Part shown: positions 1 through 37,708 of the stretch, piece by piece
How the letters are laid out: each line of letters starts with the position of its first letter
Position numbering within the stretch: position 1 is the stretch's first letter
Source: a virus
Direction: 5' to 3' (one strand)
DNA: 37,708 nucleotides
Virus record (IMG/VR): IMGVR_UViG_3300026255_000014
Span: 1 to 37,708 of that record
Notes under the pieces: generated by a model
The model's database searches: none
The model's input: only the letters and a program-made list of their open reading frames with translations
Told to the model about the DNA's origin: nothing
Translations under genes and position numbers: made by a program

Positions 1-312
1 CCGTTTTGTGGGAGGACACCGAATCCAGACTGGACTGATGAGAGCTACATAGAGTGTACAAATCGTAAATGTTCTCTTTATGGTTATGGAATGAGTACAG
101 GCGACTGGAACACCCGCCCAATTGAGGATGACCTTCGCAAGCGCATTGCCGAGTTGGAGGCGCTTGTTAATGTGTCGGAAGGTCTTTACGAGCGTATCTA
201 TGAGCAAGCAGCCCGCATTGCCGAGCTGGAGGCGGAGATTGTCCAACTTACCGCTCACGATGCTACAGAGCGGCAAGATGATAAGTGGATACCGGAGGTG
301 CAGGATGTGTAA
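1..312 (+). CDS. Lar-like zinc-ribbon protein, 5' truncated by window edge; duplicate copy of 37306..37638
   Basis: ORF track 91..312 translation is identical to the C-terminal part of 37306..37638; the frame is open back to position 1. Confidence 0.5.
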   Translation, partial: PFCGRTPNPDWTDESYIECTNRKCSLYGYGMSTGDWNTRPIEDDLRKRIAELEALVNVSEGLYERIYEQAARIAELEAEIVQLTAHDATERQDDKWIPEVQDV

Positions 313-382
313 CTTTTTCAGTTTTGTAACAGACCCAGTGAATCACCCAGCGGAGTATTACTACTTCGACTGGGAATATCGC
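1..382. repeat. Terminal redundancy, left copy; identical to 37327..37708
   Basis: Direct comparison of the first and last 382 nt of the window shows identity; implies a unit genome of about 37,326 bp. Confidence 0.9.
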
Positions 383-1069
383 AAGGCGCACCTAAACGAC
401 GATGGAGTGGACAGCCATTCGCATATCTGTGCATACTACCTCCTCAACGAGGATAGATGTAACAAATATGAGTTCAATCCGCTGACTGGAAGATTTGATA
501 TTGACCAAATCAACTCGGAGCGTGATGATTCAAATGCTGCAGAAAAGTGGGCGAAACGGCAGGACTTCAAAGAGATTGTCGAGACACTTATTATCAAGCC
601 GATTGTCAAACCGTTTGAGTTGCCAAAGGTAGAACAAGTGACAGATGAACAAATTGGCTGGCTGAAGGAGTGGGCTTCGGTCAGGGATTTGGTCGGGGCT
701 TCGGTCTGGGCTTTGGTCGGGGATTCGGTCAGGGATTCGGTCTGGGCTTTGGTCGGGGTTTCGGTCAGGGATTTGGTCTTGGATTCGGTCAGGGATTTGG
801 TCGGGGCTTCGGTCTGGGCTTCGGTCAGGGCTTCGGTCAGGGATTTGGTCGGGGCTTCGGTCTGGGCTTCGGTCAGGGATTCGGTCTGGGCTTCGGTCTG
901 GGCATATATCAGCAGTTTTTTCGCCATCAACTACAAATACAACTTTTCGTCTGTAGCAAATCTTTGGAACGCAGGGCTTGTACCCTCATTTGACGGTGAG
1001 ACATGGCGGTTGCATAGCAGCGAGAATGCGGATGTGGTTTACGAGTGGACGCCGGAGGTGCAGGAATGA
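305..1069 (+). CDS. Hypothetical protein with internal tetrapeptide tandem-repeat array and C-terminal WTPEVQE tail
   Basis: Same frame as ORF 122..1069; likely start ATG 305 sits 5 nt after GGAGGTG and overlaps the upstream stop. Ends in the conserved junction CCGGAGGTGCAGGAATGA. Frame assignment through the repeat is ambiguous. Confidence 0.5.
   Translation: MCNFFSFVTDPVNHPAEYYYFDWEYRKAHLNDDGVDSHSHICAYYLLNEDRCNKYEFNPLTGRFDIDQINSERDDSNAAEKWAKRQDFKEIVETLIIKPIVKPFELPKVEQVTDEQIGWLKEWASVRDLVGASVWALVGDSVRDSVWALVGVSVRDLVLDSVRDLVGASVWASVRASVRDLVGASVWASVRDSVWASVWAYISSFFAINYKYNFSSVANLWNAGLVPSFDGETWRLHSSENADVVYEWTPEVQE
672..899. repeat. 19 tandem copies of a 12-bp unit GGGNTTYGGTCN
   Basis: Read directly from sequence. 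No stop codons in any forward frame, which is why ORFs 122..1069, 670..993 and antisense 436..930 all cross it. Confidence 0.9.
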
Positions 1070-1395
1070 ACACGCTTAAACCCTGCCCGTTTTGTGGGAG
1101 GACACCGAATCCAGACTGGACTGATGAGAGCTACATAGAGTGTACAAATCGTAAATGTTCTCTTTATGGTTATGGAATGAGTACAGGCGACTGGAACACC
1201 CGCCCAATTGAGGATGACCTTCGCAAGCGCATTGCCGAGTTGGAGGCGCTTGTTAATGTGTCGGAAGGTCTTTACGAGCGTATCTATGAGCAAGCAGCCC
1301 GCATTGCCGAGCTGGAGGCGGAGATTGTCCAACTTACCGCTGATAGCACAGACGAGCGGAAAGATGATAAATGGATACCGGAGGTGCAGGAATGA
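1066..1395 (+). CDS. Lar-family-like zinc-ribbon protein (putative restriction alleviation), paralog B
   Basis: N-terminus MNTLKPCPFCG...C..RKC is a CxxC/CxxC zinc ribbon resembling Lar family proteins, followed by a coiled coil. Near-identical to 37306..37638 except the last ~12 codons. ATG 1066 overlaps the upstream stop (ATGA). Confidence 0.6.
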   Translation: MNTLKPCPFCGRTPNPDWTDESYIECTNRKCSLYGYGMSTGDWNTRPIEDDLRKRIAELEALVNVSEGLYERIYEQAARIAELEAEIVQLTADSTDERKDDKWIPEVQE

Positions 1396-1670
1396 TACCC
1401 AAAATTTCCAAAATTGTTAGCTGTGTTTGCGGATGTCATTTGGTCAAATTTGAGAAATGGACGGACGATGAAGGTGCGTGGATGATGATCTATGAGAACT
1501 CTTTTTACTCGAAACAGGGTGGAAGAATCAGGTCATATCTGAAACGGCTATGGTCAGCAATTCGAGGAAAAGAATATTTGCTGATGGAAATCAGCATGTC
1601 AGACGAGGATACTGTTGGGCTAAGAAATGCACTAATCGAGGCTACAACACCGCCGGAGGAAATCCAATGA
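1392..1670 (+). CDS. Hypothetical small cysteine-containing protein
   Basis: ORF track 1371..1670 with internal ATG 1392 overlapping the upstream stop; contains CVCGC. Confidence 0.5.
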   Translation: MIPKISKIVSCVCGCHLVKFEKWTDDEGAWMMIYENSFYSKQGGRIRSYLKRLWSAIRGKEYLLMEISMSDEDTVGLRNALIEATTPPEEIQ

Positions 1671-2014
1671 ACCGGACATACGAGGAGTGGGTTGAGAAGG
1701 TGACGGACAGCAGCGCGGACATTGCGCTCGCGGACATGCTGGCGGACTGGCAGGCGGACATCATCCGGCGAATGAAGGCTGAGCACGCGCTGAATAAGCG
1801 CATTGCCGAGCTTGAGGCGGAAATTGACCAACTTACCGCTGATAGCACAGACGAGCGGAAAGATGATAAGTTACCTGAGCGGGAAGTGTGTGAAGCCTGT
1901 GGGGGCGATGGCACATTGCTTTTAGTAGACAACTATAAAGGGCAAGCAACTGCAACTGTGGATTGTCCGTATTGCAACGGCACTGGACGTGTAAACAAGG
2001 AGTGTGAGAAATGA
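1667..2014 (+). CDS. Hypothetical protein with coiled coil and DnaJ-type CxxCxGxG zinc finger
   Basis: Translation contains CEACGGDG and CPYCNGTG; the coiled-coil segment RIAELEAEIDQLTADSTDERKDDK is shared with the Lar paralog at 1066..1395. ATG 1667 overlaps the upstream stop. Confidence 0.55.
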   Translation: MNRTYEEWVEKVTDSSADIALADMLADWQADIIRRMKAEHALNKRIAELEAEIDQLTADSTDERKDDKLPEREVCEACGGDGTLLLVDNYKGQATATVDCPYCNGTGRVNKECEK

Positions 2015-2271
2015 GCGAACAAAAACATCCGGATGATATGACGCGTGAGGAGTTGATAACCCTCGTGTTTGCAATGAGCTGGGCGGCGTTGGATTTAGCA
2101 CAACACTTGGATTTTACAACAAAAATGCTGAAAGAAGAATATCGAAAAGAAGCTTACAAAAAAGCGACACGAATGGCATATGAACTTGTTTTTCTTTGGG
2201 AAGTAGAACCAGATGAGAATAAAAATTCGGGGATACTTATTTTTGGTGAAAATGGATTGGAGCACGGGTGA
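2011..2271 (+). CDS. Hypothetical protein
   Basis: ORF track; ATGA overlap with upstream gene. Confidence 0.5.
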   Translation: MSEQKHPDDMTREELITLVFAMSWAALDLAQHLDFTTKMLKEEYRKEAYKKATRMAYELVFLWEVEPDENKNSGILIFGENGLEHG

Positions 2272-2585
2272 GCAAGTCAGCGCTTGAAGCAGAGTTAGCC
2301 TTGCAGATCAAGGCGTTGGGCTTGCCAGAGCCGATTCGCGAATACCAGGCAATCAAGGGGCGCAAGTTCCGCTTTGACTTCGCTTGGCTTGAGCACAGGT
2401 TGCTGGTGGAAGTGAACGGCGGCACTTACACGAAGGGTGCTCACTCTACAGGTCGGGGCATTGCGCGAGACTACGAGAAGGCGAACCTGGCTACGCTTGA
2501 CGGCTGGCGCGTGCTGATGTTTGACGGCAAGGCGGTGAAGTCGGGTGTAGCGGTTGAAGTGATTAGACAGGCGTTGGAGGCGTGA
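2268..2585 (+). CDS. Putative PD-(D/E)xK-type endonuclease (DUF559/Vsr-like motif pattern)
   Basis: GTG start overlapping the upstream stop; pattern FRFDFAW...LLVEVNGG...H...RD...L...GW.VLMF recalled from DUF559-like nuclease domains. Confidence 0.45.
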   Translation: MSKSALEAELALQIKALGLPEPIREYQAIKGRKFRFDFAWLEHRLLVEVNGGTYTKGAHSTGRGIARDYEKANLATLDGWRVLMFDGKAVKSGVAVEVIRQALEA

Positions 2586-2586
2586 G

Positions 2587-2793
2587 ATGGGATTTTGGGA
2601 AGAGTTGTTTTATGTCATGAAAATAGGCACGGTGGTTACCGTGTGTGGGCTGTTGGCAAGTTTGCCGATAGCGTTTATAGTGCACCTCGCGATTGAAAGA
2701 GGGTCATGGTTGTTAGGTGTTCTGGCGTTCTTTGTACTTATAGCGATTGCGAGTATAGCGGTTGTTATCCAAGAACGGTTGGAGGCTGAATGA
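2587..2793 (+). CDS. Small membrane protein (two predicted TM helices)
   Basis: Hydrophobic segments VVTVCGLLASLPIAFIV and LLGVLAFFVLIAIASIAVV. Confidence 0.5.
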   Translation: MGFWEELFYVMKIGTVVTVCGLLASLPIAFIVHLAIERGSWLLGVLAFFVLIAIASIAVVIQERLEAE

Positions 2794-2993
2794 ACCTGAT
2801 TGATTTCCTAAGCGAAGAGGACGCGGAAAAGCGGATTGAGGTGCAAGAGCGAATTGACGATCTTAGTCGCATAGAGAGAGCGATGCTGCATTTGTGGGTG
2901 GAAGGGTACACCCAGGCAGAGATTGCGCACATGTTTGGTTACTCGCAAGCCAGAATAAGCCAAATACTCAATGCGATTTATAAAAGCTGCTGA
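2790..2993 (+). CDS. Putative HTH transcriptional regulator (sigma-70 region 4-like)
   Basis: C-terminal YTQAEIAHMFGYSQARISQIL resembles a sigma region 4 / LuxR-type helix-turn-helix. Confidence 0.45.
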   Translation: MNLIDFLSEEDAEKRIEVQERIDDLSRIERAMLHLWVEGYTQAEIAHMFGYSQARISQILNAIYKSC

Positions 2994-3021
2994 AAAGTGG
3001 CTGTAGTATATAGAGACCATT

Positions 3022-3225
3022 GTGGAAACTAAACGTTGTGTTTGTGGAAAAGTTATAACGAGCCAATTTGATCTTTGCAACAAGTGTCAAGCAGAATACG
3101 GGCTTGACCGTTCTAAGTGGGATGATTGGCTTATTTTCATGGTTGCCGACTTGAAGCGAGAGCGTCGCCAACAAGCAATCATTGACGAACGCGAAATCCC
3201 GTTTTCAGAATTAGGAATTTATTAA
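3022..3225 (+). CDS. Small zinc-ribbon protein
   Basis: GTG start; CVCG...CNKC motif. Confidence 0.45.
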   Translation: METKRCVCGKVITSQFDLCNKCQAEYGLDRSKWDDWLIFMVADLKRERRQQAIIDEREIPFSELGIY

Positions 3226-3238
3226 CTCGGAGGCTTGA

Positions 3239-3571
3239 ATGGAATTTGACGTAACACTTTTAGGAATCGTAATCGGAATGATGGTACTGGCTAACCGCTT
3301 GGTGGCAATGCTCATTACTCCGCTGTGGGATAAGTACGGCTGGGACAAATTCTGGCTGGCTTATCCGGCCTGGATTCTATCGGGCGTGTTCGTGTGGCTG
3401 ACTGAAGTCAACCTATTCGCCGCGTTTATCCCGAACGCGCTTATCGGTCAAATTCTGACTGCCATTGTTGCAGGGGGCGGGTCAAATTTGCTCCACGACC
3501 TAACTGACAAGCCATCCAATCTGATTGCCGTGTTTGATGCGCTTGAAGATTACGAGGACGCTAACGGATGA
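3239..3571 (+). CDS. Membrane protein, possible holin
   Basis: 110 aa with multiple hydrophobic helices and an acidic C-terminus; holin assignment is an inference from size and topology only. Confidence 0.4.
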   Translation: MEFDVTLLGIVIGMMVLANRLVAMLITPLWDKYGWDKFWLAYPAWILSGVFVWLTEVNLFAAFIPNALIGQILTAIVAGGGSNLLHDLTDKPSNLIAVFDALEDYEDANG

Positions 3572-3996
3572 GCGAGAACGTCTGGGTCGCAATCATAGCA
3601 GCGGTGCTGGGCGGAGGCGGCTTAGGCGCGGCTATTGTGAATGCGCTTGCTAACCGCAAGAAAATCCAGGCGGACTGTGTAGCAACGCTATCATCCGCAT
3701 ACGAAACGAGGATAAACGCTCTCAATAAGCGGGCGGATGAGTTGGCGGCGAAGGTGGACGTCTTAGAGGCGCAAGTCTGTGGCTTGCGTTCTGCATTGTC
3801 AGACAGGGAAGCAATGATTGTGAATTTGCAGCAGGAAAATGTTGATTTGCAGGCGCAAGTGGACAAGTTGAGCAAGGTGGTCAACAACAAGGATAAGCGT
3901 ATTCGGGAATTAGAGCGACAGGTCGCTGACCTGACCACGCGTCTTAATGCGATGAATGGTGGAAGCGGTGAGGCTTGGCTCGGTGGTACTGATTGA
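3568..3996 (+). CDS. Membrane-anchored coiled-coil protein
   Basis: N-terminal TM segment WVAIIAAVLGGGGLGAAIV followed by a long heptad-rich region. Confidence 0.5.
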   Translation: MSENVWVAIIAAVLGGGGLGAAIVNALANRKKIQADCVATLSSAYETRINALNKRADELAAKVDVLEAQVCGLRSALSDREAMIVNLQQENVDLQAQVDKLSKVVNNKDKRIRELERQVADLTTRLNAMNGGSGEAWLGGTD

Positions 3997-4059
3997 CTTC
4001 AAGGGCGGACGTGAGTGCCTGTGGACGTACTCTCGCTTACTTGAAAAGACGAGGATTAT

Positions 4060-4233
4060 TTGGAAACGATCAAATTTGATGCAGTAGTTTATAAATTACA
4101 GACATTGGCTGACGGTGGAATCAGAATCACGCTTGATATGAGCGAGACCTCGATTCCTCAAATGGCAATGTTAGCAGAAACCAAACGACAGGGTTTGGCT
4201 CTTTCGTTTGAAGCGAAGGCGAGCGGCAGTTAG
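4060..4233 (+). CDS. Possible small ORF (57 aa, TTG start)
   Basis: Hand translation of otherwise empty DNA between 3996 and 4237; no motif support. Confidence 0.2.
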   Translation: METIKFDAVVYKLQTLADGGIRITLDMSETSIPQMAMLAETKRQGLALSFEAKASGS

Positions 4234-4236
4234 TTT

Positions 4237-4584
4237 ATGGCTTATGCGCCAGCAAGACAATGTGTTGTGCCAGGATGTCCGAATCTTGTGACAGAGCCTG
4301 GTGTTAGCCGTTGTCCAGAACATCAAAAACAATACAAAAAAGAGTTGACAAGACCGCGTGATGTCAAATACACGAGTCAACGATGGCGCAAGACCTCGAA
4401 GGTGTTTTTGAGTCGCAATCCAATTTGTGAACGTTGTGGTGAGCCGAGTGAGATCGCACACCACATTATTCGTAAGCGTGATGACGGGGCAGACGACTTC
4501 GACAATCTGGAAGCACTTTGCCGAAAGTGTCATGAAGCCGAACATCATGCAAGCGGTGAAAGGTGGGGTAGGCGTGCGAGGTAG
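4237..4584 (+). CDS. HNH homing-type endonuclease
   Basis: CxxC...CxxC plus HH..RKRDDG...N...LC..CH arrangement typical of the HNH fold; canonical position just upstream of the terminase small subunit. Confidence 0.8.
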   Translation: MAYAPARQCVVPGCPNLVTEPGVSRCPEHQKQYKKELTRPRDVKYTSQRWRKTSKVFLSRNPICERCGEPSEIAHHIIRKRDDGADDFDNLEALCRKCHEAEHHASGERWGRRAR

Positions 4585-5071
4585 AACGCCATTGCCAGAT
4601 GCTTTGAAAGAAGCACAGGGAACGCTGAAGAAGAGCCGAGTAAATGACTCTCAGGCTCGTTTTGACGTACCTAAAGACTCACCGAAACCGCCGACAACGC
4701 TCAATCTCTATGGCAAGCGGTTGTGGAAAGAAATGCTGCCAAAGTTGGTTGAAACAGGTCTTTATACCGAAGGTGATCACCAGGCGTTTGAATTGCTTTG
4801 CATGGCTTATGGTGATCTGATTCAGGCACGCAAAGACCTTAAAGAGTCGGGTACGATTGTTATCACAGACAAGGGCACGGTTTATCAGCACCCTAACGTT
4901 GGGATCGCAAACCAGGCTTGGAATCGGGTGAAACTGATGTTGGGGCAGTTTGGGCTGACACCAGCAGAGCGGACACGAGTAAAAGCACGCTCACCCGAAG
5001 AGAAAAGGGGCAGTTTGGCAGAATCGTTGTTTGCTGCTGCACGTGAAAAGGTTGAGGGTGAGACTGAGTGA
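4574..5071 (+). CDS. terS: Terminase small subunit (P27-family-like)
   Basis: Motif GQFGLTPAERTRVKA and N-terminal RGRTPLP resemble P27-family TerS. Start uncertain: GTG 4574 follows an AGGTGGGG SD; ATG 4547 and 4532 are in-frame alternatives. Confidence 0.7.
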   Translation: MRGRTPLPDALKEAQGTLKKSRVNDSQARFDVPKDSPKPPTTLNLYGKRLWKEMLPKLVETGLYTEGDHQAFELLCMAYGDLIQARKDLKESGTIVITDKGTVYQHPNVGIANQAWNRVKLMLGQFGLTPAERTRVKARSPEEKRGSLAESLFAAAREKVEGETE

Positions 5072-6375
5072 GTGCAAATCTGTATTTAGGTGACTGTCTG
5101 GAAGTCTTATCAACGCTTGAAGCGGATAGCATTGACACCTGCATCACTGACCCGCCTTACGAGTTAGGTTTCATGGGTAAGAAGTGGGATTCAAGCGGCA
5201 TTGCGTTCCAGCCTGAAACTTGGCAAGCCGTATTCAGGGTGCTGAAACCAGGTGCAATTCTGCTTGCCTTCGGCGGCACTCGCACCTATCACCGCATTGC
5301 TTGCGCTATTGAGGACGCTGGCTTTGAAATCCGTGACACTATCGCTTGGGTATACGGGAGCGGATTCCCTAAAAGTTACGACATAAGTAAGGGAATTGAC
5401 AAACAAGCTGGAGCTGAAAGGGAAATAGTAGGCTACAAGGAAACATCAACTTATCCAGATAGCGATGGTGTTGCTCATTACAAAAACAGGCAACAAAGCA
5501 ATGGTTCTCAAGTCAATACAGGAGGTATGCCAGAAATCACCGCGCCCTCCACCCCCGAAGCGCAACTCTGGGATGGCTGGGGCACGGCGTTGAAGCCTGC
5601 CTTTGAGCCGATAGTTGTTGCGATGAAGCCGATTGACGGCACGTTTGTCAACAACGCGCTCACTTGGGGCGTGGCTGGCTTGTGGATTGACGGGGGTAGG
5701 GTGGGGACGTCAAAAAACGTTCCTGCATCACCAAGCGATAAAGGCACTCTGCAATGTAAAGGTTTGGGCGGTGGATGGGATAGAAGCGGAATGAATCCGA
5801 ACATTGGTCGCTTCCCTGCCAACTTGATTCACGACGGCTCGGATGAGGTGGTGAGTGGGTTTCCGAATACTACGAGCGGCAAGGTTGCGGCTGGAACTAT
5901 GCGAGGCTTGAAAAGCAATCACAATGTGGCATACGCAGACATCGCCGCCGGAACTGAATTGACTGGCTACGGCGACTCTGGCTCAGCCGCGCGCTTTTTC
6001 TACTGTGCGAAAGCCAGCCGAAGCGAGCGCAACGCTGGGCTGGAGGGGATGGAAGAAAAGGTCGGCGGTGGAATGAAGGGCACGGAAGACCAAACGCTTT
6101 TGACTGGCTCTGGAAACATCCGCAACAATAAAATGCAAAACCACCATCCCACCGTCAAGCCAATCGAACTGATGCGCTACCTTGTTCGGCTTACCAAAAC
6201 GCCAACAGGCGGGGTGGTACTTGACCCGTTCATGGGGTCTGGCACGACTGGCATTGCTTGCGTGTTGGAAGGACGCGAGTTTATCGGAATTGAGCGGGAA
6301 GCGGAGTATGTCGAGATTGCAGAAAAGCGGATTGCGCATTACAGGTTGCCGATATTGGAAGAAGTGATCGAGTGA
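5068..6375 (+). CDS. DNA methyltransferase (N6-adenine/N4-cytosine, beta-class order)
   Basis: N-terminal DPPY (ITDPPYELGF) and C-terminal AdoMet motif LDPFMGSGTTGIA. Confidence 0.85.
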   Translation: MSANLYLGDCLEVLSTLEADSIDTCITDPPYELGFMGKKWDSSGIAFQPETWQAVFRVLKPGAILLAFGGTRTYHRIACAIEDAGFEIRDTIAWVYGSGFPKSYDISKGIDKQAGAEREIVGYKETSTYPDSDGVAHYKNRQQSNGSQVNTGGMPEITAPSTPEAQLWDGWGTALKPAFEPIVVAMKPIDGTFVNNALTWGVAGLWIDGGRVGTSKNVPASPSDKGTLQCKGLGGGWDRSGMNPNIGRFPANLIHDGSDEVVSGFPNTTSGKVAAGTMRGLKSNHNVAYADIAAGTELTGYGDSGSAARFFYCAKASRSERNAGLEGMEEKVGGGMKGTEDQTLLTGSGNIRNNKMQNHHPTVKPIELMRYLVRLTKTPTGGVVLDPFMGSGTTGIACVLEGREFIGIEREAEYVEIAEKRIAHYRLPILEEVIE

Positions 6376-8966
6376 AAAAGTACGATCCCTGGAATTGCGA
6401 CCTTGATAAGTACGAATTTGACCCTGTGGCTGGGCAGGTTGCAGTCGACTTTATTGAAAATTATATTACCCATGTCAAAGGGGAGTTAGGCGGCAAGCCT
6501 TTTTTGCTTTTGGAGTGGGAAAAGGATTTTGTAAGAAACCTTTTCGGTTGGAAAGAAAAGGAAACAGGTTATCGGCGTTACCGTGAGGCGTTTGTATTTG
6601 TGGCACGGAAAAATGGCAAAGCATTAGAAGTCAATACTCCGATTCTGACTACTACAGGTTGGAAGAAACACGGCGATTTAGTCCCTGGAGACTTTGTTTT
6701 TTCTCCTGATGGCGTACCCGCAAAGGTTATCTATTCTACTCCTCATTATGAGGGGAATTGTTATTTTGTGGATTTCTCAGGCGATGAAGCAATTATCGCT
6801 CACGAAAATCACGAATGGAAAACTAACCGCACCTGGTATACAGGAAAGCCCAAATGGATAGAAGGTGAAAAGCCTTTGGTTACCACTAAGCGGATTGCGG
6901 AAACTCTACGATGTGGGAAACGCCAAGACCTTGTGCATTCTGTGGATGTTGCGAAACCGATACAGTTTGAGCCAAAAGAATACACAATACCCCCGTATGT
7001 TTTAGGCGTTTGGCTTGGCGATGGCGACTCTGACAGTTGCAGGATCACGATTGCAGAACCTGAAATTGTCCAGAAGCTATCTGATTATGGTTATCCAGCC
7101 GAATATAGATCAAGATACCGACACCTTGTTGGACGGGGGAAGTTTCAAAAGCAACTGCGTGAAAAGGGCTTACTGGGCAATAAGCATATACCACAAGAAT
7201 ACTTGCTTGGTTCAGTTGAGCAAAGGATCGACCTCTTGCGCGGATTGATGGACACAGACGGTTATGTGTCTTCGGCTGGACAATGCGGAATTGCATTAAC
7301 CGACGGTAATTTGTTTCGCCAAGTTGTCGAATTAATTACAGGCTTGGGATTAAAGCCTCGCGTAATGATTGATCGTGCTCAGTTAAATGGGGTTGACTGC
7401 GGAGTTAGATATAGAGTCCACTTCTATGCCTATCAAGACACGCCAATAGCATATATTGAGCGAAAAGCCAAACGGCAAAAAGAAACTCCAAAAACAAGGC
7501 GGCGCAGCCAGACTCGGATGATTTCAAATGTTACGCCCGCAGGTAAGCAAACAGTCAACTGCATCACAGTCGAAGGCGGGATGTATCTCGCAGGAAAGCA
7601 ACTTATCCCAACTCACAACTCACCTCTTGGGGCTGCCATCGCGCTTTATCTGTTGATTGTAGACAATGAGCCTGGTGCAGAGTTGATCTCTGTAGCAGCA
7701 GACCGAGACCAGGCACGGGCGATTTTTGACACGGCTCGTTTTATGGTAAAGCAAAACGCCGCCCTGGACGAATTGGTTAGTGCATATCGAAATGCGATTG
7801 TCGCTAAGCAAGGGGCTTCAGTTTACAAAGTTGTTTCATCGGATGCTGGCACTAAGCATGGTGGAAACTTACATGCTGCGCTTTTTGACGAGTTGCACGC
7901 TCAGAAGAACCGAGACCTTTACGATGTTGTGCAAACCAGTTTTGGCGCGCGCCGTCAACCACTGCTGATTTCTTTTAGTACGGCAGGGTTTGATCGTGAG
8001 TCGATCTGCTATGAAGTTTACTCAATGGCAAAGCAGATTTCTGAGGGCATAATCCAGCGAGATTGGTTTTACCCCGTAATATACGAGGCATCGCCAGAAG
8101 ACGATTGGACAAGCGAAGATACGTGGAAGAAAGCCAATCCGAGTTTGGGACACTCGATCAAGATTGATTACCTGCAGAAGAATTATGAAAAGGCTCTATC
8201 AAGCCCGCAGTTCCAAAACACTTTCAAGCGTTTGTATCTCAATATGTGGACATCGGCAGAAACACGCTGGCTTGATATGCAAAACTGGGACAAATGCGGT
8301 GAGCAACCGATTGACATGGGACTGCTTGAAGGGGCTGAATGTTACGGCGGTCTTGACCTTGCGACAGTTTCTGACATTGCTGCTTTTGTACTGGATTTCC
8401 CGAATGAAAGCGGTGAAGAGGAATTGCACACCTGGCTTCCGACCTTGTTCTGTCCAGAGTCAAAGTTGACCGACCCAGGTTTCATTGACCGCGACATTTA
8501 CAGGGCTTGGGCTGACCAGGGCTATTTGATTGCAACGCCTGGAAACGTGATTGACTACGAGTACATCATTGCTGAAATTGAGCGATTAGGTGAACTTTAC
8601 AACATTAAAGAGATCGCATTTGACCGTTGGGGTGCTGCACAGATTTCACAAACGCTTACCAATATGGGCTTTACTTTGGTTGGTTTTGGTCAAGGGTACG
8701 TGAGCATGTCACCACCCACAAAAGAAGTTGAGCGGTTGATATTACAAGGCAGGGTGAGACATGGAAACCACCCTGTAATGCGTTGGATGGCGGATAACGT
8801 TATGGTTACGACTGACCCTGCAGGGAATATCAAGCCAGACAAGAAGAAAAGCAGGCAGAAGATTGACGGCGTGGTTGCGGCAATCATGGCAACCGATAGG
8901 GCAATTAGAAATTCTGTAGGTCGCAAGGACTCTGTTTACGAAAAAAGAGGGTTGGTTGTTCTATGA
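6372..8966 (+). CDS. terL: Terminase large subunit, interrupted by an in-frame intein
   Basis: 864 aa; removing residues 84..416 yields the P-loop ARKNGKS and a Walker B-like LLIVDNE with a C-terminal nuclease-like domain. GTG start overlaps the upstream stop. Confidence 0.9.
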   Translation: MKKYDPWNCDLDKYEFDPVAGQVAVDFIENYITHVKGELGGKPFLLLEWEKDFVRNLFGWKEKETGYRRYREAFVFVARKNGKALEVNTPILTTTGWKKHGDLVPGDFVFSPDGVPAKVIYSTPHYEGNCYFVDFSGDEAIIAHENHEWKTNRTWYTGKPKWIEGEKPLVTTKRIAETLRCGKRQDLVHSVDVAKPIQFEPKEYTIPPYVLGVWLGDGDSDSCRITIAEPEIVQKLSDYGYPAEYRSRYRHLVGRGKFQKQLREKGLLGNKHIPQEYLLGSVEQRIDLLRGLMDTDGYVSSAGQCGIALTDGNLFRQVVELITGLGLKPRVMIDRAQLNGVDCGVRYRVHFYAYQDTPIAYIERKAKRQKETPKTRRRSQTRMISNVTPAGKQTVNCITVEGGMYLAGKQLIPTHNSPLGAAIALYLLIVDNEPGAELISVAADRDQARAIFDTARFMVKQNAALDELVSAYRNAIVAKQGASVYKVVSSDAGTKHGGNLHAALFDELHAQKNRDLYDVVQTSFGARRQPLLISFSTAGFDRESICYEVYSMAKQISEGIIQRDWFYPVIYEASPEDDWTSEDTWKKANPSLGHSIKIDYLQKNYEKALSSPQFQNTFKRLYLNMWTSAETRWLDMQNWDKCGEQPIDMGLLEGAECYGGLDLATVSDIAAFVLDFPNESGEEELHTWLPTLFCPESKLTDPGFIDRDIYRAWADQGYLIATPGNVIDYEYIIAEIERLGELYNIKEIAFDRWGAAQISQTLTNMGFTLVGFGQGYVSMSPPTKEVERLILQGRVRHGNHPVMRWMADNVMVTTDPAGNIKPDKKKSRQKIDGVVAAIMATDRAIRNSVGRKDSVYEKRGLVVL
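6621..7619 (+). mobile_element. Intein (333 aa) with LAGLIDADG homing endonuclease domain inside the TerL Walker A motif
   Basis: Begins ALEVNTPILT, contains LGVWLGDGDS and LLRGLMDTDGYV, ends ...LIPTHN followed by Ser; splicing restores ARKNGK|SPLG. Confidence 0.8.
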
Positions 8967-9172
8967 GTTTATTTGGATGGTTTGCAGAATTGAGACCAGT
9001 TATTGTCAACACAAAGTTTGGCAAGGATTTCAGGGGCGTTGTTTGGAAGAAAACAAACGACTGCATCGTTCTGAAAAACGCAGAGTGGTTGTCGCCTGAT
9101 GGGGCGAAAAAACTGGATGGTGAAACAATCATCTTCATCAAAGAAATCGAATTTATACAGGCGGTCTCATGA
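8963..9172 (+). CDS. Hypothetical protein
   Basis: ORF track; ATGA overlaps with both TerL and portal. Confidence 0.5.
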   Translation: MSLFGWFAELRPVIVNTKFGKDFRGVVWKKTNDCIVLKNAEWLSPDGAKKLDGETIIFIKEIEFIQAVS

Positions 9173-11115
9173 CAACGATTATTTCAGAAACTAACCTAAT
9201 AACGATGCCAGCGAATTGGTGGACAAACGCAAACAACATCACGCTTTCATCGGTGCGATCCGATTACAACTTCGATTATTTGGCGATGTACAGGAATCAC
9301 ATGAACGTGAGGATTTGCGTTGATTTCCTGGCTCGAAATATCGCTCACCTGGGGCTGCACGTTTACACGCGAAAAGAAGACAATGACAGAGAGCGATTGC
9401 GAGACCACAGGGCGGTACAAATTCTGAAACAACCGCTGCCGGCAAAGTTTAAGGTGACACAGTTCCAACTGGTTGAATCGGCAGTCGCAGACATGCTGAT
9501 CAGCGGTAATGGTTATTTACTCAAACACAGAAACGGTGAGGGTGAGATCATCGCGCTTCAGCGTGTGCCTTATATGCTTATGAGTGTCAAGGGCGAGTTA
9601 GTTCCTACGAAATACAAAATTGGCTATATCGAGAAAGAGTACAAGCCAGAAGATATTATCCATTTTCGATTTTACAACCCTGAGAACTCTACCATCGGCG
9701 TTTCACCGCTTGAAGGTTTGCGCGAAGTGTTGGCTGAAGAATGGGAAAAGTCGAAGTACAGTTCTGGTTTCTGGCGGAATGCCGCTCGTATTTCTGGTGT
9801 GATCGAAAGACCGCTGGAAGCAAAAGAAATGAGCGAAGCAGCAGCACGCAACTTCCGTCAGCAATGGCAGGAAATGTATGCAGGTGAAGACAACAGCGGC
9901 AAGACTGCTTTGTTGGAAGAGGGCATGGTTTTCAAACCGATGTCGTTCAGCCCGAAAGAAACTGAGTATATCGAGAGCAGAAAACTAAACCGAGAAGAAT
10001 GCGCGAGAGCATATCACATCCCCCCGCCAATGGTCGGAATTTTAGATCGCAGTACGTTCTCGAACATTACCGAGTTGCACAAGTCGCTTTACATGGATGT
10101 GCTTAGTCCAATGTGTGCCAGACTTGAGGACGATTGGGATTTGCAGTATTTGAGTGAGTTCAAAGATTTGAAGGGCGCATACACTGAGTTCAATATTGAC
10201 GAAAAACTACAGTCTGATTTCAGTATGCAACTTGAGTCACTACGGCAGTCTGTGGGCGTGCCTTACATGACACCGAACGAAGGTCGTGCGATTCTGAACC
10301 TTCCACGTTTGAAGAACCCCCTGGCTGACACCCTGGTTACCCCTCTCAATATGGCAACCCCTGAAATGGTTATGCGACAACAACAGAACAAAAGTGAAAT
10401 GCCAATAATTGAGACTAAGGCATCGGCTGAGTCTATCATGCCAGAATATCCCGACCTGGACAAAGACTTTGGTGAGAAATGGCACAAGTTGATGGTGAAC
10501 GTTTTTACACGCCAGAGAGACGCAGTGTTACCAAAAGCGAAGATGGACAAGTTGGATGTGCTTTGGGACAAAGAGCGTTGGGACAGGGAAGTCGCTGAGG
10601 ACTTTCTGAAACTTGCGGAAGAAACCGCCTGGGCTTATGCGGATGCTTTTGCAGGGCAGTTAGGCGCAGAGTACAAGCGCGAGTGGATGGAAAAATGGTT
10701 GCAGGAAAACTCCAGGATTGCCGCTGAATATATCAACGCCAGCACCTACGACCAGCTCGCAAAGGCGATGCAGGGTGAAAATCCAGTTGACGCAATCAAA
10801 GAGGTGTTTGCGTCAGCATTGGCGGTAAGAGCGGTGCAATTGGCTGAGGATCGCCGCGCGATGGTGGAAAGTTATGTTGAAGCAAAGATTGCAGATGCGG
10901 TTGATTCCGTTATCGGGAAGATTTGGACAGTTAGAAGCAACAACCCCCGCCCAGAACACGAGAAGATGAATGGCGAGTTTATTGAGAAAAGGGAAGTGTT
11001 TTCAAACGGACTACAGTACCCACGAAGTTACAAGGGTAGTGCTAAAGACAATGCCAACTGTAAATGTAAGGTGATGTGGGTCAGAAAACCTGTAGACACC
11101 ACGCCTTTGAGGTGA
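9169..11115 (+). CDS. Portal protein with C-terminal MuF-like (minor head protein) domain
   Basis: Central region resembles HK97-family portals; C-terminus carries RPEHEKMNGEF, a MuF-like motif. Confidence 0.75.
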   Translation: MTTIISETNLITMPANWWTNANNITLSSVRSDYNFDYLAMYRNHMNVRICVDFLARNIAHLGLHVYTRKEDNDRERLRDHRAVQILKQPLPAKFKVTQFQLVESAVADMLISGNGYLLKHRNGEGEIIALQRVPYMLMSVKGELVPTKYKIGYIEKEYKPEDIIHFRFYNPENSTIGVSPLEGLREVLAEEWEKSKYSSGFWRNAARISGVIERPLEAKEMSEAAARNFRQQWQEMYAGEDNSGKTALLEEGMVFKPMSFSPKETEYIESRKLNREECARAYHIPPPMVGILDRSTFSNITELHKSLYMDVLSPMCARLEDDWDLQYLSEFKDLKGAYTEFNIDEKLQSDFSMQLESLRQSVGVPYMTPNEGRAILNLPRLKNPLADTLVTPLNMATPEMVMRQQQNKSEMPIIETKASAESIMPEYPDLDKDFGEKWHKLMVNVFTRQRDAVLPKAKMDKLDVLWDKERWDREVAEDFLKLAEETAWAYADAFAGQLGAEYKREWMEKWLQENSRIAAEYINASTYDQLAKAMQGENPVDAIKEVFASALAVRAVQLAEDRRAMVESYVEAKIADAVDSVIGKIWTVRSNNPRPEHEKMNGEFIEKREVFSNGLQYPRSYKGSAKDNANCKCKVMWVRKPVDTTPLR

Positions 11116-11126
11116 AAGGAATAATT

Positions 11127-11735
11127 ATGAAAATGGAAAAGAAATCATTTGAAACCGAACTTGAGTTCAAAGAAAACGCCGATGAGACTGGTCAATTCAA
11201 GGCAGTGTTCAGTTGGTTTGATGTAATTGACAAACACGGTGATGTTACCTTGCCAGGGGCGTTTGAGGAAGGGGCGAAAGTCAAGATTGCTTCCTGGGGG
11301 CATCGGTGGGAAAACCTGCCTGTTGGTCGCGGTGAAGTCCACCAGGATGAAGAGAAAGCCTGGGTGGACGGTAAGTTTTTCCTTGATACTGAAGCGGGTC
11401 TTGAAACCTACAAGACCGTCAAAAATCTTGGTGAGTTACAAGAGTGGTCGTATGGATTCGAGACCATTGACTCATCCGAGGATAAGAAAGACGGACGGAC
11501 AGTGCGAGTGTTGAAGAAACTCAAAACTTTCGAGGTGTCGCCTGTATTTATTGGTGCAGGGAACGACACTCAAACTTTAGCCATTAAGAGCGAGGGCGAA
11601 GAGTCTGAGCCAGAAGTGGAGCAGGAAGTCAAAACTGAATCAGAGACCGTGGAAGTCGGGAATGAGAGCGGCGTTGATCCTGCTGACATGAAATTACTAA
11701 TCGAAATAATTGCTTTGGAGGCAAAACATGAATAA
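11127..11735 (+). CDS. Prohead protease (HK97 family)
   Basis: Pattern DVIDKHGDVTLPGAF...SWGH...SYGF...FEVSPV. Start ATG 11127 chosen inside ORF 11076..11735. Confidence 0.75.
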   Translation: MKMEKKSFETELEFKENADETGQFKAVFSWFDVIDKHGDVTLPGAFEEGAKVKIASWGHRWENLPVGRGEVHQDEEKAWVDGKFFLDTEAGLETYKTVKNLGELQEWSYGFETIDSSEDKKDGRTVRVLKKLKTFEVSPVFIGAGNDTQTLAIKSEGEESEPEVEQEVKTESETVEVGNESGVDPADMKLLIEIIALEAKHE

Positions 11736-13020
11736 CGAAAAATTTATGAATCTTTTGGGCGATGCCCGTGAGATTGTTGAAAAGGCTCTTGTTGAGGGTC
11801 GCCCTATGACAGAGGACGAGCGCAATAAGTCCATGAACATGGTAGAAGAAGCCAAACAAGGTCTTGATGACGTTGCTTTGGAACGCAAGATCGCTGAACT
11901 TCAGGCTGCTGCCGCAAAGGGCAAAGAAGAAGAAACCCAAGAGGAAGTAAAAGGCAGTATGGGTGAACGCTTTGCTCAGAGCAAGGCATACAAAGCCTGG
12001 ATGAAACAGGTTGCTCCCAACGGTCACATTCCTGAGAGTGCGAAGGGCATCAATTCCCCCGCTTTCCAGGTCGACATGCCGTTTGAAAAGAAAGCCGTTC
12101 TTACTGGCGCATCTGCCACTTCTGGCGGCGCGTTCATTCAGAACGACGACACTGGCATTTACGTTCCTATGGGACGCAAACCGCTGAAGTTGCGCGACCT
12201 GATCAGCGTCCGTAGTACCAATAGCGACATGGTTGAGTTTGTTCGCCAGACTGCACAGGTTACCCAGGCGGCTGGCGTTGCTGAAGCGACTTCTGCTGCC
12301 GCCCCTACAGTTGTCACAACTGCGACTGGTAATCCAACGCTGGTCTATACCAGCACTGTGACTAACAACGCAGGTGGCGGTTACAAACCCGAAGGCGCAA
12401 TGGCTTTTGAAAAAGTTACCGCTCCCGTGGAAACCGTTGCAGTATGGATTCCTGTAACCAAACGCGCTCTGGCTGACGCAGCTCAATTGCGCGGAATTAT
12501 TGACCAGGAATTGCGCGACTCTCTCATGGATGAGATCGAAACCAACATCCTGTTTGGGCAAGCCACTCCCGATTTTGTCGGTTTGGCTGAAACGCCGAAT
12601 ATTTTGAGCCAGGCTTTTAGCACCAACATTCTGACTACTGCCCGTAAAGCCATCACTAATTTGGCGACAAACGGTTTGGAAGCCAGCCCCACCGCATTCG
12701 TGGTTGCACCTGCCGATTGGGAAGCGGTTGAGTTAGCTCTCTTTGCTGCCGCACCGTACCTGCCTTATCAGCAATCCATGTGGCGTATTCCTGTGGTTGA
12801 GTCACAGTATCTCACCGCTGGTACTGCCTATTTGGGCAACTGGAAACAGGCGGTTATGTGGGATCGCCAGCAGGTCACTATCAGCGTAAGCGATAGCCAT
12901 GCTGATTTCTTCATCCGCAACCTGGTTGCAGTGCTTGCTGAGGCTCGTGCAGCTTTCGGTGTGCTGAAACCAAAGTCCTTTGTTGAGATCGCTACCGCCG
13001 CAAGCGGCAGCCCATCTTAG
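11728..13020 (+). CDS. Major capsid protein (HK97 fold) with N-terminal delta/scaffold-like coiled coil
   Basis: ATG 11728 preceded by GGAGG; ~100-aa charged coiled-coil N-terminus followed by a capsid-like body; followed by a strong terminator. Confidence 0.85.
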   Translation: MNNEKFMNLLGDAREIVEKALVEGRPMTEDERNKSMNMVEEAKQGLDDVALERKIAELQAAAAKGKEEETQEEVKGSMGERFAQSKAYKAWMKQVAPNGHIPESAKGINSPAFQVDMPFEKKAVLTGASATSGGAFIQNDDTGIYVPMGRKPLKLRDLISVRSTNSDMVEFVRQTAQVTQAAGVAEATSAAAPTVVTTATGNPTLVYTSTVTNNAGGGYKPEGAMAFEKVTAPVETVAVWIPVTKRALADAAQLRGIIDQELRDSLMDEIETNILFGQATPDFVGLAETPNILSQAFSTNILTTARKAITNLATNGLEASPTAFVVAPADWEAVELALFAAAPYLPYQQSMWRIPVVESQYLTAGTAYLGNWKQAVMWDRQQVTISVSDSHADFFIRNLVAVLAEARAAFGVLKPKSFVEIATAASGSPS

Positions 13021-13037
13021 GCTTAGTTGATTGATTA

Positions 13038-13063
13038 GGGCGGGGGCGATTTCGCCCCCGCCC
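13038..13063 (+). terminator. GC-rich hairpin downstream of the capsid gene
   Basis: GGGCGGGGGCG-ATTT-CGCCCCCGCCC perfect 11-bp stem, with a T-run at 13074..13078. Confidence 0.6.
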
Positions 13064-13078
13064 TGAGAGGAAGTTTTT

Positions 13079-13285
13079 ATGGTTGAAAAAGACGTAATGG
13101 TGATCGTCCCGATTGGCGAGTACGAAGGCATCAAGATGTGGCGGTCTGAGGCTGAAAAGCAAGGGCTGAAATACAAGGTGATCGGCAAAGAGTATGTCCC
13201 TGAGATCGAGGACAAAATGGTCGAGCCTGTGGAAGATAAGGCTCTGCCGAAAAAGACCACAAGACGGAAAACTACGAAGAAGTAG
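13079..13285 (+). CDS. Hypothetical protein (basic C-terminus)
   Basis: ORF track; RBS GAGAGGAAG upstream. Confidence 0.5.
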   Translation: MVEKDVMVIVPIGEYEGIKMWRSEAEKQGLKYKVIGKEYVPEIEDKMVEPVEDKALPKKTTRRKTTKK

Positions 13286-13292
13286 GTGAGGA

Positions 13293-13889
13293 ATGGGATT
13301 TTGCTCAATTGACGACATCAACACTTTTTTAGGCACAACAATATTGCCAGATGACGCGCAAGCACTTCTGGCGATTGATGAGGCAACCGCAGTAATTCAA
13401 AATTATTGCAATCAGAAAATTGAGCAAGTCTCAGACGATACTATCCTGCTTGACGGCACTGGATCGACCAAATTGTTTTTGCCTGAGTTGCCTGTTGTTT
13501 CGATTACAAGCGTTGAAGTGGATGGGGTACTCTTAGACCCGACTTACTATGCTTTGGCTGAAAACGGGGTGCTCTGGCGGAAGTACGGGGTGTGGACAGT
13601 TGGTGCTCGAAACATCAGTATCACTTACACCCACGGTCACGATGTAATACCAGAAGAAGTCCGAGGGGTTTGTTACCGATCAGCGGCACGGTTATACCAG
13701 GCGCAATTGAAAGCGAGACGACAGGATTTTGTGTCGGGGTTGCAATCTGTGAGTGTCGGGGACTGGTCTGAAACCTACGAAACCGCAGGTGGATCATCGG
13801 GCGAGTCTGACAAAGGCGTATCTGCTGCACGGACTTTGTTGATGAGCGAGAAGGATATTCTGAACCATTACCGCTATAAGAGGATTTGA
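13293..13889 (+). CDS. Head-tail connector protein (gp6-like)
   Basis: N-terminal pattern resembles gp6-like connector proteins; position immediately after the capsid gene. Confidence 0.55.
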   Translation: MGFCSIDDINTFLGTTILPDDAQALLAIDEATAVIQNYCNQKIEQVSDDTILLDGTGSTKLFLPELPVVSITSVEVDGVLLDPTYYALAENGVLWRKYGVWTVGARNISITYTHGHDVIPEEVRGVCYRSAARLYQAQLKARRQDFVSGLQSVSVGDWSETYETAGGSSGESDKGVSAARTLLMSEKDILNHYRYKRI

Positions 13890-14260
13890 TGTCTAAGTTT
13901 CCGCACACAATGACCTGGTACGCAAAAACTACCACCGCAAACGTGTTTACACGCAGGGTGGTGACAGAAGTGATGTGGCAAGCGCAAAAGGTCGCTAACA
14001 CCAAAAAATCAGGTTTGCTTGATTCGGACAAAGCGATTGTCTATGTGCCGTTTGTTACATCGGATGGCACAGACCGCTCAGCGGAATTGACTTTCAAGAT
14101 CGGCGATTACTTAGTGCCTGGTGAAGCGAGCGAGACAATGGTGGACGGCACATACACGCCTACAAAATTACTTGCAGCCTATCCGCGCACAATTCAGATC
14201 AGGACTGTGGACTGGAAAGACTACGGCGCATTACAGCACGTCCAGATTGGCGGTAAGTAA
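13889..14260 (+). CDS. Hypothetical head-tail joining protein
   Basis: Position only; ATG 13889 overlaps upstream stop (TGATG). Confidence 0.45.
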   Translation: MSKFPHTMTWYAKTTTANVFTRRVVTEVMWQAQKVANTKKSGLLDSDKAIVYVPFVTSDGTDRSAELTFKIGDYLVPGEASETMVDGTYTPTKLLAAYPRTIQIRTVDWKDYGALQHVQIGGK

Positions 14261-14670
14261 TGGATAACGTCTATGTTACCCAACCCCAGGACAGAATCAT
14301 CAAGACGCGGAACGGCGATATGCTGGTCAAGTGGAATCCTAATTTTGCAAGGCAGCGAAACACCCGATATAACCGCGCTCAAAGGTTTGTAGATTCAAGA
14401 GTGCTTTATTACTCTGAGAACTATATCCCTGTTGACACAGGCGAGCTGCTATTGTCAGGACGCAGGGAAACAAAGATTGGATCGGGCATGGTTATATGGA
14501 AAGCCAGGGGGCGGCCTTACACGAGACCACAATACTACGGATGGCGCAGGGCGCATAAAAGCAACTTACCGAAAATCCATCACGGAAATTACTGGTTCAG
14601 GAAAGTCAAAGCCCAGCATGGCAAACAGATTGTTAACACGGCTAAGGGCATGGCAGGTGGAGGTAGCTGA
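14260..14670 (+). CDS. HK97 gp10-like tail/neck component
   Basis: Motif PVDTGELLLSG resembles the HK97 gp10 family signature. Confidence 0.55.
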   Translation: MDNVYVTQPQDRIIKTRNGDMLVKWNPNFARQRNTRYNRAQRFVDSRVLYYSENYIPVDTGELLLSGRRETKIGSGMVIWKARGRPYTRPQYYGWRRAHKSNLPKIHHGNYWFRKVKAQHGKQIVNTAKGMAGGGS

Positions 14671-14672
14671 CT

Positions 14673-15125
14673 ATGAGTGAAGAGCCTATCGAAGAAGAAG
14701 GCACGACCATCATTCAGGCATTGCAGACTTACATTGCAGATTGCGAGCTTTTGTCTGAAATGGGGCTGACACCGCTTGTCAACTGGTTAGAACAAACGCC
14801 AGACAGTTACGGGATTTTTCCTTTACCTGGCGATAAACAAATATACAGTTACCCAGCAAAAGGGGGAATGTACGAGTTCCCATTTGCGCTTCAGGTCAAT
14901 TCTTCAAACGCTGACGATCTGGCGAGATTGCAGACACAAGGCTTTTTTGAGAAATTTGGGAAATGGCTTGACGCTCAGAACGAGGCGGAAAACTATCCTA
15001 CGTTGAGCAGCGGTGAAACTGTTTATGAAATTGAAGCTCTTGGTCAGGGTTACTTGCTCGACCAGGGGGATTCTGATGTAAGCACCTACGAAGTGCCTTG
15101 CAGACTTACTTACGAAAGGATTTAA
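14673..15125 (+). CDS. Hypothetical neck/tail completion protein
   Basis: Position only. Confidence 0.4.
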   Translation: MSEEPIEEEGTTIIQALQTYIADCELLSEMGLTPLVNWLEQTPDSYGIFPLPGDKQIYSYPAKGGMYEFPFALQVNSSNADDLARLQTQGFFEKFGKWLDAQNEAENYPTLSSGETVYEIEALGQGYLLDQGDSDVSTYEVPCRLTYERI

Positions 15126-15129
15126 CAAC

Positions 15130-15606
15130 ATGGCAATCAAGCGTTCAAAACTATTGCATTTTATGAACACTACGCCGTCAAGCACGGCAACTTACTACTT
15201 GATGAACACTGGTATCACCAGCCTTAGTATCAACAAGAATCCAACTTACCTGGAAGAAGGGTACATCGCTGACGATGTTGGCAGCAAACAGTTGGAAAGT
15301 CTTGCGCCTGAGTTCACATTTGAGATCAACGTGGACTCGGCTGACGAAGTTTCAAAGTTCTTGACTGGTTTGGAATGGAACGACAAAACCCTGACCGATG
15401 TTGAGACAGACATTGTTTCTGTGCAGTATTGGAAAACCCCAACTGGAACTGCCTATCCTGCAAAAAAGTATAAGGTTTCTGTTTCTGTTGAAACAATCGG
15501 TGACGAAGCGTTGAAGACGCTAAAACATTCCGTTACCTGTGGCGTTATGGGCGATGCGGTCTTTGGGACATTCAACACCTCTTCCAAAGCCTTTAGTGCG
15601 ACCTAA
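15130..15606 (+). CDS. Major tail protein, paralog 1
   Basis: Position upstream of chaperones and tape measure; homologous to the adjacent gene. Confidence 0.6.
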   Translation: MAIKRSKLLHFMNTTPSSTATYYLMNTGITSLSINKNPTYLEEGYIADDVGSKQLESLAPEFTFEINVDSADEVSKFLTGLEWNDKTLTDVETDIVSVQYWKTPTGTAYPAKKYKVSVSVETIGDEALKTLKHSVTCGVMGDAVFGTFNTSSKAFSAT

Positions 15607-15623
15607 TTAGAAAGGAATAAATA

Positions 15624-16133
15624 ATGGCGATCAAAAGATCAAAATTACAACATTTTATGAATACCACGCCAGACGAGACAACTCCATCTGGCGGTGAAAC
15701 ATGGTCGTTGATGAACACTGGCATTACCAGCCTGAGCATCAACAAAAACCCAACCTATCTTGAGGAAGGGTACATTGCCGACGATGTTGGCAGTAAACAG
15801 CTTGAGAGCCTTGCGCCTGAGTTCACTTTTGAGATCAATGTAGATGAGGACGACCCTGTGTCTATTTATCTGACTGACTTAGAGTGGGAAGATGCAACTT
15901 TGGAAGACGTTGAAACCAGCATCGTGTCTGTGCAGTTGTGGCAGACTCCCTCTGGCACTGCTCCAAACTTATTGTACCCTGCGAAGAAATACAACGTGTC
16001 AATCTCGGTTGAAACCATTGGCGATGAAGCGTTGAAAACGCTAAAGCATTCGGTGACCGCTGGTGTGATGGGCGATGCGGTCTTTGGGACTTTCAATCCG
16101 AACACAAAAGCCTTTGTAGAAGACGAGGATTAG
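15624..16133 (+). CDS. Major tail protein, paralog 2
   Basis: Protein is alignable along its length with 15130..15606 (identical N-terminus MAIKRSKL.HFMNTTP and long shared blocks). Confidence 0.6.
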   Translation: MAIKRSKLQHFMNTTPDETTPSGGETWSLMNTGITSLSINKNPTYLEEGYIADDVGSKQLESLAPEFTFEINVDEDDPVSIYLTDLEWEDATLEDVETSIVSVQLWQTPSGTAPNLLYPAKKYNVSISVETIGDEALKTLKHSVTAGVMGDAVFGTFNPNTKAFVEDED

Positions 16134-16136
16134 TTG

Positions 16137-16577
16137 ATGGAATCAATCAATATCAAAACCGATAGCCAGCGGACTTTGTGTATCAACGATGACGAGTCCA
16201 GGTGGATTTCGTTTGATGCAGAAGACCTGAATTTCTACGGTAGGCTGAAGGTCTTATATAGTTCGCTTGGTGGAAAGCAAAAAGAGTTTGAAGTCAAAGA
16301 AGCCGAAGCACGTGCTCTTGAGGGCGAGGATGAGAACGGTGCGCCGTTGTCTGCTTTGGCTTTGATTGACATTCAGACCGAGTTTGCCAGTCATGTGACT
16401 GAAGGAATGGACGCGGTATTCGGTGAGGGCACTTGCCAACGCCTGTTTGGAAACACGTTCAATCCAGACGCTTACGGTGAACTAATCAAGGCTATTTTGA
16501 CACACATTTCAAAATACCGTGAGAAGAAACTGCAGGCTGAACTGAAAAAAAATCCAGGCAAAAAGGTAATGAAATAA
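16137..16577 (+). CDS. Tail assembly chaperone (candidate)
   Basis: Acidic ~147-aa protein immediately upstream of the tape measure gene. Confidence 0.45.
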   Translation: MESINIKTDSQRTLCINDDESRWISFDAEDLNFYGRLKVLYSSLGGKQKEFEVKEAEARALEGEDENGAPLSALALIDIQTEFASHVTEGMDAVFGEGTCQRLFGNTFNPDAYGELIKAILTHISKYREKKLQAELKKNPGKKVMK

Positions 16578-16578
16578 G

Positions 16579-17196
16579 TTGAAGAACTTTCTGATCGAGC
16601 AGTTTCCTGATGCAATCGAGATTGACGGTGAAGTATATGCCGTCAATACTGATTTTCGTGTCGGGTTACAGATTATGGCTGACTTTGAGAATCCTGAGTT
16701 TGACCAGGATGAGAAGGGCTATCTAATGCTCAATCGGCTTTATCGTGATTTGCCAGATGACAGGGACGGCGAGTTTTATCAGGAAGCGTTATCAAAGGCG
16801 ACTAAATTTCTGAACGCTGGCGATGAGGCAGGACAAGACGTTGACGGCAAACCACGGCTTTACTCGTTTGACAAAGACGCACGGTTGATCTATTCTGCTT
16901 TCTCACAGACTCACGGTGTAGACCTGCAAACAGCCGATATGCACTGGTGGAGGTTTATCGCTCTCTTCATGGATTTGGGGGCAGATACGGCTTTCAATTC
17001 TATGGTCAACCTACGGAAACGTTATCACGAAGGCAAGTTGACCGATGAAGAAAAGAAATTGGTAGCGCGGTTAGGCAATGATTTTCTACTTGAGCAGGAA
17101 GAAAGTTATGAGCCGCTTGACCCTGATGAAATTGCATTTATTGAACTTTTACCAGAAGAAGACCAAAAGAGGTTTTGGGAAAGCAGGAAACGCTAA
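16579..17196 (+). CDS. Tail assembly protein (Gp15-like, candidate)
   Basis: TTG start; N-terminal pattern recalled from the Gp15 family; stop overlaps the TMP start (TAATG). Confidence 0.4.
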   Translation: MKNFLIEQFPDAIEIDGEVYAVNTDFRVGLQIMADFENPEFDQDEKGYLMLNRLYRDLPDDRDGEFYQEALSKATKFLNAGDEAGQDVDGKPRLYSFDKDARLIYSAFSQTHGVDLQTADMHWWRFIALFMDLGADTAFNSMVNLRKRYHEGKLTDEEKKLVARLGNDFLLEQEESYEPLDPDEIAFIELLPEEDQKRFWESRKR

Positions 17197-19901
17197 TGGC
17201 GTATGATGGCAGTATACGGATTAATACAAAAATTGACGGCAAGGGCTTCAACACTGGCATAAAGAGAATGATGTCCAGCCTGGGAAGCCTGACCGCTGCG
17301 ATTGGTGTTGCTTTAAGCGTGGCGGGTCTGGTCAACTTTGGCAAGAAAAGCGTAGAAACTGCTATGCAAATGGAAGCAGGTTGGCAAGGCTTGAGTTATA
17401 TGGCAAGAGCCTACGGCAAAGACATCAACCAAATCTCAGAGTTTTTGCAGGACTACACAAAAGACGGTTTAGTGCCAATGATGAACGCACAGCAAGCCTA
17501 TAAGAACATGCTTGCCCGTGGGTACGACACAGAACAGCTTGAAAAGATGCTGCTGATTATGAAAGACAGCGCAGTTTATCTTCGCAAAGGGCAGTTGAGC
17601 ATCGGCGATGCAATCGAGAAAACCACAATGGGCTTGCGGACAGAGCGATCTATCCTGACCGACTCCTCTGGTATCGAAAAGAACATGTATAAAATGTGGC
17701 AAGCCTACGCAAAGGAAATGGGAACAACCATTTCGGCTTTGACGGAAGAGCAGAAACTTATCGCCGAGTTCCAGGGTTTCATGGAAGAGGGCGCGGTTTA
17801 TGCTGGGGCTGCCGCTGAGTACACCCAAACTTACGCTGGTCGAGTGGCGCAATTAACCGCAGCAATGGTCGGTTTGAAGGTGTCCGTGGGTAACATGCTC
17901 ATCCCATTGCTGAATGCGATGCTGCCGAAAATTATTGAGATAGTACATTGGTTTACCCGCCTTTTCAACATCGTTGGGCGCGTGTTGAACTTATTATTTG
18001 GCACAAACGTTGGGGCAATAGACGCTATAGCTGAAGGGACTGAAGATGCCGCAGATGCACAGGACGCGTTGGCTGATGCGACTGGCGAGGCGGGCAAGGC
18101 GGCTAAAGGTGCATTGGCTGCGTTTGACAAGTTGAATGTACTGGCACAACCAAAAGCAGCGAGCGGTGCTGGTGACACAGACTTAGGCTTGCCAGAAGAA
18201 GAGGAAGACGGTGGTGCGCTTGGCAAGATTGGGAAAGCACTTGATGAGTTAGAGATAAAGATTGCGGCTTTCAAACAGAACTTGCTTGCTTTCTTCGCAC
18301 CATTACAAGAGCCGTTTAATCGCTTGAAAGAGGCTTTTCTGACCTTAGGCGCGACCATCGGTACTGGCTTAGGCTGGGCGTGGGAAAACATCTTGCAGCC
18401 ATTTTTCACCTGGATAGTCCAAAGCGTTGCTCCCGTTGCTCTTGACATTATTTCTGGAGCACTTGGTGTCCTAAACGAGATTTTGATTGCAGTTTCTCCG
18501 TTGTTTGTCGCTCTGTGGGAGAACGTACTGAAGCCGTTAGGGGAGTGGGCTGGCGAGGCGTTTATCCAAGCCCTGACTTGGATTTCAGAAAAACTTACGG
18601 AGCTAAGCGATTGGATCAGCACTCACCAGGAGACAGTTCAGACAATTGCAACCATCTTAGGAAGTTTCGCCGCAGCATGGATTCTCGTGAACGGCGCGAT
18701 TGGTATTTGGAGTGGAATAGCTGCTATAGCCACGAGCGTAACAACTGCGTTTGCTGGTGCGGTTGCGTTTCTGACATCGCCAATAGGGTTGGTGGTTTTG
18801 GCAATTGGGGCGGTAATTGCAATTGGTGTGTTACTGATCCAGCATTGGGACGACGTAAAAGCCTGGGCGATTAGCACCTGGGAAAAGATCAAAGAAGTTT
18901 GGGGTGTAGTCGCAGGCTGGTTTAACGAGAAGGTAGTTGAGCCACTAAAGGCGTTCTTTGCTCCAATAGCTGAATGGTTTTCAACCAACGTTACTGATCC
19001 ACTGAAAGAGAAGTTTGCAAACCTTGTCGAGAAGTGGACTGAACTCAAAGACGTGATCAAAGAGAAGATCATTGACCCTGTAGTAAAATTCTTTGAGGAA
19101 ACCCTTAAGCCGCTGATTGCAGCCGTCCTGGACTTTCTGAAGGATTACTTTGCTGAAGTTTGGGAGGGCATAAAAGATGTCATATCTACAGTGATTGGTG
19201 CAATCGGTTTGATTTTCGAGACACAGCTTGAGTTTTGGAAAGGCATTTTTTCAGGTGTCTTCGAGGCTATCGGTGGAATTATCAAAGGTGCGTTGGAGGT
19301 TATTACTGCGGTAATAGGGACGATCATTGACGTAATCGCTGGGATTATCACCTTCCTGACTGGTGTGTTTACTGGCGATTGGGACAAAGCCTGGCAGGGT
19401 ATCAAAGACATCGTGATTGGCATTTGGGACGGGATTGTTGGTGTAATCAAGGGCGCAATCAATGGGATCATCGGGTTTATCAACGGGATGATCAATGGCA
19501 TTGTATCTGGAATCAACAACGTAATCGGCGTGCTCAATAATCTGAATATTGAAATCCCCGATTGGATTCCATTTTGGGGCGGAAAGACTTTTGGCTTCAA
19601 CCTACAAGCCCTTACTGCCCCGCAAATTCCTTTACTTGCCACTGGCGCAGTTATCCCCGCCAATGCGCCGTTCGCGGCAATCCTGGGCGACCAGAAGTCT
19701 GGTACGAATGTCGAAGCACCGCTGAAAACCATTGAGCAAGCTGTGGACAATGTGCTGGCACGGCGGGGGCTTAATACTGGTACAGACAATGGGTTGATCC
19801 ACAACGTTATCAAATTGGACGGGCAAGTCTTATATGATGCGTTTAAGAAAATTGACAAGCGCGTTGGCAGAAGCATGATTGCAGGGAGCGGTATACGATG
19901 A
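17196..19901 (+). CDS. Tail tape measure protein
   Basis: ~900 aa, alpha-helical N-terminal part, Gly/Ala/Ile-rich hydrophobic C-terminal region, position after chaperones. Confidence 0.85.
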   Translation: MAYDGSIRINTKIDGKGFNTGIKRMMSSLGSLTAAIGVALSVAGLVNFGKKSVETAMQMEAGWQGLSYMARAYGKDINQISEFLQDYTKDGLVPMMNAQQAYKNMLARGYDTEQLEKMLLIMKDSAVYLRKGQLSIGDAIEKTTMGLRTERSILTDSSGIEKNMYKMWQAYAKEMGTTISALTEEQKLIAEFQGFMEEGAVYAGAAAEYTQTYAGRVAQLTAAMVGLKVSVGNMLIPLLNAMLPKIIEIVHWFTRLFNIVGRVLNLLFGTNVGAIDAIAEGTEDAADAQDALADATGEAGKAAKGALAAFDKLNVLAQPKAASGAGDTDLGLPEEEEDGGALGKIGKALDELEIKIAAFKQNLLAFFAPLQEPFNRLKEAFLTLGATIGTGLGWAWENILQPFFTWIVQSVAPVALDIISGALGVLNEILIAVSPLFVALWENVLKPLGEWAGEAFIQALTWISEKLTELSDWISTHQETVQTIATILGSFAAAWILVNGAIGIWSGIAAIATSVTTAFAGAVAFLTSPIGLVVLAIGAVIAIGVLLIQHWDDVKAWAISTWEKIKEVWGVVAGWFNEKVVEPLKAFFAPIAEWFSTNVTDPLKEKFANLVEKWTELKDVIKEKIIDPVVKFFEETLKPLIAAVLDFLKDYFAEVWEGIKDVISTVIGAIGLIFETQLEFWKGIFSGVFEAIGGIIKGALEVITAVIGTIIDVIAGIITFLTGVFTGDWDKAWQGIKDIVIGIWDGIVGVIKGAINGIIGFINGMINGIVSGINNVIGVLNNLNIEIPDWIPFWGGKTFGFNLQALTAPQIPLLATGAVIPANAPFAAILGDQKSGTNVEAPLKTIEQAVDNVLARRGLNTGTDNGLIHNVIKLDGQVLYDAFKKIDKRVGRSMIAGSGIR

Positions 19902-20266
19902 TAGTGATTGACGGCACTTCTTACGACATCCCAATCAAGTCCATTCAAGGTAAAGCGGATATGCTGGACAAATATGCCGAAAGAACTTTGGACGGCGTAC
20001 TCCATCGTGAGTTGATTGGTGTATACGACAACTATGAAATCGAGTTTGCGGCAACCTATCGGAATCCAACAGTTTATTCTGACCTTTGGTTTAAGTTGAC
20101 TGAGCCAGTGCCCTGGCACACCGTTACATTTCCTACTGTCTTTGGTGACCGTGCGATTGTTGGTTATTTTGCCAATACTTCACACGATATTTCAAAACAA
20201 AAAGATGGGACAACATACTGGAAAAATCTGACAACTTCTTTTGTTTCCCGTGAGAAGAGACCATAG
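19898..20266 (+). CDS. Hypothetical tail protein
   Basis: Position after the tape measure gene. Confidence 0.4.
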   Translation: MIVIDGTSYDIPIKSIQGKADMLDKYAERTLDGVLHRELIGVYDNYEIEFAATYRNPTVYSDLWFKLTEPVPWHTVTFPTVFGDRAIVGYFANTSHDISKQKDGTTYWKNLTTSFVSREKRP

Positions 20267-20268
20267 CA

Positions 20269-21849
20269 ATGTCTTATACCTACCCGATTGTCACTCTTAG
20301 CATTATGAATGATACCATCGTGTTTCAAGACACCGATGTAATTGAGGCAGAAGTCACGCAGGAAATCCATCCGATTGGGATTGAAGTTCCTGCTTCAAAA
20401 GCAACGATTAGAGTATGGCTTGATGATGAAATTGTGGATGAAGAGGGTAGAACGCTAAGGGATAAGTTTAGACCTTTTTCAGACGGGATTTATTACCAAT
20501 CCATGACCACAGGCTTGATAGTGGATGTCAGTGAGCGGATAGTCGATGAAGACAACTCAATTGACACAGAGCATTTTGTTGGTCGGTTTTATCTCGAAGG
20601 GTGGAATACCACAAAAGAAGGTGAACTCGAACTCGATTGCACTGATGCCGTTGGTCTTTTGGAAAACACAACTTATTTAGGGAATTTCTATGAGACACCG
20701 ACACGCGCTGACGTAATTCTTGCAGATATTTTTAATAATGTTGACTTGCTTTATTCTGTGGAAACAGGTATCGCACAAAAATATTTGAAAGGCTACATCC
20801 CTGGGGACATCACTTTACGTGAGGCTTTGCAGCAAGTGCTGTTTGCTTGTGGGGCTTTTGCTATAACAGAAAAGAACGAAATTGATATTGTATTTCTCAA
20901 TATCAAAAGTGGAAGACTGCCGATTGCCAATCCCGTTTACCCTGGCTACTACTATGAAGAAGAAGGCGAAACAGAGCCTGTTTCGACATATGATGGTGAT
21001 GCCTGGTATACCAATGTTCTTCTGGACACAATTGTCACAAATGAAGAAAAGACTGATTCGCAGGAGCTCAATATTTTGCAGTTAGTCACTGGTGTCGAAA
21101 TCACAAGTCACGACTATTCAAAAAGCGAAACACTTGAAGAGATATACAACGCTTATCTTGCCCCAGGCGAATATATGGTTGTTTACGATAAACCGTACTG
21201 GCATGTCGAAGCGTCTGGTGTTGGTGACAGAATTACTTATCTTGGCACAACAACACCAACAAATGATGACGGACAAGATGAAGTTCTTGTTTTCCCTTAT
21301 TCTGGCGCAACATATCCTGATGTGACGATTCTTACAACTTATGGCGAATTTGAGTTTGGCGTAAATTATGTCTATCTATATGTGCCAGAGCCAGGCGGAA
21401 CGGCAGTGGTTAGTGGCAAACCCTGGTTGGATGCAAAACAAAATTTCATCTGGGTGAATCCAGCTGGAATAACATCGTATGAAGAGGGTGCGGTTTATGA
21501 TGACCCACTTGCCTTATATAATGATGCGGTCTATTACCGTGACTGGAACACCTATGCCCCACCAAATGTTTGGAAAATTACCAATGCTACACTTGTGCCT
21601 TTTAATAAATCTGATGCTGAGGTGACTGTAGAAGAAGTCTTGGCGAGAGTCGCAGAATACGCAAGTTTGCGCTATCAGCAAAAGGCTAATTTGTTTCCAC
21701 GGACAGACCTTGAGTTAGGCGAGATTGACATTATCGAATCGCTTTATGGCAAAAGCGTGGTAGGCGTTGTGGAGCGTATAAATAGCGATTTAACTGGCGG
21801 CTACCTGATTGATGCTGAGTTTATTGGAGTCGAAAGGGTGACGGTATAG
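20269..21849 (+). CDS. Tail/baseplate protein (candidate)
   Basis: 526 aa, position in tail tip module. Confidence 0.45.
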   Translation: MSYTYPIVTLSIMNDTIVFQDTDVIEAEVTQEIHPIGIEVPASKATIRVWLDDEIVDEEGRTLRDKFRPFSDGIYYQSMTTGLIVDVSERIVDEDNSIDTEHFVGRFYLEGWNTTKEGELELDCTDAVGLLENTTYLGNFYETPTRADVILADIFNNVDLLYSVETGIAQKYLKGYIPGDITLREALQQVLFACGAFAITEKNEIDIVFLNIKSGRLPIANPVYPGYYYEEEGETEPVSTYDGDAWYTNVLLDTIVTNEEKTDSQELNILQLVTGVEITSHDYSKSETLEEIYNAYLAPGEYMVVYDKPYWHVEASGVGDRITYLGTTTPTNDDGQDEVLVFPYSGATYPDVTILTTYGEFEFGVNYVYLYVPEPGGTAVVSGKPWLDAKQNFIWVNPAGITSYEEGAVYDDPLALYNDAVYYRDWNTYAPPNVWKITNATLVPFNKSDAEVTVEEVLARVAEYASLRYQQKANLFPRTDLELGEIDIIESLYGKSVVGVVERINSDLTGGYLIDAEFIGVERVTV

Positions 21850-21864
21850 AAGGAGTGAAAATTT

Positions 21865-22920
21865 ATGGCTGAGCCTTTAACTAAGAAAATTAATGATTTA
21901 CCCGAAATGGGTGTCGTAGCAGCGTCTAACGACAAATTGCTGATGCTTGATGTGAGCGAGAGTGCTGTTAACATGACAAAGTTAGTGCCGATGAATTTGC
22001 TTTCAATTCACACGGCATCGCAACTTGCCGCAAATACGGTGGGCAGTTCTCAGATAAAAGCAGGCGCAGTAACAAACAGCAAACTTGGCGCAGACGCTGT
22101 TAATGGGGCTAAGATTGCAGATGACGCAATTGGCAATGAGCACATTAGAGACTCCGTAGCTTTGTCGGTTATCGGGCGTTCTTCCAGTACCAGCGGTAAC
22201 CCCGCTGACATCGTTGCAGGTACAAACGGTCACGTGCTCAGACGATCTGGTACAACACTTGGTTTCGGCCAAGTTGCCAATGCTGGAATTGCTAACGGTG
22301 CAGTAACAAACAGCAAACTTGGCGCAGACGCTGTTGATGGGGCTAAGATTGCAGATAACGCAATTGGCAATGAGCACATTAGAGACTCTGCTGCATTATC
22401 TGTAATTGGGCGTTCTGCGAATAGCAGCGGTAACCCCGCTGACATTGCAGCTACTACCGATGGTTATGTCCTGAGACGATCAGGAACAACTTTGGGATTT
22501 GGTCAGGTTGTTACTGCTGGAATTGCGAATAATGCTGTTACCGAAGAGAAGTTAGGCACGATTAAGCGCACCCTCTTTCTTCGGGTGACCGCGCCAGACG
22601 ACACATTAACAGTGGGAAGCACCACCAAATTCTTCCCGTTCCCGATTACCCTAAACAACTTTATCGTTGTCGACGCAAGAATCAATCTCATTACGGCATC
22701 GTCAAGTGGAACGGTCACAGTCGCTTTGTTAAATCAAGGCGGCACAATGACGACCTTATCACTTGCTGCTGGAGCAACGGGCATGAGCGCAAGCGGAACA
22801 ATCTCAACATCGTACCGCACTGCGATAACGAATAACTTTCTCGGTGTGAACGCAACCGCCGCTGGAACAGGGGCTAAAGGGCTTAGCATAACACTCGTTT
22901 TGCAAGGAGTGCCTGCATGA
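21865..22920 (+). CDS. Tail fiber protein with two tandem ~80-aa repeats
   Basis: Internal duplication AVTNSKLGADAV.GAKIAD.AIGNEHIRDS.ALSVIGRS...SGNPADI......G.VLRRSGTTLGFGQV, roughly nt 22060..22540. Confidence 0.6.
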   Translation: MAEPLTKKINDLPEMGVVAASNDKLLMLDVSESAVNMTKLVPMNLLSIHTASQLAANTVGSSQIKAGAVTNSKLGADAVNGAKIADDAIGNEHIRDSVALSVIGRSSSTSGNPADIVAGTNGHVLRRSGTTLGFGQVANAGIANGAVTNSKLGADAVDGAKIADNAIGNEHIRDSAALSVIGRSANSSGNPADIAATTDGYVLRRSGTTLGFGQVVTAGIANNAVTEEKLGTIKRTLFLRVTAPDDTLTVGSTTKFFPFPITLNNFIVVDARINLITASSSGTVTVALLNQGGTMTTLSLAAGATGMSASGTISTSYRTAITNNFLGVNATAAGTGAKGLSITLVLQGVPA

Positions 22921-23486
22921 TAAAAACCTTGACGTTGCCAATGGTTTGGAATAGATACGGCTCAAGCTACGGCTCAGCGGCTGACGAAATCCGTTTGGGT
23001 TGGCGGGAGTTCAATTTTATCAACTACAAATACAACTCCTGGGCGAAGTTCAATGTTTCAGAAGTGCTTGCGCTGAATCTGCAGGCAAGATACATTGTCT
23101 CAGCAAAGATTGTCATGTTCCTGAGTGGCACCGATTACGATGTCAGTTGTAAGGTCTATAACACCCTCAAGCCCGCCACGAGTGGGGCAAACTGGAACAC
23201 CTACAACGGCACTAACTCATGGACAGTGCCTGGCGGAGAAGGCAGCGGAACAGACCACGGCTCAGAGTTAGCTAATGCCAGCAATTTTGGTCAAACAACG
23301 GTTGAAATCCCCTTATCTGGTGCGGCTCTGATGGAAGCCGTTGTAACTTCAAACGGGATATTCTCGTTTATTACAACCAGCCCTCAAGGAACAAACGATT
23401 ATATTGTCGCATATTCAACAACGTACCCGCCCTATTTATCGGTAACTTATAACAAACCATCTATGTTCGACGTAATAATATTTTAG
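22917..23486 (+). CDS. Hypothetical tail-associated protein
   Basis: Position only. Confidence 0.4.
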   Translation: MIKTLTLPMVWNRYGSSYGSAADEIRLGWREFNFINYKYNSWAKFNVSEVLALNLQARYIVSAKIVMFLSGTDYDVSCKVYNTLKPATSGANWNTYNGTNSWTVPGGEGSGTDHGSELANASNFGQTTVEIPLSGAALMEAVVTSNGIFSFITTSPQGTNDYIVAYSTTYPPYLSVTYNKPSMFDVIIF

Positions 23487-23504
23487 ATAGAGAGGATAAT
23501 AAAC

Positions 23505-24014
23505 ATGGCAGCATCATACCCAGGAACGATAAAACCATTTTCAACGAAAGAACCCGGTCAAGCAATCGCCTCCAGCCACATTAACGAATTGCAGGACGAA
23601 GTGGTCGCCATCGAAACCCAACTCGGCACGAACGCAGGAATATGGCAATCTTATACGCCTACCACAGTAATAGGATGGGAGGCAGGCTATACCGTAGATT
23701 ATAGATATGCCGTAATAGGCGATTTATGCTTCATAGCCCTGTCTATATCAGGAACAAGCAACAACAATCAAGCACGAGTCAGTACACCAGTACCAGTAGG
23801 GGGAACTGGCTATTTATATACACCAGTAGCACTATATAAGGATAATGACGTAATGGTTTACGCTGGCGGCAGAGTTTTTGGTCAGATAAGACCGCACACC
23901 GTATCTGAACCAGATATGGTATTTTTCTGGATTGACGGCTCGGCTTCTAGTTGGACAGAAACTAAAGGAAAACAAATATATTTTAACGCATTTTACCCGA
24001 TTTACCGAGCATAA
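23505..24014 (+). CDS. Hypothetical protein
   Basis: Position only. Confidence 0.4.
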   Translation: MAASYPGTIKPFSTKEPGQAIASSHINELQDEVVAIETQLGTNAGIWQSYTPTTVIGWEAGYTVDYRYAVIGDLCFIALSISGTSNNNQARVSTPVPVGGTGYLYTPVALYKDNDVMVYAGGRVFGQIRPHTVSEPDMVFFWIDGSASSWTETKGKQIYFNAFYPIYRA

Positions 24015-24057
24015 AGCATGAAACCAATAATTGACATAAGCAGCCACCAGGAGGATT

Positions 24058-25470
24058 ATGACTTATCCGTTCGGCATTGACATTTCGGCTTACCAATACT
24101 CACAAGACGGCTCACGAAAGCCCGACTTCGACCTAATCAACGAAAAGTGTGACTTCGTTGCCGTGCGTGCTGGCATCAGTTGGGGGTACACCGACAAGTG
24201 GTTTGAGTATTCGTGGTCACACGTTCTCAGACCGAGGCTGGGGTATCACGTGGTTTACCCTGGCGAGAGTGCGACTGCACAAATGAAACACTTTCTCAAC
24301 ATCGTGCATCCAACTCAGAATGACCGCCTTGTGCTTGATATGGAACTCGACCACGGCTATAGCAAGGCTCGAATCACAAAAACGCTTGTGGACTGTATGA
24401 ACATTATACAGACAGAGACGGGGCGTTATCCTGTGATTTACAGCAGGGCTTATTGGATTAACCAGTTTGTAGACGTGAACGCTTTGCCAGAAAAGACCGA
24501 CTGGTGGTTAGCAAACTACCTGCGTTCTAATCCCGACCCGTATTTCACGCCAGAGATGACACCGCCGCCTATGTTGCCAAACGGTGTGAAGAATTGGCTC
24601 ATCCATCAAACGTCAAAAGAACAGGACGGCAGTAAGGTGGGCGTGGTTAGTCACTATGTGGACACTAATCGTTGGAACGGTACACACGATGAGTTGCTGG
24701 CTTACTTCGGTTACGATGAGCAACCAGAGCCTGAACCTGAACCTGAACCGGAAGAGCCTTTGTTCCAAGCACGCGTTTACAGCTGGGCGACTCCCTACGT
24801 CAACGTGAGAGCCGAACCTTCATTAAGCGCAGGGAAAGTCGGCTTCAAATACCCGTTAGCGGTGACCGATGTTATGAGCACGATGCCTGACTGGTACGAA
24901 GTGCCCGAAGGCTGGATGATGTCTCGATTCTTAGAACGGCTTGACTATGACCCGCCCGCCACGATGCTTGCAATCAAGCCGCTCTCACAAAGAGACACGC
25001 GCTGGGCTTCTCACAAACTCGGTTATTCCTATTACACGATAGGCGGTTACGGATGCCTTATCACAGCTATCAGTATGATACTGAACTGGTACGGCAAGCA
25101 GACCGACCCGGCGCAACTCAATGACGCTTTGGTTAGGGTGGGCGGTTTCACGGGTGCAAACCTTTATTGGAACGCAATCGCGCAAGTTCAGCCTGACATT
25201 TACCTTGCAAAGGCTATCGACTGCTACTATATTCCAGCACCCTTGCACGAAATAGACGCTCTGCTTGCGGATGACGTTCCCGTCTTGGTGCACGTTGACT
25301 TCACGCCGGGTGGCGCGGTAGATCAGCATTGGGTGCTGATTGTCGGCAAGTCGGGCGATGATTACATCATCAATGACCCGTGGACTGGGGAGCAAGGTAG
25401 TTTCCGCACTCGTTATGGCGATCCTGCCCGCTGGATATTCCGCATCAGGGCGTATCGGAGGCAAGCATGA
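24058..25470 (+). CDS. Modular endolysin: GH25 muramidase, (EP)n linker, C-terminal C39-like cysteine peptidase
   Basis: N-terminal FGIDISAYQ typical of GH25; linker EPEPEPEPEPEEP; C-terminal GYGCLITAISM and DQHWVLIVG suggest a papain-like Cys/His pair. Confidence 0.8.
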   Translation: MTYPFGIDISAYQYSQDGSRKPDFDLINEKCDFVAVRAGISWGYTDKWFEYSWSHVLRPRLGYHVVYPGESATAQMKHFLNIVHPTQNDRLVLDMELDHGYSKARITKTLVDCMNIIQTETGRYPVIYSRAYWINQFVDVNALPEKTDWWLANYLRSNPDPYFTPEMTPPPMLPNGVKNWLIHQTSKEQDGSKVGVVSHYVDTNRWNGTHDELLAYFGYDEQPEPEPEPEPEEPLFQARVYSWATPYVNVRAEPSLSAGKVGFKYPLAVTDVMSTMPDWYEVPEGWMMSRFLERLDYDPPATMLAIKPLSQRDTRWASHKLGYSYYTIGGYGCLITAISMILNWYGKQTDPAQLNDALVRVGGFTGANLYWNAIAQVQPDIYLAKAIDCYYIPAPLHEIDALLADDVPVLVHVDFTPGGAVDQHWVLIVGKSGDDYIINDPWTGEQGSFRTRYGDPARWIFRIRAYRRQA

Positions 25471-25513
25471 CCTTCGTGATCAATTCAAACATTCAACCTA
25501 TAGGAGATAACTA

Positions 25514-25924
25514 ATGGCAACTTACACAAAATTTCAACAATTCGTAGAAGACCTTGCAGAGAAGAAACACAATCTCGCAACCGACACACTCAAGGTCGCG
25601 TTTTCCAACGCCGCTAACGCCCCATCTGCTTCGGCTGACGTCAAGCTGGCTGACATTACCACCATTGTCGCAACCAACTTGGGCGACGTTACCCTAACCG
25701 TATCGAGCTCAAGCCAAACCGCCGGCACGTACAAGTTGGTGGTTGCAGACAAGACCCTAACCGCGGTGGGCGCAGTACCAGCGTTCCGCTATGTGATCAT
25801 CTACAACGACACCGCCGCTAACGACGAGTTAATCTGCTTCTTCGACTACGGCTCGGAAGTCACGCTCGCATCGGGCGACACGTTCAAGCTCGACTTCGGC
25901 ACAGAACTGTTTAGCTTGGCGTAA
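25514..25924 (+). CDS. Hypothetical protein (Thr/Ala-rich, beta-rich)
   Basis: ORF track; no motif recognised. Confidence 0.4.
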   Translation: MATYTKFQQFVEDLAEKKHNLATDTLKVAFSNAANAPSASADVKLADITTIVATNLGDVTLTVSSSSQTAGTYKLVVADKTLTAVGAVPAFRYVIIYNDTAANDELICFFDYGSEVTLASGDTFKLDFGTELFSLA

Positions 25925-26032
25925 TCGTGGCGAATATGATACCGCCTCGGCGTTGGGTCGGGGCGGCAAGTTGAGCGAGATGTATCCACGCGCCGTCATT
26001 CGTTACGGCTCATATAGGAAGGTAAATTAGTT

Positions 26033-28426
26033 ATGGCAAATTGGGCTAAGTTACAAGAGCAACTGACAGGACTGCCTGTTGTAAAGCGAGACAAGCACAG
26101 CATCCACTTTGCCAAAGGTGACGGGCAAATCGTTGCCAACTTCTCAGGCGCACCCTGTCACTATGAAGAGAACGGCATCTGGAAAGCACTCGACACCGCC
26201 ATCGTTGAACTGGAAGACGGCTCACTTGGCGCAAAGGGCGTACCAGTCCGCTTGAACCTGAACGGGCTTGTCAGGCTTATCAACGAAAACAACGAGGACT
26301 TATACAGTCAAGTCACGACACGGGTGGGCGTGTTCAATAGCACTACCCGCAACTTGGTAGATTACATCAACCTGCCAGTAGGACAAGTTCAAGACGACCT
26401 GCTGATAAAAGACACCGACCTCTATTCTCACAGTTTGCGCTTGACCGAAACAGGCTTGCGCGAAGAAATTGTCATCAAGTCAAAGCCAGCGTTTGTAACC
26501 GACAAGGCTAACTTATGGCTGGTACTTGACACGGTTGTGACGGGCGTAAGTTTCGAGGACGGCTGGCTGGATGCGTTTGAGATTGCGCAAATGCACTTCC
26601 CACCTCCAACCGCTACCGATGCGGAGGGGCGAGAGGGCACGGCGAAACGCTATGCCAAGAATATTGGTGGCGTTCAGCACATCTTTACTGGCTTGAAATT
26701 CAGTGAGTTGTATCGGGCGGCTTACCCTGTAACGGTTGACCCTGACTTTAGTGGTGGGTCTGGATATGTAATTACTAGTCAAAGTACTGATTATGCTACT
26801 GCAAGAACAACGAGTGTATCTTCAGCAGCTTGGTCGAATAGGTCTGACGTTGGGCAGGGACAGTGGTCTGTTTATCTAAGAACTTTACGCATCTTTACAA
26901 AGTTTGACACATCAAGTATAGGAGCAGGCTCAACAGTTACACAAGTTAACTTGGCTATGTGCCCTTATTATAACAATTCTGCTACAGATTTTGACATCCA
27001 GATATGTATGCAAGACTGGTCGGCTCAAGACCCCATAGCATCGGGAAATAGAGAAACAGCGTTTGACAACTGTCTCGCAGAAACAGATTACGATGTTTGG
27101 TTGAACAGTGCTGATTGTCCGAAAAGACAGAGATATACGGGTGGAAATATGACCACATCGTGGATTAACAAGACTGGCACAACATATTATAGTATTCGCT
27201 CAAGTAGGGACTACAACGGCGATGAGCGTGTAATTGATGGAAATACTGAAACTGTTAACTTGTGTGCGCCAGATAACGCCACCGAATCCTACCGCCCCGT
27301 TCTTACCGTCACCTATCTCATTCCCGACTACACCCTCACTTGCGCCGCCGGTTCATACTCGCTGACTGGCACGGATTGCACGCTTACGCACACTCCGGCA
27401 TCGCAAAACCTGACCCTCACCTGTTCCGCTGGCTCATATTCGCTAACAGGCACGAACGCCGACTTGACGGTCAAGCGGAATTATGTGCTGGCGTGTGGTG
27501 CTGGAAGTTATTCGCTCACCGGCTCGGATGTGGATTTTGTTCTGCAACGCAATTACTCGCTTGAATGCGGTGCTGGAAGTTACAGCCTGACTGGTACGGA
27601 CACGACATTCGAGGTCAAGCGAAATTACACGCTTGTCTGTGAAGCTGGAAGCTACAGTCTTACTGGTACTAACGCCGACTTGACGGTCACCCGACATTAC
27701 ACGCTAACCTGTGAGACTGGAAGTTATGCGCTTGCTGGCACTAACGCCGACCTTATTTTACAGCGCAACTATGTGTTAGCTTGCTCTGCTGGCAATTACT
27801 TAATCACAGGCACGGACGTAACACTCACTGTTCAACGCAATTACACCCTCACCTGCGCCGCCGGTTCATACTCGCTGACTGGCACTAACGTCACGCTCAC
27901 ATCAACCGTAAAGCAAAACTTGACGCTGGCTTGTTCTGCAGGCTCGTACTCGCTTACTGGCACTAACGCCGACTTGACGGTCACCCGACATTACACGCTA
28001 ACCTGTGAAGCTGGAGGTTATGCGCTTACTGGCTCAATCGTTGATCTGACAGTCCAGCGCAACTATGTGTTGGTGTGTGAAGCTGGTAGTTACGCGCTAA
28101 CCGGAACAAACGCAGGCTTGACTTCTGCTCGCACAATGGCACTCGAATCAGGTTCGTACGCCTTGACTGGCACGAATGCCGGTCTATACCGCGCGTTGGT
28201 TATGGCTTGTGAGGCTGGAACTTATGCGCTCACAGGCTCGGATGCTACGTTCAATGCCAATTACATATTTGCTCTCGGAATGGGGAGTTACGTTCTGGTT
28301 GGCACGAGCGTGGGATTGTTCGTTCTCTCGCCAACACCGGCTTGCAGAACCGCGACAATCGAATTTGAGAACAGAACATTTGCAATTCCGCATGAGAATA
28401 GAACATTAGAGGTCACATGTCACTAA
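26033..28426 (+). CDS. Large repeat protein: ~430-aa N-terminal domain plus ~16 tandem 22-23-aa Cys-containing repeats
   Basis: Repeats of consensus YTLTC.AGSYSLTGTNADLTV.RN span roughly nt 27320..28330. Confidence 0.6.
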   Translation: MANWAKLQEQLTGLPVVKRDKHSIHFAKGDGQIVANFSGAPCHYEENGIWKALDTAIVELEDGSLGAKGVPVRLNLNGLVRLINENNEDLYSQVTTRVGVFNSTTRNLVDYINLPVGQVQDDLLIKDTDLYSHSLRLTETGLREEIVIKSKPAFVTDKANLWLVLDTVVTGVSFEDGWLDAFEIAQMHFPPPTATDAEGREGTAKRYAKNIGGVQHIFTGLKFSELYRAAYPVTVDPDFSGGSGYVITSQSTDYATARTTSVSSAAWSNRSDVGQGQWSVYLRTLRIFTKFDTSSIGAGSTVTQVNLAMCPYYNNSATDFDIQICMQDWSAQDPIASGNRETAFDNCLAETDYDVWLNSADCPKRQRYTGGNMTTSWINKTGTTYYSIRSSRDYNGDERVIDGNTETVNLCAPDNATESYRPVLTVTYLIPDYTLTCAAGSYSLTGTDCTLTHTPASQNLTLTCSAGSYSLTGTNADLTVKRNYVLACGAGSYSLTGSDVDFVLQRNYSLECGAGSYSLTGTDTTFEVKRNYTLVCEAGSYSLTGTNADLTVTRHYTLTCETGSYALAGTNADLILQRNYVLACSAGNYLITGTDVTLTVQRNYTLTCAAGSYSLTGTNVTLTSTVKQNLTLACSAGSYSLTGTNADLTVTRHYTLTCEAGGYALTGSIVDLTVQRNYVLVCEAGSYALTGTNAGLTSARTMALESGSYALTGTNAGLYRALVMACEAGTYALTGSDATFNANYIFALGMGSYVLVGTSVGLFVLSPTPACRTATIEFENRTFAIPHENRTLEVTCH

Positions 28427-28698
28427 CATTACAAAATCCATTGAAAGACCCTTCCGCAGTGCTGGATTATGTGTTCGACTGGACGGAATGGCTGGCAACC
28501 GGCGAAACAATCACCGACCATACTATCACAGCCGACACGGGTATCACCGTTGACAGTTCGACTGAATCAGACGGCAAAGTTACCGTCTGGCTCTCAGGCG
28601 GTACGGCTGGTATCAATTACAAAGTGGCGTGCCTGATTACAACGTCCGCAGGGCGAACCGACGAGCGCACAATCTGGATCAAGGTGGTCGAAAGGTGA
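28417..28698 (+). CDS. Small conserved-looking phage protein (possible fiber-associated)
   Basis: Pattern DYVFDWTEWL...VTVWLSGGTAG.NYKV recalled as a recurrent phage family; function unknown. Confidence 0.35.
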   Translation: MSLTLQNPLKDPSAVLDYVFDWTEWLATGETITDHTITADTGITVDSSTESDGKVTVWLSGGTAGINYKVACLITTSAGRTDERTIWIKVVER

Positions 28699-30185
28699 GC
28701 AATTTGTTTCCAGACATAACGGGCGTGCTATATGAAGAAGAACAGTCAAAATTACATGAGATAGCCAAAACAACTACGCATCCAATTGTCAACATTGGCG
28801 TATATCAAGGATTGTCTACCGCACAACTTGCAAGTGGCACAAAGCAGAGCGTGTACGCCATTGACATTTGGGATGAGCGACCAGCAGGGTATGTCCCAAG
28901 TAAAAGGGACTTGATGAGGGGATACCACCTGAAGAAAACTCAGGACGTTTTCCTTGAAAACATGGAAAAGCACGGCTTGACAAACGTTATCCCGATAAAG
29001 GGTAACAGCAAGGTGGTTGGCAAAACCTGGGACACCCCGATAGGCGTGTTGTTTATCGACGGTGATCACCATTACAAATCCGCGCTTTCGGATTACAGCT
29101 TGTTTGCAAAACACATTGTAGTCGGCGGATGGTTAGCAATTCACGATTATCACATAAAAGACGTTAGAAGGGTGATAGACGAGATCATCATTCCTTCGGG
29201 ACTGTGGACGGACATTGAACTGACAGAGACCTTATGGGTTTGCAAGAGAAAGTCGTGCACGACAGCAGACGCAAAACCGCCTATGACATACTGGATACGC
29301 CATCATCAGCACAAAGGGAAGCCAATTGAAGACGCTTTAATTAGTCAAGGATGGCAGTGTAGTGACGCGCCAGATATTGCCTTGTTCGACACCGCGAGGA
29401 ACAAACCTATAGAACGCAGGTTTAGAAGAGGGGGCGCAACGCTTGTAGTCTATCCGCATACGGCAATTGCTGGCTGGTGGTACGACGGGATATTAGAACC
29501 GCCTAACGGCTTTAGTGCAATACTGGCTATCGGGGAAGGACAGAAGGAAGTCCAGAATATCATCACGCCGAACATCAGGGTTGAAACAATTGGTTGGAGT
29601 TATTGTCCAATCTTGCCATTTCAAAAGCCAAAGGCGATCAAGCAAATACTGTTTGCCCCCATCCATCCAAGCCTCAATGGCAAGTTGAGATCAGAGGCAA
29701 AAGACGTGAACGTCAGGGTGTATAAGCGTTTGCTGGAAATGAAAGGCGTGCAGATAAACCTTCGTGTTATTGGCGATCTTGAAAAGAATGGATTATGGCA
29801 CTCGCCAGATGTTACAACCACAGAAGCCCAACCAGACGGAAGTTATGCAGAAATTGATTCTGCAGATTTGGTGATAGGCGAGGGCATGTTTCTATCGCTT
29901 GCAGTAGCCAGAGGGAAGCCAGCTATCGGAATGAATCAGCGCGTAACACAGAAAGTAAACTGGAGTGGGCGCGTTCCAAAACGGTGGAACGAATATAACC
30001 ACTTACAAGCATATCCGATTGACTTTGATGACGCTGATCTGCCGGAGTTGATTGACAAGGCGGTAGACGAATCACAGGTAAGCAACTGGAAGAAACGCTT
30101 TATCGGTGAGCAGTTGCAACCTGAGCATTTATCAAACGTGCTAAAGGACATCAGGAATGAGCATGCCAAACAGAGAGAACAATAA
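28695..30185 (+). CDS. Fusion protein: class I SAM-dependent methyltransferase-like N-terminus, glycosyltransferase-like C-terminal domain
   Basis: NIGVYQGLST...FIDGDHHY...GGWLAIHDY resembles Methyltransf_24-type O-methyltransferases; C-terminal ADLVIGEGMFLSLAVARGKPAIG resembles GT-B C-terminal domains. GTG start overlaps upstream stop. Confidence 0.5.
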   Translation: MSNLFPDITGVLYEEEQSKLHEIAKTTTHPIVNIGVYQGLSTAQLASGTKQSVYAIDIWDERPAGYVPSKRDLMRGYHLKKTQDVFLENMEKHGLTNVIPIKGNSKVVGKTWDTPIGVLFIDGDHHYKSALSDYSLFAKHIVVGGWLAIHDYHIKDVRRVIDEIIIPSGLWTDIELTETLWVCKRKSCTTADAKPPMTYWIRHHQHKGKPIEDALISQGWQCSDAPDIALFDTARNKPIERRFRRGGATLVVYPHTAIAGWWYDGILEPPNGFSAILAIGEGQKEVQNIITPNIRVETIGWSYCPILPFQKPKAIKQILFAPIHPSLNGKLRSEAKDVNVRVYKRLLEMKGVQINLRVIGDLEKNGLWHSPDVTTTEAQPDGSYAEIDSADLVIGEGMFLSLAVARGKPAIGMNQRVTQKVNWSGRVPKRWNEYNHLQAYPIDFDDADLPELIDKAVDESQVSNWKKRFIGEQLQPEHLSNVLKDIRNEHAKQREQ

Positions 30186-30188
30186 ATT

Positions 30189-31493
30189 ATGAGCGAAACC
30201 GCTTTGATCGACAATATCTCAAGAGAGATATTTGAAGGTAATGGAAACGCACAAGAGAAACTACGTAGAATATATGGTAAAGAACTAAACTATACCAACG
30301 CCAAAAAATACTTGGCTGGGATAAAACTGCACCTGAACACGGTCAAGGGCTTAGACAAAAACCAACAAACTTTTGGTACATCGAAAGAGATCAGTTTCAA
30401 TGCTGACAAAAGTCAAACCGTAAAACAAGACGTTTACCTGACACCGGACGAGGCAGCCGATCCTTCAAAGATAATGCGGAGGATGGGCTTTGATCCTTTG
30501 TTATGGGAAGTTATAACCTGCAACGTGATCAGCGGATCGTGGGATGTTACGATCAAGAACGAAGCCTATGAGGGCGTGAAATACACGAACCAAAAATACT
30601 CGATAAAGTTGACCGTGAAACCGTTGGGGGGCAACCTGACGTTTCCACAAGTGCTGAGTGCTTTCAAGGAACTGCAACCTGCCAAAGTTATCGAGTACGA
30701 CTACGAACCGATTGTAACAGGAAAAGGGCTTTTGTTTGAACTGCCAATTATGGATTTCCACTTAGGCAAACTCGCCTGGTCTGGCGAAACAGGCGATGAT
30801 GATTATGATCTGAAAGCCGCTGCAAAGTTGTGGAAGAAAACTGTAGACGATCTGATAGACAAGGCTTGCAGCTTTGGCGAGATTGAGAAAATATTGTTTC
30901 CAGTTGGGCAAGACTATTTTCATTTTGACACGCCAACGGTTACTACAACCGCTGGAACTCAACTCGATTCTGACACACGTTGGCAGAAGATGTTTAGCAA
31001 AGGCGTGGAGTTGTTGGTTTGGGCGGTAGAGCAATTGAGAAAGATTGCGCCAGTTGAAGTATTGTGGATTCCAGGCAACCACGATCAGATGTTATCTTAT
31101 GCGGCAACTGTGGGCTTGGCTCAACGGTATGCAGAAACTAAAAGCGTAAAGGTGGACTTGAGCGCAACCCCCAGGAAGTATCGCTTGTTTGGAAATAGCC
31201 TTATCGGATATTCTCACGGCGAAAAAGAAGGCAAGCGGCTGGAGGGGCTTATGCAGATTGAAGCACCTGAACTTTGGGGTGATTCTATCTTCAGGGAATT
31301 TCATATGGGGCATTTGCACACTGAATCAACCGTCACAAAAAACGGTATCGTGTTTCGCAGGATCAGTGCGATCACCGCACCCAATGCCTGGCACGTGGAA
31401 AATGGTTTCATTGGCAGTGTACGACAGGCGCAAGCGTTTATGTGGGATAAGGAACGCGGCTTGCAAGCTATCTTGAATAGTAATGTGAGGTAA
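30189..31493 (+). CDS. Calcineurin-like metallophosphoesterase-like protein
   Basis: Ordered motifs DFHLG, GQDYFHFD, GNHD, YSHGE, GHLH resemble the metallophosphatase signature. Confidence 0.5.
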   Translation: MSETALIDNISREIFEGNGNAQEKLRRIYGKELNYTNAKKYLAGIKLHLNTVKGLDKNQQTFGTSKEISFNADKSQTVKQDVYLTPDEAADPSKIMRRMGFDPLLWEVITCNVISGSWDVTIKNEAYEGVKYTNQKYSIKLTVKPLGGNLTFPQVLSAFKELQPAKVIEYDYEPIVTGKGLLFELPIMDFHLGKLAWSGETGDDDYDLKAAAKLWKKTVDDLIDKACSFGEIEKILFPVGQDYFHFDTPTVTTTAGTQLDSDTRWQKMFSKGVELLVWAVEQLRKIAPVEVLWIPGNHDQMLSYAATVGLAQRYAETKSVKVDLSATPRKYRLFGNSLIGYSHGEKEGKRLEGLMQIEAPELWGDSIFREFHMGHLHTESTVTKNGIVFRRISAITAPNAWHVENGFIGSVRQAQAFMWDKERGLQAILNSNVR

Positions 31494-31494
31494 T

Positions 31495-31713
31495 ATGCCC
31501 GTCTACGTTTACCATTGTGACAATTGCCTGAAGCAGACCGAGATATTTCAACACTTCACCGATGACCCGATAACCGTGTGCCCTGAGTGTAAACAGCCGA
31601 CTTTGCAGAAAGTGTATCAGGTTGCGAACGTGCATTACAAGGGCAATGGCTTCTATGTCACGGATAAACGAGGGGCTGAACAAGTGTCGGGGGAGTCTTC
31701 GGACAACTCATAA
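31495..31713 (+). CDS. FmdB-family-like zinc-ribbon protein
   Basis: MPVYVYHCDNC...CPEC...GNGFYVTD matches the FmdB-type zinc ribbon pattern. Confidence 0.65.
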   Translation: MPVYVYHCDNCLKQTEIFQHFTDDPITVCPECKQPTLQKVYQVANVHYKGNGFYVTDKRGAEQVSGESSDNS

Positions 31714-31742
31714 CGCGGGGGCAGTACCCGCCAGCTCCACTA

Positions 31743-31780
31743 AAAGAGCACCAGCTAAATTGTAGGTGCTCTTTCGTTTT
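31743..31780 (+). terminator. Rho-independent terminator closing the late operon
   Basis: AAAGAGCACC-loop-GGTGCTCTTT followed by CGTTTT. Confidence 0.7.
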
Positions 31781-31781
31781 A

Positions 31782-31855
31782 AGTATTGTATTCGAGTATT
31801 GTAATTAAGTATTGTAAGACGCATCCCATTTTAAGTATTGATTTCAGGTATTGTA
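31782..31855. repeat. Five direct copies of RGTATTGW (AGTATTGTA core), iteron-like
   Basis: Copies at about 31782, 31795, 31808, 31834, 31847. Confidence 0.7.
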
Positions 31856-32029
31856 ACGCCTTCTTCTGCCATTGCCTTATCAAGCAGGTTGCGTAGAGTA
31901 CGGCTGATCCCCTGTGGCTGTGACGTAAAAAAAGGGGGTAAAAACAGGGGTTATTATAATATCGCATAATTACACCTTATTATAATACAACGCTTATTTT
32001 AGGGGTATTTTATCGCTTGCAATGGCCAC

Positions 32030-32101
32030 GGGTTCAGGGTTCAGGGTTCAGGGGTTCACGATCTCAGGGTTCAGGGTTCAGCGTCCAGGGGTAGGGGGGG
32101 G
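32030..32101. repeat. Tandem GGGTTCA heptamer array ending in a G8 run
   Basis: GGGTTCA x3, GGGGTTC, gap, GGGTTCA x2, degenerate copies, then GGGGTAGGGGGGGG. Confidence 0.85.
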
Positions 32102-32214
32102 CGAAATCTCTACCGCGCAAGCCCCCCGAGCGCGCGCGTAATCTTAGGCACGCGAGGGCAAATATCCGACAGGGGGTTAATCTTACCAATTATTCAAGAA
32201 ATCCCGAAAAACAC

Positions 32215-32242
32215 TTGACTTTTGCTTTAATTTGTGTATAAT
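32215..32242 (+). promoter_or_regulatory. Sigma-70-type promoter, near consensus (probable early promoter)
   Basis: TTGACT (32215..32220), 16-nt spacer, TATAAT (32237..32242); RBS TAAGGAGC and ATG at 32284 downstream. Confidence 0.65.
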
Positions 32243-32283
32243 TCAGGTGTAGTAAAGTAATTCACACAAAGATAAGGAGCAAA

Positions 32284-32475
32284 ATGTTTGACACGCAAGA
32301 AATCTATTTATCCCGATTAGAACCACAAGAAGAAGAAATTGTCACTTGCCCACATTGCGAAAGTTATCTCGTTGAGCATCAGGACAATTTCACCTACGTC
32401 TGCCTGGATTGTCTGCAAGAGTTCAGCATCCACCCGATGGCAGATGACGACTCAATACCGTTTCGAAAGGAGTAA
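32284..32475 (+). CDS. Small zinc-ribbon protein (first early gene)
   Basis: CPHC...CLDC motifs; strong promoter and RBS upstream. Confidence 0.6.
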   Translation: MFDTQEIYLSRLEPQEEEIVTCPHCESYLVEHQDNFTYVCLDCLQEFSIHPMADDDSIPFRKE

Positions 32476-32477
32476 CG

Positions 32478-32594
32478 ATGTTAGACCAACTTTTTGATTT
32501 CATAGTAGGATTCGGAATTATCTGCATACCGATGATGATCGGCGCAGTTGTGGCCGGCATCATCGAGACAAGACGTGAGCGGAGGGGAAGATGA
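32478..32594 (+). CDS. Small hydrophobic peptide (38 aa)
   Basis: Hand-translated MLDQLFDFIVGFGIICIPMMIGAVVAGIIETRRERRGR; AAGGAG 7 nt upstream; below the ORF-track size cut-off. Confidence 0.4.
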   Translation: MLDQLFDFIVGFGIICIPMMIGAVVAGIIETRRERRGR

Positions 32595-32683
32595 CCGCAC
32601 TCGGAATTGACATGAGCAGCCGTGATGCAGGTGGGGGTACTCGCCAGCGCAATCTATGAGAAGTGGCAGGAAAGAAGGGCTAA

Positions 32684-33031
32684 ATGAAGGAAATATCGGC
32701 CTATAAATGCGGTTACTGCAAAAGAATATACCAGTTCCAGCGCAACGCTCAGAAGCATGAGGCAGTATGCCATTATAACCCGTCTATGCGCTCATGCTTT
32801 ACTTGTGGGCTGTTTGTTCGTGAAGCAGACATCTCAGACTATGATGGCGAGTTTGTTCCATCTGCCCGATGCGAAAAAGGGTTTGATATAGATGAACCAT
32901 TTGACCACATAAGGCTTGCGCAAGTCGGTTGCAAGTTTTGGGAGCCAAGAGAAAACCACCCAGGCGAGTATGTGAAGTTTAGAACTGGCTTTGGTGGATA
33001 CAGAAAGCTTTATGAGGAGAGCAAGAAATGA
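32684..33031 (+). CDS. Cysteine-rich hypothetical protein
   Basis: ORF track; CGYC, C..C pairs. Confidence 0.5.
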   Translation: MKEISAYKCGYCKRIYQFQRNAQKHEAVCHYNPSMRSCFTCGLFVREADISDYDGEFVPSARCEKGFDIDEPFDHIRLAQVGCKFWEPRENHPGEYVKFRTGFGGYRKLYEESKK

Positions 33032-33300
33032 CCGTACTCGGAATCAACGTAACAGACAGAGATCCAGACTTATTTTATTGGCCAAAGCCTAACTGGCACG
33101 GCAAACCTGCAGAGTTGTTGAGAGTTGAAAGCAAGATTGAAGATCTGTGGGAGTGTTACGGAAAAAAGTGTGACATTATCCCGTTGCCGAATATCGAACT
33201 TGACGAGCTATTAGACGAAATTGATCACCTGGAAAAAATCAAAACAAGATTATGGAACGAATGGCAACACTTAGAAACAGAAAAGGAGCTAACACAATGA
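33028..33300 (+). CDS. Hypothetical protein
   Basis: ORF track; ATGA overlaps at both ends. Confidence 0.5.
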   Translation: MTVLGINVTDRDPDLFYWPKPNWHGKPAELLRVESKIEDLWECYGKKCDIIPLPNIELDELLDEIDHLEKIKTRLWNEWQHLETEKELTQ

Positions 33301-33953
33301 ACAAGTCAGAATCAATTCAGAACTTATCAGCAGCCTTATCGAAGGCGCAAGCGGAAATGCCTGCTATCAAGTTTGACAGCAAAAATCCGTTTCTCAAAAA
33401 CGACTACGCCAGTTTAGGCGCAATCATAGCGGGGGCGCGACCCGTACTCGCGAAGCACGGCCTCTCGGTAGCACAACTCACTTTTGGCGAAGATGGTGTG
33501 GCTGGAGTCGAGACCGTACTCATGCACGCTTCCGGCGAATGGATCAGTAACTCTATCTCAATGCCTATTGGCGAAGAGAAGGGCAAGTCATCCGCGCAGG
33601 TTGCAGGTTCTATTGTAACGTATCTTCGCCGGTACAGCCTGGCTTCAATACTGGGTATCTATTCAGACGAAGACGGTGACGGCAATAAGCCAGAGCCAAC
33701 GCGCAAGCCAACCAGAACAAAGCCAGAAGCTCAAGCCAACGATGACATCATGACTATCGAGCGAGCATCAAAAGTCACGAACAGCAAAGGCACGCCTTAC
33801 GTTGACATCGCAAGTGACGTGTTGCAACGAATGGTGATCGGCATCAATAAGGGTTTGCAGAACAGCGCGGATGACGAAAAACGAGCCGAGTATCTCGAAA
33901 AGAAACAGGCTATTGGCGTGATATTGAAGGCACGCGCAGACAAGTCAATTTGA
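33297..33953 (+). CDS. ERF-family single-strand annealing protein
   Basis: Motif SAQVAGSIVTYLRRYSLASILGI and overall pattern typical of ERF recombinases; ATG 33297 inside ORF 33252..33953. Confidence 0.7.
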   Translation: MNKSESIQNLSAALSKAQAEMPAIKFDSKNPFLKNDYASLGAIIAGARPVLAKHGLSVAQLTFGEDGVAGVETVLMHASGEWISNSISMPIGEEKGKSSAQVAGSIVTYLRRYSLASILGIYSDEDGDGNKPEPTRKPTRTKPEAQANDDIMTIERASKVTNSKGTPYVDIASDVLQRMVIGINKGLQNSADDEKRAEYLEKKQAIGVILKARADKSI

Positions 33954-34017
33954 GCGGGTTTCCCTCTCCTTTACCGCAGCCTGCTGGCCGGCGTTGTAGA
34001 CCAGCAGAAAGCAGAGT

Positions 34018-34980
34018 ATGAATAATGAACTAATAACGCTTGATGAGAGAAGCCGTTTATACCAGCTTGAAGAAACTATCAGGCAAGGGCTGAATACCTT
34101 CGTGGATGTTGGGAACGCCCTGCTTGAGATACGGGACAAACGGCTTTACAGGCAAGAGCACAGCACGTTCGAAGAATACTGCAATAAGCAGTGGAACTTT
34201 ACAAAACAGCGTGTCTACCAACTTATGGATTCTGCCTCTGTAATCGACACTCTAAAAAAGTCAACCGTGGTTGACTTTTTACCAACCTCTGAACGCCAAG
34301 CCCGCCCGCTTGCGTCACTTGAGCCAGAAGAACAGGTTGAAGCATGGAAGCGCGTTATTACATCAACGCCGGAGGGCAATGTTACAGCCAAGATTGTTTT
34401 GAAGGCTGTAAAGGAAGTTGAGCGCGAGAAGCGCATTGAGCGAAGGCAAGAGCGCATAGAAAGTACTCCTGTAATTCCAAACGGGAAATACAACGTCATT
34501 TATGCTGACCCTCCCTGGCAATACGCATTTGGGTTTGATATTCATGGGGCAGCCGATAGACACTACTCCACTATGTCAATTGATGAACTTTGTGAATTGC
34601 CGATAAGAGACTTGACCGAAGACAACGCAGTCTTATTTATGTGGACGACATCACCAAAGTTATTTGATTCTTATGCTGTAATAAAGGCATGGGGATTTGA
34701 GTATAAAACTTCCTTCGTCTGGGACAAAGTGAAACATGTCATGGGGCACTATAACAGTGTCAGGCATGAGTTCCTTCTACTTTGCACAAAGGGAAGTTTT
34801 CCAAAACAGTCTAATACTTTACACGACAGCGTTATTGAAATCGAGCGATCGGACGAACACAGCGAAAAACCTGAATATTTTCGGCAACTAATTGAGACGA
34901 TGTATCCGCTATCGAAAAAAATAGAGTTATTCGCACGTAAAACTGTCGATGGCTGGGATGGCTGGGGGAATGAAATATGA
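34018..34980 (+). CDS. MT-A70-family N6-adenine DNA methyltransferase with N-terminal putative DNA-binding domain
   Basis: VIYADPPWQY, FMWTT, KAWGF, VWDK, EHSEKP, ELFARK...GWDGWGNE are MT-A70 signatures. Confidence 0.85.
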   Translation: MNNELITLDERSRLYQLEETIRQGLNTFVDVGNALLEIRDKRLYRQEHSTFEEYCNKQWNFTKQRVYQLMDSASVIDTLKKSTVVDFLPTSERQARPLASLEPEEQVEAWKRVITSTPEGNVTAKIVLKAVKEVEREKRIERRQERIESTPVIPNGKYNVIYADPPWQYAFGFDIHGAADRHYSTMSIDELCELPIRDLTEDNAVLFMWTTSPKLFDSYAVIKAWGFEYKTSFVWDKVKHVMGHYNSVRHEFLLLCTKGSFPKQSNTLHDSVIEIERSDEHSEKPEYFRQLIETMYPLSKKIELFARKTVDGWDGWGNEI

Positions 34981-35456
34981 CAGAACAGGAAAAGAAAGAA
35001 TACTTCAAGTTCGAAAAGGATTCTCAACTAATCATCGACCAATATTACGTGCTGAGAGGACACACCGTAGACAGATCAACCTCGTGCATTTCTTACGACT
35101 GCATATTAGATGGCAAGGATAAAATCGAAGAGAAAATTCGACAAATAGAGCGATCCGATATTCTTGTTGAATTTATCCAAGACGCTGTAAGTTACGCTCC
35201 TGGTTGGTTTTACGAAACAAGATGTGATTATTTACACTACATCTTCATGGACAAAGCTGGAGGATTTATCAGTAGATTTGTCAGGTTGAGTTGGAATAAA
35301 TTCAAGAGTTGGTGCTTGACTGATTATCTTACGAAGAATAAGCACCCATACAGTGTGATTAGCGACAAAGGGTGGGGGCTTACGATTAACTTCTCAATTC
35401 CGATAGATGCTATACCAAAATCCATAGCTACTTATGACAGCAAGACAGGAGGTTGA
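34977..35456 (+). CDS. Hypothetical protein
   Basis: ORF track. Confidence 0.5.
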   Translation: MTEQEKKEYFKFEKDSQLIIDQYYVLRGHTVDRSTSCISYDCILDGKDKIEEKIRQIERSDILVEFIQDAVSYAPGWFYETRCDYLHYIFMDKAGGFISRFVRLSWNKFKSWCLTDYLTKNKHPYSVISDKGWGLTINFSIPIDAIPKSIATYDSKTGG

Positions 35457-35458
35457 AA

Positions 35459-36211
35459 ATGGCTTGGACCCGGATTGACGACAACTTCAAGAATAATATA
35501 AAAGTCCGCAAGGCTGGTGGTGATGGAGTCTTACTCTATCTTTACGGATTGATTCATTGCAATACTAACCTGACAGACGGTTATATTGACGAAGTTTATT
35601 TACCGCAACTGTTTGCAGACGCATTTTGTAAAAGGCCAAAAACTACAGTTGAAAAATTGCTTGAGGTCGGTCTTTGGATCAAAGTTGATGGTGGTTACCA
35701 GGTGAATGACTTTTTAGAATATAACCTGACAAAAGCAGAAATTGAAAAACGTAGGCAAGCAAAAGTAAAAGCAGGACGCAAGGGCGGACTAATCTCAAGT
35801 GAAAGCAAACAGAAAACAGAGAGCATACCAGATGCTCAAGCAAGTGCTCAAGCAGATGCTCAAGCAAAATTCAACCCCATAACCCATAACCCATTCCCAT
35901 TACCAGATAACCCTAAAGATACTACTACCGGTACTTCTTTTTCAGACGTTGCAAAAGCCTATGAAGATGTTTGTGGAGTTCTAAATTCAGTTACCGCTGA
36001 CAAGCTGAAACTGGCTTACAGCGAATATGAGCCTTCCTGGATTATGGATGCTTTGAAAGAGACGGCCGTGCAGAATAAGCGTTCTTGGGCTTATACGGAG
36101 GCAATCCTGAAACGCTGGCAAAAAGAAGGGCGCAATAACGGCAAGCGCGCGGTCAAGCCGGAGCGGTCAGCTGACACGTTCAGGCAGTACCGGAAGGCGG
36201 TGGGGGCGTGA
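35459..36211 (+). CDS. Replisome organizer / DnaD-like replication initiation protein
   Basis: N-terminus WTRIDDNF resembles phage replisome organizer N-terminal domains; C-terminal SWAYTEAILKRWQKEG resembles the DnaD-domain signature. AGGAGG 6 nt upstream of ATG 35459. Confidence 0.55.
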   Translation: MAWTRIDDNFKNNIKVRKAGGDGVLLYLYGLIHCNTNLTDGYIDEVYLPQLFADAFCKRPKTTVEKLLEVGLWIKVDGGYQVNDFLEYNLTKAEIEKRRQAKVKAGRKGGLISSESKQKTESIPDAQASAQADAQAKFNPITHNPFPLPDNPKDTTTGTSFSDVAKAYEDVCGVLNSVTADKLKLAYSEYEPSWIMDALKETAVQNKRSWAYTEAILKRWQKEGRNNGKRAVKPERSADTFRQYRKAVGA

Positions 36212-36402
36212 GCGACAAAATGTGCGCGACTTGTAAATATTTTCAAACTTCAATCAGGCAGCCGCAGGGGTCTAGTCAGAAAGAGTTAGTCATGACCTGC
36301 CGCAAAGGGCACGTTCCTATCGCGTGGTTTAGCGGTAGAGAGTGCGAAGACTATCAACCAAAACTATCAGAGACACAGGAGCAAACATGTACCAAAAACT
36401 AA
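36208..36402 (+). CDS. Small cysteine-containing hypothetical protein
   Basis: ORF track; CATC...C..GH. Confidence 0.4.
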   Translation: MSDKMCATCKYFQTSIRQPQGSSQKELVMTCRKGHVPIAWFSGRECEDYQPKLSETQEQTCTKN

Positions 36403-36746
36403 TATTGATCGGCCATTTAGGCAACATTCCAGACACTCGCTACACAGCAAAAGGTGATCCCGTGACGAGCTTCAGCGTGGCGACTTCGCGGCGTTACGGT
36501 GAGACGGACGAGACCACCTGGTTCAGAGTGTCGGTGTGGGGCAAGCAAGCGGAGGCGTGCCAGACTTACTTGCACAAAGGCGCGAAGGTGCTGGTGGAAG
36601 GCAGGTTACGCCCTGACTCGAACGGCAACCCGACCACGTTCCAGCGCAAGGACGGCACGTGGGGCGCGAGCTTCGAGGTGACCGCAGAGAACGTAAGGTT
36701 CTTAGACGGCAAGGCTGATAGTGAGCCTGCTGAAGTGCCGTTTTAG
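36387..36746 (+). CDS. ssb: Single-stranded DNA-binding protein
   Basis: MYQKLILIGHLGNIPDTRYT...TWFRVSVWGKQAEAC..YLHKGAKVLVEGRL is the SSB OB-fold signature. Confidence 0.85.
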   Translation: MYQKLILIGHLGNIPDTRYTAKGDPVTSFSVATSRRYGETDETTWFRVSVWGKQAEACQTYLHKGAKVLVEGRLRPDSNGNPTTFQRKDGTWGASFEVTAENVRFLDGKADSEPAEVPF

Positions 36747-36755
36747 GAGGATGAG

Positions 36756-37124
36756 ATGAGTAAAGAGTTCAAAATAAATCTTCTCGAAGAAATGGATTTG
36801 CTTTATGCCAAGATACACAGACTCGAAGACGTTTGTGAACAGGCGAACATTATGCTGAATCAGCGAGATGAAATCGAAGAGGGGCTCAACAAGCGCATTG
36901 CCGAGTTTGAGGAAAAGCAACGCTGGCGTGTTGTTGCAGATGGAGAGTTGCCGGAGGTGTATCGGGATGAAGACGGCGAATTTATACCCTTTCTTGTTTG
37001 CGAAGGAGACGGAGACCGCCCATTCATAGCAATGTATGGCGGTAAAAACTGGCATGCTGGAATATTTGTGCCTGACATCACCCACTGGATGCCCTTGCCA
37101 GAATTGCCGGAGGTGCAGGAATGA
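36756..37124 (+). CDS. DUF551-like protein
   Basis: C-terminal HWMPLPELP resembles the DUF551 signature; ends in the conserved PEVQE junction. Confidence 0.5.
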   Translation: MSKEFKINLLEEMDLLYAKIHRLEDVCEQANIMLNQRDEIEEGLNKRIAEFEEKQRWRVVADGELPEVYRDEDGEFIPFLVCEGDGDRPFIAMYGGKNWHAGIFVPDITHWMPLPELPEVQE

Positions 37125-37309
37125 GCGACATTAAAGAGTATCAGTCAGATTCAATAGTTTGCGATTTGTGTAATGGAAAAGGAAATATATTGATGACCTT
37201 CCATGATTGGATTTTAGATGAAACGCGCACGGAAGTGAGTACCTGTATCCGTTGTAAAGGCAAGGGCTTCTTGCATGATGGCAAACAGCCGCCGGAGGTG
37301 CAGGAATGA
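37121..37309 (+). CDS. Small zinc-ribbon protein
   Basis: CDLCNGKG...CIRCKGKG; ends in the PEVQE junction. Confidence 0.55.
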   Translation: MSDIKEYQSDSIVCDLCNGKGNILMTFHDWILDETRTEVSTCIRCKGKGFLHDGKQPPEVQE

Positions 37310-37638
37310 ACACGCTTAAACCCTGTCCGTTTTGTGGGAGGACACCGAATCCAGACTGGACTGATGAGAGCTACATAGAGTGTACAAATCGTAAATGTTC
37401 TCTTTATGGTTATGGAATGAGTACAGGCGACTGGAACACCCGCCCAATTGAGGATGACCTTCGCAAGCGCATTGCCGAGTTGGAGGCGCTTGTTAATGTG
37501 TCGGAAGGTCTTTACGAGCGTATCTATGAGCAAGCAGCCCGCATTGCCGAGCTGGAGGCGGAGATTGTCCAACTTACCGCTCACGATGCTACAGAGCGGC
37601 AAGATGATAAGTGGATACCGGAGGTGCAGGATGTGTAA
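37306..37638 (+). CDS. Lar-family-like zinc-ribbon protein (putative restriction alleviation), paralog A
   Basis: Same N-terminal zinc ribbon and coiled coil as 1066..1395; complete copy of the gene truncated at 1..312. Confidence 0.6.
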   Translation: MNTLKPCPFCGRTPNPDWTDESYIECTNRKCSLYGYGMSTGDWNTRPIEDDLRKRIAELEALVNVSEGLYERIYEQAARIAELEAEIVQLTAHDATERQDDKWIPEVQDV

Positions 37639-37708
37639 CTTTTTCAGTTTTGTAACAGACCCAGTGAATCACCCAGCGGAGTATTACTACTTCGACTGGG
37701 AATATCGC
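37327..37708. repeat. Terminal redundancy, right copy; identical to 1..382
   Basis: Direct sequence identity. Confidence 0.9.
37631..37708 (+). CDS. 5' end of the tandem-repeat protein gene (duplicate of 305..382), truncated by window end
   Basis: Identical to 305..382. Confidence 0.45.
   Translation, partial: MCNFFSFVTDPVNHPAEYYYFDWEYR

What the first reader, a model, noticed from the sequence alone, without database searches (positions are those of the whole stretch)
1..382. 382-bp identity between the window ends defines a complete ~37.3 kb genome
Positions 1..382 equal 37327..37708, so the window holds one complete genome plus overlap. The overlap falls inside the cassette array, which makes a biological terminal repeat at this exact point less likely than linearisation of a circular or permuted assembly.
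Basis: seen in the sequence. Interest (0 to 1): 0.45.

Follow-up and report, generated by a model that had tools for sequence, protein, structure and literature searches.

The report
Assembly overlap closing a phage genome
The identical 382 bases at the two ends of the window are a leftover of assembling a circular-mapping 37,326-base phage genome, not a biological terminal repeat, so the finding is ordinary; it mainly shows that the genome is complete.

Summary
Observation confirmed. Positions 1-382 equal 37327-37708 exactly, 382 is the longest terminal overlap, and the unit is 37,326 bp.

Both window ends sit on points where an assembly graph would branch:
- Position 1 is the first base after the only SNP (T37326 / C1086) separating two paralogous Lar-like genes. 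Those genes then share a 255-bp exact block.
- Position 382 is the last base before a strain-variable patch that starts at 383.

Independent assemblies run straight through the junction. One of them, a 46,103-bp SPAdes contig, goes 1.235 times round with a period of exactly 37,326 bp, so its overlap is 8,777 bp rather than 382. The overlap begins inside one gene and ends inside the next.

The circle carries a full HK97-like siphovirus gene set. HNH endonuclease, P27-type TerS and HK97-type TerL predict cohesive-end (cos) packaging with physical ends elsewhere. The position of those ends is unresolved. The repeat-rich intergenic region at 32.03-32.14 kb is a weak candidate.

Low interest: the terminal repeat is an artefact. 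The phage itself is new but of a known kind.

The parts
1..382 (.). Left copy of the terminal overlap (the assembly walked this stretch twice)
   Evidence: exact identity with 37327-37708.
37327..37708 (.). Right copy of the terminal overlap
   Evidence: The contig ends at 37708 (= 382), one base before the first strain-variable site, 383.
37327..37581 (+). 255-bp exact block shared by paralog A (and by the window start, 1-255) and paralog B; its first base is window position 1
   Evidence: 1087-1341 = 37327-37581, bounded by T37326/C1086 on the left and C37582/G1342 on the right.
1087..1341 (+). Internal copy of the 255-bp exact block (in paralog B)
37306..37638 (+). Paralog A: 110-aa zinc-ribbon plus coiled-coil protein (weak, below-cutoff Lar_restr_allev match). 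The overlap starts at its codon 8.
   Evidence: PF14354, E = 2.9e-4, below the curated cut-off.
1066..1395 (+). Paralog B: 109-aa near-duplicate of paralog A
305..1069 (+). 254-aa gene with (A/D)SV(W/R) tetrapeptide repeats. The overlap ends 78 nt into it, and the strain-variable patch 383-454 lies in it.
4237..4584 (+). HNH endonuclease next to the terminase genes (a marker of HK97-type cos packaging)
   Evidence: PF01844, 2.4e-12; phrog_144, 6e-27.
4574..5071 (+). Terminase small subunit (Terminase_4 / P27 family). Its GTG start overlaps the end of the HNH gene.
   Evidence: PF05119, 4.2e-23; phrog_83, 2.2e-36.
6372..8966 (+). Terminase large subunit of HK97 type, interrupted by an intein
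   Evidence: TerL_ATPase, TerL_nuclease, Hom_end; phrog_9, 1.3e-162; its only PDB match is 6Z6D, E = 2.6e-59, which I recognise as the HK97 TerL structure; the tool lists it only as 'Terminase large subunit'.
32030..32143 (.). Weak candidate for the true physical end or cos region (alternatively an origin): (GGGTTCA)n, a G8 run and a CGCGC..GCGCGCGCG hairpin in the only large intergenic region
   Evidence: Contig Ga0209722_1002031 ends at 32143. The 35,755-bp relative starts at about 32138 and stops just before the repeats at its other end.

Best explanation
The 382-bp terminal identity is an assembly overlap. Reads from a phage genome that maps as a circle of 37,326 bp (circular or concatemeric replicative DNA, or cos ends joined in the cell) formed a cyclic path in the assembly graph. 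The contig was written out from one branch point to another after slightly more than one lap. It starts where two paralogous genes become identical: position 1 is the first base after the T/C SNP at 37326/1086. It stops where co-occurring strains diverge, the first variable site being 383. The duplicated 382 bp therefore exists only once per genome. The genome is complete. Its virion DNA is most likely unit-length with cohesive ends cut by an HK97-type TerL helped by the adjacent HNH endonuclease, at a site that is not the window ends. Shown: the exact overlap, the branch-point coincidences, independent contigs crossing the junction, the 37,326-bp period, and the gene content. Inferred: which assembler was used and how it behaved, cos packaging, and where the real ends are.
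For:: exact 382-bp overlap, unit 37,326 bp; window position 1 is the first base of the 255-bp exact block shared by paralogs A and B, directly after their only upstream mismatch. A random or biological end would hit one of the four block boundaries with a chance of about 1e-4; in ENA NODE_1410 the first difference from the window after the junction is at 383, then 386, 388 and on to 454, so the window ends exactly at a strain branch. NODE_1410 (46,103 bp, 234x coverage) crosses 37326|1 at 99.75-99.96% identity and repeats 6,480 bp with 0 mismatches at a period of 37,326 bp, so the overlap length is specific to each assembly. JGI Ga0209723_1003711 (17,997 bp) and Ga0209510_1019510 (3,848 bp, 100% identical over 33880..401) also cross the junction; the overlap starts inside one gene and ends inside the next; a full gene set (HNH, TerS, TerL, portal, protease, HK97 capsid, connectors, tape measure, endolysin, Erf, replication initiator, SSB); the TerL's only PDB match is 6Z6D (2.6e-59), which I recognise from my own knowledge as the HK97 TerL; in HK97 the HNH protein GP74 promotes cos cleavage, and HNH-plus-terminase modules are tied to cos packaging. 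CheckV states that such terminal repeats often result from assembling short reads of a circular genome or of concatemers.
Against: The overlap length (382) is not one of the k-mer lengths that a plain circular de Bruijn contig leaves behind, so it needs the repeat-plus-strain-branch explanation. The assembly graph and reads of the source sample are not available, so the branch points are inferred from other samples. A genome with a true terminal redundancy somewhere would assemble the same way. No read-level evidence on virion ends exists here.
Confidence: 0.93

Rival explanations
1. The 382 bp is a genuine direct terminal repeat of the virion DNA (T7- or N4-like short DTR), present at both physical ends.
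For: Exact repeat at both contig ends. Its length is not a standard k-mer and lies in the range of known short DTRs (my own knowledge).
Against: It starts at codon 8 of one gene and ends 26 codons into the next. Both boundaries coincide to the base with a paralog SNP and a strain-variable site. Another assembly of the same phage has an 8,777-bp overlap placed elsewhere, with contig ends at unit 25010 and 33786. The TerL is HK97-type with an adjacent HNH gene, not a DTR-type terminase.
Confidence: 0.01
2. False circularisation. The contig is a fragment of a larger genome that happens to begin and end in two different copies of the repeated Lar-like gene, so the genome is not complete, or the cassette copy number is collapsed.
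For: The overlap lies in a repeated gene family with a third near-identical copy 1,086 bp away. A MEGAHIT contig lacks exactly window 1-1086, which shows that copy number in this array varies or is hard to assemble.
Against: The overlap extends 127 bp beyond the shared block into sequence specific to copy A. An independent assembly gives the same 37,326-bp period with 0 mismatches between passes. Every functional module expected of a tailed phage is present. Related long IMG/VR contigs, whose completeness was not checked, are 34.2-37.5 kb.
Confidence: 0.03
3. The assembly overlap is an artefact as above, but the virion DNA is circularly permuted and terminally redundant (headful packaging) rather than cos-ended.
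For: A circular-mapping assembly fits headful packaging equally well. No cos sequence was identified, and the HNH and terS genes overlap with no intergenic space between them.
Against: The HNH-TerS(P27)-TerL(HK97-like)-portal-protease-HK97 capsid module is the arrangement tied to cos cleavage. TerL relatives are numerous among Streptococcus, Lactococcus and Staphylococcus phages, groups that to my knowledge include classic cos phages.
Confidence: 0.15

Closest known systems
Metagenomic 'DTR contigs': terminal overlaps left by assemblers on circular-mapping viral genomes (CheckV, PMC8116208)
   Same: An exact repeat at contig start and end, complete gene content, a break point without biological meaning, and independent contigs of the same virus that are permuted relative to it.
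   Different: The overlap length is not the assembler's k. Both ends are fixed by an internal 255-bp paralog repeat and by a strain-variable patch, not by a random break.
HK97-like cos phages with a packaging-associated HNH endonuclease (HK97 gp74/gp1/gp2; lactococcal Skunavirus sk1; S. aureus cos phages)
   Same: Gene order HNH, TerS (Terminase_4), TerL (its only PDB match, 6Z6D at 2.6e-59, I recognise as the HK97 TerL), portal PF04860, protease, HK97-fold capsid.
   Different: No cos site or cohesive ends were demonstrated. HNH and terS overlap, so there is no intergenic cos between them. A DNA methylase gene sits between terS and terL, and an intein interrupts the TerL. The nearest TerL in the phage collection is only about 50% identical.
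Short direct terminal repeats of T7-like or N4-like phages
   Same: The size range only (a few hundred bp).
   Different: Those repeats have fixed ends (usually non-coding, to my knowledge) and go with a different terminase type. Here the boundaries lie inside genes and move between assemblies.

Membership tests
Assembly-derived terminal overlap of a circular-mapping genome (CheckV-type DTR contig) | Exact direct repeat of at least 20 bp at contig start and end | tested here: met
   382 bp, exact.
Assembly-derived terminal overlap of a circular-mapping genome (CheckV-type DTR contig) | Independent assemblies run through the junction and are permuted relative to this contig | tested here: met
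   NODE_1410 (46,103 bp), Ga0209723_1003711 (17,997 bp) and Ga0209510_1019510 (3,848 bp) cross 37326|1. NODE_1410's ends map to unit 25010 and 33786.
Assembly-derived terminal overlap of a circular-mapping genome (CheckV-type DTR contig) | Overlap length equals the assembler's k-mer length | tested here: not met
   382 is not a usual k (one search lists 55, 77, 99). The ends instead sit at a paralog SNP and at a strain-variable site. 382 = 255 + 127 was noted but not explained.
Assembly-derived terminal overlap of a circular-mapping genome (CheckV-type DTR contig) | The unit contains a complete viral gene set of the expected length | tested here: met
   Related long contigs, whose completeness was not checked, are 34.2-37.5 kb. 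The period of 37,326 bp was reproduced.
Assembly-derived terminal overlap of a circular-mapping genome (CheckV-type DTR contig) | Even read coverage across the overlap, and read pairs joining the contig ends | not testable with these tools
   No reads available.
Biological short direct terminal repeat (T7/N4-like) | Fixed repeat boundaries reproduced in independent genomes | tested here: not met
   other assemblies neither start nor end at 1 or 382, and one has an 8,777-bp overlap elsewhere.
Biological short direct terminal repeat (T7/N4-like) | Terminase of a DTR-generating type | tested here: not met
   the TerL matches Pfam TerL_ATPase and TerL_nuclease and phrog_9, and its only PDB match is 6Z6D (HK97 TerL by my own knowledge). 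An HNH gene sits beside terS.
Biological short direct terminal repeat (T7/N4-like) | Two-fold read coverage over the repeat, with read-start pile-ups at its borders | not testable with these tools
   No reads available.
HK97-like cos packaging with accessory HNH endonuclease | HNH endonuclease gene adjacent to the terminase genes | tested here: met
   HNH at 4237..4584 overlaps the terS start at 4574.
HK97-like cos packaging with accessory HNH endonuclease | TerL homologous to HK97 gp2; P27-type TerS; HK97-type portal, protease and capsid in order | tested here: met
   6Z6D, 2.6e-59; identified as HK97 TerL from my own knowledge; PF05119, PF04860, PF05065; protease phrog_80.
HK97-like cos packaging with accessory HNH endonuclease | A defined cos site giving single-stranded cohesive ends | not testable with these tools
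   Only indirect hints: contig breaks at 32138-32143. No conserved non-coding element was found next to terS.
Headful (pac) packaging with circular permutation | TerL related to those of known pac phages | tested here: inconclusive
   The only PDB match is 6Z6D (HK97 TerL by my own knowledge). No phylogeny against typed terminases was made.

The most novel reading that the evidence does not exclude
The real virion ends are cohesive ends in the G-rich repeat region at 32.03-32.14 kb, which holds (GGGTTCA)n, a G8 run and a GC hairpin. That region lies about 9.8 kb upstream of terS and just ahead of the early promoter. This would be an unusual placement for an HK97/HNH-type cos phage, where to my knowledge cos normally adjoins the terminase genes. 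The window ends would then mark only a recombination-prone cassette array, in which 255-292-bp direct repeats gain or lose a 1,086-bp two-gene unit.
Probability: 0.2. Interest if true: 0.3.

Novelty: not a real feature. Interest (0 to 1): 0.08.

Why it matters
It matters for bookkeeping. The window can be treated as one complete 37,326-bp genome, and positions 37327-37708 should be trimmed before gene counting, repeat analysis or comparison. Otherwise the Lar-like gene family appears to have three members instead of two. The case also shows that an overlap of non-k-mer length is not evidence for a biological terminal repeat, because internal repeats and strain branches can set both ends. The phage itself is an uncultivated HK97-like siphovirus recurrent in bioreactor and sludge metagenomes. 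It is new, but of a familiar kind.

Tried and rejected
- Megablast of 25 kb against 50,697 phage records found no match, so no reference genome with mapped ends exists.
- I tried to find the window's own contig and further junction-spanning contigs with exact patterns. IMG/VR and the metagenome collection gave only fragments.
- An exact search for GGGTTCAGGGTTCAG in IMG/VR returned more than 119 mostly unrelated hits and was useless.
- I looked for clustering of contig ends as a proxy for physical ends. Ends cluster at repeats and strain-variable regions (14.8-15.6 kb, 33.4-34.5 kb). Two ends at 4557 and 4570, near the terS start, are within chance expectation by a rough estimate of my own. 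The pair at 32138/32143 is suggestive but not significant by itself.
- I recovered both ends of the 35,755-bp relative. They flank the GC-rich repeat block and do not abut, so they fit either a coverage gap or true ends.
- The k-mer arithmetic (255 = 2x127+1; 382 = 255+127) was considered as proof of a k = 127 graph. It was not adopted, because both ends are explained without k and the graph is unavailable.
- GC skew shows no switch and is uninformative.
- No tRNAs were found.
- The region upstream of HNH/terS holds no notable repeats or palindromes.

Full report
**Observation.** Positions 1-382 are identical to 37327-37708. No longer terminal overlap exists, and the non-redundant unit is 37,326 bp. 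An exact 382-nt match cannot be chance.
- Window 1087-1341 equals 1-255 and 37327-37581 exactly (255 bp).
- Window 1050-1085 equals 37290-37325 (36 bp).
- The single mismatch C1086 / T37326 separates the two blocks.
- On the right, the copies diverge at 1342 / 37582.

These are two paralogous genes. Paralog A is 37306..37638 (110 aa) and paralog B is 1066..1395 (109 aa). Both have a weak, below-cutoff Lar_restr_allev zinc-ribbon match followed by a coiled coil. The overlap starts at codon 8 of paralog A. It ends 78 nt into the next gene, 305..1069, which encodes 254 aa with (A/D)SV(W/R) tetrapeptide repeats.

**What fixes the two ends.**
- Window position 1 is the first base after the T/C mismatch, that is, the first base at which paralogs A and B become indistinguishable.
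- I compared the window with an almost identical genome from another sample, ENA ERZ773285 NODE_1410, at 99.75-99.96% identity. The first difference after the junction is at position 383, followed by 386, 388, 394 and on to 454. The window therefore ends at the last base before a strain-variable patch.

A contig that starts where two paths merge and ends where two paths split is what a graph-based assembler produces. A biological terminus has no reason to coincide, to the base, with a synonymous paralog SNP on one side and a strain polymorphism on the other. The SNP at 1086 is itself polymorphic: JGI contig Ga0209723_1003711 has T there.

I also noted that 255 = 2x127+1 and 382 = 255+127, where 127 is to my knowledge the top k of the usual metaSPAdes series. 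The branch-point explanation does not need this, and I cannot test it without the graph.

**Independent assemblies.** Several contigs from other samples run through 37326|1 without interruption:

| Contig | Length | Coverage of the unit |
|---|---|---|
| IMG/VR 3300026311_000104 = Ga0209723_1003711 | 17,997 bp | 34185..37326 then 1..14855 |
| Ga0209510_1019510 | 3,848 bp | 33880..401, 100% identical |
| ENA NODE_1410 | 46,103 bp, 234x coverage | more than one full lap |

NODE_1410 contains more than one genome length. The same 6,480 bp appears twice with zero mismatches, at a spacing of exactly 37,326 bp. Its ends map to unit 25010 and 33786, so its overlap is 8,777 bp. The same phage therefore gives overlaps of 382 bp or 8.8 kb at different places, depending on the assembly. 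This rules out a fixed terminal repeat at the window ends and independently confirms the unit length.

CheckV's authors describe this origin of terminal repeats in metagenomic contigs (PMC8116208). COBRA's authors describe contig breaks at repeats and at within-population variation (PMC10914622).

**Completeness and packaging type.** All genes but perhaps one small one lie on the + strand. The circle encodes the following:

| Function | Coordinates |
|---|---|
| HNH endonuclease | 4237..4584 |
| TerS, Terminase_4/P27 family | 4574..5071 |
| N6/N4 DNA methylase | 5068..6375 |
| TerL | 6372..8966 |
| Portal | 9169..11115 |
| Prohead protease | 11076..11735 |
| HK97-fold capsid | 11710..13020 |
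| Connector and tail genes | between capsid and tape measure |
| Tape measure | 17175..19901 |
| Endolysin | 24058..25470 |
| Further methyltransferases | 28629..30185 and 34018..34980 |
| Exonuclease | 30189..31493 |
| Erf-type annealing protein | 33252..33953 |
| Replication initiator | 35453..36211 |
| SSB | within 36342..36746 |

Related long IMG/VR contigs, whose completeness I did not check, are 34.2-37.5 kb.

The TerL's only sequence match in the PDB is 6Z6D (E = 2.6e-59), which I recognise from my own knowledge as the HK97 large terminase. In HK97 the HNH protein GP74 promotes cleavage at cos (PMC9410871). HNH genes next to terminase genes are linked to cos cleavage in other phages as well (PMC12967558, citing Kala 2014 and Quiles-Puchalt 2014).

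My inference is that virion DNA is unit-length with cohesive ends, so the real ends are discrete and lie somewhere other than the window ends. Headful packaging is not excluded.

**Where the real ends might be (unresolved).** HNH and terS overlap, so there is no intergenic cos between them. The region upstream shows no notable repeats.

The only large non-coding stretch is 31714..32283. It contains:
- a terminator-like hairpin;
- AGTATTGTAA iterons;
- AT-rich palindromes;
- eight copies of GGGTTCA (32030-32090);
- a G8 run;
- a CGCGC..GCGCGCGCG hairpin;
- a near-consensus promoter at 32215-32242 that would start the early genes.

Two contigs from other samples break here. Ga0209722_1002031 ends at 32143. 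The 35,755-bp relative 3300029775_000010 starts at about 32138 and, at its other end, stops just before the G-rich repeats. This fits physical ends, but it also fits a coverage gap or a strain branch: L225 diverges at 32177. Nine of the ten contigs listed read through the region. I rate this site as a weak candidate, with a probability of about 0.2.

**Comparison with what is known.** As an object, the terminal identity belongs to the well-known class of assembler-made overlaps on circular-mapping viral contigs. The one atypical trait is its non-k length, which the internal repeat and the strain branch explain.

The phage belongs functionally to the HK97-like, HNH-assisted cos packaging group. 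The gene-level criteria are met, but cos itself is untested. No phage record matches at the nucleotide level, and the nearest TerL is about 50% identical, in phages assigned to Clostridia hosts. Relatives are common in bioreactor, digester and sludge assemblies. A 4.5-kb contig with a 95% identical portal is binned in an Anaerolineaceae MAG, which is a weak host hint.

**Verdict.** The repeat is not a biological feature. Trim 37327-37708 and treat the genome as a complete 37,326-bp unit whose physical termini are unknown but probably of cos type. Interest is low.

Noticed in passing
window 6372-8966 (intein about 6624-7619): The TerL carries an intein of about 332 aa in the Walker A loop (..ARKNGK | ALEVNTP...IPTHN | SPLGAA). 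It has Hom_end and LAGLIDADG matches and begins with Ala rather than Cys or Ser. Many close relatives (L009, L011, L015-L023) lack it; others (L007, L010, L028, L029) have it.
   Followed up: partly
window 5068-6375: An N6/N4 DNA methylase gene sits between terS and terL. In several relatives terS abuts terL directly. The genome carries at least three methyltransferase genes in all (also 28629-30185 and 34018-34980).
   Followed up: partly
window 36756-37708 and 1-2585: An array of small early genes is joined by a conserved 18-nt junction, CCGGAGGTGCAGGAATGA (..PEVQE stop overlapping the next ATG, with its own RBS), at 1051, 1377, 37106 and 37291. A RIAELEAE coiled-coil motif recurs in four genes. 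Relatives swap cassettes at unit 211/212, inside that motif.
   Followed up: partly
window 1-1086; L220 21283-21600: MEGAHIT contig k141_6156 (ERZ27268607) joins the sequence upstream of paralog A, through the 255-bp block, to the sequence downstream of paralog B. It therefore lacks exactly window 1-1086. This is either a natural gain or loss of a two-gene unit between direct repeats or a graph shortcut.
   Followed up: partly
window 637-948 (gene 305-1069): A 12-bp tandem repeat array of about 25 units encodes (A/D)SV(W/R) tetrapeptide repeats in a 254-aa protein with no Pfam or PHROG match.
   Followed up: no
window 31714-32283: The only large intergenic region. It holds a terminator hairpin, AGTATTGTAA iterons at 13-bp spacing, TATTATAATA twice, (GGGTTCA)x8, a G8 run, a GC hairpin and a near-consensus sigma-70 promoter at 32215-32242. 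A 62-aa minus-strand ORF lies at 31779-31967, and the 35.7-kb relative has several apparent minus-strand ORFs there, judged by eye from the sequence. Function (origin, operator or cos) is unknown.
   Followed up: partly
window 2309-2568: Otherwise identical genomes (JGI 3300026311, ENA NODE_1410) differ from the window by a dense cluster of substitutions confined to the DUF559/Vsr-like endonuclease gene 2268-2585. This looks like a local allele replacement.
   Followed up: no
L219 19548-20474 (ENA ERZ747220 NODE_1436): A variant that is 99.98% identical over unit 16033-34379 then diverges and carries a tyrosine integrase downstream of the Erf gene. Some members of this otherwise integrase-less lineage may therefore be temperate.
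   Followed up: no
window 15130-16133: Two adjacent paralogous genes (both phrog_3099, about 73% DNA identity) sit in the tail module. Many contigs from other samples break at 14.8-15.6 kb.
   Followed up: no
L234 (JAQVUC010000125.1): A 4.5-kb, low-coverage contig with a 95% identical portal is binned in an Anaerolineaceae MAG. This is the only host hint, and it is weak.
   Followed up: no
window 22066-22526 and 27329-28112: A 234-bp tandem duplication lies in the 351-aa tail fibre-like gene. Repeats with periods of 72 to 81 bp lie in the 797-aa gene, which has no family match.
   Followed up: no

What the first reader, a model, noticed from the sequence alone, without database searches (positions are those of the whole stretch)
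672..899. 19 copies of a 12-bp tandem repeat inside a gene, open in all forward frames
The unit GGGNTTYGGTCN has no stop codon in any forward frame, so the coding frame cannot be set from the repeat itself. The flanks favour the 305..1069 frame, giving SVRD/LVGA/SVWA-type tetrapeptide repeats, whereas the alternative frame gives GFGQ/GFGR/GFGL glycine-rich repeats. Because the unit is a multiple of 3, copy-number change by slippage would never break the frame, making this a candidate length-variable locus.
Basis: seen in the sequence. Interest (0 to 1): 0.7.

Follow-up and report, generated by a model that had tools for sequence, protein, structure and literature searches.

The report
Variable tetrapeptide repeat in phage gene
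The 12-base repeat is real and codes for 19 copies of a four-residue motif ([Trp/Arg/Gly][Asp/Ala]-Ser-Val) in the middle of an early phage protein from a very large, completely unannotated metagenomic family, in which the number and make-up of these units change between relatives while the two end domains stay conserved.

Summary
There are 19 in-register 12-nt units at 671-898, plus a degenerate 20th unit at 899-910. All three forward frames are open.

The reading frame is settled by comparison with relatives. In 44 related loci the peptide unit [W/R/G][D/A]SV is kept while the Ser and Val codons differ between lineages. The other frames carry stops in many of those loci. The GFGx frame is therefore an accident of TCG/GTC codon choice.

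The gene (305-1069, 254 aa) belongs to a family with thousands of metagenomic members. It has no Pfam, PHROG, NCBIfam, PADLOC, PDB or GenBank-phage match.

Arrays hold 2-31 units, median 16. Near-identical alleles carry 19, 6 or 2 units. However, the 19-unit allele is base-for-base identical in contigs from at least seven samples. The locus is length-polymorphic, not hypermutable.

Units within an array differ only by single-base toggles.

The N-terminal domain, which starts Met-Cys, defines a wider superfamily (1852 cluster representatives). In other members it is fused to different arrays: 8- and 9-residue repeats, LRR-like or MORN repeats.

Function is unknown. My best guess is a variable recognition or spacer module in an early accessory protein.

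The parts
305..1069 (+). Complete gene, 254 aa plus stop. Its ATG lies 8 nt inside the end of the upstream gene, and its TGA overlaps the ATG of the downstream gene (ATGA at 1066-1069).
   Evidence: ORF and translation. Full-length homologues at 60-100% identity. The exact protein occurs on 10 contigs.
292..304 (+). Junction CCGGAGGTGCAGG holding a GGAGG Shine-Dalgarno 6 nt before the ATG. The same 17-mer junction recurs at 1052-1068 and 1378-1394.
   Evidence: Read directly from the sequence. Many neighbouring genes in related loci end in ...PEVQE/PEVQDV.
305..670 (+). N-terminal domain (residues 1-122). Invariant residues are M1 C2 F5 S6 W23 G34 D36 S37 H38 P59 D67 W82. It ends in the helix TDEQIGWLKE that leads into the array.
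   Evidence: Alignments A1 and A3. A profile search finds 1852 cluster representatives, nearly always starting within the first few residues of the hit protein. AF2 pLDDT is only 40-73.
671..898 (+). The tandem array: 19 x 12 nt = 19 tetrapeptides [W/R/G/L][D/A/V][S/L]V.
   Evidence: Frame and conservation.
899..910 (+). Degenerate 20th unit (WAYI), which is the conserved start of the C-terminal domain (W-A-Y nearly invariant).
899..1066 (+). C-terminal domain (56 aa) with the conserved motif AYxSSFF...LWxxGLVPSFDGxxWRLHxG. It is predicted as one helix plus three strands.
   Evidence: Conservation in A1. AF2 pLDDT is 81-93.
670..993 (+). Alternative-frame ORF (GFGQ/GFGR/GFGL, 107 aa). It is a by-product, not a gene.
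   Evidence: This frame carries stops in many homologous arrays and its peptide is not conserved. Such 'shadow' ORFs cluster only among close relatives.
436..930 (-). Antisense ORF (TEAQTESL..., 164 aa). It is a by-product, not a gene.
   Evidence: Its peptide changes wherever the sense-strand synonymous codons change (derived from the codons listed).
1066..1395 (+). Downstream Lar-like zinc-ribbon plus coiled-coil gene. A 96% identical copy lies immediately upstream of the repeat gene (window 1-312 = 37327-37638).
   Evidence: Pfam Lar_restr_allev E=3.4e-4, below the cut-off, and PHROG Lar-like families E about 1e-3. Duplication shown.

Best explanation
Positions 671-898 are the central coding tandem array of a 254-aa protein (305-1069) made from the early, co-oriented gene block of a roughly 37.3-kb tailed phage.

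Shown:
- The array is read in the 305 frame as 19 tetrapeptides [W/R/G][D/A][S/L]V.
- The protein belongs to a very large, unannotated metagenomic phage family. Its members have a conserved N-terminal domain of about 120 aa and a conserved C-terminal domain of about 55 aa, with 2-31 such units in between.
- Within one array all units share the same codons. They differ only by single-base toggles at three nucleotides: TGG/AGG/GGG, GAT/GCT and TCG/TTG.
- Between lineages the synonymous codons differ but the peptide pattern does not.
- Near-identical alleles differ by clean loss of internal units.

Inferred:
- Arrays grow, shrink and homogenise by replication slippage or unequal recombination between 12-nt units. 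These changes are always in frame.
- Selection keeps Ser-Val as the structural core and keeps W/R/G and D/A as the alternatives allowed at the two exposed positions.
- The array forms an elongated repetitive element. AlphaFold2 suggests alpha-helix continuing the pre-array helix, possibly a hairpin, but a beta-solenoid is not excluded.
- The length and surface of this element vary while the two end domains stay constant.
- It serves as a variable recognition or spacer module of an early accessory protein, for host takeover or counter-defence.
- The invariant Cys2 and Asp36-Ser37-His38 of the N-domain are the candidate active or metal site.
For: - Frame. Ser is written with 5 codons plus 3 AGT, and Val with 4 codons, across 44 loci. 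Alternative frames carry stops, for example 10 in L021, 13 in L037 and 10 in L043. The flanks are open only in the 305 frame.
- Family size: 3300 and 4756 hits at E<=1e-3. 184 IMG/VR stretches encode a relative.
- Unit composition: W38/R27/G27, D42/A41/N5, S90/L7, V93 percent at the four positions, over 284 proteins. The automated count found 5-31 copies, median 16. A 2-unit allele is also seen.
- Concerted evolution: codons are homogeneous within each array. GAT is always paired with GCT and GAC with GCC (29 loci, rho=1), and unit position 1 is almost always an NGG codon.
- Deletion alleles: L118 carries 6 units, which are units 1-3 and 17-19 of the window, with the C flank 171/171. L119 carries 2 units, with flanks 359/366 and 170/171.
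- Paralogue diversification: L007 has three tandem copies with N flanks 93-96% identical and arrays of 25, 14 and 16 units.
- Structure: AF2 gives helices at 114-164 and 171-207, with pLDDT 82-95 over the pre-array helix and the first units, and a confident C-domain.
- Modularity: the N-domain profile finds 1852 cluster representatives. In these the array is replaced by 8- or 9-residue repeats, LRR-like repeats or MORN_2 repeats (E=1.8e-23). Dulem virus 35 XCD05138.1 shares the N-domain (hhalign probability 97.7%) but has a 9-residue array.
- Context: the gene follows Erf, a methyltransferase, a replication initiator and SSB. It lies among Lar-like and DUF551 small genes and before the terminase.
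Against: - Function is not demonstrated. There is no hit in Pfam, PHROGs, NCBIfam, PADLOC, PDB sequences, or by fold search.
- The AF2 models are weak overall: mean pLDDT 59 and 68, and about 40 across most of the array. The helical assignment is therefore uncertain.
- Ser, Val, Gly, Asp and Trp are poor helix formers (established propensities).
- Sister subfamilies carry beta-helix-like 8/9-mers at the same place.
- The 19-unit allele is identical in at least seven samples, so the rate of copy-number change is not high.
- Neighbouring genes vary between loci, so no conserved partner gene points to a pathway.
Confidence: 0.6

Rival explanations
1. The array is translated, wholly or additionally, in the GFGQ/GFGR/GFGL frame. 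It would act as a glycine-rich or overlapping gene (670-993), perhaps reached by frameshifting.
For: In this lineage two of the three variable nucleotides are third positions in the GFG frame. Codon usage scores that frame slightly higher, +0.16 against -0.05 per codon. There is a weak KRTAP hit below threshold.
Against: In other lineages the same frame reads quite different peptides and carries many stops: 10 in L021, 8 in L036, 13 in L037. The N and C flanks are open only in the 305 frame, and both flanks lie in the same frame. All homologues are full-length in the S-V frame.
Confidence: 0.02
2. The repeat acts at the DNA or RNA level, and its coding is incidental. It could be iterons or protein-binding sites inside a gene, a recombination hotspot, or a structured or G-quadruplex RNA.
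For: The 12-nt period is close to one helical turn. A GGG tract occurs in every unit. Phage origins can lie inside genes (general knowledge, e.g. lambda O).
Against: The nucleotide sequence of the unit is not conserved between lineages, while the peptide is. The RNA folding energy equals that of shuffles (-92.4 against -93.6 +/- 4.1) and no G-quadruplex appears in the MFE structure. There is no Rfam match.
Confidence: 0.04
3. It is a hypermutable contingency locus. Copy number would change at high frequency within a phage population and tune the protein on ecological time scales.
For: Units are near-identical and the array is always in frame. Alleles with 19, 6 and 2 units occur on near-identical flanks, some from the same ENA accession series. 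Series of 19, 15, 13 and 4 units occur on another flank type.
Against: The 228-nt array is base-for-base identical in L117 and L120-L125. These come from at least seven samples and at least two assembler naming styles, and the gene neighbourhoods differ between them.
Confidence: 0.15
4. The array is not helical. It would form a beta-solenoid or beta-helix with 8- or 12-residue coils, or else be a flexible, disordered linker between two domains.
For: The composition is rich in Ser, Val, Gly, Asp and Trp. AF2 pLDDT is about 40 over most of the array. Sister subfamilies have 8/9-residue repeats with weak Beta_helix_3, FapA-solenoid and gp5-C hits. Adjacent units avoid the same W/R/G residue and there is a weak even-lag excess, which hints at an 8-residue superperiod.
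Against: AF2 places the first units in a helix with pLDDT 82-95 that continues the pre-array helix, in both models. No beta-solenoid family matches the SVxx array itself.
Confidence: 0.3
5. The copy number, or the array itself, is an assembly artefact of short-read metagenomics.
For: The array (228 nt) is longer than a typical read, and assemblers can collapse repeats.
Against: The identical 19-unit array was assembled independently in eight contigs besides the window. The short alleles (24 and 72 nt) sit on contigs whose k141_ names suggest MEGAHIT with k=141. If so, a single 141-mer spans the whole array, and every k-mer of the contig must exist in reads (inference from the contig names and how de Bruijn assemblers work).
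Confidence: 0.03

Closest known systems
Coding minisatellites / in-frame VNTRs that form variable-length stalks, e.g. the Ser-Asp dipeptide repeat region of staphylococcal ClfA/Sdr adhesins (general knowledge)
   Same: There is a short in-frame unit and a copy number that differs between alleles. Units within one array are homogenised. The repeat sits between conserved functional domains. L037's array gives a faint ClfA SD-region hit (E=0.004, far below the cut-off).
   Different: This is a cytoplasmic early phage protein, not a wall-anchored adhesin. The unit is four residues, with two fixed and two restricted-variable positions. There is no sequence homology.
Hypervariable-repeat recognition proteins (TALE, LRR families), as surveyed by Altae-Tran et al. 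2020 (PMC10392669)
   Same: Repeats have fixed scaffold positions and a few hypervariable positions. Repeat number is variable. Paralogues within one genome differ mainly in the array (L007). Other members of the N-domain superfamily carry LRR-like or MORN arrays in the same position.
   Different: The unit is only 4 residues, against 20-35. The alphabet at the variable sites is tiny (W/R/G and D/A/N). No nucleic-acid or protein target is known. No homology was found.
Short-period beta-solenoid repeat proteins: pentapeptide repeats A(D/N)LXX, and the T4 gp5 C-terminal octapeptide beta-helix (general knowledge)
   Same: The period is very short, with one invariant aliphatic residue and one small residue per unit. 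Sister subfamilies give weak Beta_helix_3 and Gp5_trimer_C hits.
   Different: No Pfam match for the SVxx array. AF2 predicts helix rather than beta. A 4-residue side would be shorter than in any solenoid I know of.
Lar-like restriction-alleviation genes and other small early 'accessory' genes of lambdoid-type phages
   Same: They share the genomic position: after the replication genes, before the packaging genes, translationally coupled, and mosaic. The repeat gene is flanked on both sides by Lar-like genes.
   Different: There is no sequence similarity between the repeat protein and Lar. The association is by neighbourhood only, and the neighbours vary.

Membership tests
In-frame coding tandem repeat (VNTR/minisatellite) locus | Head-to-tail copies of a unit whose length is a multiple of 3, inside an ORF | tested here: met
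   19 x 12 nt at 671-898 inside ORF 305-1069.
In-frame coding tandem repeat (VNTR/minisatellite) locus | Copy number differs between otherwise near-identical alleles | tested here: met
   19, 6 and 2 units on flanks 92-100% identical. Series of 19, 15, 13 and 4 units on a second flank type.
In-frame coding tandem repeat (VNTR/minisatellite) locus | Length heterogeneity within one population or sample | not testable with these tools
   No reads are available. The 19-unit allele is identical across at least seven samples.
Phase-variable contingency locus (simple-sequence repeat switching) | A change in repeat number shifts the reading frame or promoter spacing, switching the gene on or off | tested here: not met
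   The unit is 12 nt. All observed alleles stay in frame.
Diversity-generating retroelement (DGR) variable region | A second, invariant template copy of the variable region nearby, with differences only at template adenines | tested here: not met
   There is no distant copy of the array in the 37.7-kb window. The variable bases are T/A/G, A/C and C/T toggles, not A-to-N.
Diversity-generating retroelement (DGR) variable region | Reverse transcriptase gene in the element | not tested
   Only 20 of the window's ORFs were scanned, and those against PHROGs only. None of those was an RT.
Pentapeptide-repeat and other Pfam beta-solenoid repeat families | Match to the family profile at or above its gathering score | tested here: not met
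   No Pfam family at E<=1 for the window protein. Six relatives gave only single chance-level hits (E 0.057-0.63), all far below cut-off.
Glycine-rich GFGX repeat proteins (keratin-associated-like) | The GFGX frame is the translated, conserved frame | tested here: not met
   KRTAP scores 18.1 bits against a cut-off of 21.1. The frame is interrupted and not conserved in homologues.
TALE-like programmable repeat proteins | Fixed scaffold residues plus hypervariable residues at set positions in each repeat | tested here: met
   S 90% and V 93% are fixed. Positions 1 and 2 vary among W/R/G and D/A/N.
TALE-like programmable repeat proteins | One repeat recognises one base or ligand unit, with a demonstrated code | not testable with these tools
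   No target is known, and there is no homology to TALE, PPR or PUF.
The unnamed 'Met-Cys N-domain + repeat array' superfamily defined here | N-terminal domain beginning M-C, with conserved F5 S6 W23 G34 D36 S37 H38 P59 D67 W82 | tested here: met
   The window protein is the first row of A1 and A3 and carries all of these residues. The profile finds 1852 representatives.

The most novel reading that the evidence does not exclude
The Met-Cys N-domain superfamily would be a previously unrecognised class of phage 'targeting-effector' proteins. A small N-terminal catalytic or metal-binding domain (Cys2, Asp36-Ser37-His38) would be aimed at host or defence targets by an interchangeable, fast-evolving repeat scaffold: SVxx tetrapeptides, 8/9-mer repeats, LRR or MORN. 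In the SVxx arrays, the two variable residues per unit (W/R/G and D/A/N) would form a combinatorial recognition code and copy number would set the reach. This would make it the shortest-period programmable repeat known.
Probability: 0.12. Interest if true: 0.85.

Novelty: new variant of a known kind. Interest (0 to 1): 0.55.

Why it matters
In-frame coding repeats with variable copy number are a known phenomenon, so the locus itself is not a new principle. This case matters for three other reasons.

First, it exposes a very large protein family: thousands of members, and 1852 clusters at 50% identity for the N-domain alone. The family is restricted to uncultivated phages and has no annotation in any library tested.

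Second, its architecture resembles that of adaptive recognition proteins. A conserved N-terminal domain with an invariant Cys at residue 2 is followed by an interchangeable hypervariable repeat module and a small cap. The gene sits where phages keep host-takeover and counter-defence genes.

Third, the tetrapeptide array is unusual. It has two fixed and two variable positions, and the variable positions are confined to residues reachable from one another by a single base change.

The case also shows that codon usage can pick the wrong frame in a homogenised repeat, and that comparison with relatives settles the question.

Tried and rejected
- Pfam, PHROGs, NCBIfam and PADLOC scans of the window protein, its separate domains and diverged relatives gave nothing at or above threshold.
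- PDB sequence searches with the single protein and with profiles A1 and A3 gave nothing.
- GenBank phages: there was no megablast or tblastn hit for the window sequence. Only the N-domain of a distant relative hit two uncultured gut phages.
- Literature: searches for the peptide strings and for repeat, phage and hypervariable terms found no description of this family.
- The codon-usage frame test is uninformative or misleading here.
- DNA/RNA-level explanations were rejected. The RNA fold is not different from shuffles, there is no G-quadruplex and there is no Rfam hit.
- DGR was rejected because there is no template copy.
- The DNA-mimic idea was rejected because the array is near neutral, with mean net charge -0.17 per unit.
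- Host assignment failed. Genome-collection hits are all metagenome bins except one record titled as a strain (an Azospirillaceae bacterium), and their taxa are mutually inconsistent (bacterial candidate phyla, Chloroflexota, archaea). These are most likely mis-binned phage contigs. The window has no tRNA genes.
- Gene-neighbourhood clustering found no conserved partner gene. The most frequent 'neighbour' cluster was the shadow ORFs of the array itself.

Full report
**1. The observation**

Reading 1-1500 and cutting it into 12-nt pieces shows 19 head-to-tail units at 671-898. The consensus is [T/A/G]GGG[C/A/T]TT[C/T]GGTC. A degenerate 20th unit, TGGGCATATATC, follows at 899-910.

Tandem Repeats Finder scores the array 275-326, and the repeat finder gives a constant spacing of 12. 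None of the three forward frames has a stop inside the array, and two of the three reverse frames are open as well. Only unit nucleotides 1, 5 and 8 vary.

**2. Which frame is read**

The flanks are open only in the 305 frame (0 stops, against 7 and 10 in the N flank, and 1 and 3 in the C flank). They also have positive codon log-odds only in that frame.

Inside the array, codon usage is no help. The GFG frame scores +0.16 per codon and the S-V frame -0.05. This is because the S-V frame uses minor codons: TCG is 13% of Ser, GTC 19% of Val, AGG 16% of Arg and GGG 16% of Gly. Two of the three variable nucleotides are third positions in the GFG frame, which on its own looks like purifying selection in that frame.

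Comparison with relatives settles the matter. I analysed 44 loci carrying a full or near-full-length copy, taken from IMG/VR. In all of them the peptide unit x-x-S-V is kept. Ser is written TCG, TCT, TCA, TCC or AGC, with 3 AGT. Val is written GTC, GTT, GTG or GTA. The choice differs from locus to locus. The other frames then carry stops: for example 10, 8 and 13 in the +1 frame of L021, L036 and L037, and 10 in the +2 frame of L043.

The all-frames-open property and the GFGx peptide are therefore accidents of the TCG/GTC codon choice in this lineage. The same argument disposes of the antisense ORF 436-930.

**3. The gene and its family**

ORF 305-1069 encodes 254 aa. It has an N-terminal part (1-122), the array (123-198) and a C-terminal part (199-254). 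No family matches it or its diverged relatives at threshold in any of these libraries:
- Pfam, PHROGs, NCBIfam and PADLOC
- PDB sequences
- GenBank phages, 50,697 records

Yet the family is very large. There were 3300 hits at E<=1e-3 among the candidates scored for the window protein, and 4756 for a relative that is 39% identical. All are unnamed or labelled 'hypothetical', and nearly all come from metagenome assemblies; a few are NCBI records.

Hits in the genome collection are all metagenome bins except one record titled as a strain, and the taxa are mutually inconsistent. Mis-binned phage contigs are the most likely explanation.

The positions invariant in the 97-sequence alignment A1 are M1 F5 S6 W23 S37 P59 W82 K98 P103 T113 W123 Y201 W221 G224 F229 W234. 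C2, G34, D36 and H38 are conserved in 90% or more of the sequences.

**4. Anatomy and evolution of the array**

Over 284 proteins the unit composition is as follows:

| Unit position | Residues |
|---|---|
| 1 | W 38%, R 27%, G 27% |
| 2 | D 42%, A 41%, N 5% |
| 3 | S 90%, L 7% |
| 4 | V 93% |

The automated count found 5-31 units, median 16. A 2-unit allele, P0027, is also seen.

Within any one array the codons are homogeneous. Position 1 is almost always an NGG codon (TGG, AGG or CGG, GGG). Arrays that write Asp as GAT write Ala as GCT, and those that use GAC use GCC. This linkage is perfect across 29 loci.

Units of one array therefore differ only by single-base toggles, while different lineages have fixed different synonymous versions of the unit. 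This is the signature of concerted evolution by slippage or unequal exchange, combined with selection on the peptide.

The alternatives W/R/G and D/A recur in every codon background. They are therefore selected, not merely mutational noise.

Adjacent units avoid carrying the same W/R/G residue (0.282 against 0.347 in shuffles), and there is a weak excess at even lags. These sequences are not independent, so I treat this only as a hint of an 8-residue superperiod.

**5. Is the copy number variable?**

Yes, but not wildly.

- Of the 120 closest proteins, 82 have lengths equal to 254 modulo 4.
- L118 has a C flank identical to the window (171/171) and an N flank of 336/366. It carries 6 units, which are exactly units 1-3 plus 17-19 of the window array.
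- L119 has flanks of 359/366 and 170/171 and carries 2 units.
- A second flank type shows a series of 19, 15, 13 and 4 units that differ by clean internal deletions.
- The short alleles sit on contigs whose k141_ names suggest MEGAHIT with k=141, so the whole array would fit inside a single k-mer. That makes assembly collapse unlikely (inference).

On the other hand, the complete 765-nt gene is identical or differs at 1 nt in six contigs from six samples. These carry at least two assembler naming styles, and the neighbouring genes differ between them. The 228-nt array is also identical in L117, from a seventh sample, whose N flank differs at 15 positions. So the 19-unit allele is stable enough to spread unchanged, and the gene moves as a cassette between phage backgrounds.

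L007 carries three tandem paralogues. Their N flanks are 93-96% identical, but their arrays have 25, 14 and 16 units of different composition. The array is the part that diversifies.

**6. Structure**

AlphaFold2 was run twice with about 100-sequence alignments:
- The 19-unit protein gave mean pLDDT 59.
- The 2-unit allele gave mean pLDDT 68.

The segments modelled with confidence are the helix leading into the array and the first few units (pLDDT 82-95), and the C-terminal helix plus three strands (81-93). The rest of the array is modelled as helix, with a break near its middle, but at pLDDT about 40. The N-domain scores 40-73.

I take 'elongated helical rod or hairpin with an S-V stripe' as the leading model. 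A beta-solenoid remains a serious rival for two reasons. The composition is unfavourable to helix. And sister subfamilies carry beta-helix-like 8/9-mers at the same position.

**7. A wider superfamily**

A profile of the N-domain alone (A3) finds 1852 cluster representatives at 50% identity with E<=1e-3, of which 396 have E<=1e-10. The match nearly always begins within the first few residues of the protein.

Only 37 of the best 150 carry S-V arrays. The others carry different arrays:
- 8-residue repeats (GGTVxSIW/R, NSTVEAxD)
- 9-residue repeats (NSQVGEMRE, SSTVREMRG)
- 18- and 20-residue repeats, one of them LRR-like
- MORN_2 repeats (E=1.8e-23)
- or they are fragments

The single annotated GenBank example I looked at is Dulem virus 35 XCD05138.1, labelled 'hypothetical protein', which lies just after that phage's repressor genes. 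It shares the N-domain (hhalign probability 97.7%, E=1.6e-12) but has a 9-residue array. A position toggling between W and R recurs in several of these other arrays.

The architecture is thus a conserved N-domain, an interchangeable hypervariable repeat module, and a small cap.

**8. Genomic setting**

The window is terminally redundant: 1-382 equals 37327-37708. It therefore represents a genome of about 37,326 bp, circular or circularly permuted, with all genes on one strand.

The gene order is:
- early promoter region
- small genes
- Erf
- methyltransferase
- replication initiator
- SSB
- Lar-like gene
- the repeat gene
- a second Lar-like copy
- more small genes
- small terminase
- methyltransferase
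- large terminase
- portal
- tape measure

.

In related loci the immediate neighbours vary. They are small, mosaic genes with Lar-like, DUF551 and coiled-coil modules.

This is the region where phages keep accessory, host-takeover and anti-restriction genes (general knowledge). That is the only, and indirect, functional clue.

**9. Verdict**

- *Shown:* the frame, the family, the concerted evolution, and the copy-number polymorphism.
- *Inferred:* the mechanism of gain and loss, the structural role of S-V against the variable positions, and the recognition or spacer function.
- *Unknown:* the biochemical activity and the target.

The phenomenon is a known kind, an in-frame coding VNTR or hypervariable repeat protein. 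Its form here is new, and it sits in a large family that nobody has described.

Noticed in passing
window 1-382 and 37327-37708: The two ends of the window are identical (300/300 in the reported repeat). The window is therefore a terminally redundant, or circular, assembly of a phage genome of about 37,326 bp. All called genes are on the + strand.
   Followed up: partly
window 1-312 (=37327-37638) and 1066-1395; also 1799-1869: The repeat gene is bracketed by two 96% identical copies of a Lar-like zinc-ribbon/coiled-coil gene. A third gene (1550-2014) shares the KRIAELEAEIDQLTADSTDERKDDK module. Direct repeats of about 300 bp on both sides could delete or move the repeat gene by homologous recombination.
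   Followed up: partly
window 292-307, 1052-1068, 1378-1394; related loci L001-L019: The same junction, CCGGAGGTGCAGG(A)ATG, recurs at successive gene boundaries. It combines a Shine-Dalgarno, a start codon and an overlapping stop. As a result many unrelated small genes end in ...(W)xPEVQE or ...LPEPPEV. It may act as a shared linker for cassette shuffling.
   Followed up: partly
L120, L122, L123, L124 compared with the window: The nucleotide-identical repeat gene sits next to different genes in different contigs. There is an RNA ligase upstream in L120, and a Lar+DUF551 fusion downstream in L122/L123. The gene moves as a cassette.
   Followed up: partly
L007 4001-6274; also L033, L034, L040, L075: Some phages carry two or three paralogues of the repeat gene; the three in L007 are in tandem. 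In L007 the end domains are nearly identical, but the arrays differ (25, 14 and 16 units).
   Followed up: yes
P0241-P0390; L116 2501-3253 (Dulem virus 35 XCD05138.1): The Met-Cys N-domain is fused in other proteins to quite different tandem arrays: 8-, 9-, 18- and 20-residue repeats, LRR-like repeats and MORN_2 repeats. Several of these also have a position toggling between W and R. Two proteins of about 575 aa (P0278, P0375) are tandem duplications of the whole architecture without regular repeats.
   Followed up: partly
window 31714-32284: This is the only long non-coding stretch. It holds five copies of (A)AGTATTGTA (31781-31855), about eight copies of GGGTTCA (32030-32090), a G-rich run, and a TTGACT-17-TATAAT promoter-like site near 32216-32250, just before the first early gene (ATG at 32285). 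It is probably the early control region, and possibly an origin.
   Followed up: no
window 22063-22530 and 27329-28112: There are other coding repeats in the tail region. One is a 234-bp unit present twice (82% identical) in ORF 21865-22920. The other is a set of 72-81-bp repeats (four or more copies) in the 797-aa ORF 26033-28426, which has no PHROG match.
   Followed up: no
window 5068-6375, 34018-34980 and 6372-8966: There are two DNA methyltransferase genes, and one of them lies between the small and large terminase genes. The large-terminase ORF is long (864 aa), with an N-terminal extension that gives weak P-loop loader/primase hits.
   Followed up: no
window 671-898: The array is written almost entirely in this genome's minor codons (TCG, GTC, AGG, GGG). 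Arg is AGG and Gly is GGG in nearly all lineages. This implies frequent recent interconversion of TGG, AGG and GGG rather than long-standing Arg or Gly codons.
   Followed up: yes

What the first reader, a model, noticed from the sequence alone, without database searches (positions are those of the whole stretch)
1066..1395. Near-identical ~270-bp direct repeat formed by two Lar-like paralogs flanking the repeat-protein gene
The body of 1066..1395 matches 37306..37638 (equivalent to the copy truncated at 1..312) almost base for base; I saw one synonymous change (CCCTGCCCG versus CCCTGTCCG). The 3' ends then diverge (ADSTDERKDDK versus AHDATERQDDK). Two such copies about 750 bp apart are substrates for homologous recombination that would delete the intervening gene 305..1069; the divergent tails suggest gene conversion or recent duplication.
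Basis: seen in the sequence. Interest (0 to 1): 0.6.

Follow-up and report, generated by a model that had tools for sequence, protein, structure and literature searches.

The report
Recombination-made gene duplication in a phage
Two almost identical copies of a small zinc-finger gene really do flank another gene in this phage genome, they were put there by recombination at short sequences shared between neighbouring genes, and an otherwise base-for-base identical phage lacking exactly one copy plus the gene in between exists in nature; this is a clear example of an ordinary process.

Summary
Window 37290..37581 and 1050..1341 are a 292-nt direct repeat with one synonymous mismatch. The exact core is 255 nt and the copies start 1086 nt apart. 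The window ends overlap exactly (1..382 = 37327..37708), so copy A is also seen at 1..312.

The repeat starts at an 18-nt gene-junction motif, CCGGAGGTGCAGGAATGA, which holds a Shine-Dalgarno sequence and an ATGA stop/start overlap. It ends in a coiled-coil-coding segment. Both motifs recur at module boundaries across this early region and in related phages.

Public assemblies hold the other forms: one copy and no intervening gene; an unrelated upstream gene with tail A, then the intervening gene and copy B; and the two-copy form. One one-copy contig matches the window at all 11,093 compared bases and lacks exactly the 1086-nt unit.

The body-to-tail-A joint maps to a 13-nt identical core within a 41/44-identical stretch. 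The phage encodes an ERF annealing protein and SSB.

Best reading: recombination between co-circulating phage lineages made the duplication, and the repeat is now a gain/loss polymorphism. "Lar-like" holds only for the N-terminal zinc ribbon and falls below curated thresholds. This is a new example of known phage mosaicism, of moderate interest.

The parts
37290..37581 (+). Direct repeat, copy A (shared block). It runs from the junction motif to the end of ...CAACTTACCGCT. The wrap-around duplicate of its exact core is window 1..255.
   Evidence: 291/292 identical to 1050..1341
1050..1341 (+). Direct repeat, copy B (shared block).
37306..37638 (+). ORF 'LarA', 110 aa: RalR/Lar-like zinc ribbon, coiled coil, then tail A (..LTAHDATERQDDKWIPEVQDV*). 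Its 3' part is also present as window 1..312.
   Evidence: The identical protein is found on 5 contigs.
1066..1395 (+). ORF 'LarB', 109 aa: same body, tail B (..LTADSTDERKDDKWIPEVQE*).
   Evidence: The identical protein is found on 9 contigs.
243..255 (+). 13-nt identical core CCAACTTACCGCT (= 37569..37581, also 1329..1341). The joint between the Lar body and tail A maps here. It lies inside a 44-nt stretch (212..255) that is 41/44 identical to the donor-type gene.
   Evidence: L017 is identical to the window over 243..2645 and differs at 228, 237 and 242. L041 is identical up to 37581.
256..312 (+). Tail A (= 37582..37638): a 12-nt variable hinge patch, the conserved ERQDDKWIPEVQ segment and the stop. 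It overlaps the start of the next gene by 8 nt.
   Evidence: The same tail follows unrelated N-termini in L006, L009, L011, L014, L017 and L029.
305..1069 (+). Intervening gene, 254 aa, function unknown. It contains a 12-nt (tetrapeptide) tandem array and ends in ..EWTPEVQE* at a junction motif.
   Evidence: No hit in Pfam, PHROGs, NCBIfam, PADLOC or PDB.
671..903 (+). Tandem repeat array inside the intervening gene (basic unit 12 nt; also reported with periods 24, 36 and 48).
   Evidence: (family D1)
1342..1395 (+). Tail B of copy B.
   Evidence: The stretch 1300..1370, which includes it, is 96% identical to 1799..1869 (family D6).
1799..1869 (+). Tail-B-like coiled-coil and hinge segment inside gene 1667..2014. 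In that gene it is followed by a DnaJ-type CxxCxGxG zinc finger rather than a stop.
37107..37124 (+). Junction motif J (CCGGAGGTGCAGGAATGA) between the DUF551-like gene and the 62-aa gene.
37292..37309 (+). Junction motif J between the 62-aa gene and LarA. It is the left boundary of repeat copy A.
292..309 (+). Variant junction motif (CCGGAGGTGCAGGATGTG; = 37618..37635) between LarA and the intervening gene.
   Evidence: (family D10)
1052..1069 (+). Junction motif J between the intervening gene and LarB. It is the left boundary of repeat copy B.
1378..1395 (+). Junction motif J between LarB and the 92-aa gene.
1..382 (.). Terminal overlap of the contig (identical to 37327..37708). The genome unit is 37,326 bp. 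Position 1 is the first base of the exact repeat core, and 382 = 255 + 127.
33294..33953 (+). ERF-family single-strand annealing protein, the phage's own recombinase.
   Evidence: PF04404, 98.2 bits against a cutoff of 25
36387..36746 (+). Single-strand DNA-binding protein.
   Evidence: PF00436, 86.7 bits

Best explanation
The 292-nt direct repeat consists of two copies of a small early gene. The gene encodes a RalR/Lar-like zinc ribbon followed by a coiled coil. Homology-guided recombination between co-circulating relatives of this phage placed one copy on each side of a 254-aa gene of unknown function.

This early region is built from interchangeable modules separated by short DNA segments conserved across otherwise unrelated genes:
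- a coiled-coil segment (CGCATTGCCGAGCTKGAGGCGGA..CAACTTACCGCT);
- a hinge (GAGCGGMARGATGATAAR);
- an 18-nt gene junction (CCGGAGGTGCAGGAATGA), which is also the ribosome-binding site and the ATGA stop/start overlap for the next gene.

The left edge of the repeat is the junction motif. The right edge is the end of the coiled-coil segment. The Lar body was joined to 'tail A plus the intervening gene' by a crossover in a 13-nt identical core within a 41/44-identical stretch.

Two routes to the two-copy state fit the data, and they cannot be told apart:
- that same non-allelic crossover, between a genome of the type 62aa-Lar-92aa and one of the type X(tailA)-gene-Lar-92aa;
- an ordinary crossover inside the shared intervening gene, between a Lar(tailA)-gene-other genome and an X(tailA)-gene-Lar genome.

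Once present, the two copies are substrates for single-strand annealing or homologous recombination, most likely by the phage's own ERF protein with SSB. That reaction removes exactly 1086 nt. The locus therefore segregates in nature as a presence/absence polymorphism in an otherwise identical genome.

Shown directly: the repeat, its boundaries, the modular contexts, the breakpoint interval and the isogenic one-copy form.
Inferred: the direction of each event (gain or loss), the role of ERF, and any function of the genes.
For: 1. Repeat and boundaries.
2. The same architecture appears in independent assemblies that differ from the window by SNPs. These are L039 (ERZ773285, SPAdes, coverage 233) and L040 (JGI 3300026311).
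3. L033 (1077 nt, window 133..1209, the same contig in 3 samples) runs from position 133 of one core copy to position 123 of the next. That is what an unbranched k=123 unitig would give (my inference), implying that in those samples the intervening gene has the Lar body on both sides.
4. One-copy relatives are L041, L042, L043, L044 and L020. L041 has 0 mismatches over 10,276 nt on the left and 817 nt on the right and lacks exactly the 1086-nt unit.
5. L017/L027 carries a 74-aa unrelated gene with tail A, then the intervening gene, then LarB. It is 100% identical to window 243..2645 and differs only at 228, 237 and 242. This places the joint in CCAACTTACCGCT.
6. The SNP at Lar nucleotide 21 follows the upstream context: T in 10 of 10 contigs after the 62-aa gene, C in 6 of 7 after the intervening gene.
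7. In the fetched loci the junction motif links 10 upstream contexts to 14 downstream contexts in 17 combinations. The coiled-coil motif links 17 upstream to 11 downstream contexts. The same zinc ribbon, coiled coil and hinge are found followed by a stop, by a DUF551 domain or by a DnaJ-type zinc finger in relatives.
8. All six GGAGGTG on the + strand lie between 36953 and 1380.
9. The phage encodes ERF and SSB. In a lambda-based assay, ERF-family and other Rad52-like phage recombinases recombined identical and 22%-diverged substrates about 20- and 100-fold better than the RecA pathway (PMC3945230, read).
Against: - All evidence comes from short-read metagenome assemblies. No single read or molecule has been shown to span both copies.
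- The direction of change cannot be determined from the data. The one-copy form could be the ancestor or a deletion derivative. One-copy and two-copy genomes interleave when ranked by SNP distance.
- The lineage inference rests on one SNP.
- A 13-nt core is short for a homologous crossover. The joint could have formed long ago and spread by ordinary recombination.
- The junction motif may be conserved mainly because it is a strong ribosome-binding site, not because it guides recombination.
- No experiment links ERF to these events.
Confidence: 0.78

Rival explanations
1. In-place tandem duplication within one genome, for example unequal exchange between sister genomes at the junction motifs. 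The tails then diverged, and gene conversion keeps the bodies identical.
For: - The copies are direct, close together, and bounded on the left by the repeated junction motif.
- In L040 the two copies are 100% identical over the 292 nt, which suggests conversion.
Against: - Tail A plus the intervening gene is present at 100% identity behind unrelated genes in other phages.
- Tail B is shared with gene 1667..2014.
- The tails differ by a block substitution of 12 nt flanked by conserved sequence, not by scattered point changes.
- The SNP follows the upstream context across 17 copies.
- An in-place duplication does not explain how a foreign 765-nt gene came to lie between the copies.
Confidence: 0.08
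2. Assembly artefact. The second copy, or the linkage of the two copies in one genome, was created by the assembler threading through a mixture of strains that share the 829-nt segment 243..1071.
For: - The window starts exactly at the first base of the 255-nt exact core, and its terminal overlap is 255 + 127 nt. This shows that the assembly graph was shaped by the repeat.
- In JGI sample 3300026290 the region is split into contigs overlapping by 127 nt (L024 and L034).
- Several arrangements co-circulate.
Against: - The Lar-body/tail-A joint shares only 13 nt with the alternative context, so it cannot be produced by any k above 13.
- Any genome with that joint and the intervening gene needs the Lar body upstream.
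- L033 is an unbranched contig from core to core across the gene, found in 3 samples.
- The two-copy path was recovered by different assemblers in at least 4 data sets, each with its own SNPs.
Confidence: 0.05
3. The intervening gene with tail A is an autonomous mobile cassette (homing or transposition), and the duplicated Lar body is its target-site duplication.
For: - The cassette appears in many contexts with identical ends (tail A on the left, junction motif on the right).
- The family is very large: at least 3300 homologues.
Against: - The cargo has no nuclease, transposase or recombinase signature in Pfam, PHROGs, NCBIfam, PADLOC or PDB sequences.
- No inverted repeats were found in the window.
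- A 292-nt 'target duplication' is far longer than transposition produces.
- The duplication is absent in most contexts of the cassette.
- The structure model is too poor to exclude a hidden fold (pLDDT 46).
Confidence: 0.05

Closest known systems
Mosaicism of temperate and lambdoid phages through relaxed homologous recombination by Rad52-like annealing proteins (Red-beta, RecT, Erf); De Paepe et al. 2014, PMC3945230. Also the Susskind-Botstein 'linker sequence' idea of modular exchange (own knowledge).
   Same: - Exchange occurs between related phages at short, partly diverged homologies.
- The phage carries its own ERF-family recombinase.
- Breakpoints lie at conserved segments between modules.
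- That paper also reports frequent exchange of segments of about 100 bp within genes.
   Different: - Here the conserved segments lie inside coding sequence (a coiled coil and the last codons of the upstream gene), not in intergenic DNA.
- They shuffle protein domains as well as whole genes.
- The outcome includes a duplication inside one genome. The cited paper notes that phage genomes usually lack repeated sequences.
- No recombination assay has been done for this phage.
Deletion between direct repeats by single-strand annealing or replication slippage (general recombination biology, own knowledge).
   Same: - Two direct copies of 292 nt start 1086 nt apart.
- A natural variant lacks exactly one repeat unit plus the spacer in an otherwise identical background.
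   Different: Only the two end states are seen. The event itself, its rate and its direction have not been observed.
RalR (formerly Lar) of the E. coli Rac prophage; Pfam PF14354 Lar_restr_allev; TIGR03655.
   Same: The N-terminal 45 residues or so share KPCPFCG, a second Cys pair and WNxR. A profile of 10 relatives aligns to RalR residues 5..54 with hhalign probability 95.7%.
   Different: - Scores are below both curated cutoffs: 21.5 against 28.6 bits and 15.8 against 39.6 bits.
- The protein is 109 to 110 aa with a coiled-coil extension that the 64-aa RalR lacks.
- No antisense RalA-like RNA was detected.
- The function is untested.
Promoter-early stem-loop (PeSL) sequences flanking shuffled small genes in T4-type phages (own knowledge; not checked in the paper library).
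   Same: Short repeated sequences flank small early genes of unknown function and are proposed to mediate their gain, loss and exchange.
   Different: PeSLs are intergenic promoter and terminator elements. Here the repeated element is an in-frame ribosome-binding site with a stop/start overlap, plus a coiled-coil-coding segment.

Membership tests
Lar / RalR restriction-alleviation family (PF14354, TIGR03655) | Score at or above the curated family cutoff | tested here: not met
   PF14354: 21.5 and 21.2 bits against a cutoff of 28.6. TIGR03655: 15.8 and 15.9 bits against 39.6. PHROG 'Lar-like' families: E about 1e-3.
Lar / RalR restriction-alleviation family (PF14354, TIGR03655) | Zinc-ribbon signature: KPCPFCG, a second Cys pair, then WNxR | tested here: met
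   C7, P8, F9, C10, G11, C26, C31, W43 and R46 are invariant in 10 relatives. The profile aligns to RalR 5..54 with hhalign probability 95.7%.
Lar / RalR restriction-alleviation family (PF14354, TIGR03655) | Small single-domain protein of about 60 aa | tested here: not met
   109 to 110 aa. Residues from about 47 to the end are a coiled coil plus hinge that RalR (64 aa) lacks.
Lar / RalR restriction-alleviation family (PF14354, TIGR03655) | Alleviates type I restriction, or acts as a DNase toxin | not testable with these tools
   Needs an experiment. RefSeq names E. coli b1348 'endodeoxyribonuclease toxin RalR'.
Duplication made by non-allelic homologous recombination | Repeat boundaries coincide with sequences that pre-exist at both parental sites | tested here: met
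   The left boundary is the junction motif present at 5 consecutive gene junctions. The right boundary is the end of the coiled-coil segment shared with the donor-type gene.
Duplication made by non-allelic homologous recombination | Parental or reciprocal arrangements exist | tested here: met
   One-copy contigs: L041, L042, L043, L044, L020. Cassette behind another gene: L017/L027. Lar(tailA) then the gene then another gene: L025, L030.
Duplication made by non-allelic homologous recombination | A recombinase able to use short or diverged homology is available | tested here: met
   ERF at 98.2 bits and SSB at 86.7 bits. The property of ERF-family proteins is taken from PMC3945230; it was not tested for this protein.
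Phage modular exchange at conserved boundary ('linker') sequences | The same short DNA segment lies between many otherwise unrelated flanks | tested here: met
   Junction motif: 10 upstream by 14 downstream contexts. Coiled-coil motif: 17 by 11 contexts.
Phage modular exchange at conserved boundary ('linker') sequences | The segments are conserved because they guide recombination, beyond their coding or ribosome-binding role | tested here: inconclusive
   The junction core GGAGGTG is a perfect Shine-Dalgarno sequence 5 nt upstream of the ATG (sequence). Translation alone could therefore explain its conservation.
Transposon or homing-element insertion with target-site duplication | Cargo encodes a transposase or nuclease, and the element has terminal inverted repeats | tested here: not met
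   No family hit for the 254-aa protein. No inverted repeats in the window. The structure model is uninformative.
Assembly artefact (collapsed or expanded repeat, or strain chimera) | The arrangement is found in one assembly only, or can be explained by k-mer sharing | tested here: not met
   Found in at least 4 independent data sets and with 2 assemblers. The joint shares only 13 nt with the alternative context. L033 is an unbranched core-to-core contig.

The most novel reading that the evidence does not exclude
The coiled-coil, hinge and junction segments may be more than leftovers of shared ancestry. They could form a selected, homology-based cassette-exchange system. In-frame 'adapter' sequences would double as ribosome-binding sites and coiled-coil linkers. 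Together with the phage's ERF recombinase they would let a community of sludge phages recombine zinc-ribbon, DUF551, DnaJ-finger and repeat-protein modules combinatorially. The result would be a fast-evolving repertoire of early genes, possibly for counter-defence, with duplications such as this one as by-products.
Probability: 0.15. Interest if true: 0.65.

Novelty: new member of a known kind. Interest (0 to 1): 0.35.

Why it matters
Whether phage mosaics arise by homologous exchange at short conserved boundary sequences or by illegitimate recombination followed by selection is an old debate. This locus is an unusually complete natural example of the first route:
- the breakpoint is narrowed to 13 nt;
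- the candidate parental forms, the recombinant and the one-copy form are all present in public data;
- one pair of contigs differs by nothing except the 1086-nt unit.

The locus also shows domain-level shuffling of small early proteins through an in-frame coiled-coil linker. It is a ready test case for measuring ERF-dependent deletion and gene exchange.

It does not reveal a new kind of system.

Tried and rejected
- blastn of window 1..3000 against 50,697 GenBank phage records found no match. There are no cultured relatives to compare with.
- Pfam, PHROGs, NCBIfam, PADLOC and PDB-sequence searches of the 254-aa intervening protein found nothing.
- An AlphaFold2 model of that protein from 36 homologues had mean pLDDT 46 and pTM 0.35. 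It was too poor for a fold search, so none was run.
- Rfam on window 1..2200 gave only a chance-level lncRNA hit: 17 bits against a cutoff of 70. The repeat carries no known RNA element.
- The genome-contig scan for a host found the intervening gene only in metagenome bins labelled Omnitrophota, Dehalococcoidia or 'bacterium'. The host remains unknown.
- The metagenome-contig scan with a 35-mer from the repeat core added only three contigs. Exact-protein look-ups were much more productive.
- I tried to polarise gain versus loss using SNP distances among two-copy and one-copy genomes. The states interleave and the differences are clustered patches, so no direction can be assigned.
- I considered that the 382-nt terminal overlap is a physical terminal repeat. 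I rejected this in favour of an assembly signature. The contig starts at the first base of the 255-nt exact core and 382 - 255 = 127, a common k value. Two JGI contigs that are 100% identical to the window overlap by 127 nt.
Full report
**1. The observation**

The window is a circularly closed contig.

An in-register comparison shows that 37290..37581 and 1050..1341 are identical at 291 of 292 positions. The only difference is 37326 T versus 1086 C, a synonymous Cys codon. The exact core is 255 nt. The identity starts 16 nt upstream of both ATG codons.

Downstream of ...CAACTTACCGCT the two copies differ in a 12-nt block. They then share GAGCGG[C/A]AAGATGATAA[G/A]TGGATACCGGAGGTGCAGGA and end differently. 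Both are intact ORFs of 110 and 109 aa. Between them lies a 254-aa ORF (305..1069) containing a 12-nt tandem array at 671..903.

**2. Is it an artefact?**

The contig starts exactly at the first base of the 255-nt exact core, and the terminal overlap is 255 + 127 nt. The assembly graph was therefore clearly shaped by the repeat. Even so, the architecture is real, for four reasons.

- The joint between the Lar body and tail A shares only 13 nt with the alternative context, so no assembler k-mer could create it.
- The same two-copy order occurs in the middle of a 46-kb SPAdes contig (L039, ERZ773285, coverage 233) and in an 18-kb JGI contig (L040, 3300026311). These differ from the window by 4 and 11 substitutions in the left flank and by further clustered differences elsewhere.
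- A 1077-nt contig found in three samples (L033) matches window 133..1209 at 100%. It runs from position 133 of one core copy to position 123 of the next. By my inference that is what an unbranched k=123 unitig between the last and first 123-mers of the core would look like. In those samples the intervening gene would then have the Lar body on both sides with no alternative context.
- Two JGI contigs from sample 3300026290 are 100% identical to the window over 34306..401 and 275..1310.

**3. Anatomy of the region**

Five consecutive gene junctions carry CCGGAGGTGCAGGAATGA, or in one case the variant CCGGAGGTGCAGGATGTG. They lie at 37107, 37292, 292, 1052 and 1378. The exact motif occurs 4 times against 0.04 expected.

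The motif encodes ..PEVQE*. It contains a perfect Shine-Dalgarno sequence, GGAGGTG, 5 nt before the ATG of the next gene, and that ATG overlaps the stop as ATGA. All six GGAGGTG on the + strand of the whole genome lie between 36953 and 1380.

A second recurring element is a coiled-coil-coding segment (..AAGCGCATTGCCGAG..). It is present twice in each Lar copy, once in the DUF551-like gene 36756..37124 and once in gene 1667..2014 (families D6 and D7). The 71 nt that include tail B (1300..1370) are 96% identical to 1799..1869. There the same hinge is followed by a DnaJ-type CxxCxGxG zinc finger instead of a stop.

The left edge of the 292-nt repeat is the junction motif. The right edge is the end of the coiled-coil segment.

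**4. Relatives**

Pattern searches in IMG/VR, exact-protein look-ups and one metagenome scan retrieved about 30 distinct contigs. The two titled records come from a bioreactor metagenome and an activated-sludge metagenome. The contigs show four arrangements.

- (i) 62aa gene, Lar(tail B), 92aa gene, with no intervening gene: L041, L042, L043, L044, L020.
- (ii) An unrelated 74-aa gene ending in tail A, then the intervening gene, LarB and the 92aa gene: L017/L027. L021 also shows the intervening gene followed by LarB.
- (iii) The two-copy form: the window, L039, L040, L033, and L024 with L034.
- (iv) Lar with tail A, then the intervening gene, then some other gene: L025 and L030. L028 and L031 are a related variant in which the upstream Lar carries the tail-B hinge.

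More distant phages (L001, L004, L010, L013, L014, L029, L037, L038) carry the same zinc ribbon, coiled coil and hinge. In them these are followed by a stop, by a DUF551 domain (WIPVSERLPE...) or by the DnaJ-type finger. They also attach the same tails to unrelated N-termini, including the end of a 444-aa methyltransferase in L012.

Across the fetched loci the junction motif joins 10 distinct upstream contexts to 14 downstream contexts in 17 combinations. The coiled-coil motif joins 17 upstream to 11 downstream contexts.

**5. Breakpoint and lineage marker**

L017 is identical to the window from 243 to 2645 and differs at 228, 237 and 242. Leftwards of 212 it is unrelated. L041 is identical to the window up to 37581, which equals 255. 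The joint between the Lar body and tail A therefore lies in the 13-nt CCAACTTACCGCT (243..255). This core sits within a 44-nt stretch that is 41/44 identical between the two parental contexts.

The single SNP follows the upstream neighbour and not the tail. Lar copies after the 62-aa gene have T in 10 of 10 contigs. Copies after the intervening gene have C in 6 of 7. The exception, L040, has T in both copies, which fits a conversion event. The two copies in the window therefore look like alleles from two lineages, not products of an in-place duplication.

**6. The one-copy form**

L041 (ERZ27268607, a 30-kb contig) matches the window at all 10,276 bases from 27306 to 37581 and at all 817 bases from 1342 to 2158. 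The two stretches are directly joined in L041. It is the window genome minus exactly 1086 nt: tail A, the intervening gene, and one repeat copy.

This is the product that recombination between the copies would give. It is equally what the parent of an insertion would look like. Other two-copy genomes are less similar to the window than L041 is, and other one-copy genomes lie at intermediate distances. The state has therefore changed more than once, or moves by ordinary recombination, and the direction cannot be assigned.

**7. Mechanism**

The phage encodes an ERF-family annealing protein (98 bits) and an SSB (87 bits) a few kilobases upstream. The rest of the genome is a tailed-phage set: HNH, small and large terminase, portal and an S78 protease. 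It also carries three DNA methyltransferases.

In a lambda-based assay an ERF/exonuclease pair recombined identical and 22%-diverged substrates as well as lambda Red. It did so about 20- and 100-fold better than the RecA pathway. The same paper notes that phage genomes usually lack internal repeats (PMC3945230).

I therefore infer that annealing-type recombination during mixed infection made the joints, and that the same activity deletes between the copies. This step is inference; nothing here measures it.

**8. Gene identities**

The 'Lar-like' label is only partly justified. Both copies score below the curated cutoffs of PF14354 (21.5 against 28.6) and TIGR03655 (15.8 against 39.6). A profile of ten N-terminal modules aligns to E. 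coli RalR (formerly Lar; sequence taken from NC_000913) with hhalign probability 95.7%. The alignment matches KPCPFCG, the second Cys pair and WNxR. The C-terminal 60 residues are a coiled coil that RalR lacks.

The intervening protein has at least 3300 homologues. All that carry a source name are 'hypothetical', and none has a Pfam domain. Lengths among the listed hits mostly differ from 254 aa by multiples of 4 aa, as expected from gain and loss of 12-nt units. The protein matched no library, and its model is unreliable.

**9. Verdict**

The fuller picture is a recombination hotspot of small early genes. Short conserved in-frame segments sit at module boundaries, and one outcome is this duplication. 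This is a well-documented new example of known phage mosaicism and direct-repeat instability, not a new kind of element.

Noticed in passing
window 305..1069 (array 671..903): The intervening 254-aa protein belongs to a very large unannotated family. At least 3300 homologues have E <= 1e-3, and no listed hit has a Pfam domain. Lengths among the listed hits mostly differ from 254 aa by multiples of 4 aa (202, 206, 214 ... 270), which implies frequent gain and loss of the 12-nt (xSVx tetrapeptide) unit. Even the near-identical relative L025 has 246 aa. Conserved N- and C-terminal domains flank the array.
   Followed up: partly
window 1..382 and 37327..37708: The terminal overlap starts at the first base of the 255-nt exact repeat core, and its length is 255 + 127. 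This looks like a k=127 assembly-graph signature rather than a physical terminal repeat.
   Followed up: partly
window 36953..1395 (wrapping): All six GGAGGTG on the + strand of the genome lie in this one cluster. Five are at consecutive gene junctions. The sixth is in-frame inside the DUF551-like gene (ELPEV).
   Followed up: yes
window 2309..2568 and 34377..34399: Differences between the window and the 99%-identical relatives L039 and L040 are clustered in short patches. The patches lie inside the 105-aa DUF559-like gene (2268..2585) and near the start of the MT-A70 methyltransferase gene. These look like small recombination tracts rather than point mutations.
   Followed up: partly
L039 (ERZ773285 NODE_1410, 46,103 bp): This contig is 8.8 kb longer than the 37,326-bp genome unit. 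By position it would wrap round the circle (window about 25,000 through the origin to about 33,800). This is consistent with a circular or circularly permuted genome, or with an assembly running through two strain variants.
   Followed up: no
L039 gene list; window MT-A70 at 34018..34980: The phage carries three DNA methyltransferase genes. MT-A70 was checked in the window. Methyltransf_24, and an N6_N4_Mtase lying between the small and large terminase genes, were seen in the 99%-identical L039. There are also several small zinc-finger early genes, which suggests heavy investment against restriction.
   Followed up: no
window 27329..28112, 15169..16115, 22063..22530: Other internal direct repeats occur in the structural half of the genome. 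They are 59- to 205-nt units at 62 to 88% identity (27.3 to 28.1 kb), a 284-nt plus 141-nt pair at 73 to 77% (15.2 to 16.1 kb), and a tandem 234-nt pair at 82% (22.06 to 22.53 kb). They probably encode repeated domains in tail or fibre proteins.
   Followed up: no
L038 (activated-sludge contig NODE_18285), 2242..3438: A more distant phage carries two diverged copies of the same zinc-ribbon module about 0.9 kb apart. The second has tail A and is directly followed by the repeat-protein gene. Several Lar-like paralogues per genome, and the adjacency of Lar with tail A to the repeat gene, are therefore recurrent in this phage group.
   Followed up: partly
L030 952..1053 and L014 4829..4945: In some relatives the gene after the repeat-protein gene is a tiny ORF (33 to 38 aa) that looks like a transmembrane segment by eye, instead of a Lar-like gene.
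   Followed up: no

What the first reader, a model, noticed from the sequence alone, without database searches (positions are those of the whole stretch)
1799..1872. Mosaic segment shared between a Lar paralog and the DnaJ-type zinc-finger gene
About 70 nt encoding RIAELEAEIDQLTADSTDERKDDK in 1667..2014 are near-identical to 1300..1370 in the Lar paralog, while the rest of the two genes is unrelated. A related NKRIAEFEE segment is in 36756..37124. This indicates patchwork recombination within the early small-gene array.
Basis: seen in the sequence. Interest (0 to 1): 0.45.

Follow-up and report, generated by a model that had tools for sequence, protein, structure and literature searches.

The report
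Recombination joint shuffling phage protein modules
The 70-base segment shared by two otherwise unrelated small phage genes is real and is one copy of a short in-frame "joint" (the end of a helix plus a flexible linker) at which a group of uncultured bioreactor and sludge phages repeatedly swap the front and back halves of their small early proteins.

Summary
Bases 1799-1869 match 1300-1370 at 68 of 71 positions, with sharp edges and random flanks. A third copy lies in a second Lar gene, and shorter "RIAELE boxes" lie in three more places.

The match is at DNA level, not only at protein level. Two independent encodings of the first 14 codons would be identical with probability about 2e-7.

Related metagenomic phage contigs show what the segment is. 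A nearly invariant 42-nt block (S1, RIAELEAEIDQLTA) is followed by a variable four-codon linker (S2) and then ERQDDKWIP. This unit joins about 33 unrelated N-terminal modules to several C-terminal modules. The N-terminal modules are mostly Lar-type zinc ribbons. The C-terminal modules are a DnaJ-type zinc finger, at least six DUF551 types, a short tail, or an immediate stop.

The same N-module occurs with different C-modules and the reverse. Breakpoints between near-identical and unrelated sequence fall on the joint or on an 18-nt gene-junction box. One foreign gene is an exact chimera of two window genes, joined in a 15-nt box.

The most likely mechanism is short-homology recombination. The phage's own ERF annealing protein may carry it out, but that step is inferred.

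This resembles the mosaicism of lambda Ea22 and the domain shuffling of HsdS. I rate it a new variant of a known kind, of moderate interest.

The parts
1799..1869 (+). Joint copy inside the zinc-finger gene. S1 is 1799-1840 (RIAELEAEIDQLTA, the population consensus allele). S2 is 1841-1852 (DSTD), followed by ERKDDK at 1853-1870.
   Evidence: AF2 places S1 at the end of helix 17-58 and S2 in a low-confidence non-helical stretch
1300..1370 (+). Joint copy at the 3' end of LarB. S1 is a private allele with 3 differences (EIVQL). S2 plus ERKDDK is identical to the copy in the zinc-finger gene.
37540..37610 (+). Joint copy at the 3' end of LarA, repeated at 214-284 because of the terminal overlap. 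S1 is identical to LarB. S2 is the common HDAT allele.
214..284 (+). The same LarA joint copy, seen at the start of the window (terminal overlap 1..382 = 37327..37708).
36891..36912 (+). Short RIAELE box in the DUF551 gene (NKRIAEFEE). It has a 15-nt exact match to 1796-1810 and is the crossover site of the L050 chimera.
1228..1249 (+). First, upstream RIAELE box inside LarB (RKRIAELEAL). The same box is in LarA at 37468-37489, repeated at 142-163.
   Evidence: (family D7)
1667..2014 (+). Gene for a 115-aa protein: helical N-module (MNRTYEEW...), then the joint, then a C-terminal zinc finger with two CxxCxGxG motifs.
1066..1395 (+). LarB: Lar-type zinc ribbon, then coiled coil, then the joint, ending ...KWIPEVQE*.
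37306..37638 (+). LarA: identical to LarB at 275 of its first 276 nt, then a different S2 allele, ending ...WIPEVQDV* and overlapping the start of ORF254.
305..1069 (+). ORF254, a 254-aa protein of unknown function with a 12-nt tandem array. In relatives it always lies just downstream of a gene that ends in the joint.
36756..37124 (+). Gene for a 122-aa protein: N-module MSKEFKINLL..., then a short RIAELE box, then a DUF551 domain.
   Evidence: (DUF551 22.8 bits, cut-off 22)
37121..37309 (+). Stand-alone 62-aa gene for a DnaJ-type zinc finger, lying in the array between two junction boxes.
1392..1670 (+). orf92, a 92-aa array gene of unknown function between LarB and the zinc-finger gene.
1052..1069 (+). 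Junction box CCGGAGGTGCAGGAATGA (…PEVQE*, Shine-Dalgarno sequence plus ATGA stop/start overlap). It is the left edge of the LarA/LarB repeat.
   Evidence: (D11, D12)
1378..1395 (+). Junction box, exact copy, at the end of LarB.
   Evidence: breakpoint in L017
37107..37124 (+). Junction box, exact copy, at the end of the DUF551 gene.
   Evidence: breakpoints in L017, L025, L035 and L036
37292..37309 (+). Junction box, exact copy, at the end of the small zinc-finger gene.
33252..33953 (+). ERF-family single-strand annealing protein. It is the candidate enzyme for the short-homology exchanges; this role is inferred.
   Evidence: PF04404, 98 bits; literature
36387..36746 (+). SSB gene just upstream of the array. 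It was used as the internal control for synonymous divergence.

Best explanation
The 71-nt segment is one copy of an in-frame recombination joint that is shared across a population of related, uncultured siphovirus-like phages from anaerobic digesters, bioreactors and activated sludge.

At protein level the joint has three parts. S1 (RIAELEAEIDQLTA) forms the last two heptads of an amphipathic helix, with I, L, I, L at 3-4-3 spacing. S2 is an acidic flexible linker of four variable codons, followed by ERQDDK. The unit ends in KWIP, where a C-terminal domain begins.

At DNA level the 42-nt S1 block is almost identical in every gene that carries it, as are its 15-22-nt start (the 'RIAELE box') and the block after S2. 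Homologous recombination between different genes, in one genome or between co-infecting phages, therefore crosses over there in frame. This yields new pairings of N-terminal modules (many Lar-type zinc ribbons and several non-Lar modules) with C-terminal modules (DnaJ-type zinc finger, DUF551 variants, a short tail, or a stop followed by the ORF254 cassette). An 18-nt junction box at gene ends plays the same part for whole-gene cassettes.

In this window the three full copies carry three different allele combinations: LarA has S1-V with S2-HDAT, LarB has S1-V with S2-DSTD, and the zinc-finger gene has S1-D with S2-DSTD. The fourth combination (S1-D with S2-HDAT) occurs in relatives. At least one crossover must therefore have fallen within the 13 nt between the S1 variable site and S2.

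What is shown: the shared DNA, the reassortment, and the breakpoints. What is inferred: that the phage ERF annealing protein and/or host RecA carries out the exchange; that repeated exchange, rather than selection on the DNA itself, keeps S1 uniform; and that the helix mediates oligomerisation, by analogy with Ea22.
For: (1) The identity is at DNA level and has sharp edges: 68 of 71 positions, E = 7e-23.

(2) Codon-usage null: two independent encodings of S1 would be identical with probability 10^-6.75.

(3) In a sample that is not biased by codon choice (loci found through peptide patterns or protein similarity), S1 uses the same codon as the window in 148 of 154 codons (96%). Conserved residues of the adjacent SSB gene in the same contigs use the same codon in only 64% of cases; binomial P about 1e-21.

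(4) Census: 70 distinct proteins carry the joint. They fall into about 33 N-module clusters. C-classes are zinc finger, stop, SPNDTQ tail and at least 6 DUF551 types. Nine N-modules occur with 2-4 different C-class or S2 combinations. For example, the window's MNRTYEEW module carries a zinc finger here but DUF551 in L014, L017, P0011, P0032 and P0047. The window's Lar module carries the zinc finger in P0013.

(5) Breakpoints. L024 equals window 212..2645 at 99.88%, and its only 3 mismatches are in S1. Left of 212 it has an unrelated gene, and its SSB gene is 78% identical. The L050 gene equals window 36756-36905 (147 of 150) plus 1796-2014 (218 of 219), joined within a shared 15-mer. L017 lacks everything between junction boxes 37124 and 1378, and it swaps the zinc finger for DUF551 exactly after 1871. 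Of 23 informative ends of long HSPs with at least 95% identity, 17 lie in the boxes, which make up 16% of the region (P about 1e-9). Most of the rest lie at gene boundaries.

(6) 13 of 33 whole metagenome contigs end within 150 nt of the joint, against 4.9 expected (P = 5e-4). This is what a multi-context repeat would produce.

(7) AF2 predicts a helix over residues 17-58 that ends at the end of S1 (block means: 91, 96 and 97 for residues 21-50; 80 for 51-60). Residues 59-73 are non-helical, with pLDDT about 54-60.

(8) ERF (98 bits) and SSB are encoded next to the array. Erf-type recombinases have been shown experimentally to recombine short and diverged sequences and to drive phage mosaicism (PMC3945230).
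Against: All related sequences are metagenome assemblies, and no reads were inspected.

The large metagenome scan required an exact S1 match, so only the smaller samples not biased by codon choice speak to conservation.

No experiment links ERF to these events. Crossovers within 13-15 nt of identity could equally be microhomology-mediated illegitimate joins that were retained because they are in frame.

The uniformity of S1 could also reflect selection on the DNA or RNA itself. One copy (L053) does carry 3 synonymous changes, which shows such changes are tolerated.

The function of every module is unknown. Even the 'Lar' and 'DnaJ-type' labels are below the Pfam cut-offs for the window's own proteins.
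Confidence: 0.8

Rival explanations
1. The match reflects only a conserved coiled-coil motif. The two genes independently encode a common RIAELEAE-type helix, and the DNA similarity is a by-product of protein constraint and codon bias.
For: RIAELE-like peptides are common in coiled coils. Weak Pfam coiled-coil hits cover this stretch.
Against: With this genome's codon usage, identical encoding of the 14 S1 codons has probability about 2e-7 per pair. The unconstrained linker S2 plus ERKDDK is also 30 of 30 identical between LarB and the zinc-finger gene. Codon identity is 96% in S1 against 64% at conserved SSB residues. Identity ends abruptly at both edges.
Confidence: 0.02
2. The apparent module shuffling is an assembly artefact. 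Short-read assemblers joined different phage strains at a 42-72-nt repeat and so created chimeric genes.
For: The joint is a repeat shared by co-occurring genomes, and assemblies often break there (13 of 33 contigs end within 150 nt). Everything outside the window is metagenomic.
Against: Several crossovers lie in exact-identity tracts of only 13-15 nt. These are LarA against the L024 type, and the L050 chimera. That is shorter than the k-mers assemblers usually use (my own knowledge; the only k values seen here are k127 and k141 in contig names). Several contigs carry the names k141_ or k127_, which are longer than the repeat. The same chimeric proteins recur on many contigs from different sources: P0001 on 11 contigs (JGI and ENA), P0032 on 6, P0021 on 9 contigs (11 read), and P0003 in two separate sequencing runs. 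L001 reproduces the window's whole layout, including across the circular join.
Confidence: 0.05
3. S1 is kept uniform because the DNA or RNA itself has a function, such as a protein-binding site, a nuclease or recombinase target, a regulatory RNA or a translational-coupling element. On this reading the module shuffling is secondary.
For: Synonymous sites of S1 are far more conserved than those of the neighbouring SSB gene. S2, directly adjacent, is hypervariable and is bracketed by a small inverted repeat, CCGCT..AGCGG. HNH and GIY-YIG nuclease genes occur in these phages.
Against: There is no Rfam match in the window. No promoter-like or terminator-like site lies in any copy. RNA folding is not better than shuffled controls (z from -0.4 to -1.6). 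The joint sits at different distances from gene ends: it is internal in the zinc-finger gene and terminal in the Lar genes. L053 carries three synonymous changes. No conserved overlapping reading frame is possible, because the flanks differ in every context.
Confidence: 0.1
4. The event was purely intragenomic. A single gene conversion or duplication between LarB and the zinc-finger gene within this one genome produced the match, without any population-wide joint.
For: LarB and the zinc-finger gene share an identical 42-nt tract that includes the rarer DSTD/ERK S2 allele. LarA and LarB are a recent duplicate pair.
Against: The S1 of the zinc-finger gene is the population consensus allele. It shows 0 mismatches to copies in at least 8 unrelated gene contexts in other contigs. 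It was therefore not copied from LarB, whose S1 has 3 private differences. The DSTD allele also occurs in other genomes with other N- and C-modules. An intragenomic conversion of the S2 tract alone remains possible as one step within the larger process.
Confidence: 0.03

Closest known systems
Mosaic Ea22 proteins of lambda and Stx phages (exo-xis region; PMC10834534)
   Same: These are small early phage proteins built as N-terminal segment, coiled coil, mobile linker and interchangeable C-terminal domain. One Ea22 variant carries DUF551, which that paper calls a portable domain. The genes are explicitly described there as mosaic.
   Different: There is no sequence membership: no window protein or relative hits Pfam Ead_Ea22. 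In Ea22 the N-terminus and coiled coil are constant and only the C-terminal domain varies. Here both sides vary, with about 33 N-modules, around a very short joint of 42 nt that is uniform at nucleotide level. The hosts and phage group are different and uncultured.
Reassortment of target-recognition domains in HsdS subunits of Type I restriction enzymes (PMC3874165)
   Same: Variable globular domains are separated by a conserved alpha-helical (coiled-coil) region. Crossing-over within the conserved region creates hybrid proteins with new domain combinations, as in StySQ formed from SP and SB.
   Different: HsdS is a cellular defence protein of known function, and its conserved regions are much longer. 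Here the modules are small phage proteins of unknown function, and many are Lar-like, which would place them on the anti-restriction side. The resemblance is one of mechanism, not of family.
Phage mosaicism through relaxed homologous recombination by Rad52-like recombinases (Red-beta, RecT, Erf; PMC3945230)
   Same: Phage-encoded annealing proteins, including an Erf, recombine short and diverged homologies. Exchanges of about 100 bp within genes are reported to be frequent. This phage encodes an ERF next to the array.
   Different: That work concerns homologous genes of lambdoid phages and prophages. Here the homology is a tiny shared block inside otherwise non-homologous genes, so each exchange creates a new domain architecture.
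Conserved boundary or linker sequences at gene junctions of lambdoid phages (own knowledge: Juhala et al. 2000; Clark et al. 2001)
   Same: Short conserved sequences at module boundaries have been proposed as crossover points. The 18-nt junction box CCGGAGGTGCAGGAATGA, present four times exactly, behaves in this way.
   Different: Here the box also encodes the C-terminal PEVQE, the Shine-Dalgarno sequence and the ATGA overlap. It works together with a second, intragenic joint.
Intragenic mosaicism of mycobacteriophage endolysins, and tail-fibre domain shuffling at conserved motifs
   Same: Both are cases of domain-level shuffling within phage genes. The endolysin case is mentioned in PMC9371310. 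The tail-fibre cases (His boxes, collagen-like repeats) are from my own knowledge.
   Different: Endolysin mosaicism was attributed to illegitimate recombination without a shared linker. Tail-fibre shuffling concerns large structural proteins. Here the genes are very small early genes joined by one uniform linker.

Membership tests
Lar restriction-alleviation family (Pfam PF14354) | Sequence match to the family model at or above the curated cut-off | tested here: inconclusive
   The window's LarB scores 21.2 bits against a cut-off of 28.6, E = 3e-4. However, 11 of the 18 aligned sequences (16 of them Lar-type) match at E <= 0.001, with best E = 4e-14. Precomputed PF14354 hits and JGI 'Lar family' names exist for relatives.
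Lar restriction-alleviation family (Pfam PF14354) | Small N-terminal zinc ribbon with two Cys pairs, ending in a WNxR motif | tested here: met
   Read directly from the sequence: MNTLKPCPFCG...IECTNRKC...DWNTRP in LarA and LarB. The same pattern occurs in most Lar-type N-modules.
Lar restriction-alleviation family (Pfam PF14354) | Alleviates Type I (EcoKI-type) restriction in vivo | not testable with these tools
   This needs a restriction-alleviation assay. The host is unknown.
DnaJ central cysteine-rich domain (Pfam PF00684) | Repeated CxxCxGxG zinc-binding motifs | tested here: met
   CEACGGDG and CPYCNGTG are present in residues 74-106 of the 115-aa protein.
DnaJ central cysteine-rich domain (Pfam PF00684) | Score at or above the Pfam cut-off, and the context of a J-domain co-chaperone | tested here: not met
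   The score is 28.2 bits against a cut-off of 32.7. There are only two motifs rather than four, and no J domain. The protein is 'DnaJ-type' in motif only.
DUF551 (Pfam PF04448) | Sequence match at or above the cut-off | tested here: met
   The product of 36756..37124 scores 22.8 bits against a cut-off of 22. Relatives reach E = 6e-11. The C-modules that begin WIPVSERLPE are DUF551.
Ead/Ea22-like family (Pfam PF13935, InterPro IPR025153) | Sequence match of the N-terminal and coiled-coil region | tested here: not met
   There is no Ead_Ea22 hit for any window protein at E <= 0.1, nor for any of 18 relatives at E <= 0.001.
Ead/Ea22-like family (Pfam PF13935, InterPro IPR025153) | Architecture of N-segment, coiled coil, mobile linker and swappable C-terminal domain | tested here: met
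   AF2 predicts a helix over 17-58 followed by a low-confidence linker. The swappable C-terminal domains are documented. This is a resemblance in design only.
ERF single-strand annealing proteins (Pfam PF04404) | Sequence match at or above the cut-off | tested here: met
   33252..33953 scores 98 bits against a cut-off of 25, E = 7e-28.
ERF single-strand annealing proteins (Pfam PF04404) | Catalyses the exchanges at the joint | not testable with these tools
   This is inferred from PMC3945230. It needs phage crosses with and without erf.

The most novel reading that the evidence does not exclude
The joint may be more than a passive recombination scar. It could be a maintained 'universal adaptor' for a phage counter-defence toolkit. 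On the genetic side, the uniform 42-nt block would let Lar-type zinc ribbons and other N-modules be re-paired at high frequency with different C-terminal effector modules (DUF551, zinc finger). That would make it a phage analogue of HsdS domain reassortment or of polymorphic-toxin tip exchange. On the physical side, the identical zipper heptads in several proteins made by one phage (LarA, LarB, the zinc-finger protein) could let them form mixed oligomers, so that combinations would arise at protein level as well.
Probability: 0.15. Interest if true: 0.7.

Novelty: new variant of a known kind. Interest (0 to 1): 0.45.

Why it matters
This is an unusually clean natural example of domain shuffling caught in progress. 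A 42-nt in-frame block links dozens of unrelated N-terminal modules to several C-terminal modules. Donors, recipients and crossover points can all be identified to within 13-15 nt.

It also shows that recombination at very short shared sequences can create new protein architectures in phage early regions, and does not merely exchange alleles.

Finally, it marks out a set of small proteins (Lar-like zinc ribbons, DUF551, a mini DnaJ-type zinc finger, ORF254) that appear to be under pressure to diversify. These are natural candidates for host-takeover or anti-defence functions. The joint sequence can also serve as a probe for finding more such modules in metagenomes.

Tried and rejected
- **Cultured phages (INPHARED).** A megablast of window 1-4000 gave no match. 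LarB gave one weak tblastn hit to a Vibrio phage. TerL was below 45% identity in the listed best hits (all matches below 60%). The group therefore has no cultured relative to compare with.
- **Bacterial and archaeal genomes.** An exact S1 scan of 185,579 genomes gave 0 hits, so no host or prophage was found.
- **Functional RNA or regulatory site in the joint.** Rfam gave no match, no promoter or terminator site lies in any copy, and folding z-scores were -0.4 to -1.6. I rejected this as unsupported.
- **Overlapping gene as the cause of nucleotide conservation.** Alternative frames are open across the joint in the window, but their starts and ends lie in the context-specific flanks. Rejected.
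- **Ea22 family membership.** There are no Pfam hits.
- **Solved structures.** None was found for the Lar, zinc-finger or DUF551 proteins.
- **Programmed diversification (retroelement, shufflon, integron).** The Pfam scans of the larger and early-region ORFs gave no reverse transcriptase, invertase or integrase hit (not every ORF was scanned). The repeats are direct, and the variation is between genomes. Not pursued further.
- **Using the exact-match metagenome scan to measure conservation.** I discarded this as circular. Only the loci not biased by codon choice were used for that purpose.
- **HSP-end statistic.** The version that includes short HSPs (76 of 82 ends in boxes) is partly circular, so I quote the version restricted to long HSPs.
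Full report
**1. The observation**

The window is a circularly assembled phage genome. Bases 1..382 are identical to 37327..37708, so the unique length is 37,326 bp. An independent contig, L001, runs colinearly across the join at 99.4-99.7% identity.

Downstream of the SSB gene lies an array of small genes on the + strand:
- 36756..37124: N-module plus DUF551
- 37121..37309: 62-aa zinc finger
- 37306..37638: LarA, whose 3' part is also seen at 1..312
- 305..1069: ORF254
- 1066..1395: LarB
- 1392..1670: orf92
- 1667..2014: N-module plus DnaJ-type zinc finger

The reported match is real. Bases 1300-1370 and 1799-1869 agree at 68 of 71 positions without gaps. The longest exact run is 42 nt, identity is at random level just outside the segment, and the self-BLAST E-value is 7e-23.

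LarA carries a third copy (60 of 71 identical to LarB, 57 of 71 to the zinc-finger gene). The start of the segment, CGCATTGCCGAG..., recurs once more inside each Lar gene and once in the DUF551 gene at 36891-36912. The 22-mer start gives 7 matches in the window with up to 3 mismatches, which is 5 distinct sites, and none is expected by chance. The exact 12-mer start occurs at 6 sites in the unique sequence, including the one in the DUF551 gene.

**2. The match is in the DNA, not only in the protein**

With this genome's codon usage, two independent encodings of the first 14 codons would be identical with probability 10^-6.75.

A three-way alignment shows a finer mosaic.
- LarA and LarB are identical at 275 of their first 276 nt. 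They then differ in a 20-nt cluster, which is the four linker codons I call S2.
- In S2, LarB is identical to the zinc-finger gene.
- In the preceding 42-nt block (S1, RIAELEAEI[V/D]QLTA), LarA equals LarB, and the zinc-finger gene differs at three sites.

The three copies therefore carry the allele pairs V/HDAT, V/DSTD and D/DSTD. The fourth pair, D/HDAT, is the commonest in relatives. All four combinations exist, so at least one crossover fell in the 13 nt between the S1 variable site and S2.

**3. Relatives**

Cultured phages and reference bacterial genomes gave essentially nothing. Metagenomes gave a great deal:
- 8 viral contigs, found with degenerate peptide patterns
- 37 metagenome contigs, found with the S1 DNA pattern
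- 59 proteins related to the zinc-finger protein

Those contigs whose record names describe the sample come from bioreactor or activated-sludge metagenomes.

In these sequences the unit S1, S2 (HDAT, HSDI, DSTD, RWRQ, RLCQ and others) and ERQDDKWIP joins very different partners.

On the N-terminal side I count about 33 clusters. Many are different Lar-type zinc ribbons. Others include the MNRTYEEW, MTDFTKEF, MNRPSYKELLF, MVSENINRL, MSEKFKKAL and MSKEFKINLL modules, a pentapeptide-repeat protein, and several coiled coils.

On the C-terminal side there are four kinds of partner:
- an immediate stop (WIPEVQDV*, WIPEVQE* or WIPEVK*), usually followed by an ORF254 homologue
- at least six DUF551 types (WIPVSERLPE...)
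- a short tail, SPNDTQTQTIVYGKESEE*
- the DnaJ-type zinc finger

Reassortment is direct.
- The N-module of the window's zinc-finger gene carries DUF551 in L014, L017, P0011, P0032 and P0047.
- The window's Lar module carries the zinc finger in P0013.
- The N-module of the window's DUF551 gene carries the window's zinc finger in P0003.

The census is biased toward zinc-finger partners, because that protein was the query.

**4. Breakpoints**

- **L024** is identical to window 212..2645 except for three bases, all inside S1. Left of 212 it has an unrelated gene, and its SSB gene is only 78% identical.
- **The L050 gene**, found in two separate sequencing runs, equals window 36756-36905 (147 of 150) followed by window 1796-2014 (218 of 219). 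The switch lies inside the shared 15-mer AAGCGCATTGCCGAG.
- **L017** keeps window 36890-37124, then jumps through the junction box to 1378-1871, and then has a DUF551 domain in place of the zinc finger.

Of 23 informative ends of long HSPs (at least 120 nt, at least 95% identity), 17 fall in the joint copies or junction boxes. These features cover 16% of the region, giving P about 1e-9. Most of the remaining ends lie at gene boundaries.

Contigs also tend to end at the joint: 13 of 33 against 4.9 expected, P = 5e-4.

The 18-nt junction box CCGGAGGTGCAGGAATGA encodes PEVQE*, a Shine-Dalgarno sequence and an ATGA stop/start overlap. It occurs four times exactly, against 0.04 expected, and it forms the left edge of the LarA/LarB repeat.

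**5. Conservation control**

The metagenome scan required an exact S1, so I used only loci found through peptides or protein similarity. Across 11 distinct gene contexts, S1 shares the window's codon in 148 of 154 cases (96%). Conserved residues of the adjacent SSB gene in the same set of contigs share the codon in 64% of cases.

S1 is therefore an island of identity. One copy, in L053, has three synonymous changes, so such changes are not forbidden.

**6. What the joint is in the protein**

The S1 residues I, L, I, L follow a 3-4-3 heptad spacing.

AF2, run with a 25-sequence alignment, gives one long helix over residues 17-58 that ends exactly at the end of S1. Ten-residue block means are 91, 96 and 97 for residues 21-50 and 80 for residues 51-60. 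Residues 59-73 (S2 and the linker) are non-helical, with pLDDT about 54-60. The zinc finger is modelled poorly.

The S2 alleles look like variants of one another produced by compensated frameshifts or indels, which fits an unconstrained linker.

**7. Mechanism**

The pattern is what in-frame homologous recombination at a short shared block would produce.

The phage encodes an ERF-family annealing protein (98 bits) and an SSB next to the array. Erf, Red-beta and RecT have been shown to recombine short and diverged sequences far better than RecA, and to drive phage mosaicism, including exchanges of about 100 bp within genes (PMC3945230).

That ERF acts here is an inference. Joins within 13-15 nt of identity could also be microhomology events that were kept because they are in frame. 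Whether S1 stays uniform through constant exchange or through selection on the DNA cannot be decided here.

A further inference, with low weight: the WIPEVQE* tails may be DUF551 domains deleted between WIP(VSERLPE) and (PL)PEVQE*.

**8. Rivals**

- **Protein-level motif only.** Excluded by sections 2 and 5.
- **Assembly chimeras.** Unlikely, for three reasons. Several crossovers lie in 13-15-nt identities, which is shorter than the k-mers assemblers usually use (my own knowledge; the only k values seen here are k127 and k141 in contig names). Some contigs come from k = 127 or k = 141 graphs. The same chimeric proteins recur on up to 11 contigs from different sources.
- **A functional RNA or DNA site.** There is no support from Rfam, promoter and terminator scans, or folding.
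- **A single intragenomic conversion.** This cannot be the whole story, because the S1 of the zinc-finger gene is the population consensus allele while LarB's S1 is a private variant.

**9. Comparison with known systems**

The design of N-segment, coiled coil, mobile linker and swappable C-terminal domain (DUF551 among them) matches the mosaic Ea22 proteins of lambda and Stx phages (PMC10834534). There is no sequence membership, however, and here both ends vary.

Mechanistically the closest parallel is reassortment of the target-recognition domains of HsdS through its conserved coiled-coil region (PMC3874165).

The window's proteins fall below the Pfam cut-offs for the Lar and DnaJ-type labels, but both labels are supported across relatives. 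DUF551 and ERF pass their cut-offs. No solved structures are related.

**10. Verdict**

The feature is a new variant of a known kind, namely phage mosaicism and domain shuffling at a conserved linker. It is notable for how short and uniform the joint is, and for the number of partners it connects. I rate its interest as moderate.

Noticed in passing
window 1052-1069, 1378-1395, 37107-37124, 37292-37309 (variant at 292-309): An 18-nt junction box, CCGGAGGTGCAGGAATGA, ends four consecutive array genes with ...PEVQE* and supplies the Shine-Dalgarno sequence and the ATGA start overlap of the next gene (4 exact copies, 0.04 expected). Relatives have whole-gene insertions or deletions bounded by it. 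Some related phages use an analogous ...KESEE* junction.
   Followed up: partly
window 305-1069 (tandem array 671-903): ORF254 has no Pfam or PHROG match. It contains about 19 copies of a 12-nt unit, which encode SVWA, SVRD and LVGA-type tetrapeptides, and the copy number differs between relatives. In relatives it always lies directly after a gene that ends in the joint (...WIPEVQDV*), as if the joint were the left arm of an ORF254 cassette.
   Followed up: partly
window 6372-8966: The large terminase is 864 aa long, has a Pfam Hom_end (homing endonuclease) hit at residues 273-350, and has a split ATPase match. This suggests an intein-like insertion.
   Followed up: no
window 32634-33031: This 398-nt stretch, which holds a 115-aa Cys-rich ORF, is 99.2% identical to L002 and L003. 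The other shared genes of those contigs are only 73-90% identical. It is another recently exchanged module.
   Followed up: no
window 31714-32283: The long intergenic region ahead of the early genes holds AAGTATTGTAATC repeats (31781-31817) and about 8 copies of GGGTTCA (32030-32090). These could be operators, iterons or an origin.
   Followed up: no
window 1841-1852 and the equivalent positions in the other joint copies: The four S2 codons are hypervariable between alleles (HDAT, HSDI, DSTD, RWRQ, RLCQ) and look like indel or frameshift variants of each other. They are bracketed in every allele by the 5-nt inverted repeat CCGCT..AGCGG. The fold is not statistically significant.
   Followed up: partly
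window 15130-16133; 22066-22526; 27329-28243: In the structural region there are two tandem paralogous genes (about 72% identity), a 234-nt internal tandem duplication, and 72-81-nt repeats in the 797-aa ORF 26033..28426, which has no Pfam match.
   Followed up: no
L013-L049 (metagenome contigs): Thirteen of 33 whole contigs that carry the joint end within 150 nt of it. Anyone binning these phages should expect fragmented early regions and should treat joins at the joint with care.
   Followed up: yes
P0050: In one relative the zinc-finger C-module, preceded by ...ADERKDDKLYEREV, is fused to a 140-aa DNA N-6-adenine methyltransferase domain (PF05869). The right half of the joint can therefore attach to an enzyme as well.
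   Followed up: no

What the first reader, a model, noticed from the sequence alone, without database searches (positions are those of the whole stretch)
3239..3996. Holin-like and membrane-anchored coiled-coil genes located far from the endolysin
A multi-TM 110-aa protein and a TM-anchored coiled-coil protein sit just upstream of the packaging module, about 20 kb from the endolysin, and no holin-like gene flanks the endolysin. Either lysis genes are split, or these are membrane proteins with a different role such as superinfection exclusion.
Basis: inference. Interest (0 to 1): 0.4.

Follow-up and report, generated by a model that had tools for sequence, protein, structure and literature searches.

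The report
Holin-like pair split from its endolysin
Two small membrane-protein genes just before the DNA-packaging genes of this uncultured phage are most likely its cell-bursting (holin-type) proteins, sitting 20 kb from the wall-degrading enzyme they serve; the protein family is unnamed, but the mechanism it implies is a familiar one.

Summary
ORF 3239-3571 (110 aa, three predicted membrane helices) and ORF 3568-3996 (142 aa, one N-terminal membrane helix plus a ~110-residue helix) overlap by ATGA. They lie after a sigma-70-region-4-like gene and before HNH, TerS and TerL. The only peptidoglycan hydrolase I found is at 24058-25470 (GH25 + C39-like). It has no signal or membrane segment and no membrane-protein neighbour, here or in 10 related endolysin loci.

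Comparative evidence favours the split-lysis reading. The 110-aa protein belongs to a large unannotated family: 277 clusters at 50% identity, no Pfam hit, PHROG 20258 of unknown function. In five independent viral lineages its homolog lies within 0.1-2 kb of a wall hydrolase gene. One contig carries the cassette gpA-like, gpB-like, 67-aa ORF, GH25, upstream of terminase. The gene after it is nearly always a single-pass protein predicted N-out/C-in. That orientation is opposite to an i-spanin, and no o-spanin gene is present.

The closest characterised analogue is the mycobacteriophage LysF1a/LysF1b (D29 LysA2a/LysA2b) pair. Function is inferred, not shown. I rate this a new variant of a known kind, of modest interest.

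The parts
3239..3571 (+). gpA: 110-aa, three-helix membrane protein with a short acidic C-terminal amphipathic helix. Proposed holin (class I-like N-out/C-in topology) of an undescribed family.
   Evidence: ORF. AF2 pLDDT 92.7, helices 5-33/37-55/67-90/93-109. Family-wide K+R is concentrated in loop 1 and the C-tail and is near zero in the N-tail and loop 2. Family size is 339 close hits and 277 clusters at 50% identity. Of 45 diverse members, 21 hit PHROG 20258, unknown function. Homologs lie next to wall hydrolases in L009, L063, L080, L088, L096 and L102.
3568..3996 (+). gpB: 142-aa single-pass protein with an N-terminal Gly-rich TMD (residues ~5-27), an NRKK stop-transfer and a ~110-residue helix. 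Proposed partner of gpA (co-holin or lysis regulator), translationally coupled to it through ATGA.
   Evidence: AF2 helix 19-131. Only coiled-coil-type family hits, plus sub-threshold Rz-like ones. 46 homologs. About 38 of 47 distinct downstream neighbours of gpA homologs share this architecture, with 0 K/R before and 2-4 K/R after the TMD. A homolog (27% id, E 6e-12) sits between the gpA-like gene and GH25 in L088.
24058..25470 (+). Endolysin: N-terminal GH25 muramidase plus C-terminal C39-like cysteine peptidase domain. Cytoplasmic, with no signal, SAR or TM segment, so it should need a membrane hole to reach the wall.
   Evidence: No membrane-protein neighbour here or in 10 related loci.
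2790..2993 (+). 67-aa Sigma70 region-4-like HTH protein upstream of the pair. A candidate late-gene regulator (context only; its role is inferred).
   Evidence: Pfam Sigma70_r4 E 2.8e-7 and PHROG sigma factor E 7e-11. An HTH gene keeps this position in L001 and in L009/L010.
3022..3225 (+). 67-aa Cys-rich (zinc-ribbon-like) protein immediately upstream of gpA. Conserved in this position; function unknown.
   Evidence: tblastn hits in 34 loci, always just upstream of the gpA homolog. Only weak zinc-ribbon Pfam hits.
2587..2793 (+). 68-aa protein with two hydrophobic segments. A possible accessory membrane protein (second holin or antiholin, or unrelated). Not conserved.
   Evidence: No family hit. 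Found only in 3 near-identical contigs, L012-L014.
4237..5071 (+). HNH endonuclease (4237-4584) and small terminase subunit (ORF 4427-5071): the start of the packaging module that the pair precedes.
   Evidence: PF01844 E 2.4e-12; Terminase_4 E 4e-23; PHROG 83 E 3e-38.

Best explanation
gpA and gpB are the membrane arm of this phage's lysis system, encoded apart from the endolysin.

Proposed sequence of events:
1. Both proteins are made from the head of the late transcription unit. This is inferred from their position after a sigma-r4-like gene, the same strand as the terminase genes, and the ATGA coupling between them.
2. gpA inserts with three transmembrane helices, N-terminus out and C-terminus in. 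It accumulates in the cytoplasmic membrane and at a set time forms the lesion that lets the cytoplasmic, signal-less GH25/C39-like endolysin (24058-25470) reach the wall.
3. gpB inserts with a very short N-terminus outside and a long helical rod in the cytoplasm. It acts on gpA as an obligatory partner or timing regulator, as the 1-TMD LysF1b/LysA2b proteins do for the 2-TMD LysF1a/LysA2a proteins of mycobacteriophages.

What is shown: the ORFs, their predicted architecture, the conserved pairing, the conserved position before terminase, the adjacency to wall hydrolases in other lineages, and the absence of any other conserved membrane-protein gene in the genome.

What is inferred: hole formation, the division of labour between gpA and gpB, the topology, and late expression.
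For: (1) Linkage to lysins in other lineages. The gpA-family gene lies within 0.1-2 kb of a peptidoglycan hydrolase gene in five independent viral lineages:
- L009/L010/L073: a 571-aa protein sits directly upstream. Its C-terminal domain is 39% identical over 142 aa (E 1e-22) to the window endolysin's C39-like domain.
- L063: GH25, E 1e-26.
- L080 and L088: GH25, E 2e-30 and 7e-28.
- L096: SLT-domain protein, E 7e-11, directly upstream.
- L102: a C39-like relative, E 5e-10 to the L009 domain.

(2) A complete cassette. L088 carries gpA-like (63% id, E 5e-43), gpB-like (27% id, E 6e-12), a 67-aa ORF and GH25, upstream of TerS/TerL.

(3) A conserved pairing. About 38 of 47 distinct genes immediately downstream of gpA homologs encode a single N-terminal TMD plus a helical tail. 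They fall into at least two mutually dissimilar sequence types. Architecture is kept while sequence is swapped, which argues for a functional pair.

(4) Topology. gpA has three membrane helices at high confidence, with positive charges in loop 1 and the C-tail. That matches the class I holin topology.

(5) A need for a hole. The endolysin has no export signal. No membrane-protein gene flanks it here or in 10 related loci.

(6) Faint sequence links to lysis families:
- The alternative partner type hits PHROGs annotated 'bacteriocin production or immunity' at E 2e-6, which I take (own knowledge) to be the BhlA/UviB group.
- The same partner type hits Pfam Holin_BhlA at E 9e-4, below the cutoff.
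- Diverse gpA-family members give faint hits to holin PHROGs and to Phage_holin_5_2.

(7) Experimental precedent. Multi-TMD plus 1-TMD N-out/C-in lysis pairs are described, including an ATGA overlap and genes in separate genome regions (PMC13056207; bioRxiv 10.64898/2026.08.27.747656).
Against: - No experiment has been done.
- gpA itself has no significant match to any Pfam, NCBIfam or PHROG holin family.
- There is no significant structural match in BFVD or PDB.
- Its C-terminal tail is acidic (7 D/E, 1 K). As I recall (own knowledge), well-studied holins such as lambda S have a basic tail.
- In the window's own lineage, and in most relatives at 62% identity or more, the lysin is not adjacent. 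The association therefore rests on five lineages, and two of those lysins (L009, L102) are not confirmed by Pfam.
- One homolog is a solitary chromosomal gene in an Anaerolineaceae MAG.
- Topology comes only from hydropathy, AF2 and the positive-inside rule.
- A near-invariant Cys at position 37, just after the gpB TMD, would be easier to explain if that side were extracytoplasmic.
Confidence: 0.65

Rival explanations
1. The roles are reversed or shared. gpB, with one TMD and a large soluble domain, is the hole-former (formally like a class III holin or a BhlA-type one-TMD holin). gpA is its antiholin, chaperone or regulator.
For: One-TMD proteins can be the more important partner: deleting lysF1b or lysA2b gives the severe lysis defect. 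The alternative partner type shows a sub-threshold Holin_BhlA match and PHROG 1625/2429 matches. gpB's TMD is Gly-rich (GGGG).
Against: gpA is much the more conserved and constant member of the pair. The partner is swapped between unrelated sequence types, and in some loci a 2-TM protein is inserted between them. In L135, L120 and L059 my ORF maps show no single-pass ORF directly after the family gene.
Confidence: 0.12
2. The pair has a non-lysis membrane role, such as superinfection exclusion, blocking of DNA injection, membrane anchoring of replication or assembly, or host takeover. The linkage to lysins elsewhere is a by-product of both sitting at the early/late boundary before terminase.
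For: gpA has no sequence membership in any holin family. The lysin is not adjacent in the window lineage. A solitary homolog is kept in a bacterial chromosome next to tRNA genes, as a moron might be.
Against: In L096, L009 and L088 the hydrolase gene is inside the same tight gene string as the family gene, not merely nearby. Without gpA/gpB the genome has no conserved way to release a signal-less endolysin. No integrase or repressor turned up among the proteins I scanned, and all genes lie on one strand, so prophage-expressed exclusion is not an obvious need. Not every ORF was scanned.
Confidence: 0.12
3. gpB is an i-spanin (Rz-like). It would bridge the periplasm to disrupt an outer membrane, with gpA as the holin.
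For: The architecture fits: an N-terminal TMD plus a coiled coil. There are weak matches to Rz-like families: PHROG 739 at E 5e-5, TIGR03495 LysB at E 9e-4 with 19.5 bits against a cutoff of 92.75, and PHROG 312 at E 1e-4 for the L064 partner. The conserved Cys37 could form a disulfide if it were periplasmic.
Against: No o-spanin exists: no ORF with a lipoprotein signal is embedded in, overlaps or follows gpB. The flanking charges predict N-out/C-in in nearly all partners (0 K/R before and 2-4 K/R after the TMD), the reverse of the established N-in/C-out Rz. The matches are at the level of dozens of unrelated coiled-coil families. The one host clue is a 252-kb Anaerolineaceae contig (Chloroflexota), a phylum generally regarded as lacking an outer membrane (own knowledge).
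Confidence: 0.05
4. The real holin is the 68-aa two-TMD protein at 2587-2793 (class II-like), and gpA/gpB are accessory.
For: Its size and two hydrophobic segments fit a class II holin or pinholin. It lies in the same gene string, 450 nt upstream.
Against: It is found only in three near-identical contigs and is absent from all other relatives that keep gpA/gpB and similar endolysins. It has no family hit. It lies upstream of the sigma-like gene, not with the pair.
Confidence: 0.06

Closest known systems
Mycobacteriophage LysF1a/LysF1b (cluster F1: Girr, NormanBulbieJr) and D29 LysA2a (gp11)/LysA2b (gp30) holin-like lysis regulators (PMC13056207; bioRxiv 10.64898/2026.08.27.747656)
   Same: A multi-TMD small protein is paired with a single N-terminal-TMD protein predicted N-out/C-in, with an elongated, charged, helical cytoplasmic tail. 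In the expression constructs of those studies the tandem genes overlap by ATGA. In D29 the lysis membrane genes are dispersed in the genome, away from the lysins. The 1-TMD protein is described as distinct from class III holins and spanins.
   Different: gpA has three predicted TMDs, not two. gpB is longer (142 against about 88 aa) and has a long coiled coil. I did not test sequence relationship. The host is not an actinobacterium, as far as can be told. Here the pair stays together and the endolysin is the gene that sits elsewhere.
Class I holins such as lambda S105 (three TMDs, N-out/C-in), and the lambdoid layout with lysis genes at the head of the late operon just before the terminase genes
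   Same: Small size, three TMDs and the predicted N-out/C-in topology. A hydrophilic C-terminal tail. Position downstream of a late-regulator-like gene and directly upstream of the packaging genes.
   Different: No sequence or significant structural similarity to any holin family. No dual-start motif. The tail is acidic, not basic. No endolysin or spanin genes follow it.
BhlA/UviB one-TMD holin-like proteins (Pfam PF10960)
   Same: A single N-terminal TMD followed by a charged helical tail. The alternative partner found after gpA homologs (L001/L044 type) matches PHROG 1625/2429 (E 2e-6) and Holin_BhlA (E 9e-4).
   Different: The Pfam match is below the gathering score (19.6 against 22.6 bits) and concerns the alternative partner, not gpB. 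Holin_BhlA was not among the 25 best of gpB's 101 Pfam hits, the only ones listed.
Rz-type i-spanins (lambda Rz, P2 LysB)
   Same: An N-terminal TMD plus a coiled-coil rod, encoded in a lysis context.
   Different: The predicted orientation is opposite. There is no o-spanin partner gene. Sequence matches are only at coiled-coil noise level.
Phages with dispersed lysis genes (T4 t/e/rI; Campylobacter Fletchervirus/Firehammervirus, PMC7692668)
   Same: The holin and endolysin are not in one cassette.
   Different: The protein families are different. Here, relatives with an intact cassette show that the split is lineage-specific.

Membership tests
Holin (functional class; class I topology) | Small (about 60-150 aa) integral membrane protein with one or more TMDs; three for class I, N-out/C-in | tested here: met
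   110 aa. AF2 helices 5-33, 37-55 and 67-90 at pLDDT 92.7. Hydropathy. The family-wide charge distribution puts loop 1 and the C-tail inside. This is prediction only.
Holin (functional class; class I topology) | Hydrophilic, highly charged C-terminal tail | tested here: met
   Residues 86-110 carry 7 D/E and 1 K. The tail is charged but acidic, and it is absent in short homologs such as L088.
Holin (functional class; class I topology) | Gene adjacent to or near the endolysin gene | tested here: not met
   It lies 20 kb away in the window. The criterion is met for homologs in five other lineages. This is a usual feature of holins, not a strict one.
Holin (functional class; class I topology) | Lethal, energy-poison-triggerable membrane hole that releases the endolysin | not testable with these tools
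   Needs expression experiments.
Described holin sequence families (Pfam, NCBIfam and PHROG holin models) | Significant profile match | tested here: not met
   gpA has no hit. Among 45 diverse members the best are Phage_holin_5_2 at E 0.028 (2 members) and holin PHROG 1299 at E 0.004 (2 members). 21 members hit PHROG 20258, of unknown function.
Two-component spanin (Rz/Rz1 type) | i-spanin with N-in/C-out topology and a periplasmic coiled coil | tested here: not met
   The TMD and coiled coil are present. The charges (0 K/R in the N-flank; NRKK after the TMD) predict N-out/C-in, as in nearly all partners. This is a prediction, not a measurement.
Two-component spanin (Rz/Rz1 type) | Cognate o-spanin: a small lipoprotein gene embedded in, overlapping or following the i-spanin gene | tested here: not met
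   No ORF with a lipoprotein signal between 3400 and 4300, in any frame or from any alternative start, nor near the endolysin.
LysF1b/LysA2b-type 1-TMD lysis regulators | Single N-terminal TMD, N-out/C-in, elongated charged helical cytoplasmic domain, paired with a multi-TMD holin-like protein | tested here: met
   ATGA coupling to gpA. The comparison is with the published descriptions, so it concerns architecture only.
LysF1b/LysA2b-type 1-TMD lysis regulators | Sequence homology to LysF1b or D29 gp30 | not tested
   No LysF1b or gp30 sequence was compared.
BhlA/UviB holin family (PF10960) | Pfam match above the gathering score | tested here: not met
   Holin_BhlA was not among the 25 best of gpB's 101 Pfam hits, the only ones listed. 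The alternative partner in L044 scores 19.6 bits against a cutoff of 22.6.

The most novel reading that the evidence does not exclude
gpA and its single-pass partner define a widespread, undescribed two-component holin system: a 3-TMD core with the conserved motifs NRLVE, P-x-F-x-K and GGG(A/S)N-x-x-HD, plus an exchangeable N-out/C-in protein with a cytoplasmic rod about 17 nm long. It would be used by phages of uncultured, possibly Chloroflexota, hosts. The core would be constant, the rod would be swapped as a module to set lysis timing, and the endolysin could be moved or replaced independently.
Probability: 0.3. Interest if true: 0.5.

Novelty: new variant of a known kind. Interest (0 to 1): 0.35.

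Why it matters
If correct, this gives a function to a sizeable family of phage membrane proteins that current libraries leave blank: 277 clusters at 50% identity, no Pfam model, and a PHROG of unknown function. Lysis cassettes in many metagenomic phage genomes could then be annotated.

It would also add a second, phylogenetically remote example of the multi-TMD plus N-out/C-in one-TMD lysis pair, so far studied only in mycobacteriophages. That would suggest the arrangement is a general solution, not an actinobacteriophage oddity.

For this genome it explains how a signal-less endolysin with no neighbouring holin could be released. It does not change any principle of phage lysis.

Tried and rejected
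- **Cultured phages.** Megablast of 2500-6500 and tblastn of gpA against 50,697 phage records found nothing. Portal relatives are 38% identical at best, in Arthrobacter phages.
- **Host from MAG labels.** Three of four genome hits are short contigs binned to unrelated phyla, so I treat them as unreliable. Only the 252-kb Anaerolineaceae contig is informative, and there the homolog is a lone gene near tRNA-Lys and tRNA-Asn.
- **Sampling distant family members by exact-protein look-up.** This returned contigs of only 0.5-1.7 kb. I replaced it with degenerate-motif DNA scans of viral contigs.
- **Structure searches.** BFVD and PDB gave no significant match for gpA. Several weak 'Holin' entries have E of 0.4 or more and I do not count them.
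- **Uncharacterised neighbours.** Pfam, PHROG and PDB-sequence searches of the putative lysins of L009 (571 aa), L072 (377 aa) and L102 (611 and 236 aa; Pfam only) found nothing. L009 and L102 are called lysin-like only through homology to the window endolysin's C39-like domain. L072 is not counted.
- **Promoter and terminator scan of 1500-5200.** It gave nothing interpretable.
- **tRNA scan of the window.** None found.
- **o-spanin search.** Negative.

Full report
**Observation.** gpA is 3239-3571 (+, ATG, 110 aa). gpB is 3568-3996 (+, ATG, 142 aa). They overlap by ATGA. A Kyte-Doolittle scan of every + strand ORF of 40 aa or more finds hydrophobic segments in only four real genes: a 68-aa ORF (2587-2793), gpA, gpB and the tape-measure protein. 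A rescan at 30 aa or more adds a 38-aa ORF at 32478-32594.

AlphaFold2 with a 45-sequence alignment models gpA at pLDDT 92.7, with helices at 5-33, 37-55, 67-90 and 93-109. gpB is modelled as a short helix (3-14), a GGGG break and a single helix from 19 to 131.

**Genome context.**
- Upstream lie a Sigma70-region-4-like 67-aa protein (2790-2993) and a small Cys-rich protein (3022-3225).
- Downstream come HNH (4237-4584), TerS (ORF 4427-5071), an N6/N4 methyltransferase, TerL (6372-8966), portal and capsid.
- The only peptidoglycan hydrolase found among the proteins I scanned is 24058-25470. It has GH25 plus a Peptidase_C39_2-like domain.
- Its N-terminus has no signal or SAR segment, and its flanks leave gaps of only 44-108 nt.
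- The window carries an exact 382-bp terminal direct repeat, so it is probably a complete genome of about 37.3 kb. All ORFs called as genes are on one strand.
- No integrase appeared among the proteins I scanned.

**What gpA is.** gpA has no significant hit in Pfam, PHROGs or NCBIfam. It still belongs to a large family. There are 339 close relatives among 5.8 billion clustered proteins, none given a function by its source. An exhaustive profile search finds 277 clusters at 50% identity with E of 0.001 or less.

The family alignment keeps the three hydrophobic helices and several polar motifs:
- N-R-L-V-E at the end of helix 1
- P-x-F-x-K in loop 1
- V-N-L-F after helix 2
- L-T-A-x-x-x-G-G-G-(A/S)-N-x-x-H-D at the end of helix 3

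Across the family, K+R averages 0.13 in the N-tail, 2.2 in loop 1 (plus R20), 0.13 in loop 2 and 2.3 in the C-tail. By the positive-inside rule this gives N-out/C-in with three TMDs, the class I holin topology.

Twenty-one of 45 diverse members match PHROG 20258, of unknown function. Holin models appear only faintly: Phage_holin_5_2 at E 0.028 and PHROG 1299 at E 0.004, two members each. Foldseek against BFVD and PDB gives no significant match.

**Neighbourhoods.** This is the main evidence. In close relatives the order is HTH gene, small protein, gpA, single-pass protein, packaging genes (L001; L012-L045). The endolysin is not within the flanks held.

In more distant lineages the family gene lies beside a wall hydrolase:
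- **L009/L010/L073** (56% identity to gpA). A 571-aa protein ends 91 nt upstream. Its C-terminal domain is 39% identical over 142 residues (E 1e-22) to the C39-like domain of the window endolysin. After the family gene come a 2-TM protein, a one-TMD helical protein and TerS.
- **L063.** The order is family gene, TM plus coiled-coil protein, a 292-aa protein, then GH25 at E 1e-26.
- **L080 and L088** (63% identity). GH25 at E 2e-30 and 7e-28 lies about 0.6 kb downstream.
- **L096.** A 463-aa SLT-domain protein (E 7e-11) ends 163 nt upstream, itself preceded by a 79-aa one-TMD protein.
- **L102.** The family gene is followed by a TM protein, a 611-aa protein and a 236-aa protein. The last is related to the L009 C39-like domain (E 5e-10). 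TerS and TerL follow.

L088 is the clearest case. It carries gpA-like (63% id, E 5e-43), gpB-like (27% id, E 6e-12, TMD included), a 67-aa ORF and GH25, followed by terminase.

Conversely, ten loci encoding relatives of the window endolysin (37-100% identity) have no same-strand membrane-protein ORF within 2.5 kb. The split is therefore a stable feature of this endolysin's lineage.

**The partner.** Over the 75 loci then in hand, the gene directly after the family gene encodes 47 distinct proteins. About 38 have one N-terminal TMD followed by a helical tail. They have no K/R before the TMD (net charge 0 to -3) and 2-4 K/R in the next 15 residues.

They fall into at least two dissimilar sequence types: the gpB type, and an 'MTGGELLP...' type. 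The second type matches PHROGs 1625 and 2429, annotated 'bacteriocin production or immunity', at E 2e-6. It also matches Pfam Holin_BhlA below threshold, at E 9e-4. Some loci insert a 97-99-aa 2-TM protein between the two.

Keeping the architecture while swapping the sequence argues for a functional pair. The predicted N-out/C-in orientation puts the rod in the cytoplasm.

**Spanin reading.** gpB gives weak matches to Rz-like models: PHROG 739 at E 5e-5, and TIGR03495 at 19.5 bits against a cutoff of 92.75. These sit among about 100 coiled-coil families of similar score.

No ORF with a lipoprotein signal is embedded in, overlaps or follows gpB. The predicted orientation is the reverse of Rz. 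The single host clue is a 252-kb Anaerolineaceae contig carrying a lone homolog beside tRNA-Lys and tRNA-Asn. Chloroflexota are generally regarded as lacking an outer membrane (own knowledge).

One point runs the other way. A near-invariant Cys lies 10 residues after the gpB TMD. It would be easier to explain on the outside of the membrane. I rate the spanin reading at about 5%.

**Mechanism proposed.** gpA and gpB are made together at the start of the late genes. gpA is the hole-forming core. gpB is its partner or timer. The hole releases the cytoplasmic GH25/C39-like endolysin encoded 20 kb away. Only the anatomy and the comparative linkage are shown; the rest is inferred.

[quoted passage not shown] Its D29 counterparts are LysA2a and LysA2b, which are encoded in different regions of the genome (PMC13056207; bioRxiv 10.64898/2026.08.27.747656). 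Dispersed lysis genes are also reported for Campylobacter phages (PMC7692668).

**Rivals.**
- The roles of gpA and gpB could be reversed.
- The pair could have a non-lysis membrane role such as exclusion.
- The non-conserved 68-aa two-TMD ORF could be the true holin, but it is present in only three near-identical contigs.

**Verdict.** This is a new variant of a known kind: an unannotated holin-like family working with a one-TMD partner, and separated from its endolysin in this lineage. It is useful for annotation and is a candidate for a simple expression test. It is not surprising in principle. Interest 0.35.

Noticed in passing
window 1-382 and 37327-37708: The first and last 382 bp are identical (an exact terminal direct repeat), so the window is probably a complete genome of about 37.3 kb, either circularly assembled or terminally redundant. 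The first 40 bp also recur at 1087.
   Followed up: partly
window 6372-8966: The large terminase is 864 aa. It carries a homing-endonuclease (Hom_end, PF05204) segment at residues 273-350, and its best ATPase-domain match starts only at residue 420, which suggests an intein in TerL.
   Followed up: no
window 2587-2793: A 68-aa ORF with two hydrophobic segments and no family match, present only in three near-identical contigs (L012-L014). It could be a second holin or antiholin, or an unrelated moron.
   Followed up: partly
window 32478-32594: A 38-aa ORF (MLDQLFDFIVGFGIICIPMMIGAVVAGIIETRRERRGR) with one hydrophobic segment and a very basic tail, in the early region. No PHROG hit.
   Followed up: no
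window 24058-25470: The endolysin combines GH25 with a C-terminal C39-like cysteine-peptidase domain. The same C-terminal domain recurs on otherwise unrelated, unannotated putative lysins: L009 at 2298-4013 (571 aa, no Pfam, PHROG or PDB hit) and L102 at 6181-6891.
   Followed up: partly
window 5068-6375, 28629-30185, 34018-34980: Three DNA methyltransferase genes in a 37-kb genome. One of them (N6_N4_Mtase) is wedged between TerS and TerL.
   Followed up: no
window 1045-1395 and 37306-37638: Two paralogous ORFs that both match the DUF551-annotated gene of L001. Some database entries fuse a DUF551 domain to the C-terminus of gpA homologs (P0006, P0020).
   Followed up: no
window 31494-32683: A 1.2-kb stretch with only short ORFs (72 aa or fewer) between the exonuclease gene and the early genes. 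It may be a regulatory or origin region.
   Followed up: no
L007 9784-10107 (Anaerolineaceae MAG, 252-kb contig): A solitary gpA homolog (about 50% identity) in an ordinary chromosomal neighbourhood, about 520 bp from tRNA-Lys and tRNA-Asn. It could be a remnant of an integrated element. It is the only host clue.
   Followed up: partly
window 9169-11115: The portal protein is 648 aa. Its best cultured relatives (Arthrobacter phages, 35-38% identity) are annotated as portal and MuF-like fusion proteins.
   Followed up: no
L088 about 4245-4710 and L080 about 1930-2395: Directly after the GH25 gene, the ORF translations look like read-through of tRNA genes (for example ...GLVQLEERRFCKSDVEGSSPS...). 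This suggests phage-encoded tRNAs between the lysis cassette and terminase.
   Followed up: no

What the first reader, a model, noticed from the sequence alone, without database searches (positions are those of the whole stretch)
5068..6375. Two unrelated DNA methyltransferases plus Lar-like genes: heavy anti-restriction investment
A DPPY/FxGxG methylase sits between terS and terL, an unusual insertion point in the packaging module, and an MT-A70 family methylase is in the early region (34018..34980). Together with two Lar-like paralogs this suggests protective methylation combined with restriction alleviation.
Basis: partly seen in the sequence, partly recalled or inferred. Interest (0 to 1): 0.5.

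Follow-up and report, generated by a model that had tools for sequence, protein, structure and literature searches.

The report
Swappable DNA methylase cassette between terminase genes
A phage genome carries a real DNA methyltransferase gene wedged exactly between its two DNA-packaging genes, plus a second methylase elsewhere, but this is an ordinary, frequently gained and lost anti-restriction accessory gene rather than a new kind of system.

Summary
ORF 5068-6375 is a 435-aa class-beta amino-methyltransferase (PF01555, E 3e-35; DPPY before FMGSG). It lies between TerS (4532-5071) and TerL (6372-8966), joined to both by GTGA stop/start overlaps. ORF 34018-34980 is an MT-A70 methylase (E 3e-25, DPPW).

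The two Lar-like paralogs exist (37306-37638, 1066-1395), but each scores below Pfam's Lar threshold. "Unrelated" overstates the case, because both methylases are class beta.

New here: the methylase is an ORF-precise cassette that is present or absent among sibling phages whose flanks are 92-97% identical. Two divergent alleles (58% identity) occupy the same site. Close homologs sit at other sites: upstream of the HNH gene, at the end of the late operon, and between portal and MuF-like genes. At least 16 of 78 viral-contig relatives lie within three genes of a TerL, portal or MuF-like gene. Burkholderia phages DC1 and BcepIL02 are a published precedent.

The genome also avoids short palindromes strongly: GGCC 12 versus about 112 expected, GGNCC 1 versus about 95.

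Best reading: a late-expressed orphan methylase that protects progeny DNA from restriction. Target motifs and activity were not tested. It is a new member of a known kind, of low to moderate interest.

The parts
4237..4584 (+). HNH endonuclease of the HK97-type packaging module
   Evidence: PF01844 E 2.4e-12; phrog_144 E 6e-27.
4532..5071 (+). Small terminase subunit (Terminase_4 / P27 family). Its TGA stop overlaps the GTG start of the methylase.
   Evidence: PF05119 E 4.2e-23; phrog_83 E 1.3e-37. The 179-aa gene call comes from independent contig L229.
5068..6375 (+). Orphan class-beta DNA amino-methyltransferase (DPPY ... FMGSG), 435 aa. This is the polymorphic cassette.
   Evidence: PF01555 at 122.7 bits; phrog_67 E 3e-75. 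The nearest solved structure is CcrM 6pbd, E 1.2e-24. More than 8000 homologs. Present or absent among sibling phages.
5068..5071 (+). GTGA stop/start overlap between terS and the methylase, within the hexamer GAGTGA
   Evidence: Sequence read; junction alignment A1; junction strings.
6372..6375 (+). GTGA stop/start overlap between the methylase and terL. The same GAGTGA hexamer is a 6-bp direct repeat bracketing the cassette.
   Evidence: Sequence read; junction alignment A2; junction strings.
6372..8966 (+). Large terminase subunit, 864 aa. It is interrupted by a 333-aa LAGLIDADG intein (6621-7619) in the P-loop.
   Evidence: PF03354 and PF20441, plus Hom_end. The intein-free 531-aa homolog in L017 fixes the intein boundaries.
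34018..34980 (+). MT-A70 family DNA methyltransferase (ADPPW) in the early/replication region. It has an unassigned 150-aa N-terminal domain.
   Evidence: PF05063 E 2.7e-25; phrog_359 E 8e-59. PDB hits are MT-a70 family proteins and METTL3. About 40% identity to phage methylases over aa 150-320 only.
37306..37638 (+). Lar-like zinc-ribbon plus coiled-coil protein, copy 1 (110 aa). Window bases 1-312 are the same gene because of the circular overlap.
   Evidence: PF14354 at 21.5 bits, below the 28.6 cutoff. Homologs at 40-52% identity carry PF14354. Terminal repeat shown.
1066..1395 (+). Lar-like protein, copy 2 (109 aa). It is identical to copy 1 over residues 1-91.
   Evidence: Both copies are present on independent contigs L229 and L230.
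28629..30185 (+). Third SAM-methyltransferase-domain protein (Methyltransf_24 at the N-terminus, 518 aa). It has no (D/N/S)PP(Y/F/W) motif and is probably not a DNA amino-methyltransferase.
   Evidence: PF13578 E 2.2e-16; phrog_2675, labelled 'DNA methyltransferase', E 5e-20; sequence; a single PDB hit, 6g7d.

Best explanation
The gene at 5068-6375 is an accessory, moron-like orphan DNA methyltransferase of the class-beta CcrM/PF01555 type. From its DPPY motif it most likely makes N6-methyladenine.

It sits as an ORF-precise cassette at the terS|terL junction of an HK97-like packaging operon (HNH, TerS, TerL, portal). GTGA stop/start overlaps join it to both neighbours, and no promoter- or terminator-like site lies at either junction. 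It is therefore inferred to be transcribed and translated together with the terminase, late in infection. At that stage it would methylate replicated phage DNA just before encapsidation, so that progeny genomes enter the next host already protected from the cognate restriction enzymes.

The early-region MT-A70 enzyme is a second, independent methylase, presumably with another specificity.

The cassette is dispensable for packaging. It is exchanged, lost or relocated frequently among related phages. Recombination in the conserved flanks could move it, and deletion between the 4-6 bp GAGTGA/GTGA repeats that bracket it could remove it.

Shown: gene identity, intact motifs, junction anatomy, presence/absence polymorphism, alternative sites, and site avoidance. 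Inferred: late expression, the modified base, and the protective role.
For: **Identity.**
- PF01555 at 122.7 bits with the full profile covered.
- DPPY at aa 28-31 and FMGSG at aa 388-392.
- Both halves align to CcrM.
- DPPY and the FxGxG block are invariant across 39 homologs.

**Junction anatomy.**
- GTGA overlaps occur at both ends.
- Promoter- and terminator-like sites are not above chance, and none lies at a junction.

**Accessory status.**
- In L095 and L097 (93-95% DNA identity to the window in the flanks), and in L088, L090 and L091, the terS stop directly overlaps the terL start.
- The window, L086 and L216 carry allele 1. L017, L089 and L101 carry allele 2, which is 58% identical.
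- L101 and L090 differ by the cassette but are 92-97% identical in the flanks.

**Other sites for close homologs.**
- Upstream of the HNH gene in sibling phage L087.
- Before the Zn-ribbon gene at the end of the late operon in L233 and L234.
- Between portal and MuF or minor-capsid genes in L002, L009-L011, L013, L015, L016 and L235.
- Directly upstream of unrelated TerL families in L030, L049 and L072.

**Restriction pressure.** The eight most depleted tetramers are all palindromes. GGCC is 12 against 111.5 +/- 9.8 expected, and GGNCC is 1 against 94.7 +/- 8.8. The methylase gene itself obeys the same avoidance.

**Literature.**
- The same family in actinophages is sporadic, horizontally transferred and interpreted as anti-restriction (PMC9957025).
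- There is a terS/terL precedent in phages DC1 and BcepIL02 (PMC10269572).
- Phage-borne class-beta methylases are thought to be switched on only in the lytic phase (PMC5778455).
Against: - No methylation data exist, so the target motif and even the modified base are unknown.
- Motif counts in cassette-positive and cassette-negative relatives showed no motif that is relaxed when the methylase is present.
- The host is unknown, because MAG bins that carry fragments disagree: Anaerolineaceae for L216 and Pseudomonadota for L217. No cognate restriction system can therefore be named.
- Late co-expression is inferred from gene overlaps only.
- The roughly 240-aa region that CcrM lacks (aa 102-342) could not be modelled (pLDDT below 50), so its role as a recognition domain is assumed.
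Confidence: 0.65

Rival explanations
1. Packaging or regulatory methylase. The enzyme marks the cos/pac region or late promoters and so controls terminase cleavage or timing. Phage P1 is the model: its own Dam-type methylase must methylate pac before cleavage (my knowledge of P1).
For: The gene lies inside the terminase operon and is translationally coupled to TerS and TerL. The family recurs next to TerL and portal genes in unrelated phages.
Against: Sibling phages with 93-97% identical TerS and TerL lack the gene entirely, so packaging does not depend on it. The same family also sits in replication modules of cultured phages such as BUCT618, phiPsal1 and mycobacteriophage clusters E and F.
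Confidence: 0.08
2. Packaging-coupled or virion-delivered anti-restriction. The methylase acts on DNA as it is threaded by terminase, or it is encapsidated and injected with the DNA. P1 DarB and MuF-linked polyvalent proteins are the models (my knowledge).
For: The gene recurs between portal and MuF or minor-capsid-protein-2 genes. In L003-L005 it lies five genes upstream of a 3303-aa protein with a ddrB-ParB domain.
Against: This phage has no MuF gene. The protein has no recognisable targeting or portal-binding domain. Many homologs are in early regions. There is no proteomic evidence.
Confidence: 0.07
3. Selfish or neutral passenger. The cassette spreads by recombination between related phages and gives the phage no benefit.
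For: Distribution is patchy, the gene occupies at least four sites in related genomes, and there are two alleles at one site. The neighbouring TerL carries a homing-endonuclease intein that is itself polymorphic.
Against: The cassette contains no homing endonuclease or transposase. Sequence conservation is very strong: 60-78% identity across hundreds of metagenomic homologs, with invariant catalytic blocks. That argues for purifying selection on enzyme function.
Confidence: 0.1
4. The modification half of a phage-borne restriction or exclusion system. The nuclease partner would lie elsewhere, for example the DUF559/Vsr-like ORF at 2268-2585. The system would degrade host or competitor DNA while the phage's own DNA stays protected.
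For: DC1 and BcepIL02 carry a methylase together with a restriction endonuclease between terS and terL (PMC10269572). There is a weak DUF559 hit at 2268-2585 (E 0.002), and the same ORF matches phrog_503, E 1.5e-28, of unknown function.
Against: No nuclease gene is adjacent; the flanks are terS and terL. The DUF559 hit is below threshold and lies 2.5 kb away. Cassette polymorphism shows no linked partner within the fetched loci.
Confidence: 0.05

Closest known systems
Actinophage orphan methylase family (Dorothy_75 / PopTart_63; Gosselin et al. 2023, PMC9957025)
   Same: Full-length homology: 44-46% identity over 96% of the protein to methylases of Mycobacterium phages, including ones I take from memory to belong to clusters E and F. 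It shows the same sporadic presence among close relatives, the same evidence of frequent gain, loss and transfer, and the same anti-restriction interpretation.
   Different: In the listed Mycobacterium phages the gene lies late in the record coordinates, which I read as the right-arm early region without inspecting the annotation. Here it is inside the terminase operon. The window protein (435 aa) carries none of the three insertion elements described there (intein, second LAGLIDADG endonuclease, ShiLan domain).
Caulobacter CcrM (PDB 6pbd), class-beta N6-adenine methyltransferase
   Same: It is the best solved-structure match (E 1.2e-24). The DPPY-containing N-terminal segment and the FxGxG SAM-binding segment both align, in the same motif order IV then I.
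   Different: About 240 residues (aa 102-342) separate the two aligned halves here, against about 50 in CcrM. CcrM's C-terminal non-specific DNA-binding domain is absent. The NCBIfam CcrM equivalog score is far below its cutoff (94 against 830), so this is not a CcrM ortholog and GANTC specificity cannot be assumed.
Burkholderia phages DC1 and BcepIL02 (Lessievirus): methylase in the variable region between terS and terL
   Same: [quoted passage not shown] It is absent from the close relative CSP3, so the region is variable among relatives (PMC10269572).
   Different: There the interval holds about 15 genes, including a restriction endonuclease. Here it holds a single ORF fused to both neighbours by GTGA overlaps, with no nuclease.
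M.EcoGII and other prophage-borne class-beta methylases
   Same: A phage-borne DPPY...FxGxG enzyme with a central recognition region. It is thought to be expressed only during lytic growth because constitutive expression harms the cell (PMC5778455).
   Different: Sequence relatedness to M.EcoGII was not tested here, and nothing indicates non-specific activity.
Rac prophage Lar (PF14354)
   Same: An N-terminal CPFC...C-x4-C zinc ribbon matches positions 2-34 of the 58-position Lar profile. Homologs at 40-52% identity carry PF14354.
   Different: The score is below Pfam's cutoff. The window proteins are about twice as long and have a C-terminal coiled coil (RIAELEAEI) that Lar lacks. No functional evidence exists.

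Membership tests
Class-beta DNA amino-methyltransferase (PF01555 N6_N4_Mtase) | Score above Pfam's gathering threshold with full profile coverage | tested here: met
   122.7 bits against 26.7. Profile positions 1-221 are matched over aa 22-420.
Class-beta DNA amino-methyltransferase (PF01555 N6_N4_Mtase) | Motif IV (D/N/S)PP(Y/F) lies N-terminal to motif I FxGxG (beta order) | tested here: met
   DPPY at aa 28-31 and FMGSG at aa 388-392. Both are invariant in 39 homologs.
Class-beta DNA amino-methyltransferase (PF01555 N6_N4_Mtase) | SAM-dependent methyl transfer to adenine N6 or cytosine N4 in a defined motif | not testable with these tools
   This needs SMRT or nanopore sequencing, or an in vitro assay.
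CcrM orthologs (NCBIfam NF050803) | Equivalog score above the curated cutoff | tested here: not met
   94 bits against a cutoff of 830. The protein is related in fold and class only.
Orphan (solitary) phage methyltransferase | No cognate restriction endonuclease gene adjacent | tested here: met
   The flanking genes are TerS and TerL. For the MT-A70 gene the flanks are ERF and an unassigned 159-aa ORF.
Actinophage Dorothy_75/PopTart_63 methylase family (PMC9957025) | Full-length sequence homology to the actinophage methylases described there | tested here: met
   44-46% identity over 96% of the query to Mycobacterium phage methylases such as DLane gp70 and PhatBacter gp102. The named type proteins themselves were not aligned, and the cluster E/F assignment of the listed phages is from my memory.
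Actinophage Dorothy_75/PopTart_63 methylase family (PMC9957025) | Sporadic presence among closely related phages | tested here: met
   Cassette-positive and cassette-negative siblings have 92-97% identical flanks.
MT-A70 (PF05063) | Pfam gathering threshold and a DPPW catalytic motif | tested here: met
   89.7 bits against 23.9. ADPPW is read in the translation. PDB hits are MT-a70 family proteins and METTL3.
Lar restriction-alleviation family (PF14354) | Score above Pfam's gathering threshold | tested here: not met
   21.5 and 21.2 bits against 28.6, covering only profile positions 2-34 of 58. No PHROG match to a Lar family.
Lar restriction-alleviation family (PF14354) | Homology to bona fide family members through intermediate sequences | tested here: inconclusive
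   About a third of the 120 best homologs (40-52% identity, near full coverage) carry a precomputed PF14354 hit. The closest ones do not.
Lar restriction-alleviation family (PF14354) | Alleviation of type I restriction in vivo | not testable with these tools
   This needs a plating assay on a restricting host.

The most novel reading that the evidence does not exclude
This methylase family recurs inside packaging and head modules of unrelated phages: at terS|terL, directly upstream of other TerL families, and between portal and MuF-like genes. The most novel reading is that it works in physical or temporal coupling with the packaging machine. It would either methylate DNA as terminase threads it, or be encapsidated and injected to act on incoming DNA. 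Under this reading the position is functional, not just a tolerated insertion site.
Probability: 0.07. Interest if true: 0.6.

Novelty: new member of a known kind. Interest (0 to 1): 0.25.

Why it matters
Phage orphan methylases are well known, so the gene itself adds little. The useful result is at population level. Natural sibling phages differ only by this single-ORF cassette, or by which of two alleles they carry, inside an essential and translationally coupled operon. They form a ready-made isogenic series for measuring what a phage methylase is worth against restriction, and for mapping which variable segments set specificity. The very strong GGCC and GGNCC avoidance also shows that this lineage combines passive site avoidance with active methylation.

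Tried and rejected
- **Nucleotide search.** A megablast of 4400-9000 against cultured phages found nothing. The nearest cultured TerL is below 50% identical, in Clostridia-type phages.
- **Structure prediction.** An AlphaFold2 model of the methylase from 39 homologs was too poor to use: mean pLDDT 50.8, with residues 191-363 below 50. No fold search was run, and the central region stays uncharacterised.
- **Specificity from motif counts.** I compared palindrome counts in the shared TerL-portal region of cassette-positive and cassette-negative relatives. No motif tracked the cassette.
- **Host inference.** The genome-collection scan gave conflicting MAG bins: Anaerolineaceae for L216 and Pseudomonadota for L217.
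- **N-terminal domain of the MT-A70 protein.** Its first 150 aa gave no Pfam or PDB sequence match. My impression of a ParB-type HTH is unverified.
- **Literature.** The review by Murphy et al. (2013) on phage orphan methyltransferases is not held in the library. Several text searches for "between the terminase" returned mostly irrelevant papers.
- **Third methylase.** I considered counting 28629-30185 as a third DNA methylase on the strength of its PHROG label. I rejected that as unproven, because it has no amino-methyltransferase motif IV.
Full report
**1. What the window is**

Bases 1-382 repeat 37327-37708 exactly. The contig is therefore a circularly closed phage genome of about 37.3 kb. 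Every plausible gene is on the + strand.

The gene order is:
- small nin-like genes, then an HNH endonuclease (4237-4584);
- TerS, the methylase, TerL, portal, protease and capsid;
- tail genes, a GH25/C39 endolysin and tail-fibre-like genes;
- a Methyltransf_24 protein, an exonuclease and a Zn-ribbon gene;
- a non-coding gap;
- ERF, the MT-A70 methylase, a DnaD-like protein and SSB.

Independent assemblies reproduce the same order, including across the window ends. They are a 46-kb ENA contig and an 18-kb IMG contig.

**2. Checking the observation**

ORF 5068-6375 encodes 435 aa. DPPY is at aa 28-31 and FMGSG at aa 388-392. It matches PF01555 at 122.7 bits against a cutoff of 26.7, and the whole profile is spread over aa 22-420. 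It also matches phrog_67, "DNA methyltransferase", at E 3e-75.

The nearest solved structure is CcrM (6pbd, E 1.2e-24). Both catalytic halves align, but about 240 residues lie between them here against about 50 in CcrM. The protein falls far below the CcrM equivalog cutoff.

The upstream gene is a Terminase_4 TerS. The downstream gene is a TerL with ATPase and nuclease domains.

ORF 34018-34980 is an MT-A70 protein (E 2.7e-25, ADPPW motif). Cultured-phage homologs share only its catalytic half, aa 150-320.

The two enzymes belong to distinct Pfam families. Both are class-beta amino-methyltransferases (PMC7544214), so "unrelated" is too strong.

The two Lar-like genes are 37306-37638 and 1066-1395. 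They are recent duplicates, identical for 91 residues. Each scores about 21 bits against PF14354, whose cutoff is 28.6, and only over the zinc ribbon. About a third of their 40-52%-identical homologs carry PF14354. A distant domain relationship is therefore plausible, but family membership and function are not established.

**3. What the methylase gene really is: a polymorphic cassette**

I spliced the intein out of TerL and fetched TerL relatives from viral contigs. I then mapped HNH, TerS, methylase, intein and portal on each locus.

Among phages with TerL at least 87% identical, both states occur.

- The methylase sits between terS and terL in the window (also L093 and L007), in L086, and in L216, a MAG contig seen. 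These carry allele 1, 95-100% identical.
- It also sits there in L017, L089 and L101. These carry allele 2, about 58% identical.
- In L088, L090, L091, L095 and L097 the terS stop directly overlaps the terL start.
- L087 also has an empty junction, but it carries a 552-aa homolog about 1.7 kb upstream of the HNH gene.

Flanking DNA is 93-95% identical between the window and L095, and 92-97% identical between L101 and L090.

The junction alignments show an indel of exactly one ORF.
- Empty sites read ...gactgaGTGAa..., where the terS TGA overlaps the terL GTG.
- The window reads ...gactgaGTGAgtgcaa... at the left end and ...gatcgaGTGAaaaag... at the right end.
- The hexamer GAGTGA therefore brackets allele 1. 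The tetramer GTGA brackets allele 2.

Two routes would produce the observed states: recombination within the conserved flanks, or deletion between these microhomologies. That step is inference.

The two alleles differ mainly in five segments: aa 42-50, 120-155, 214-246, 267-300 and 329-356. The catalytic blocks are nearly identical.

**4. Is the position unusual?**

It departs from the textbook module order. It is not unusual for this family.

The family is very large: all 8000 scored candidates were significant. It spans many bacterial phyla.

Of 78 viral-contig relatives with a called gene, at least 16 have the methylase within three genes of a TerL, portal or MuF-like gene. Two of the 16 are the window phage itself.
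- It lies directly upstream of TerL in three different TerL lineages.
- It lies between portal and MuF in several loci.
- In ten further loci a small HNH endonuclease follows as the next or second gene downstream.

Contigs from the protein collection add more cases:
- portal|MuF or portal|minor-capsid positions in L002 and L235;
- a position three genes upstream of a TerL in L003-L005;
- an end-of-late-operon position before a Zn-ribbon gene in L233 and L234. This is the slot that the Methyltransf_24 and exonuclease genes occupy in the window.

In cultured phages the gene lies in early or replication regions of BUCT618 and phiPsal1, and late in the record coordinates of the listed Mycobacterium phages.

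A published precedent exists. Burkholderia phages DC1 and BcepIL02 carry a COG0863 methylase, together with a restriction endonuclease, in the variable interval between terS and terL. Their relative CSP3 does not (PMC10269572).

Gosselin et al. described the actinophage branch of this family. They found it sporadically distributed and horizontally transferred, and they interpreted it as counter-restriction subject to an arms race with type IV enzymes (PMC9957025).

**5. How it most likely works**

*Shown.* The catalytic motifs are intact and strongly conserved. The gene is an orphan. GTGA overlaps sit on both sides, and no promoter- or terminator-like site above chance lies at the junctions. 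The gene is dispensable in natural siblings.

*Inferred.* The gene is co-expressed with terminase late in infection. It methylates replicated DNA before packaging, so progeny DNA is protected on the next infection. Late synthesis would also limit harm to the cell, as argued for M.EcoGII (PMC5778455). The DPPY motif suggests m6A, from general knowledge of motif IV.

The MT-A70 enzyme in the early region would add a second specificity.

The genome is clearly under restriction pressure. The eight most under-represented tetramers are all palindromes.

| Motif | Observed | Expected (dinucleotide shuffles) |
|---|---|---|
| GGCC | 12 | 111.5 +/- 9.8 |
| GGNCC | 1 | 94.7 +/- 8.8 |
| CTAG | 3 | 84 |
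| TTAA | 52 | 168 |
| AGCT | 63 | 145 |
| CCGG | 37 | 96 |

Seven hexamer palindromes are absent altogether. The avoidance of GGCC and GGNCC is shared by the sibling phages and by the methylase gene itself.

"Heavy anti-restriction investment" is therefore a fair summary. It is not the Lar-like genes.

**6. Rivals**

- *Packaging or regulatory role, as with P1 Dam and pac.* Cassette-negative siblings with near-identical terminases argue against it.
- *Packaging-coupled or virion-delivered action.* The portal/MuF associations and a nearby protein with a ddrB-ParB domain in L003-L005 suggest it. Nothing in this phage supports it directly.
- *Purely selfish passenger.* Strong conservation and the absence of any mobility gene in the cassette argue against it.
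- *Split restriction-modification or exclusion system.* No adjacent nuclease supports it. There is only a sub-threshold DUF559-like ORF 2.5 kb away.

**7. Verdict**

This is a new member of a known kind. Its one useful detail is natural near-isogenic variants at an ORF-precise site inside the terminase operon. Target motifs, expression timing, the host and Lar-like function remain untested.

Noticed in passing
window 6621-7619 (TerL aa 84-416): A 333-aa LAGLIDADG intein interrupts the TerL P-loop (KNGK|A...THN|S). It starts with Ala. It also has Trp in HENHEW, Cys in VNCITVEG and Thr in PTHN, which looks like the class-3 'WCT' pattern as I remember it. It is present or absent independently of the methylase. 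All four combinations occur among siblings: L095 and L097 have the intein but no methylase, and L086 and L017 have the methylase but no intein.
   Followed up: partly
window, whole genome; residual GGCC sites at 32024-36411: Short palindromes are avoided very strongly: GGCC 12 against about 112 expected, GGNCC 1 against about 95, CTAG 3 against 84, and seven 6-mer palindromes absent. Nine of the 12 remaining GGCC sites and the only GGNCC site lie in the early region 31.7-36.5 kb, which is 13% of the genome (binomial P about 1.5e-6). The cause is unexplained. The early module may have been acquired recently.
   Followed up: partly
window 28629-30185 and 30189-31493: A third SAM-methyltransferase-domain protein (PF13578 at the N-terminus; its PHROG label is 'DNA methyltransferase', but it has no DPPY-type motif). 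It is followed by a phrog_704 'DNA repair exonuclease'. In L008 a phrog_704 exonuclease, and in 18 other viral loci the related phrog_284 exonuclease, lies next to PF01555 methylases. In L233 and L234 a 72-74% homolog of the window's PF01555 methylase occupies this slot.
   Followed up: partly
window 1-382 = 37327-37708: An exact terminal overlap shows that the contig is a closed circle of about 37,326 bp. The ORF at 91-312 is the tail of the Lar-like gene 37306-37638.
   Followed up: yes
window 637-948 (inside ORF 305-1069): About 26 tandem copies of a 12-nt unit encode a degenerate four-residue repeat (SVRD / SVWA / LVGA). The 254-aa protein has no family match and sits between the two Lar-like paralogs.
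   Followed up: no
window 214-284, 1300-1370, 1799-1869, 36872-36912, 37540-37610; ORF ends at 1069, 1395, 37124, 37309, 37638: Several adjacent small ORFs share a KRIAELEAEI coiled-coil segment. Five ORFs end in ...PEVQE or ...PEVQDV just before the next start codon. The repeated DNA at gene boundaries could serve as recombination linkers for module shuffling.
   Followed up: no
L087 764-2422 (sibling phage, TerL 97% identical): The terS|terL site is empty, but a 552-aa methylase of the same family (52-65% identical) lies about 1.7 kb upstream of the HNH gene. Closely related phages therefore keep the family at different sites.
   Followed up: partly
window 15130-15606 and 15624-16133: Two adjacent paralogous genes of 158 and 169 aa have 73-77% DNA identity (repeat families D4 and D9). 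By position they are probably duplicated major-tail or tail-tube-like proteins.
   Followed up: no
window 2268-2585: A 105-aa ORF has a weak DUF559/Vsr-like endonuclease match (E 0.002, below threshold) and a strong match to phrog_503 of unknown function (E 1.5e-28). It is the only candidate nuclease partner for the methylases, and it is not adjacent to either.
   Followed up: no
family members P0006, P0028, P0071-P0079; L101 924-2546; Mycobacterium phages Murica and MISSy: Many homologs are 100-300 aa longer than the window protein, or align in two pieces. This fits the intein, endonuclease and ShiLan insertions reported for this family in PMC9957025.
   Followed up: no
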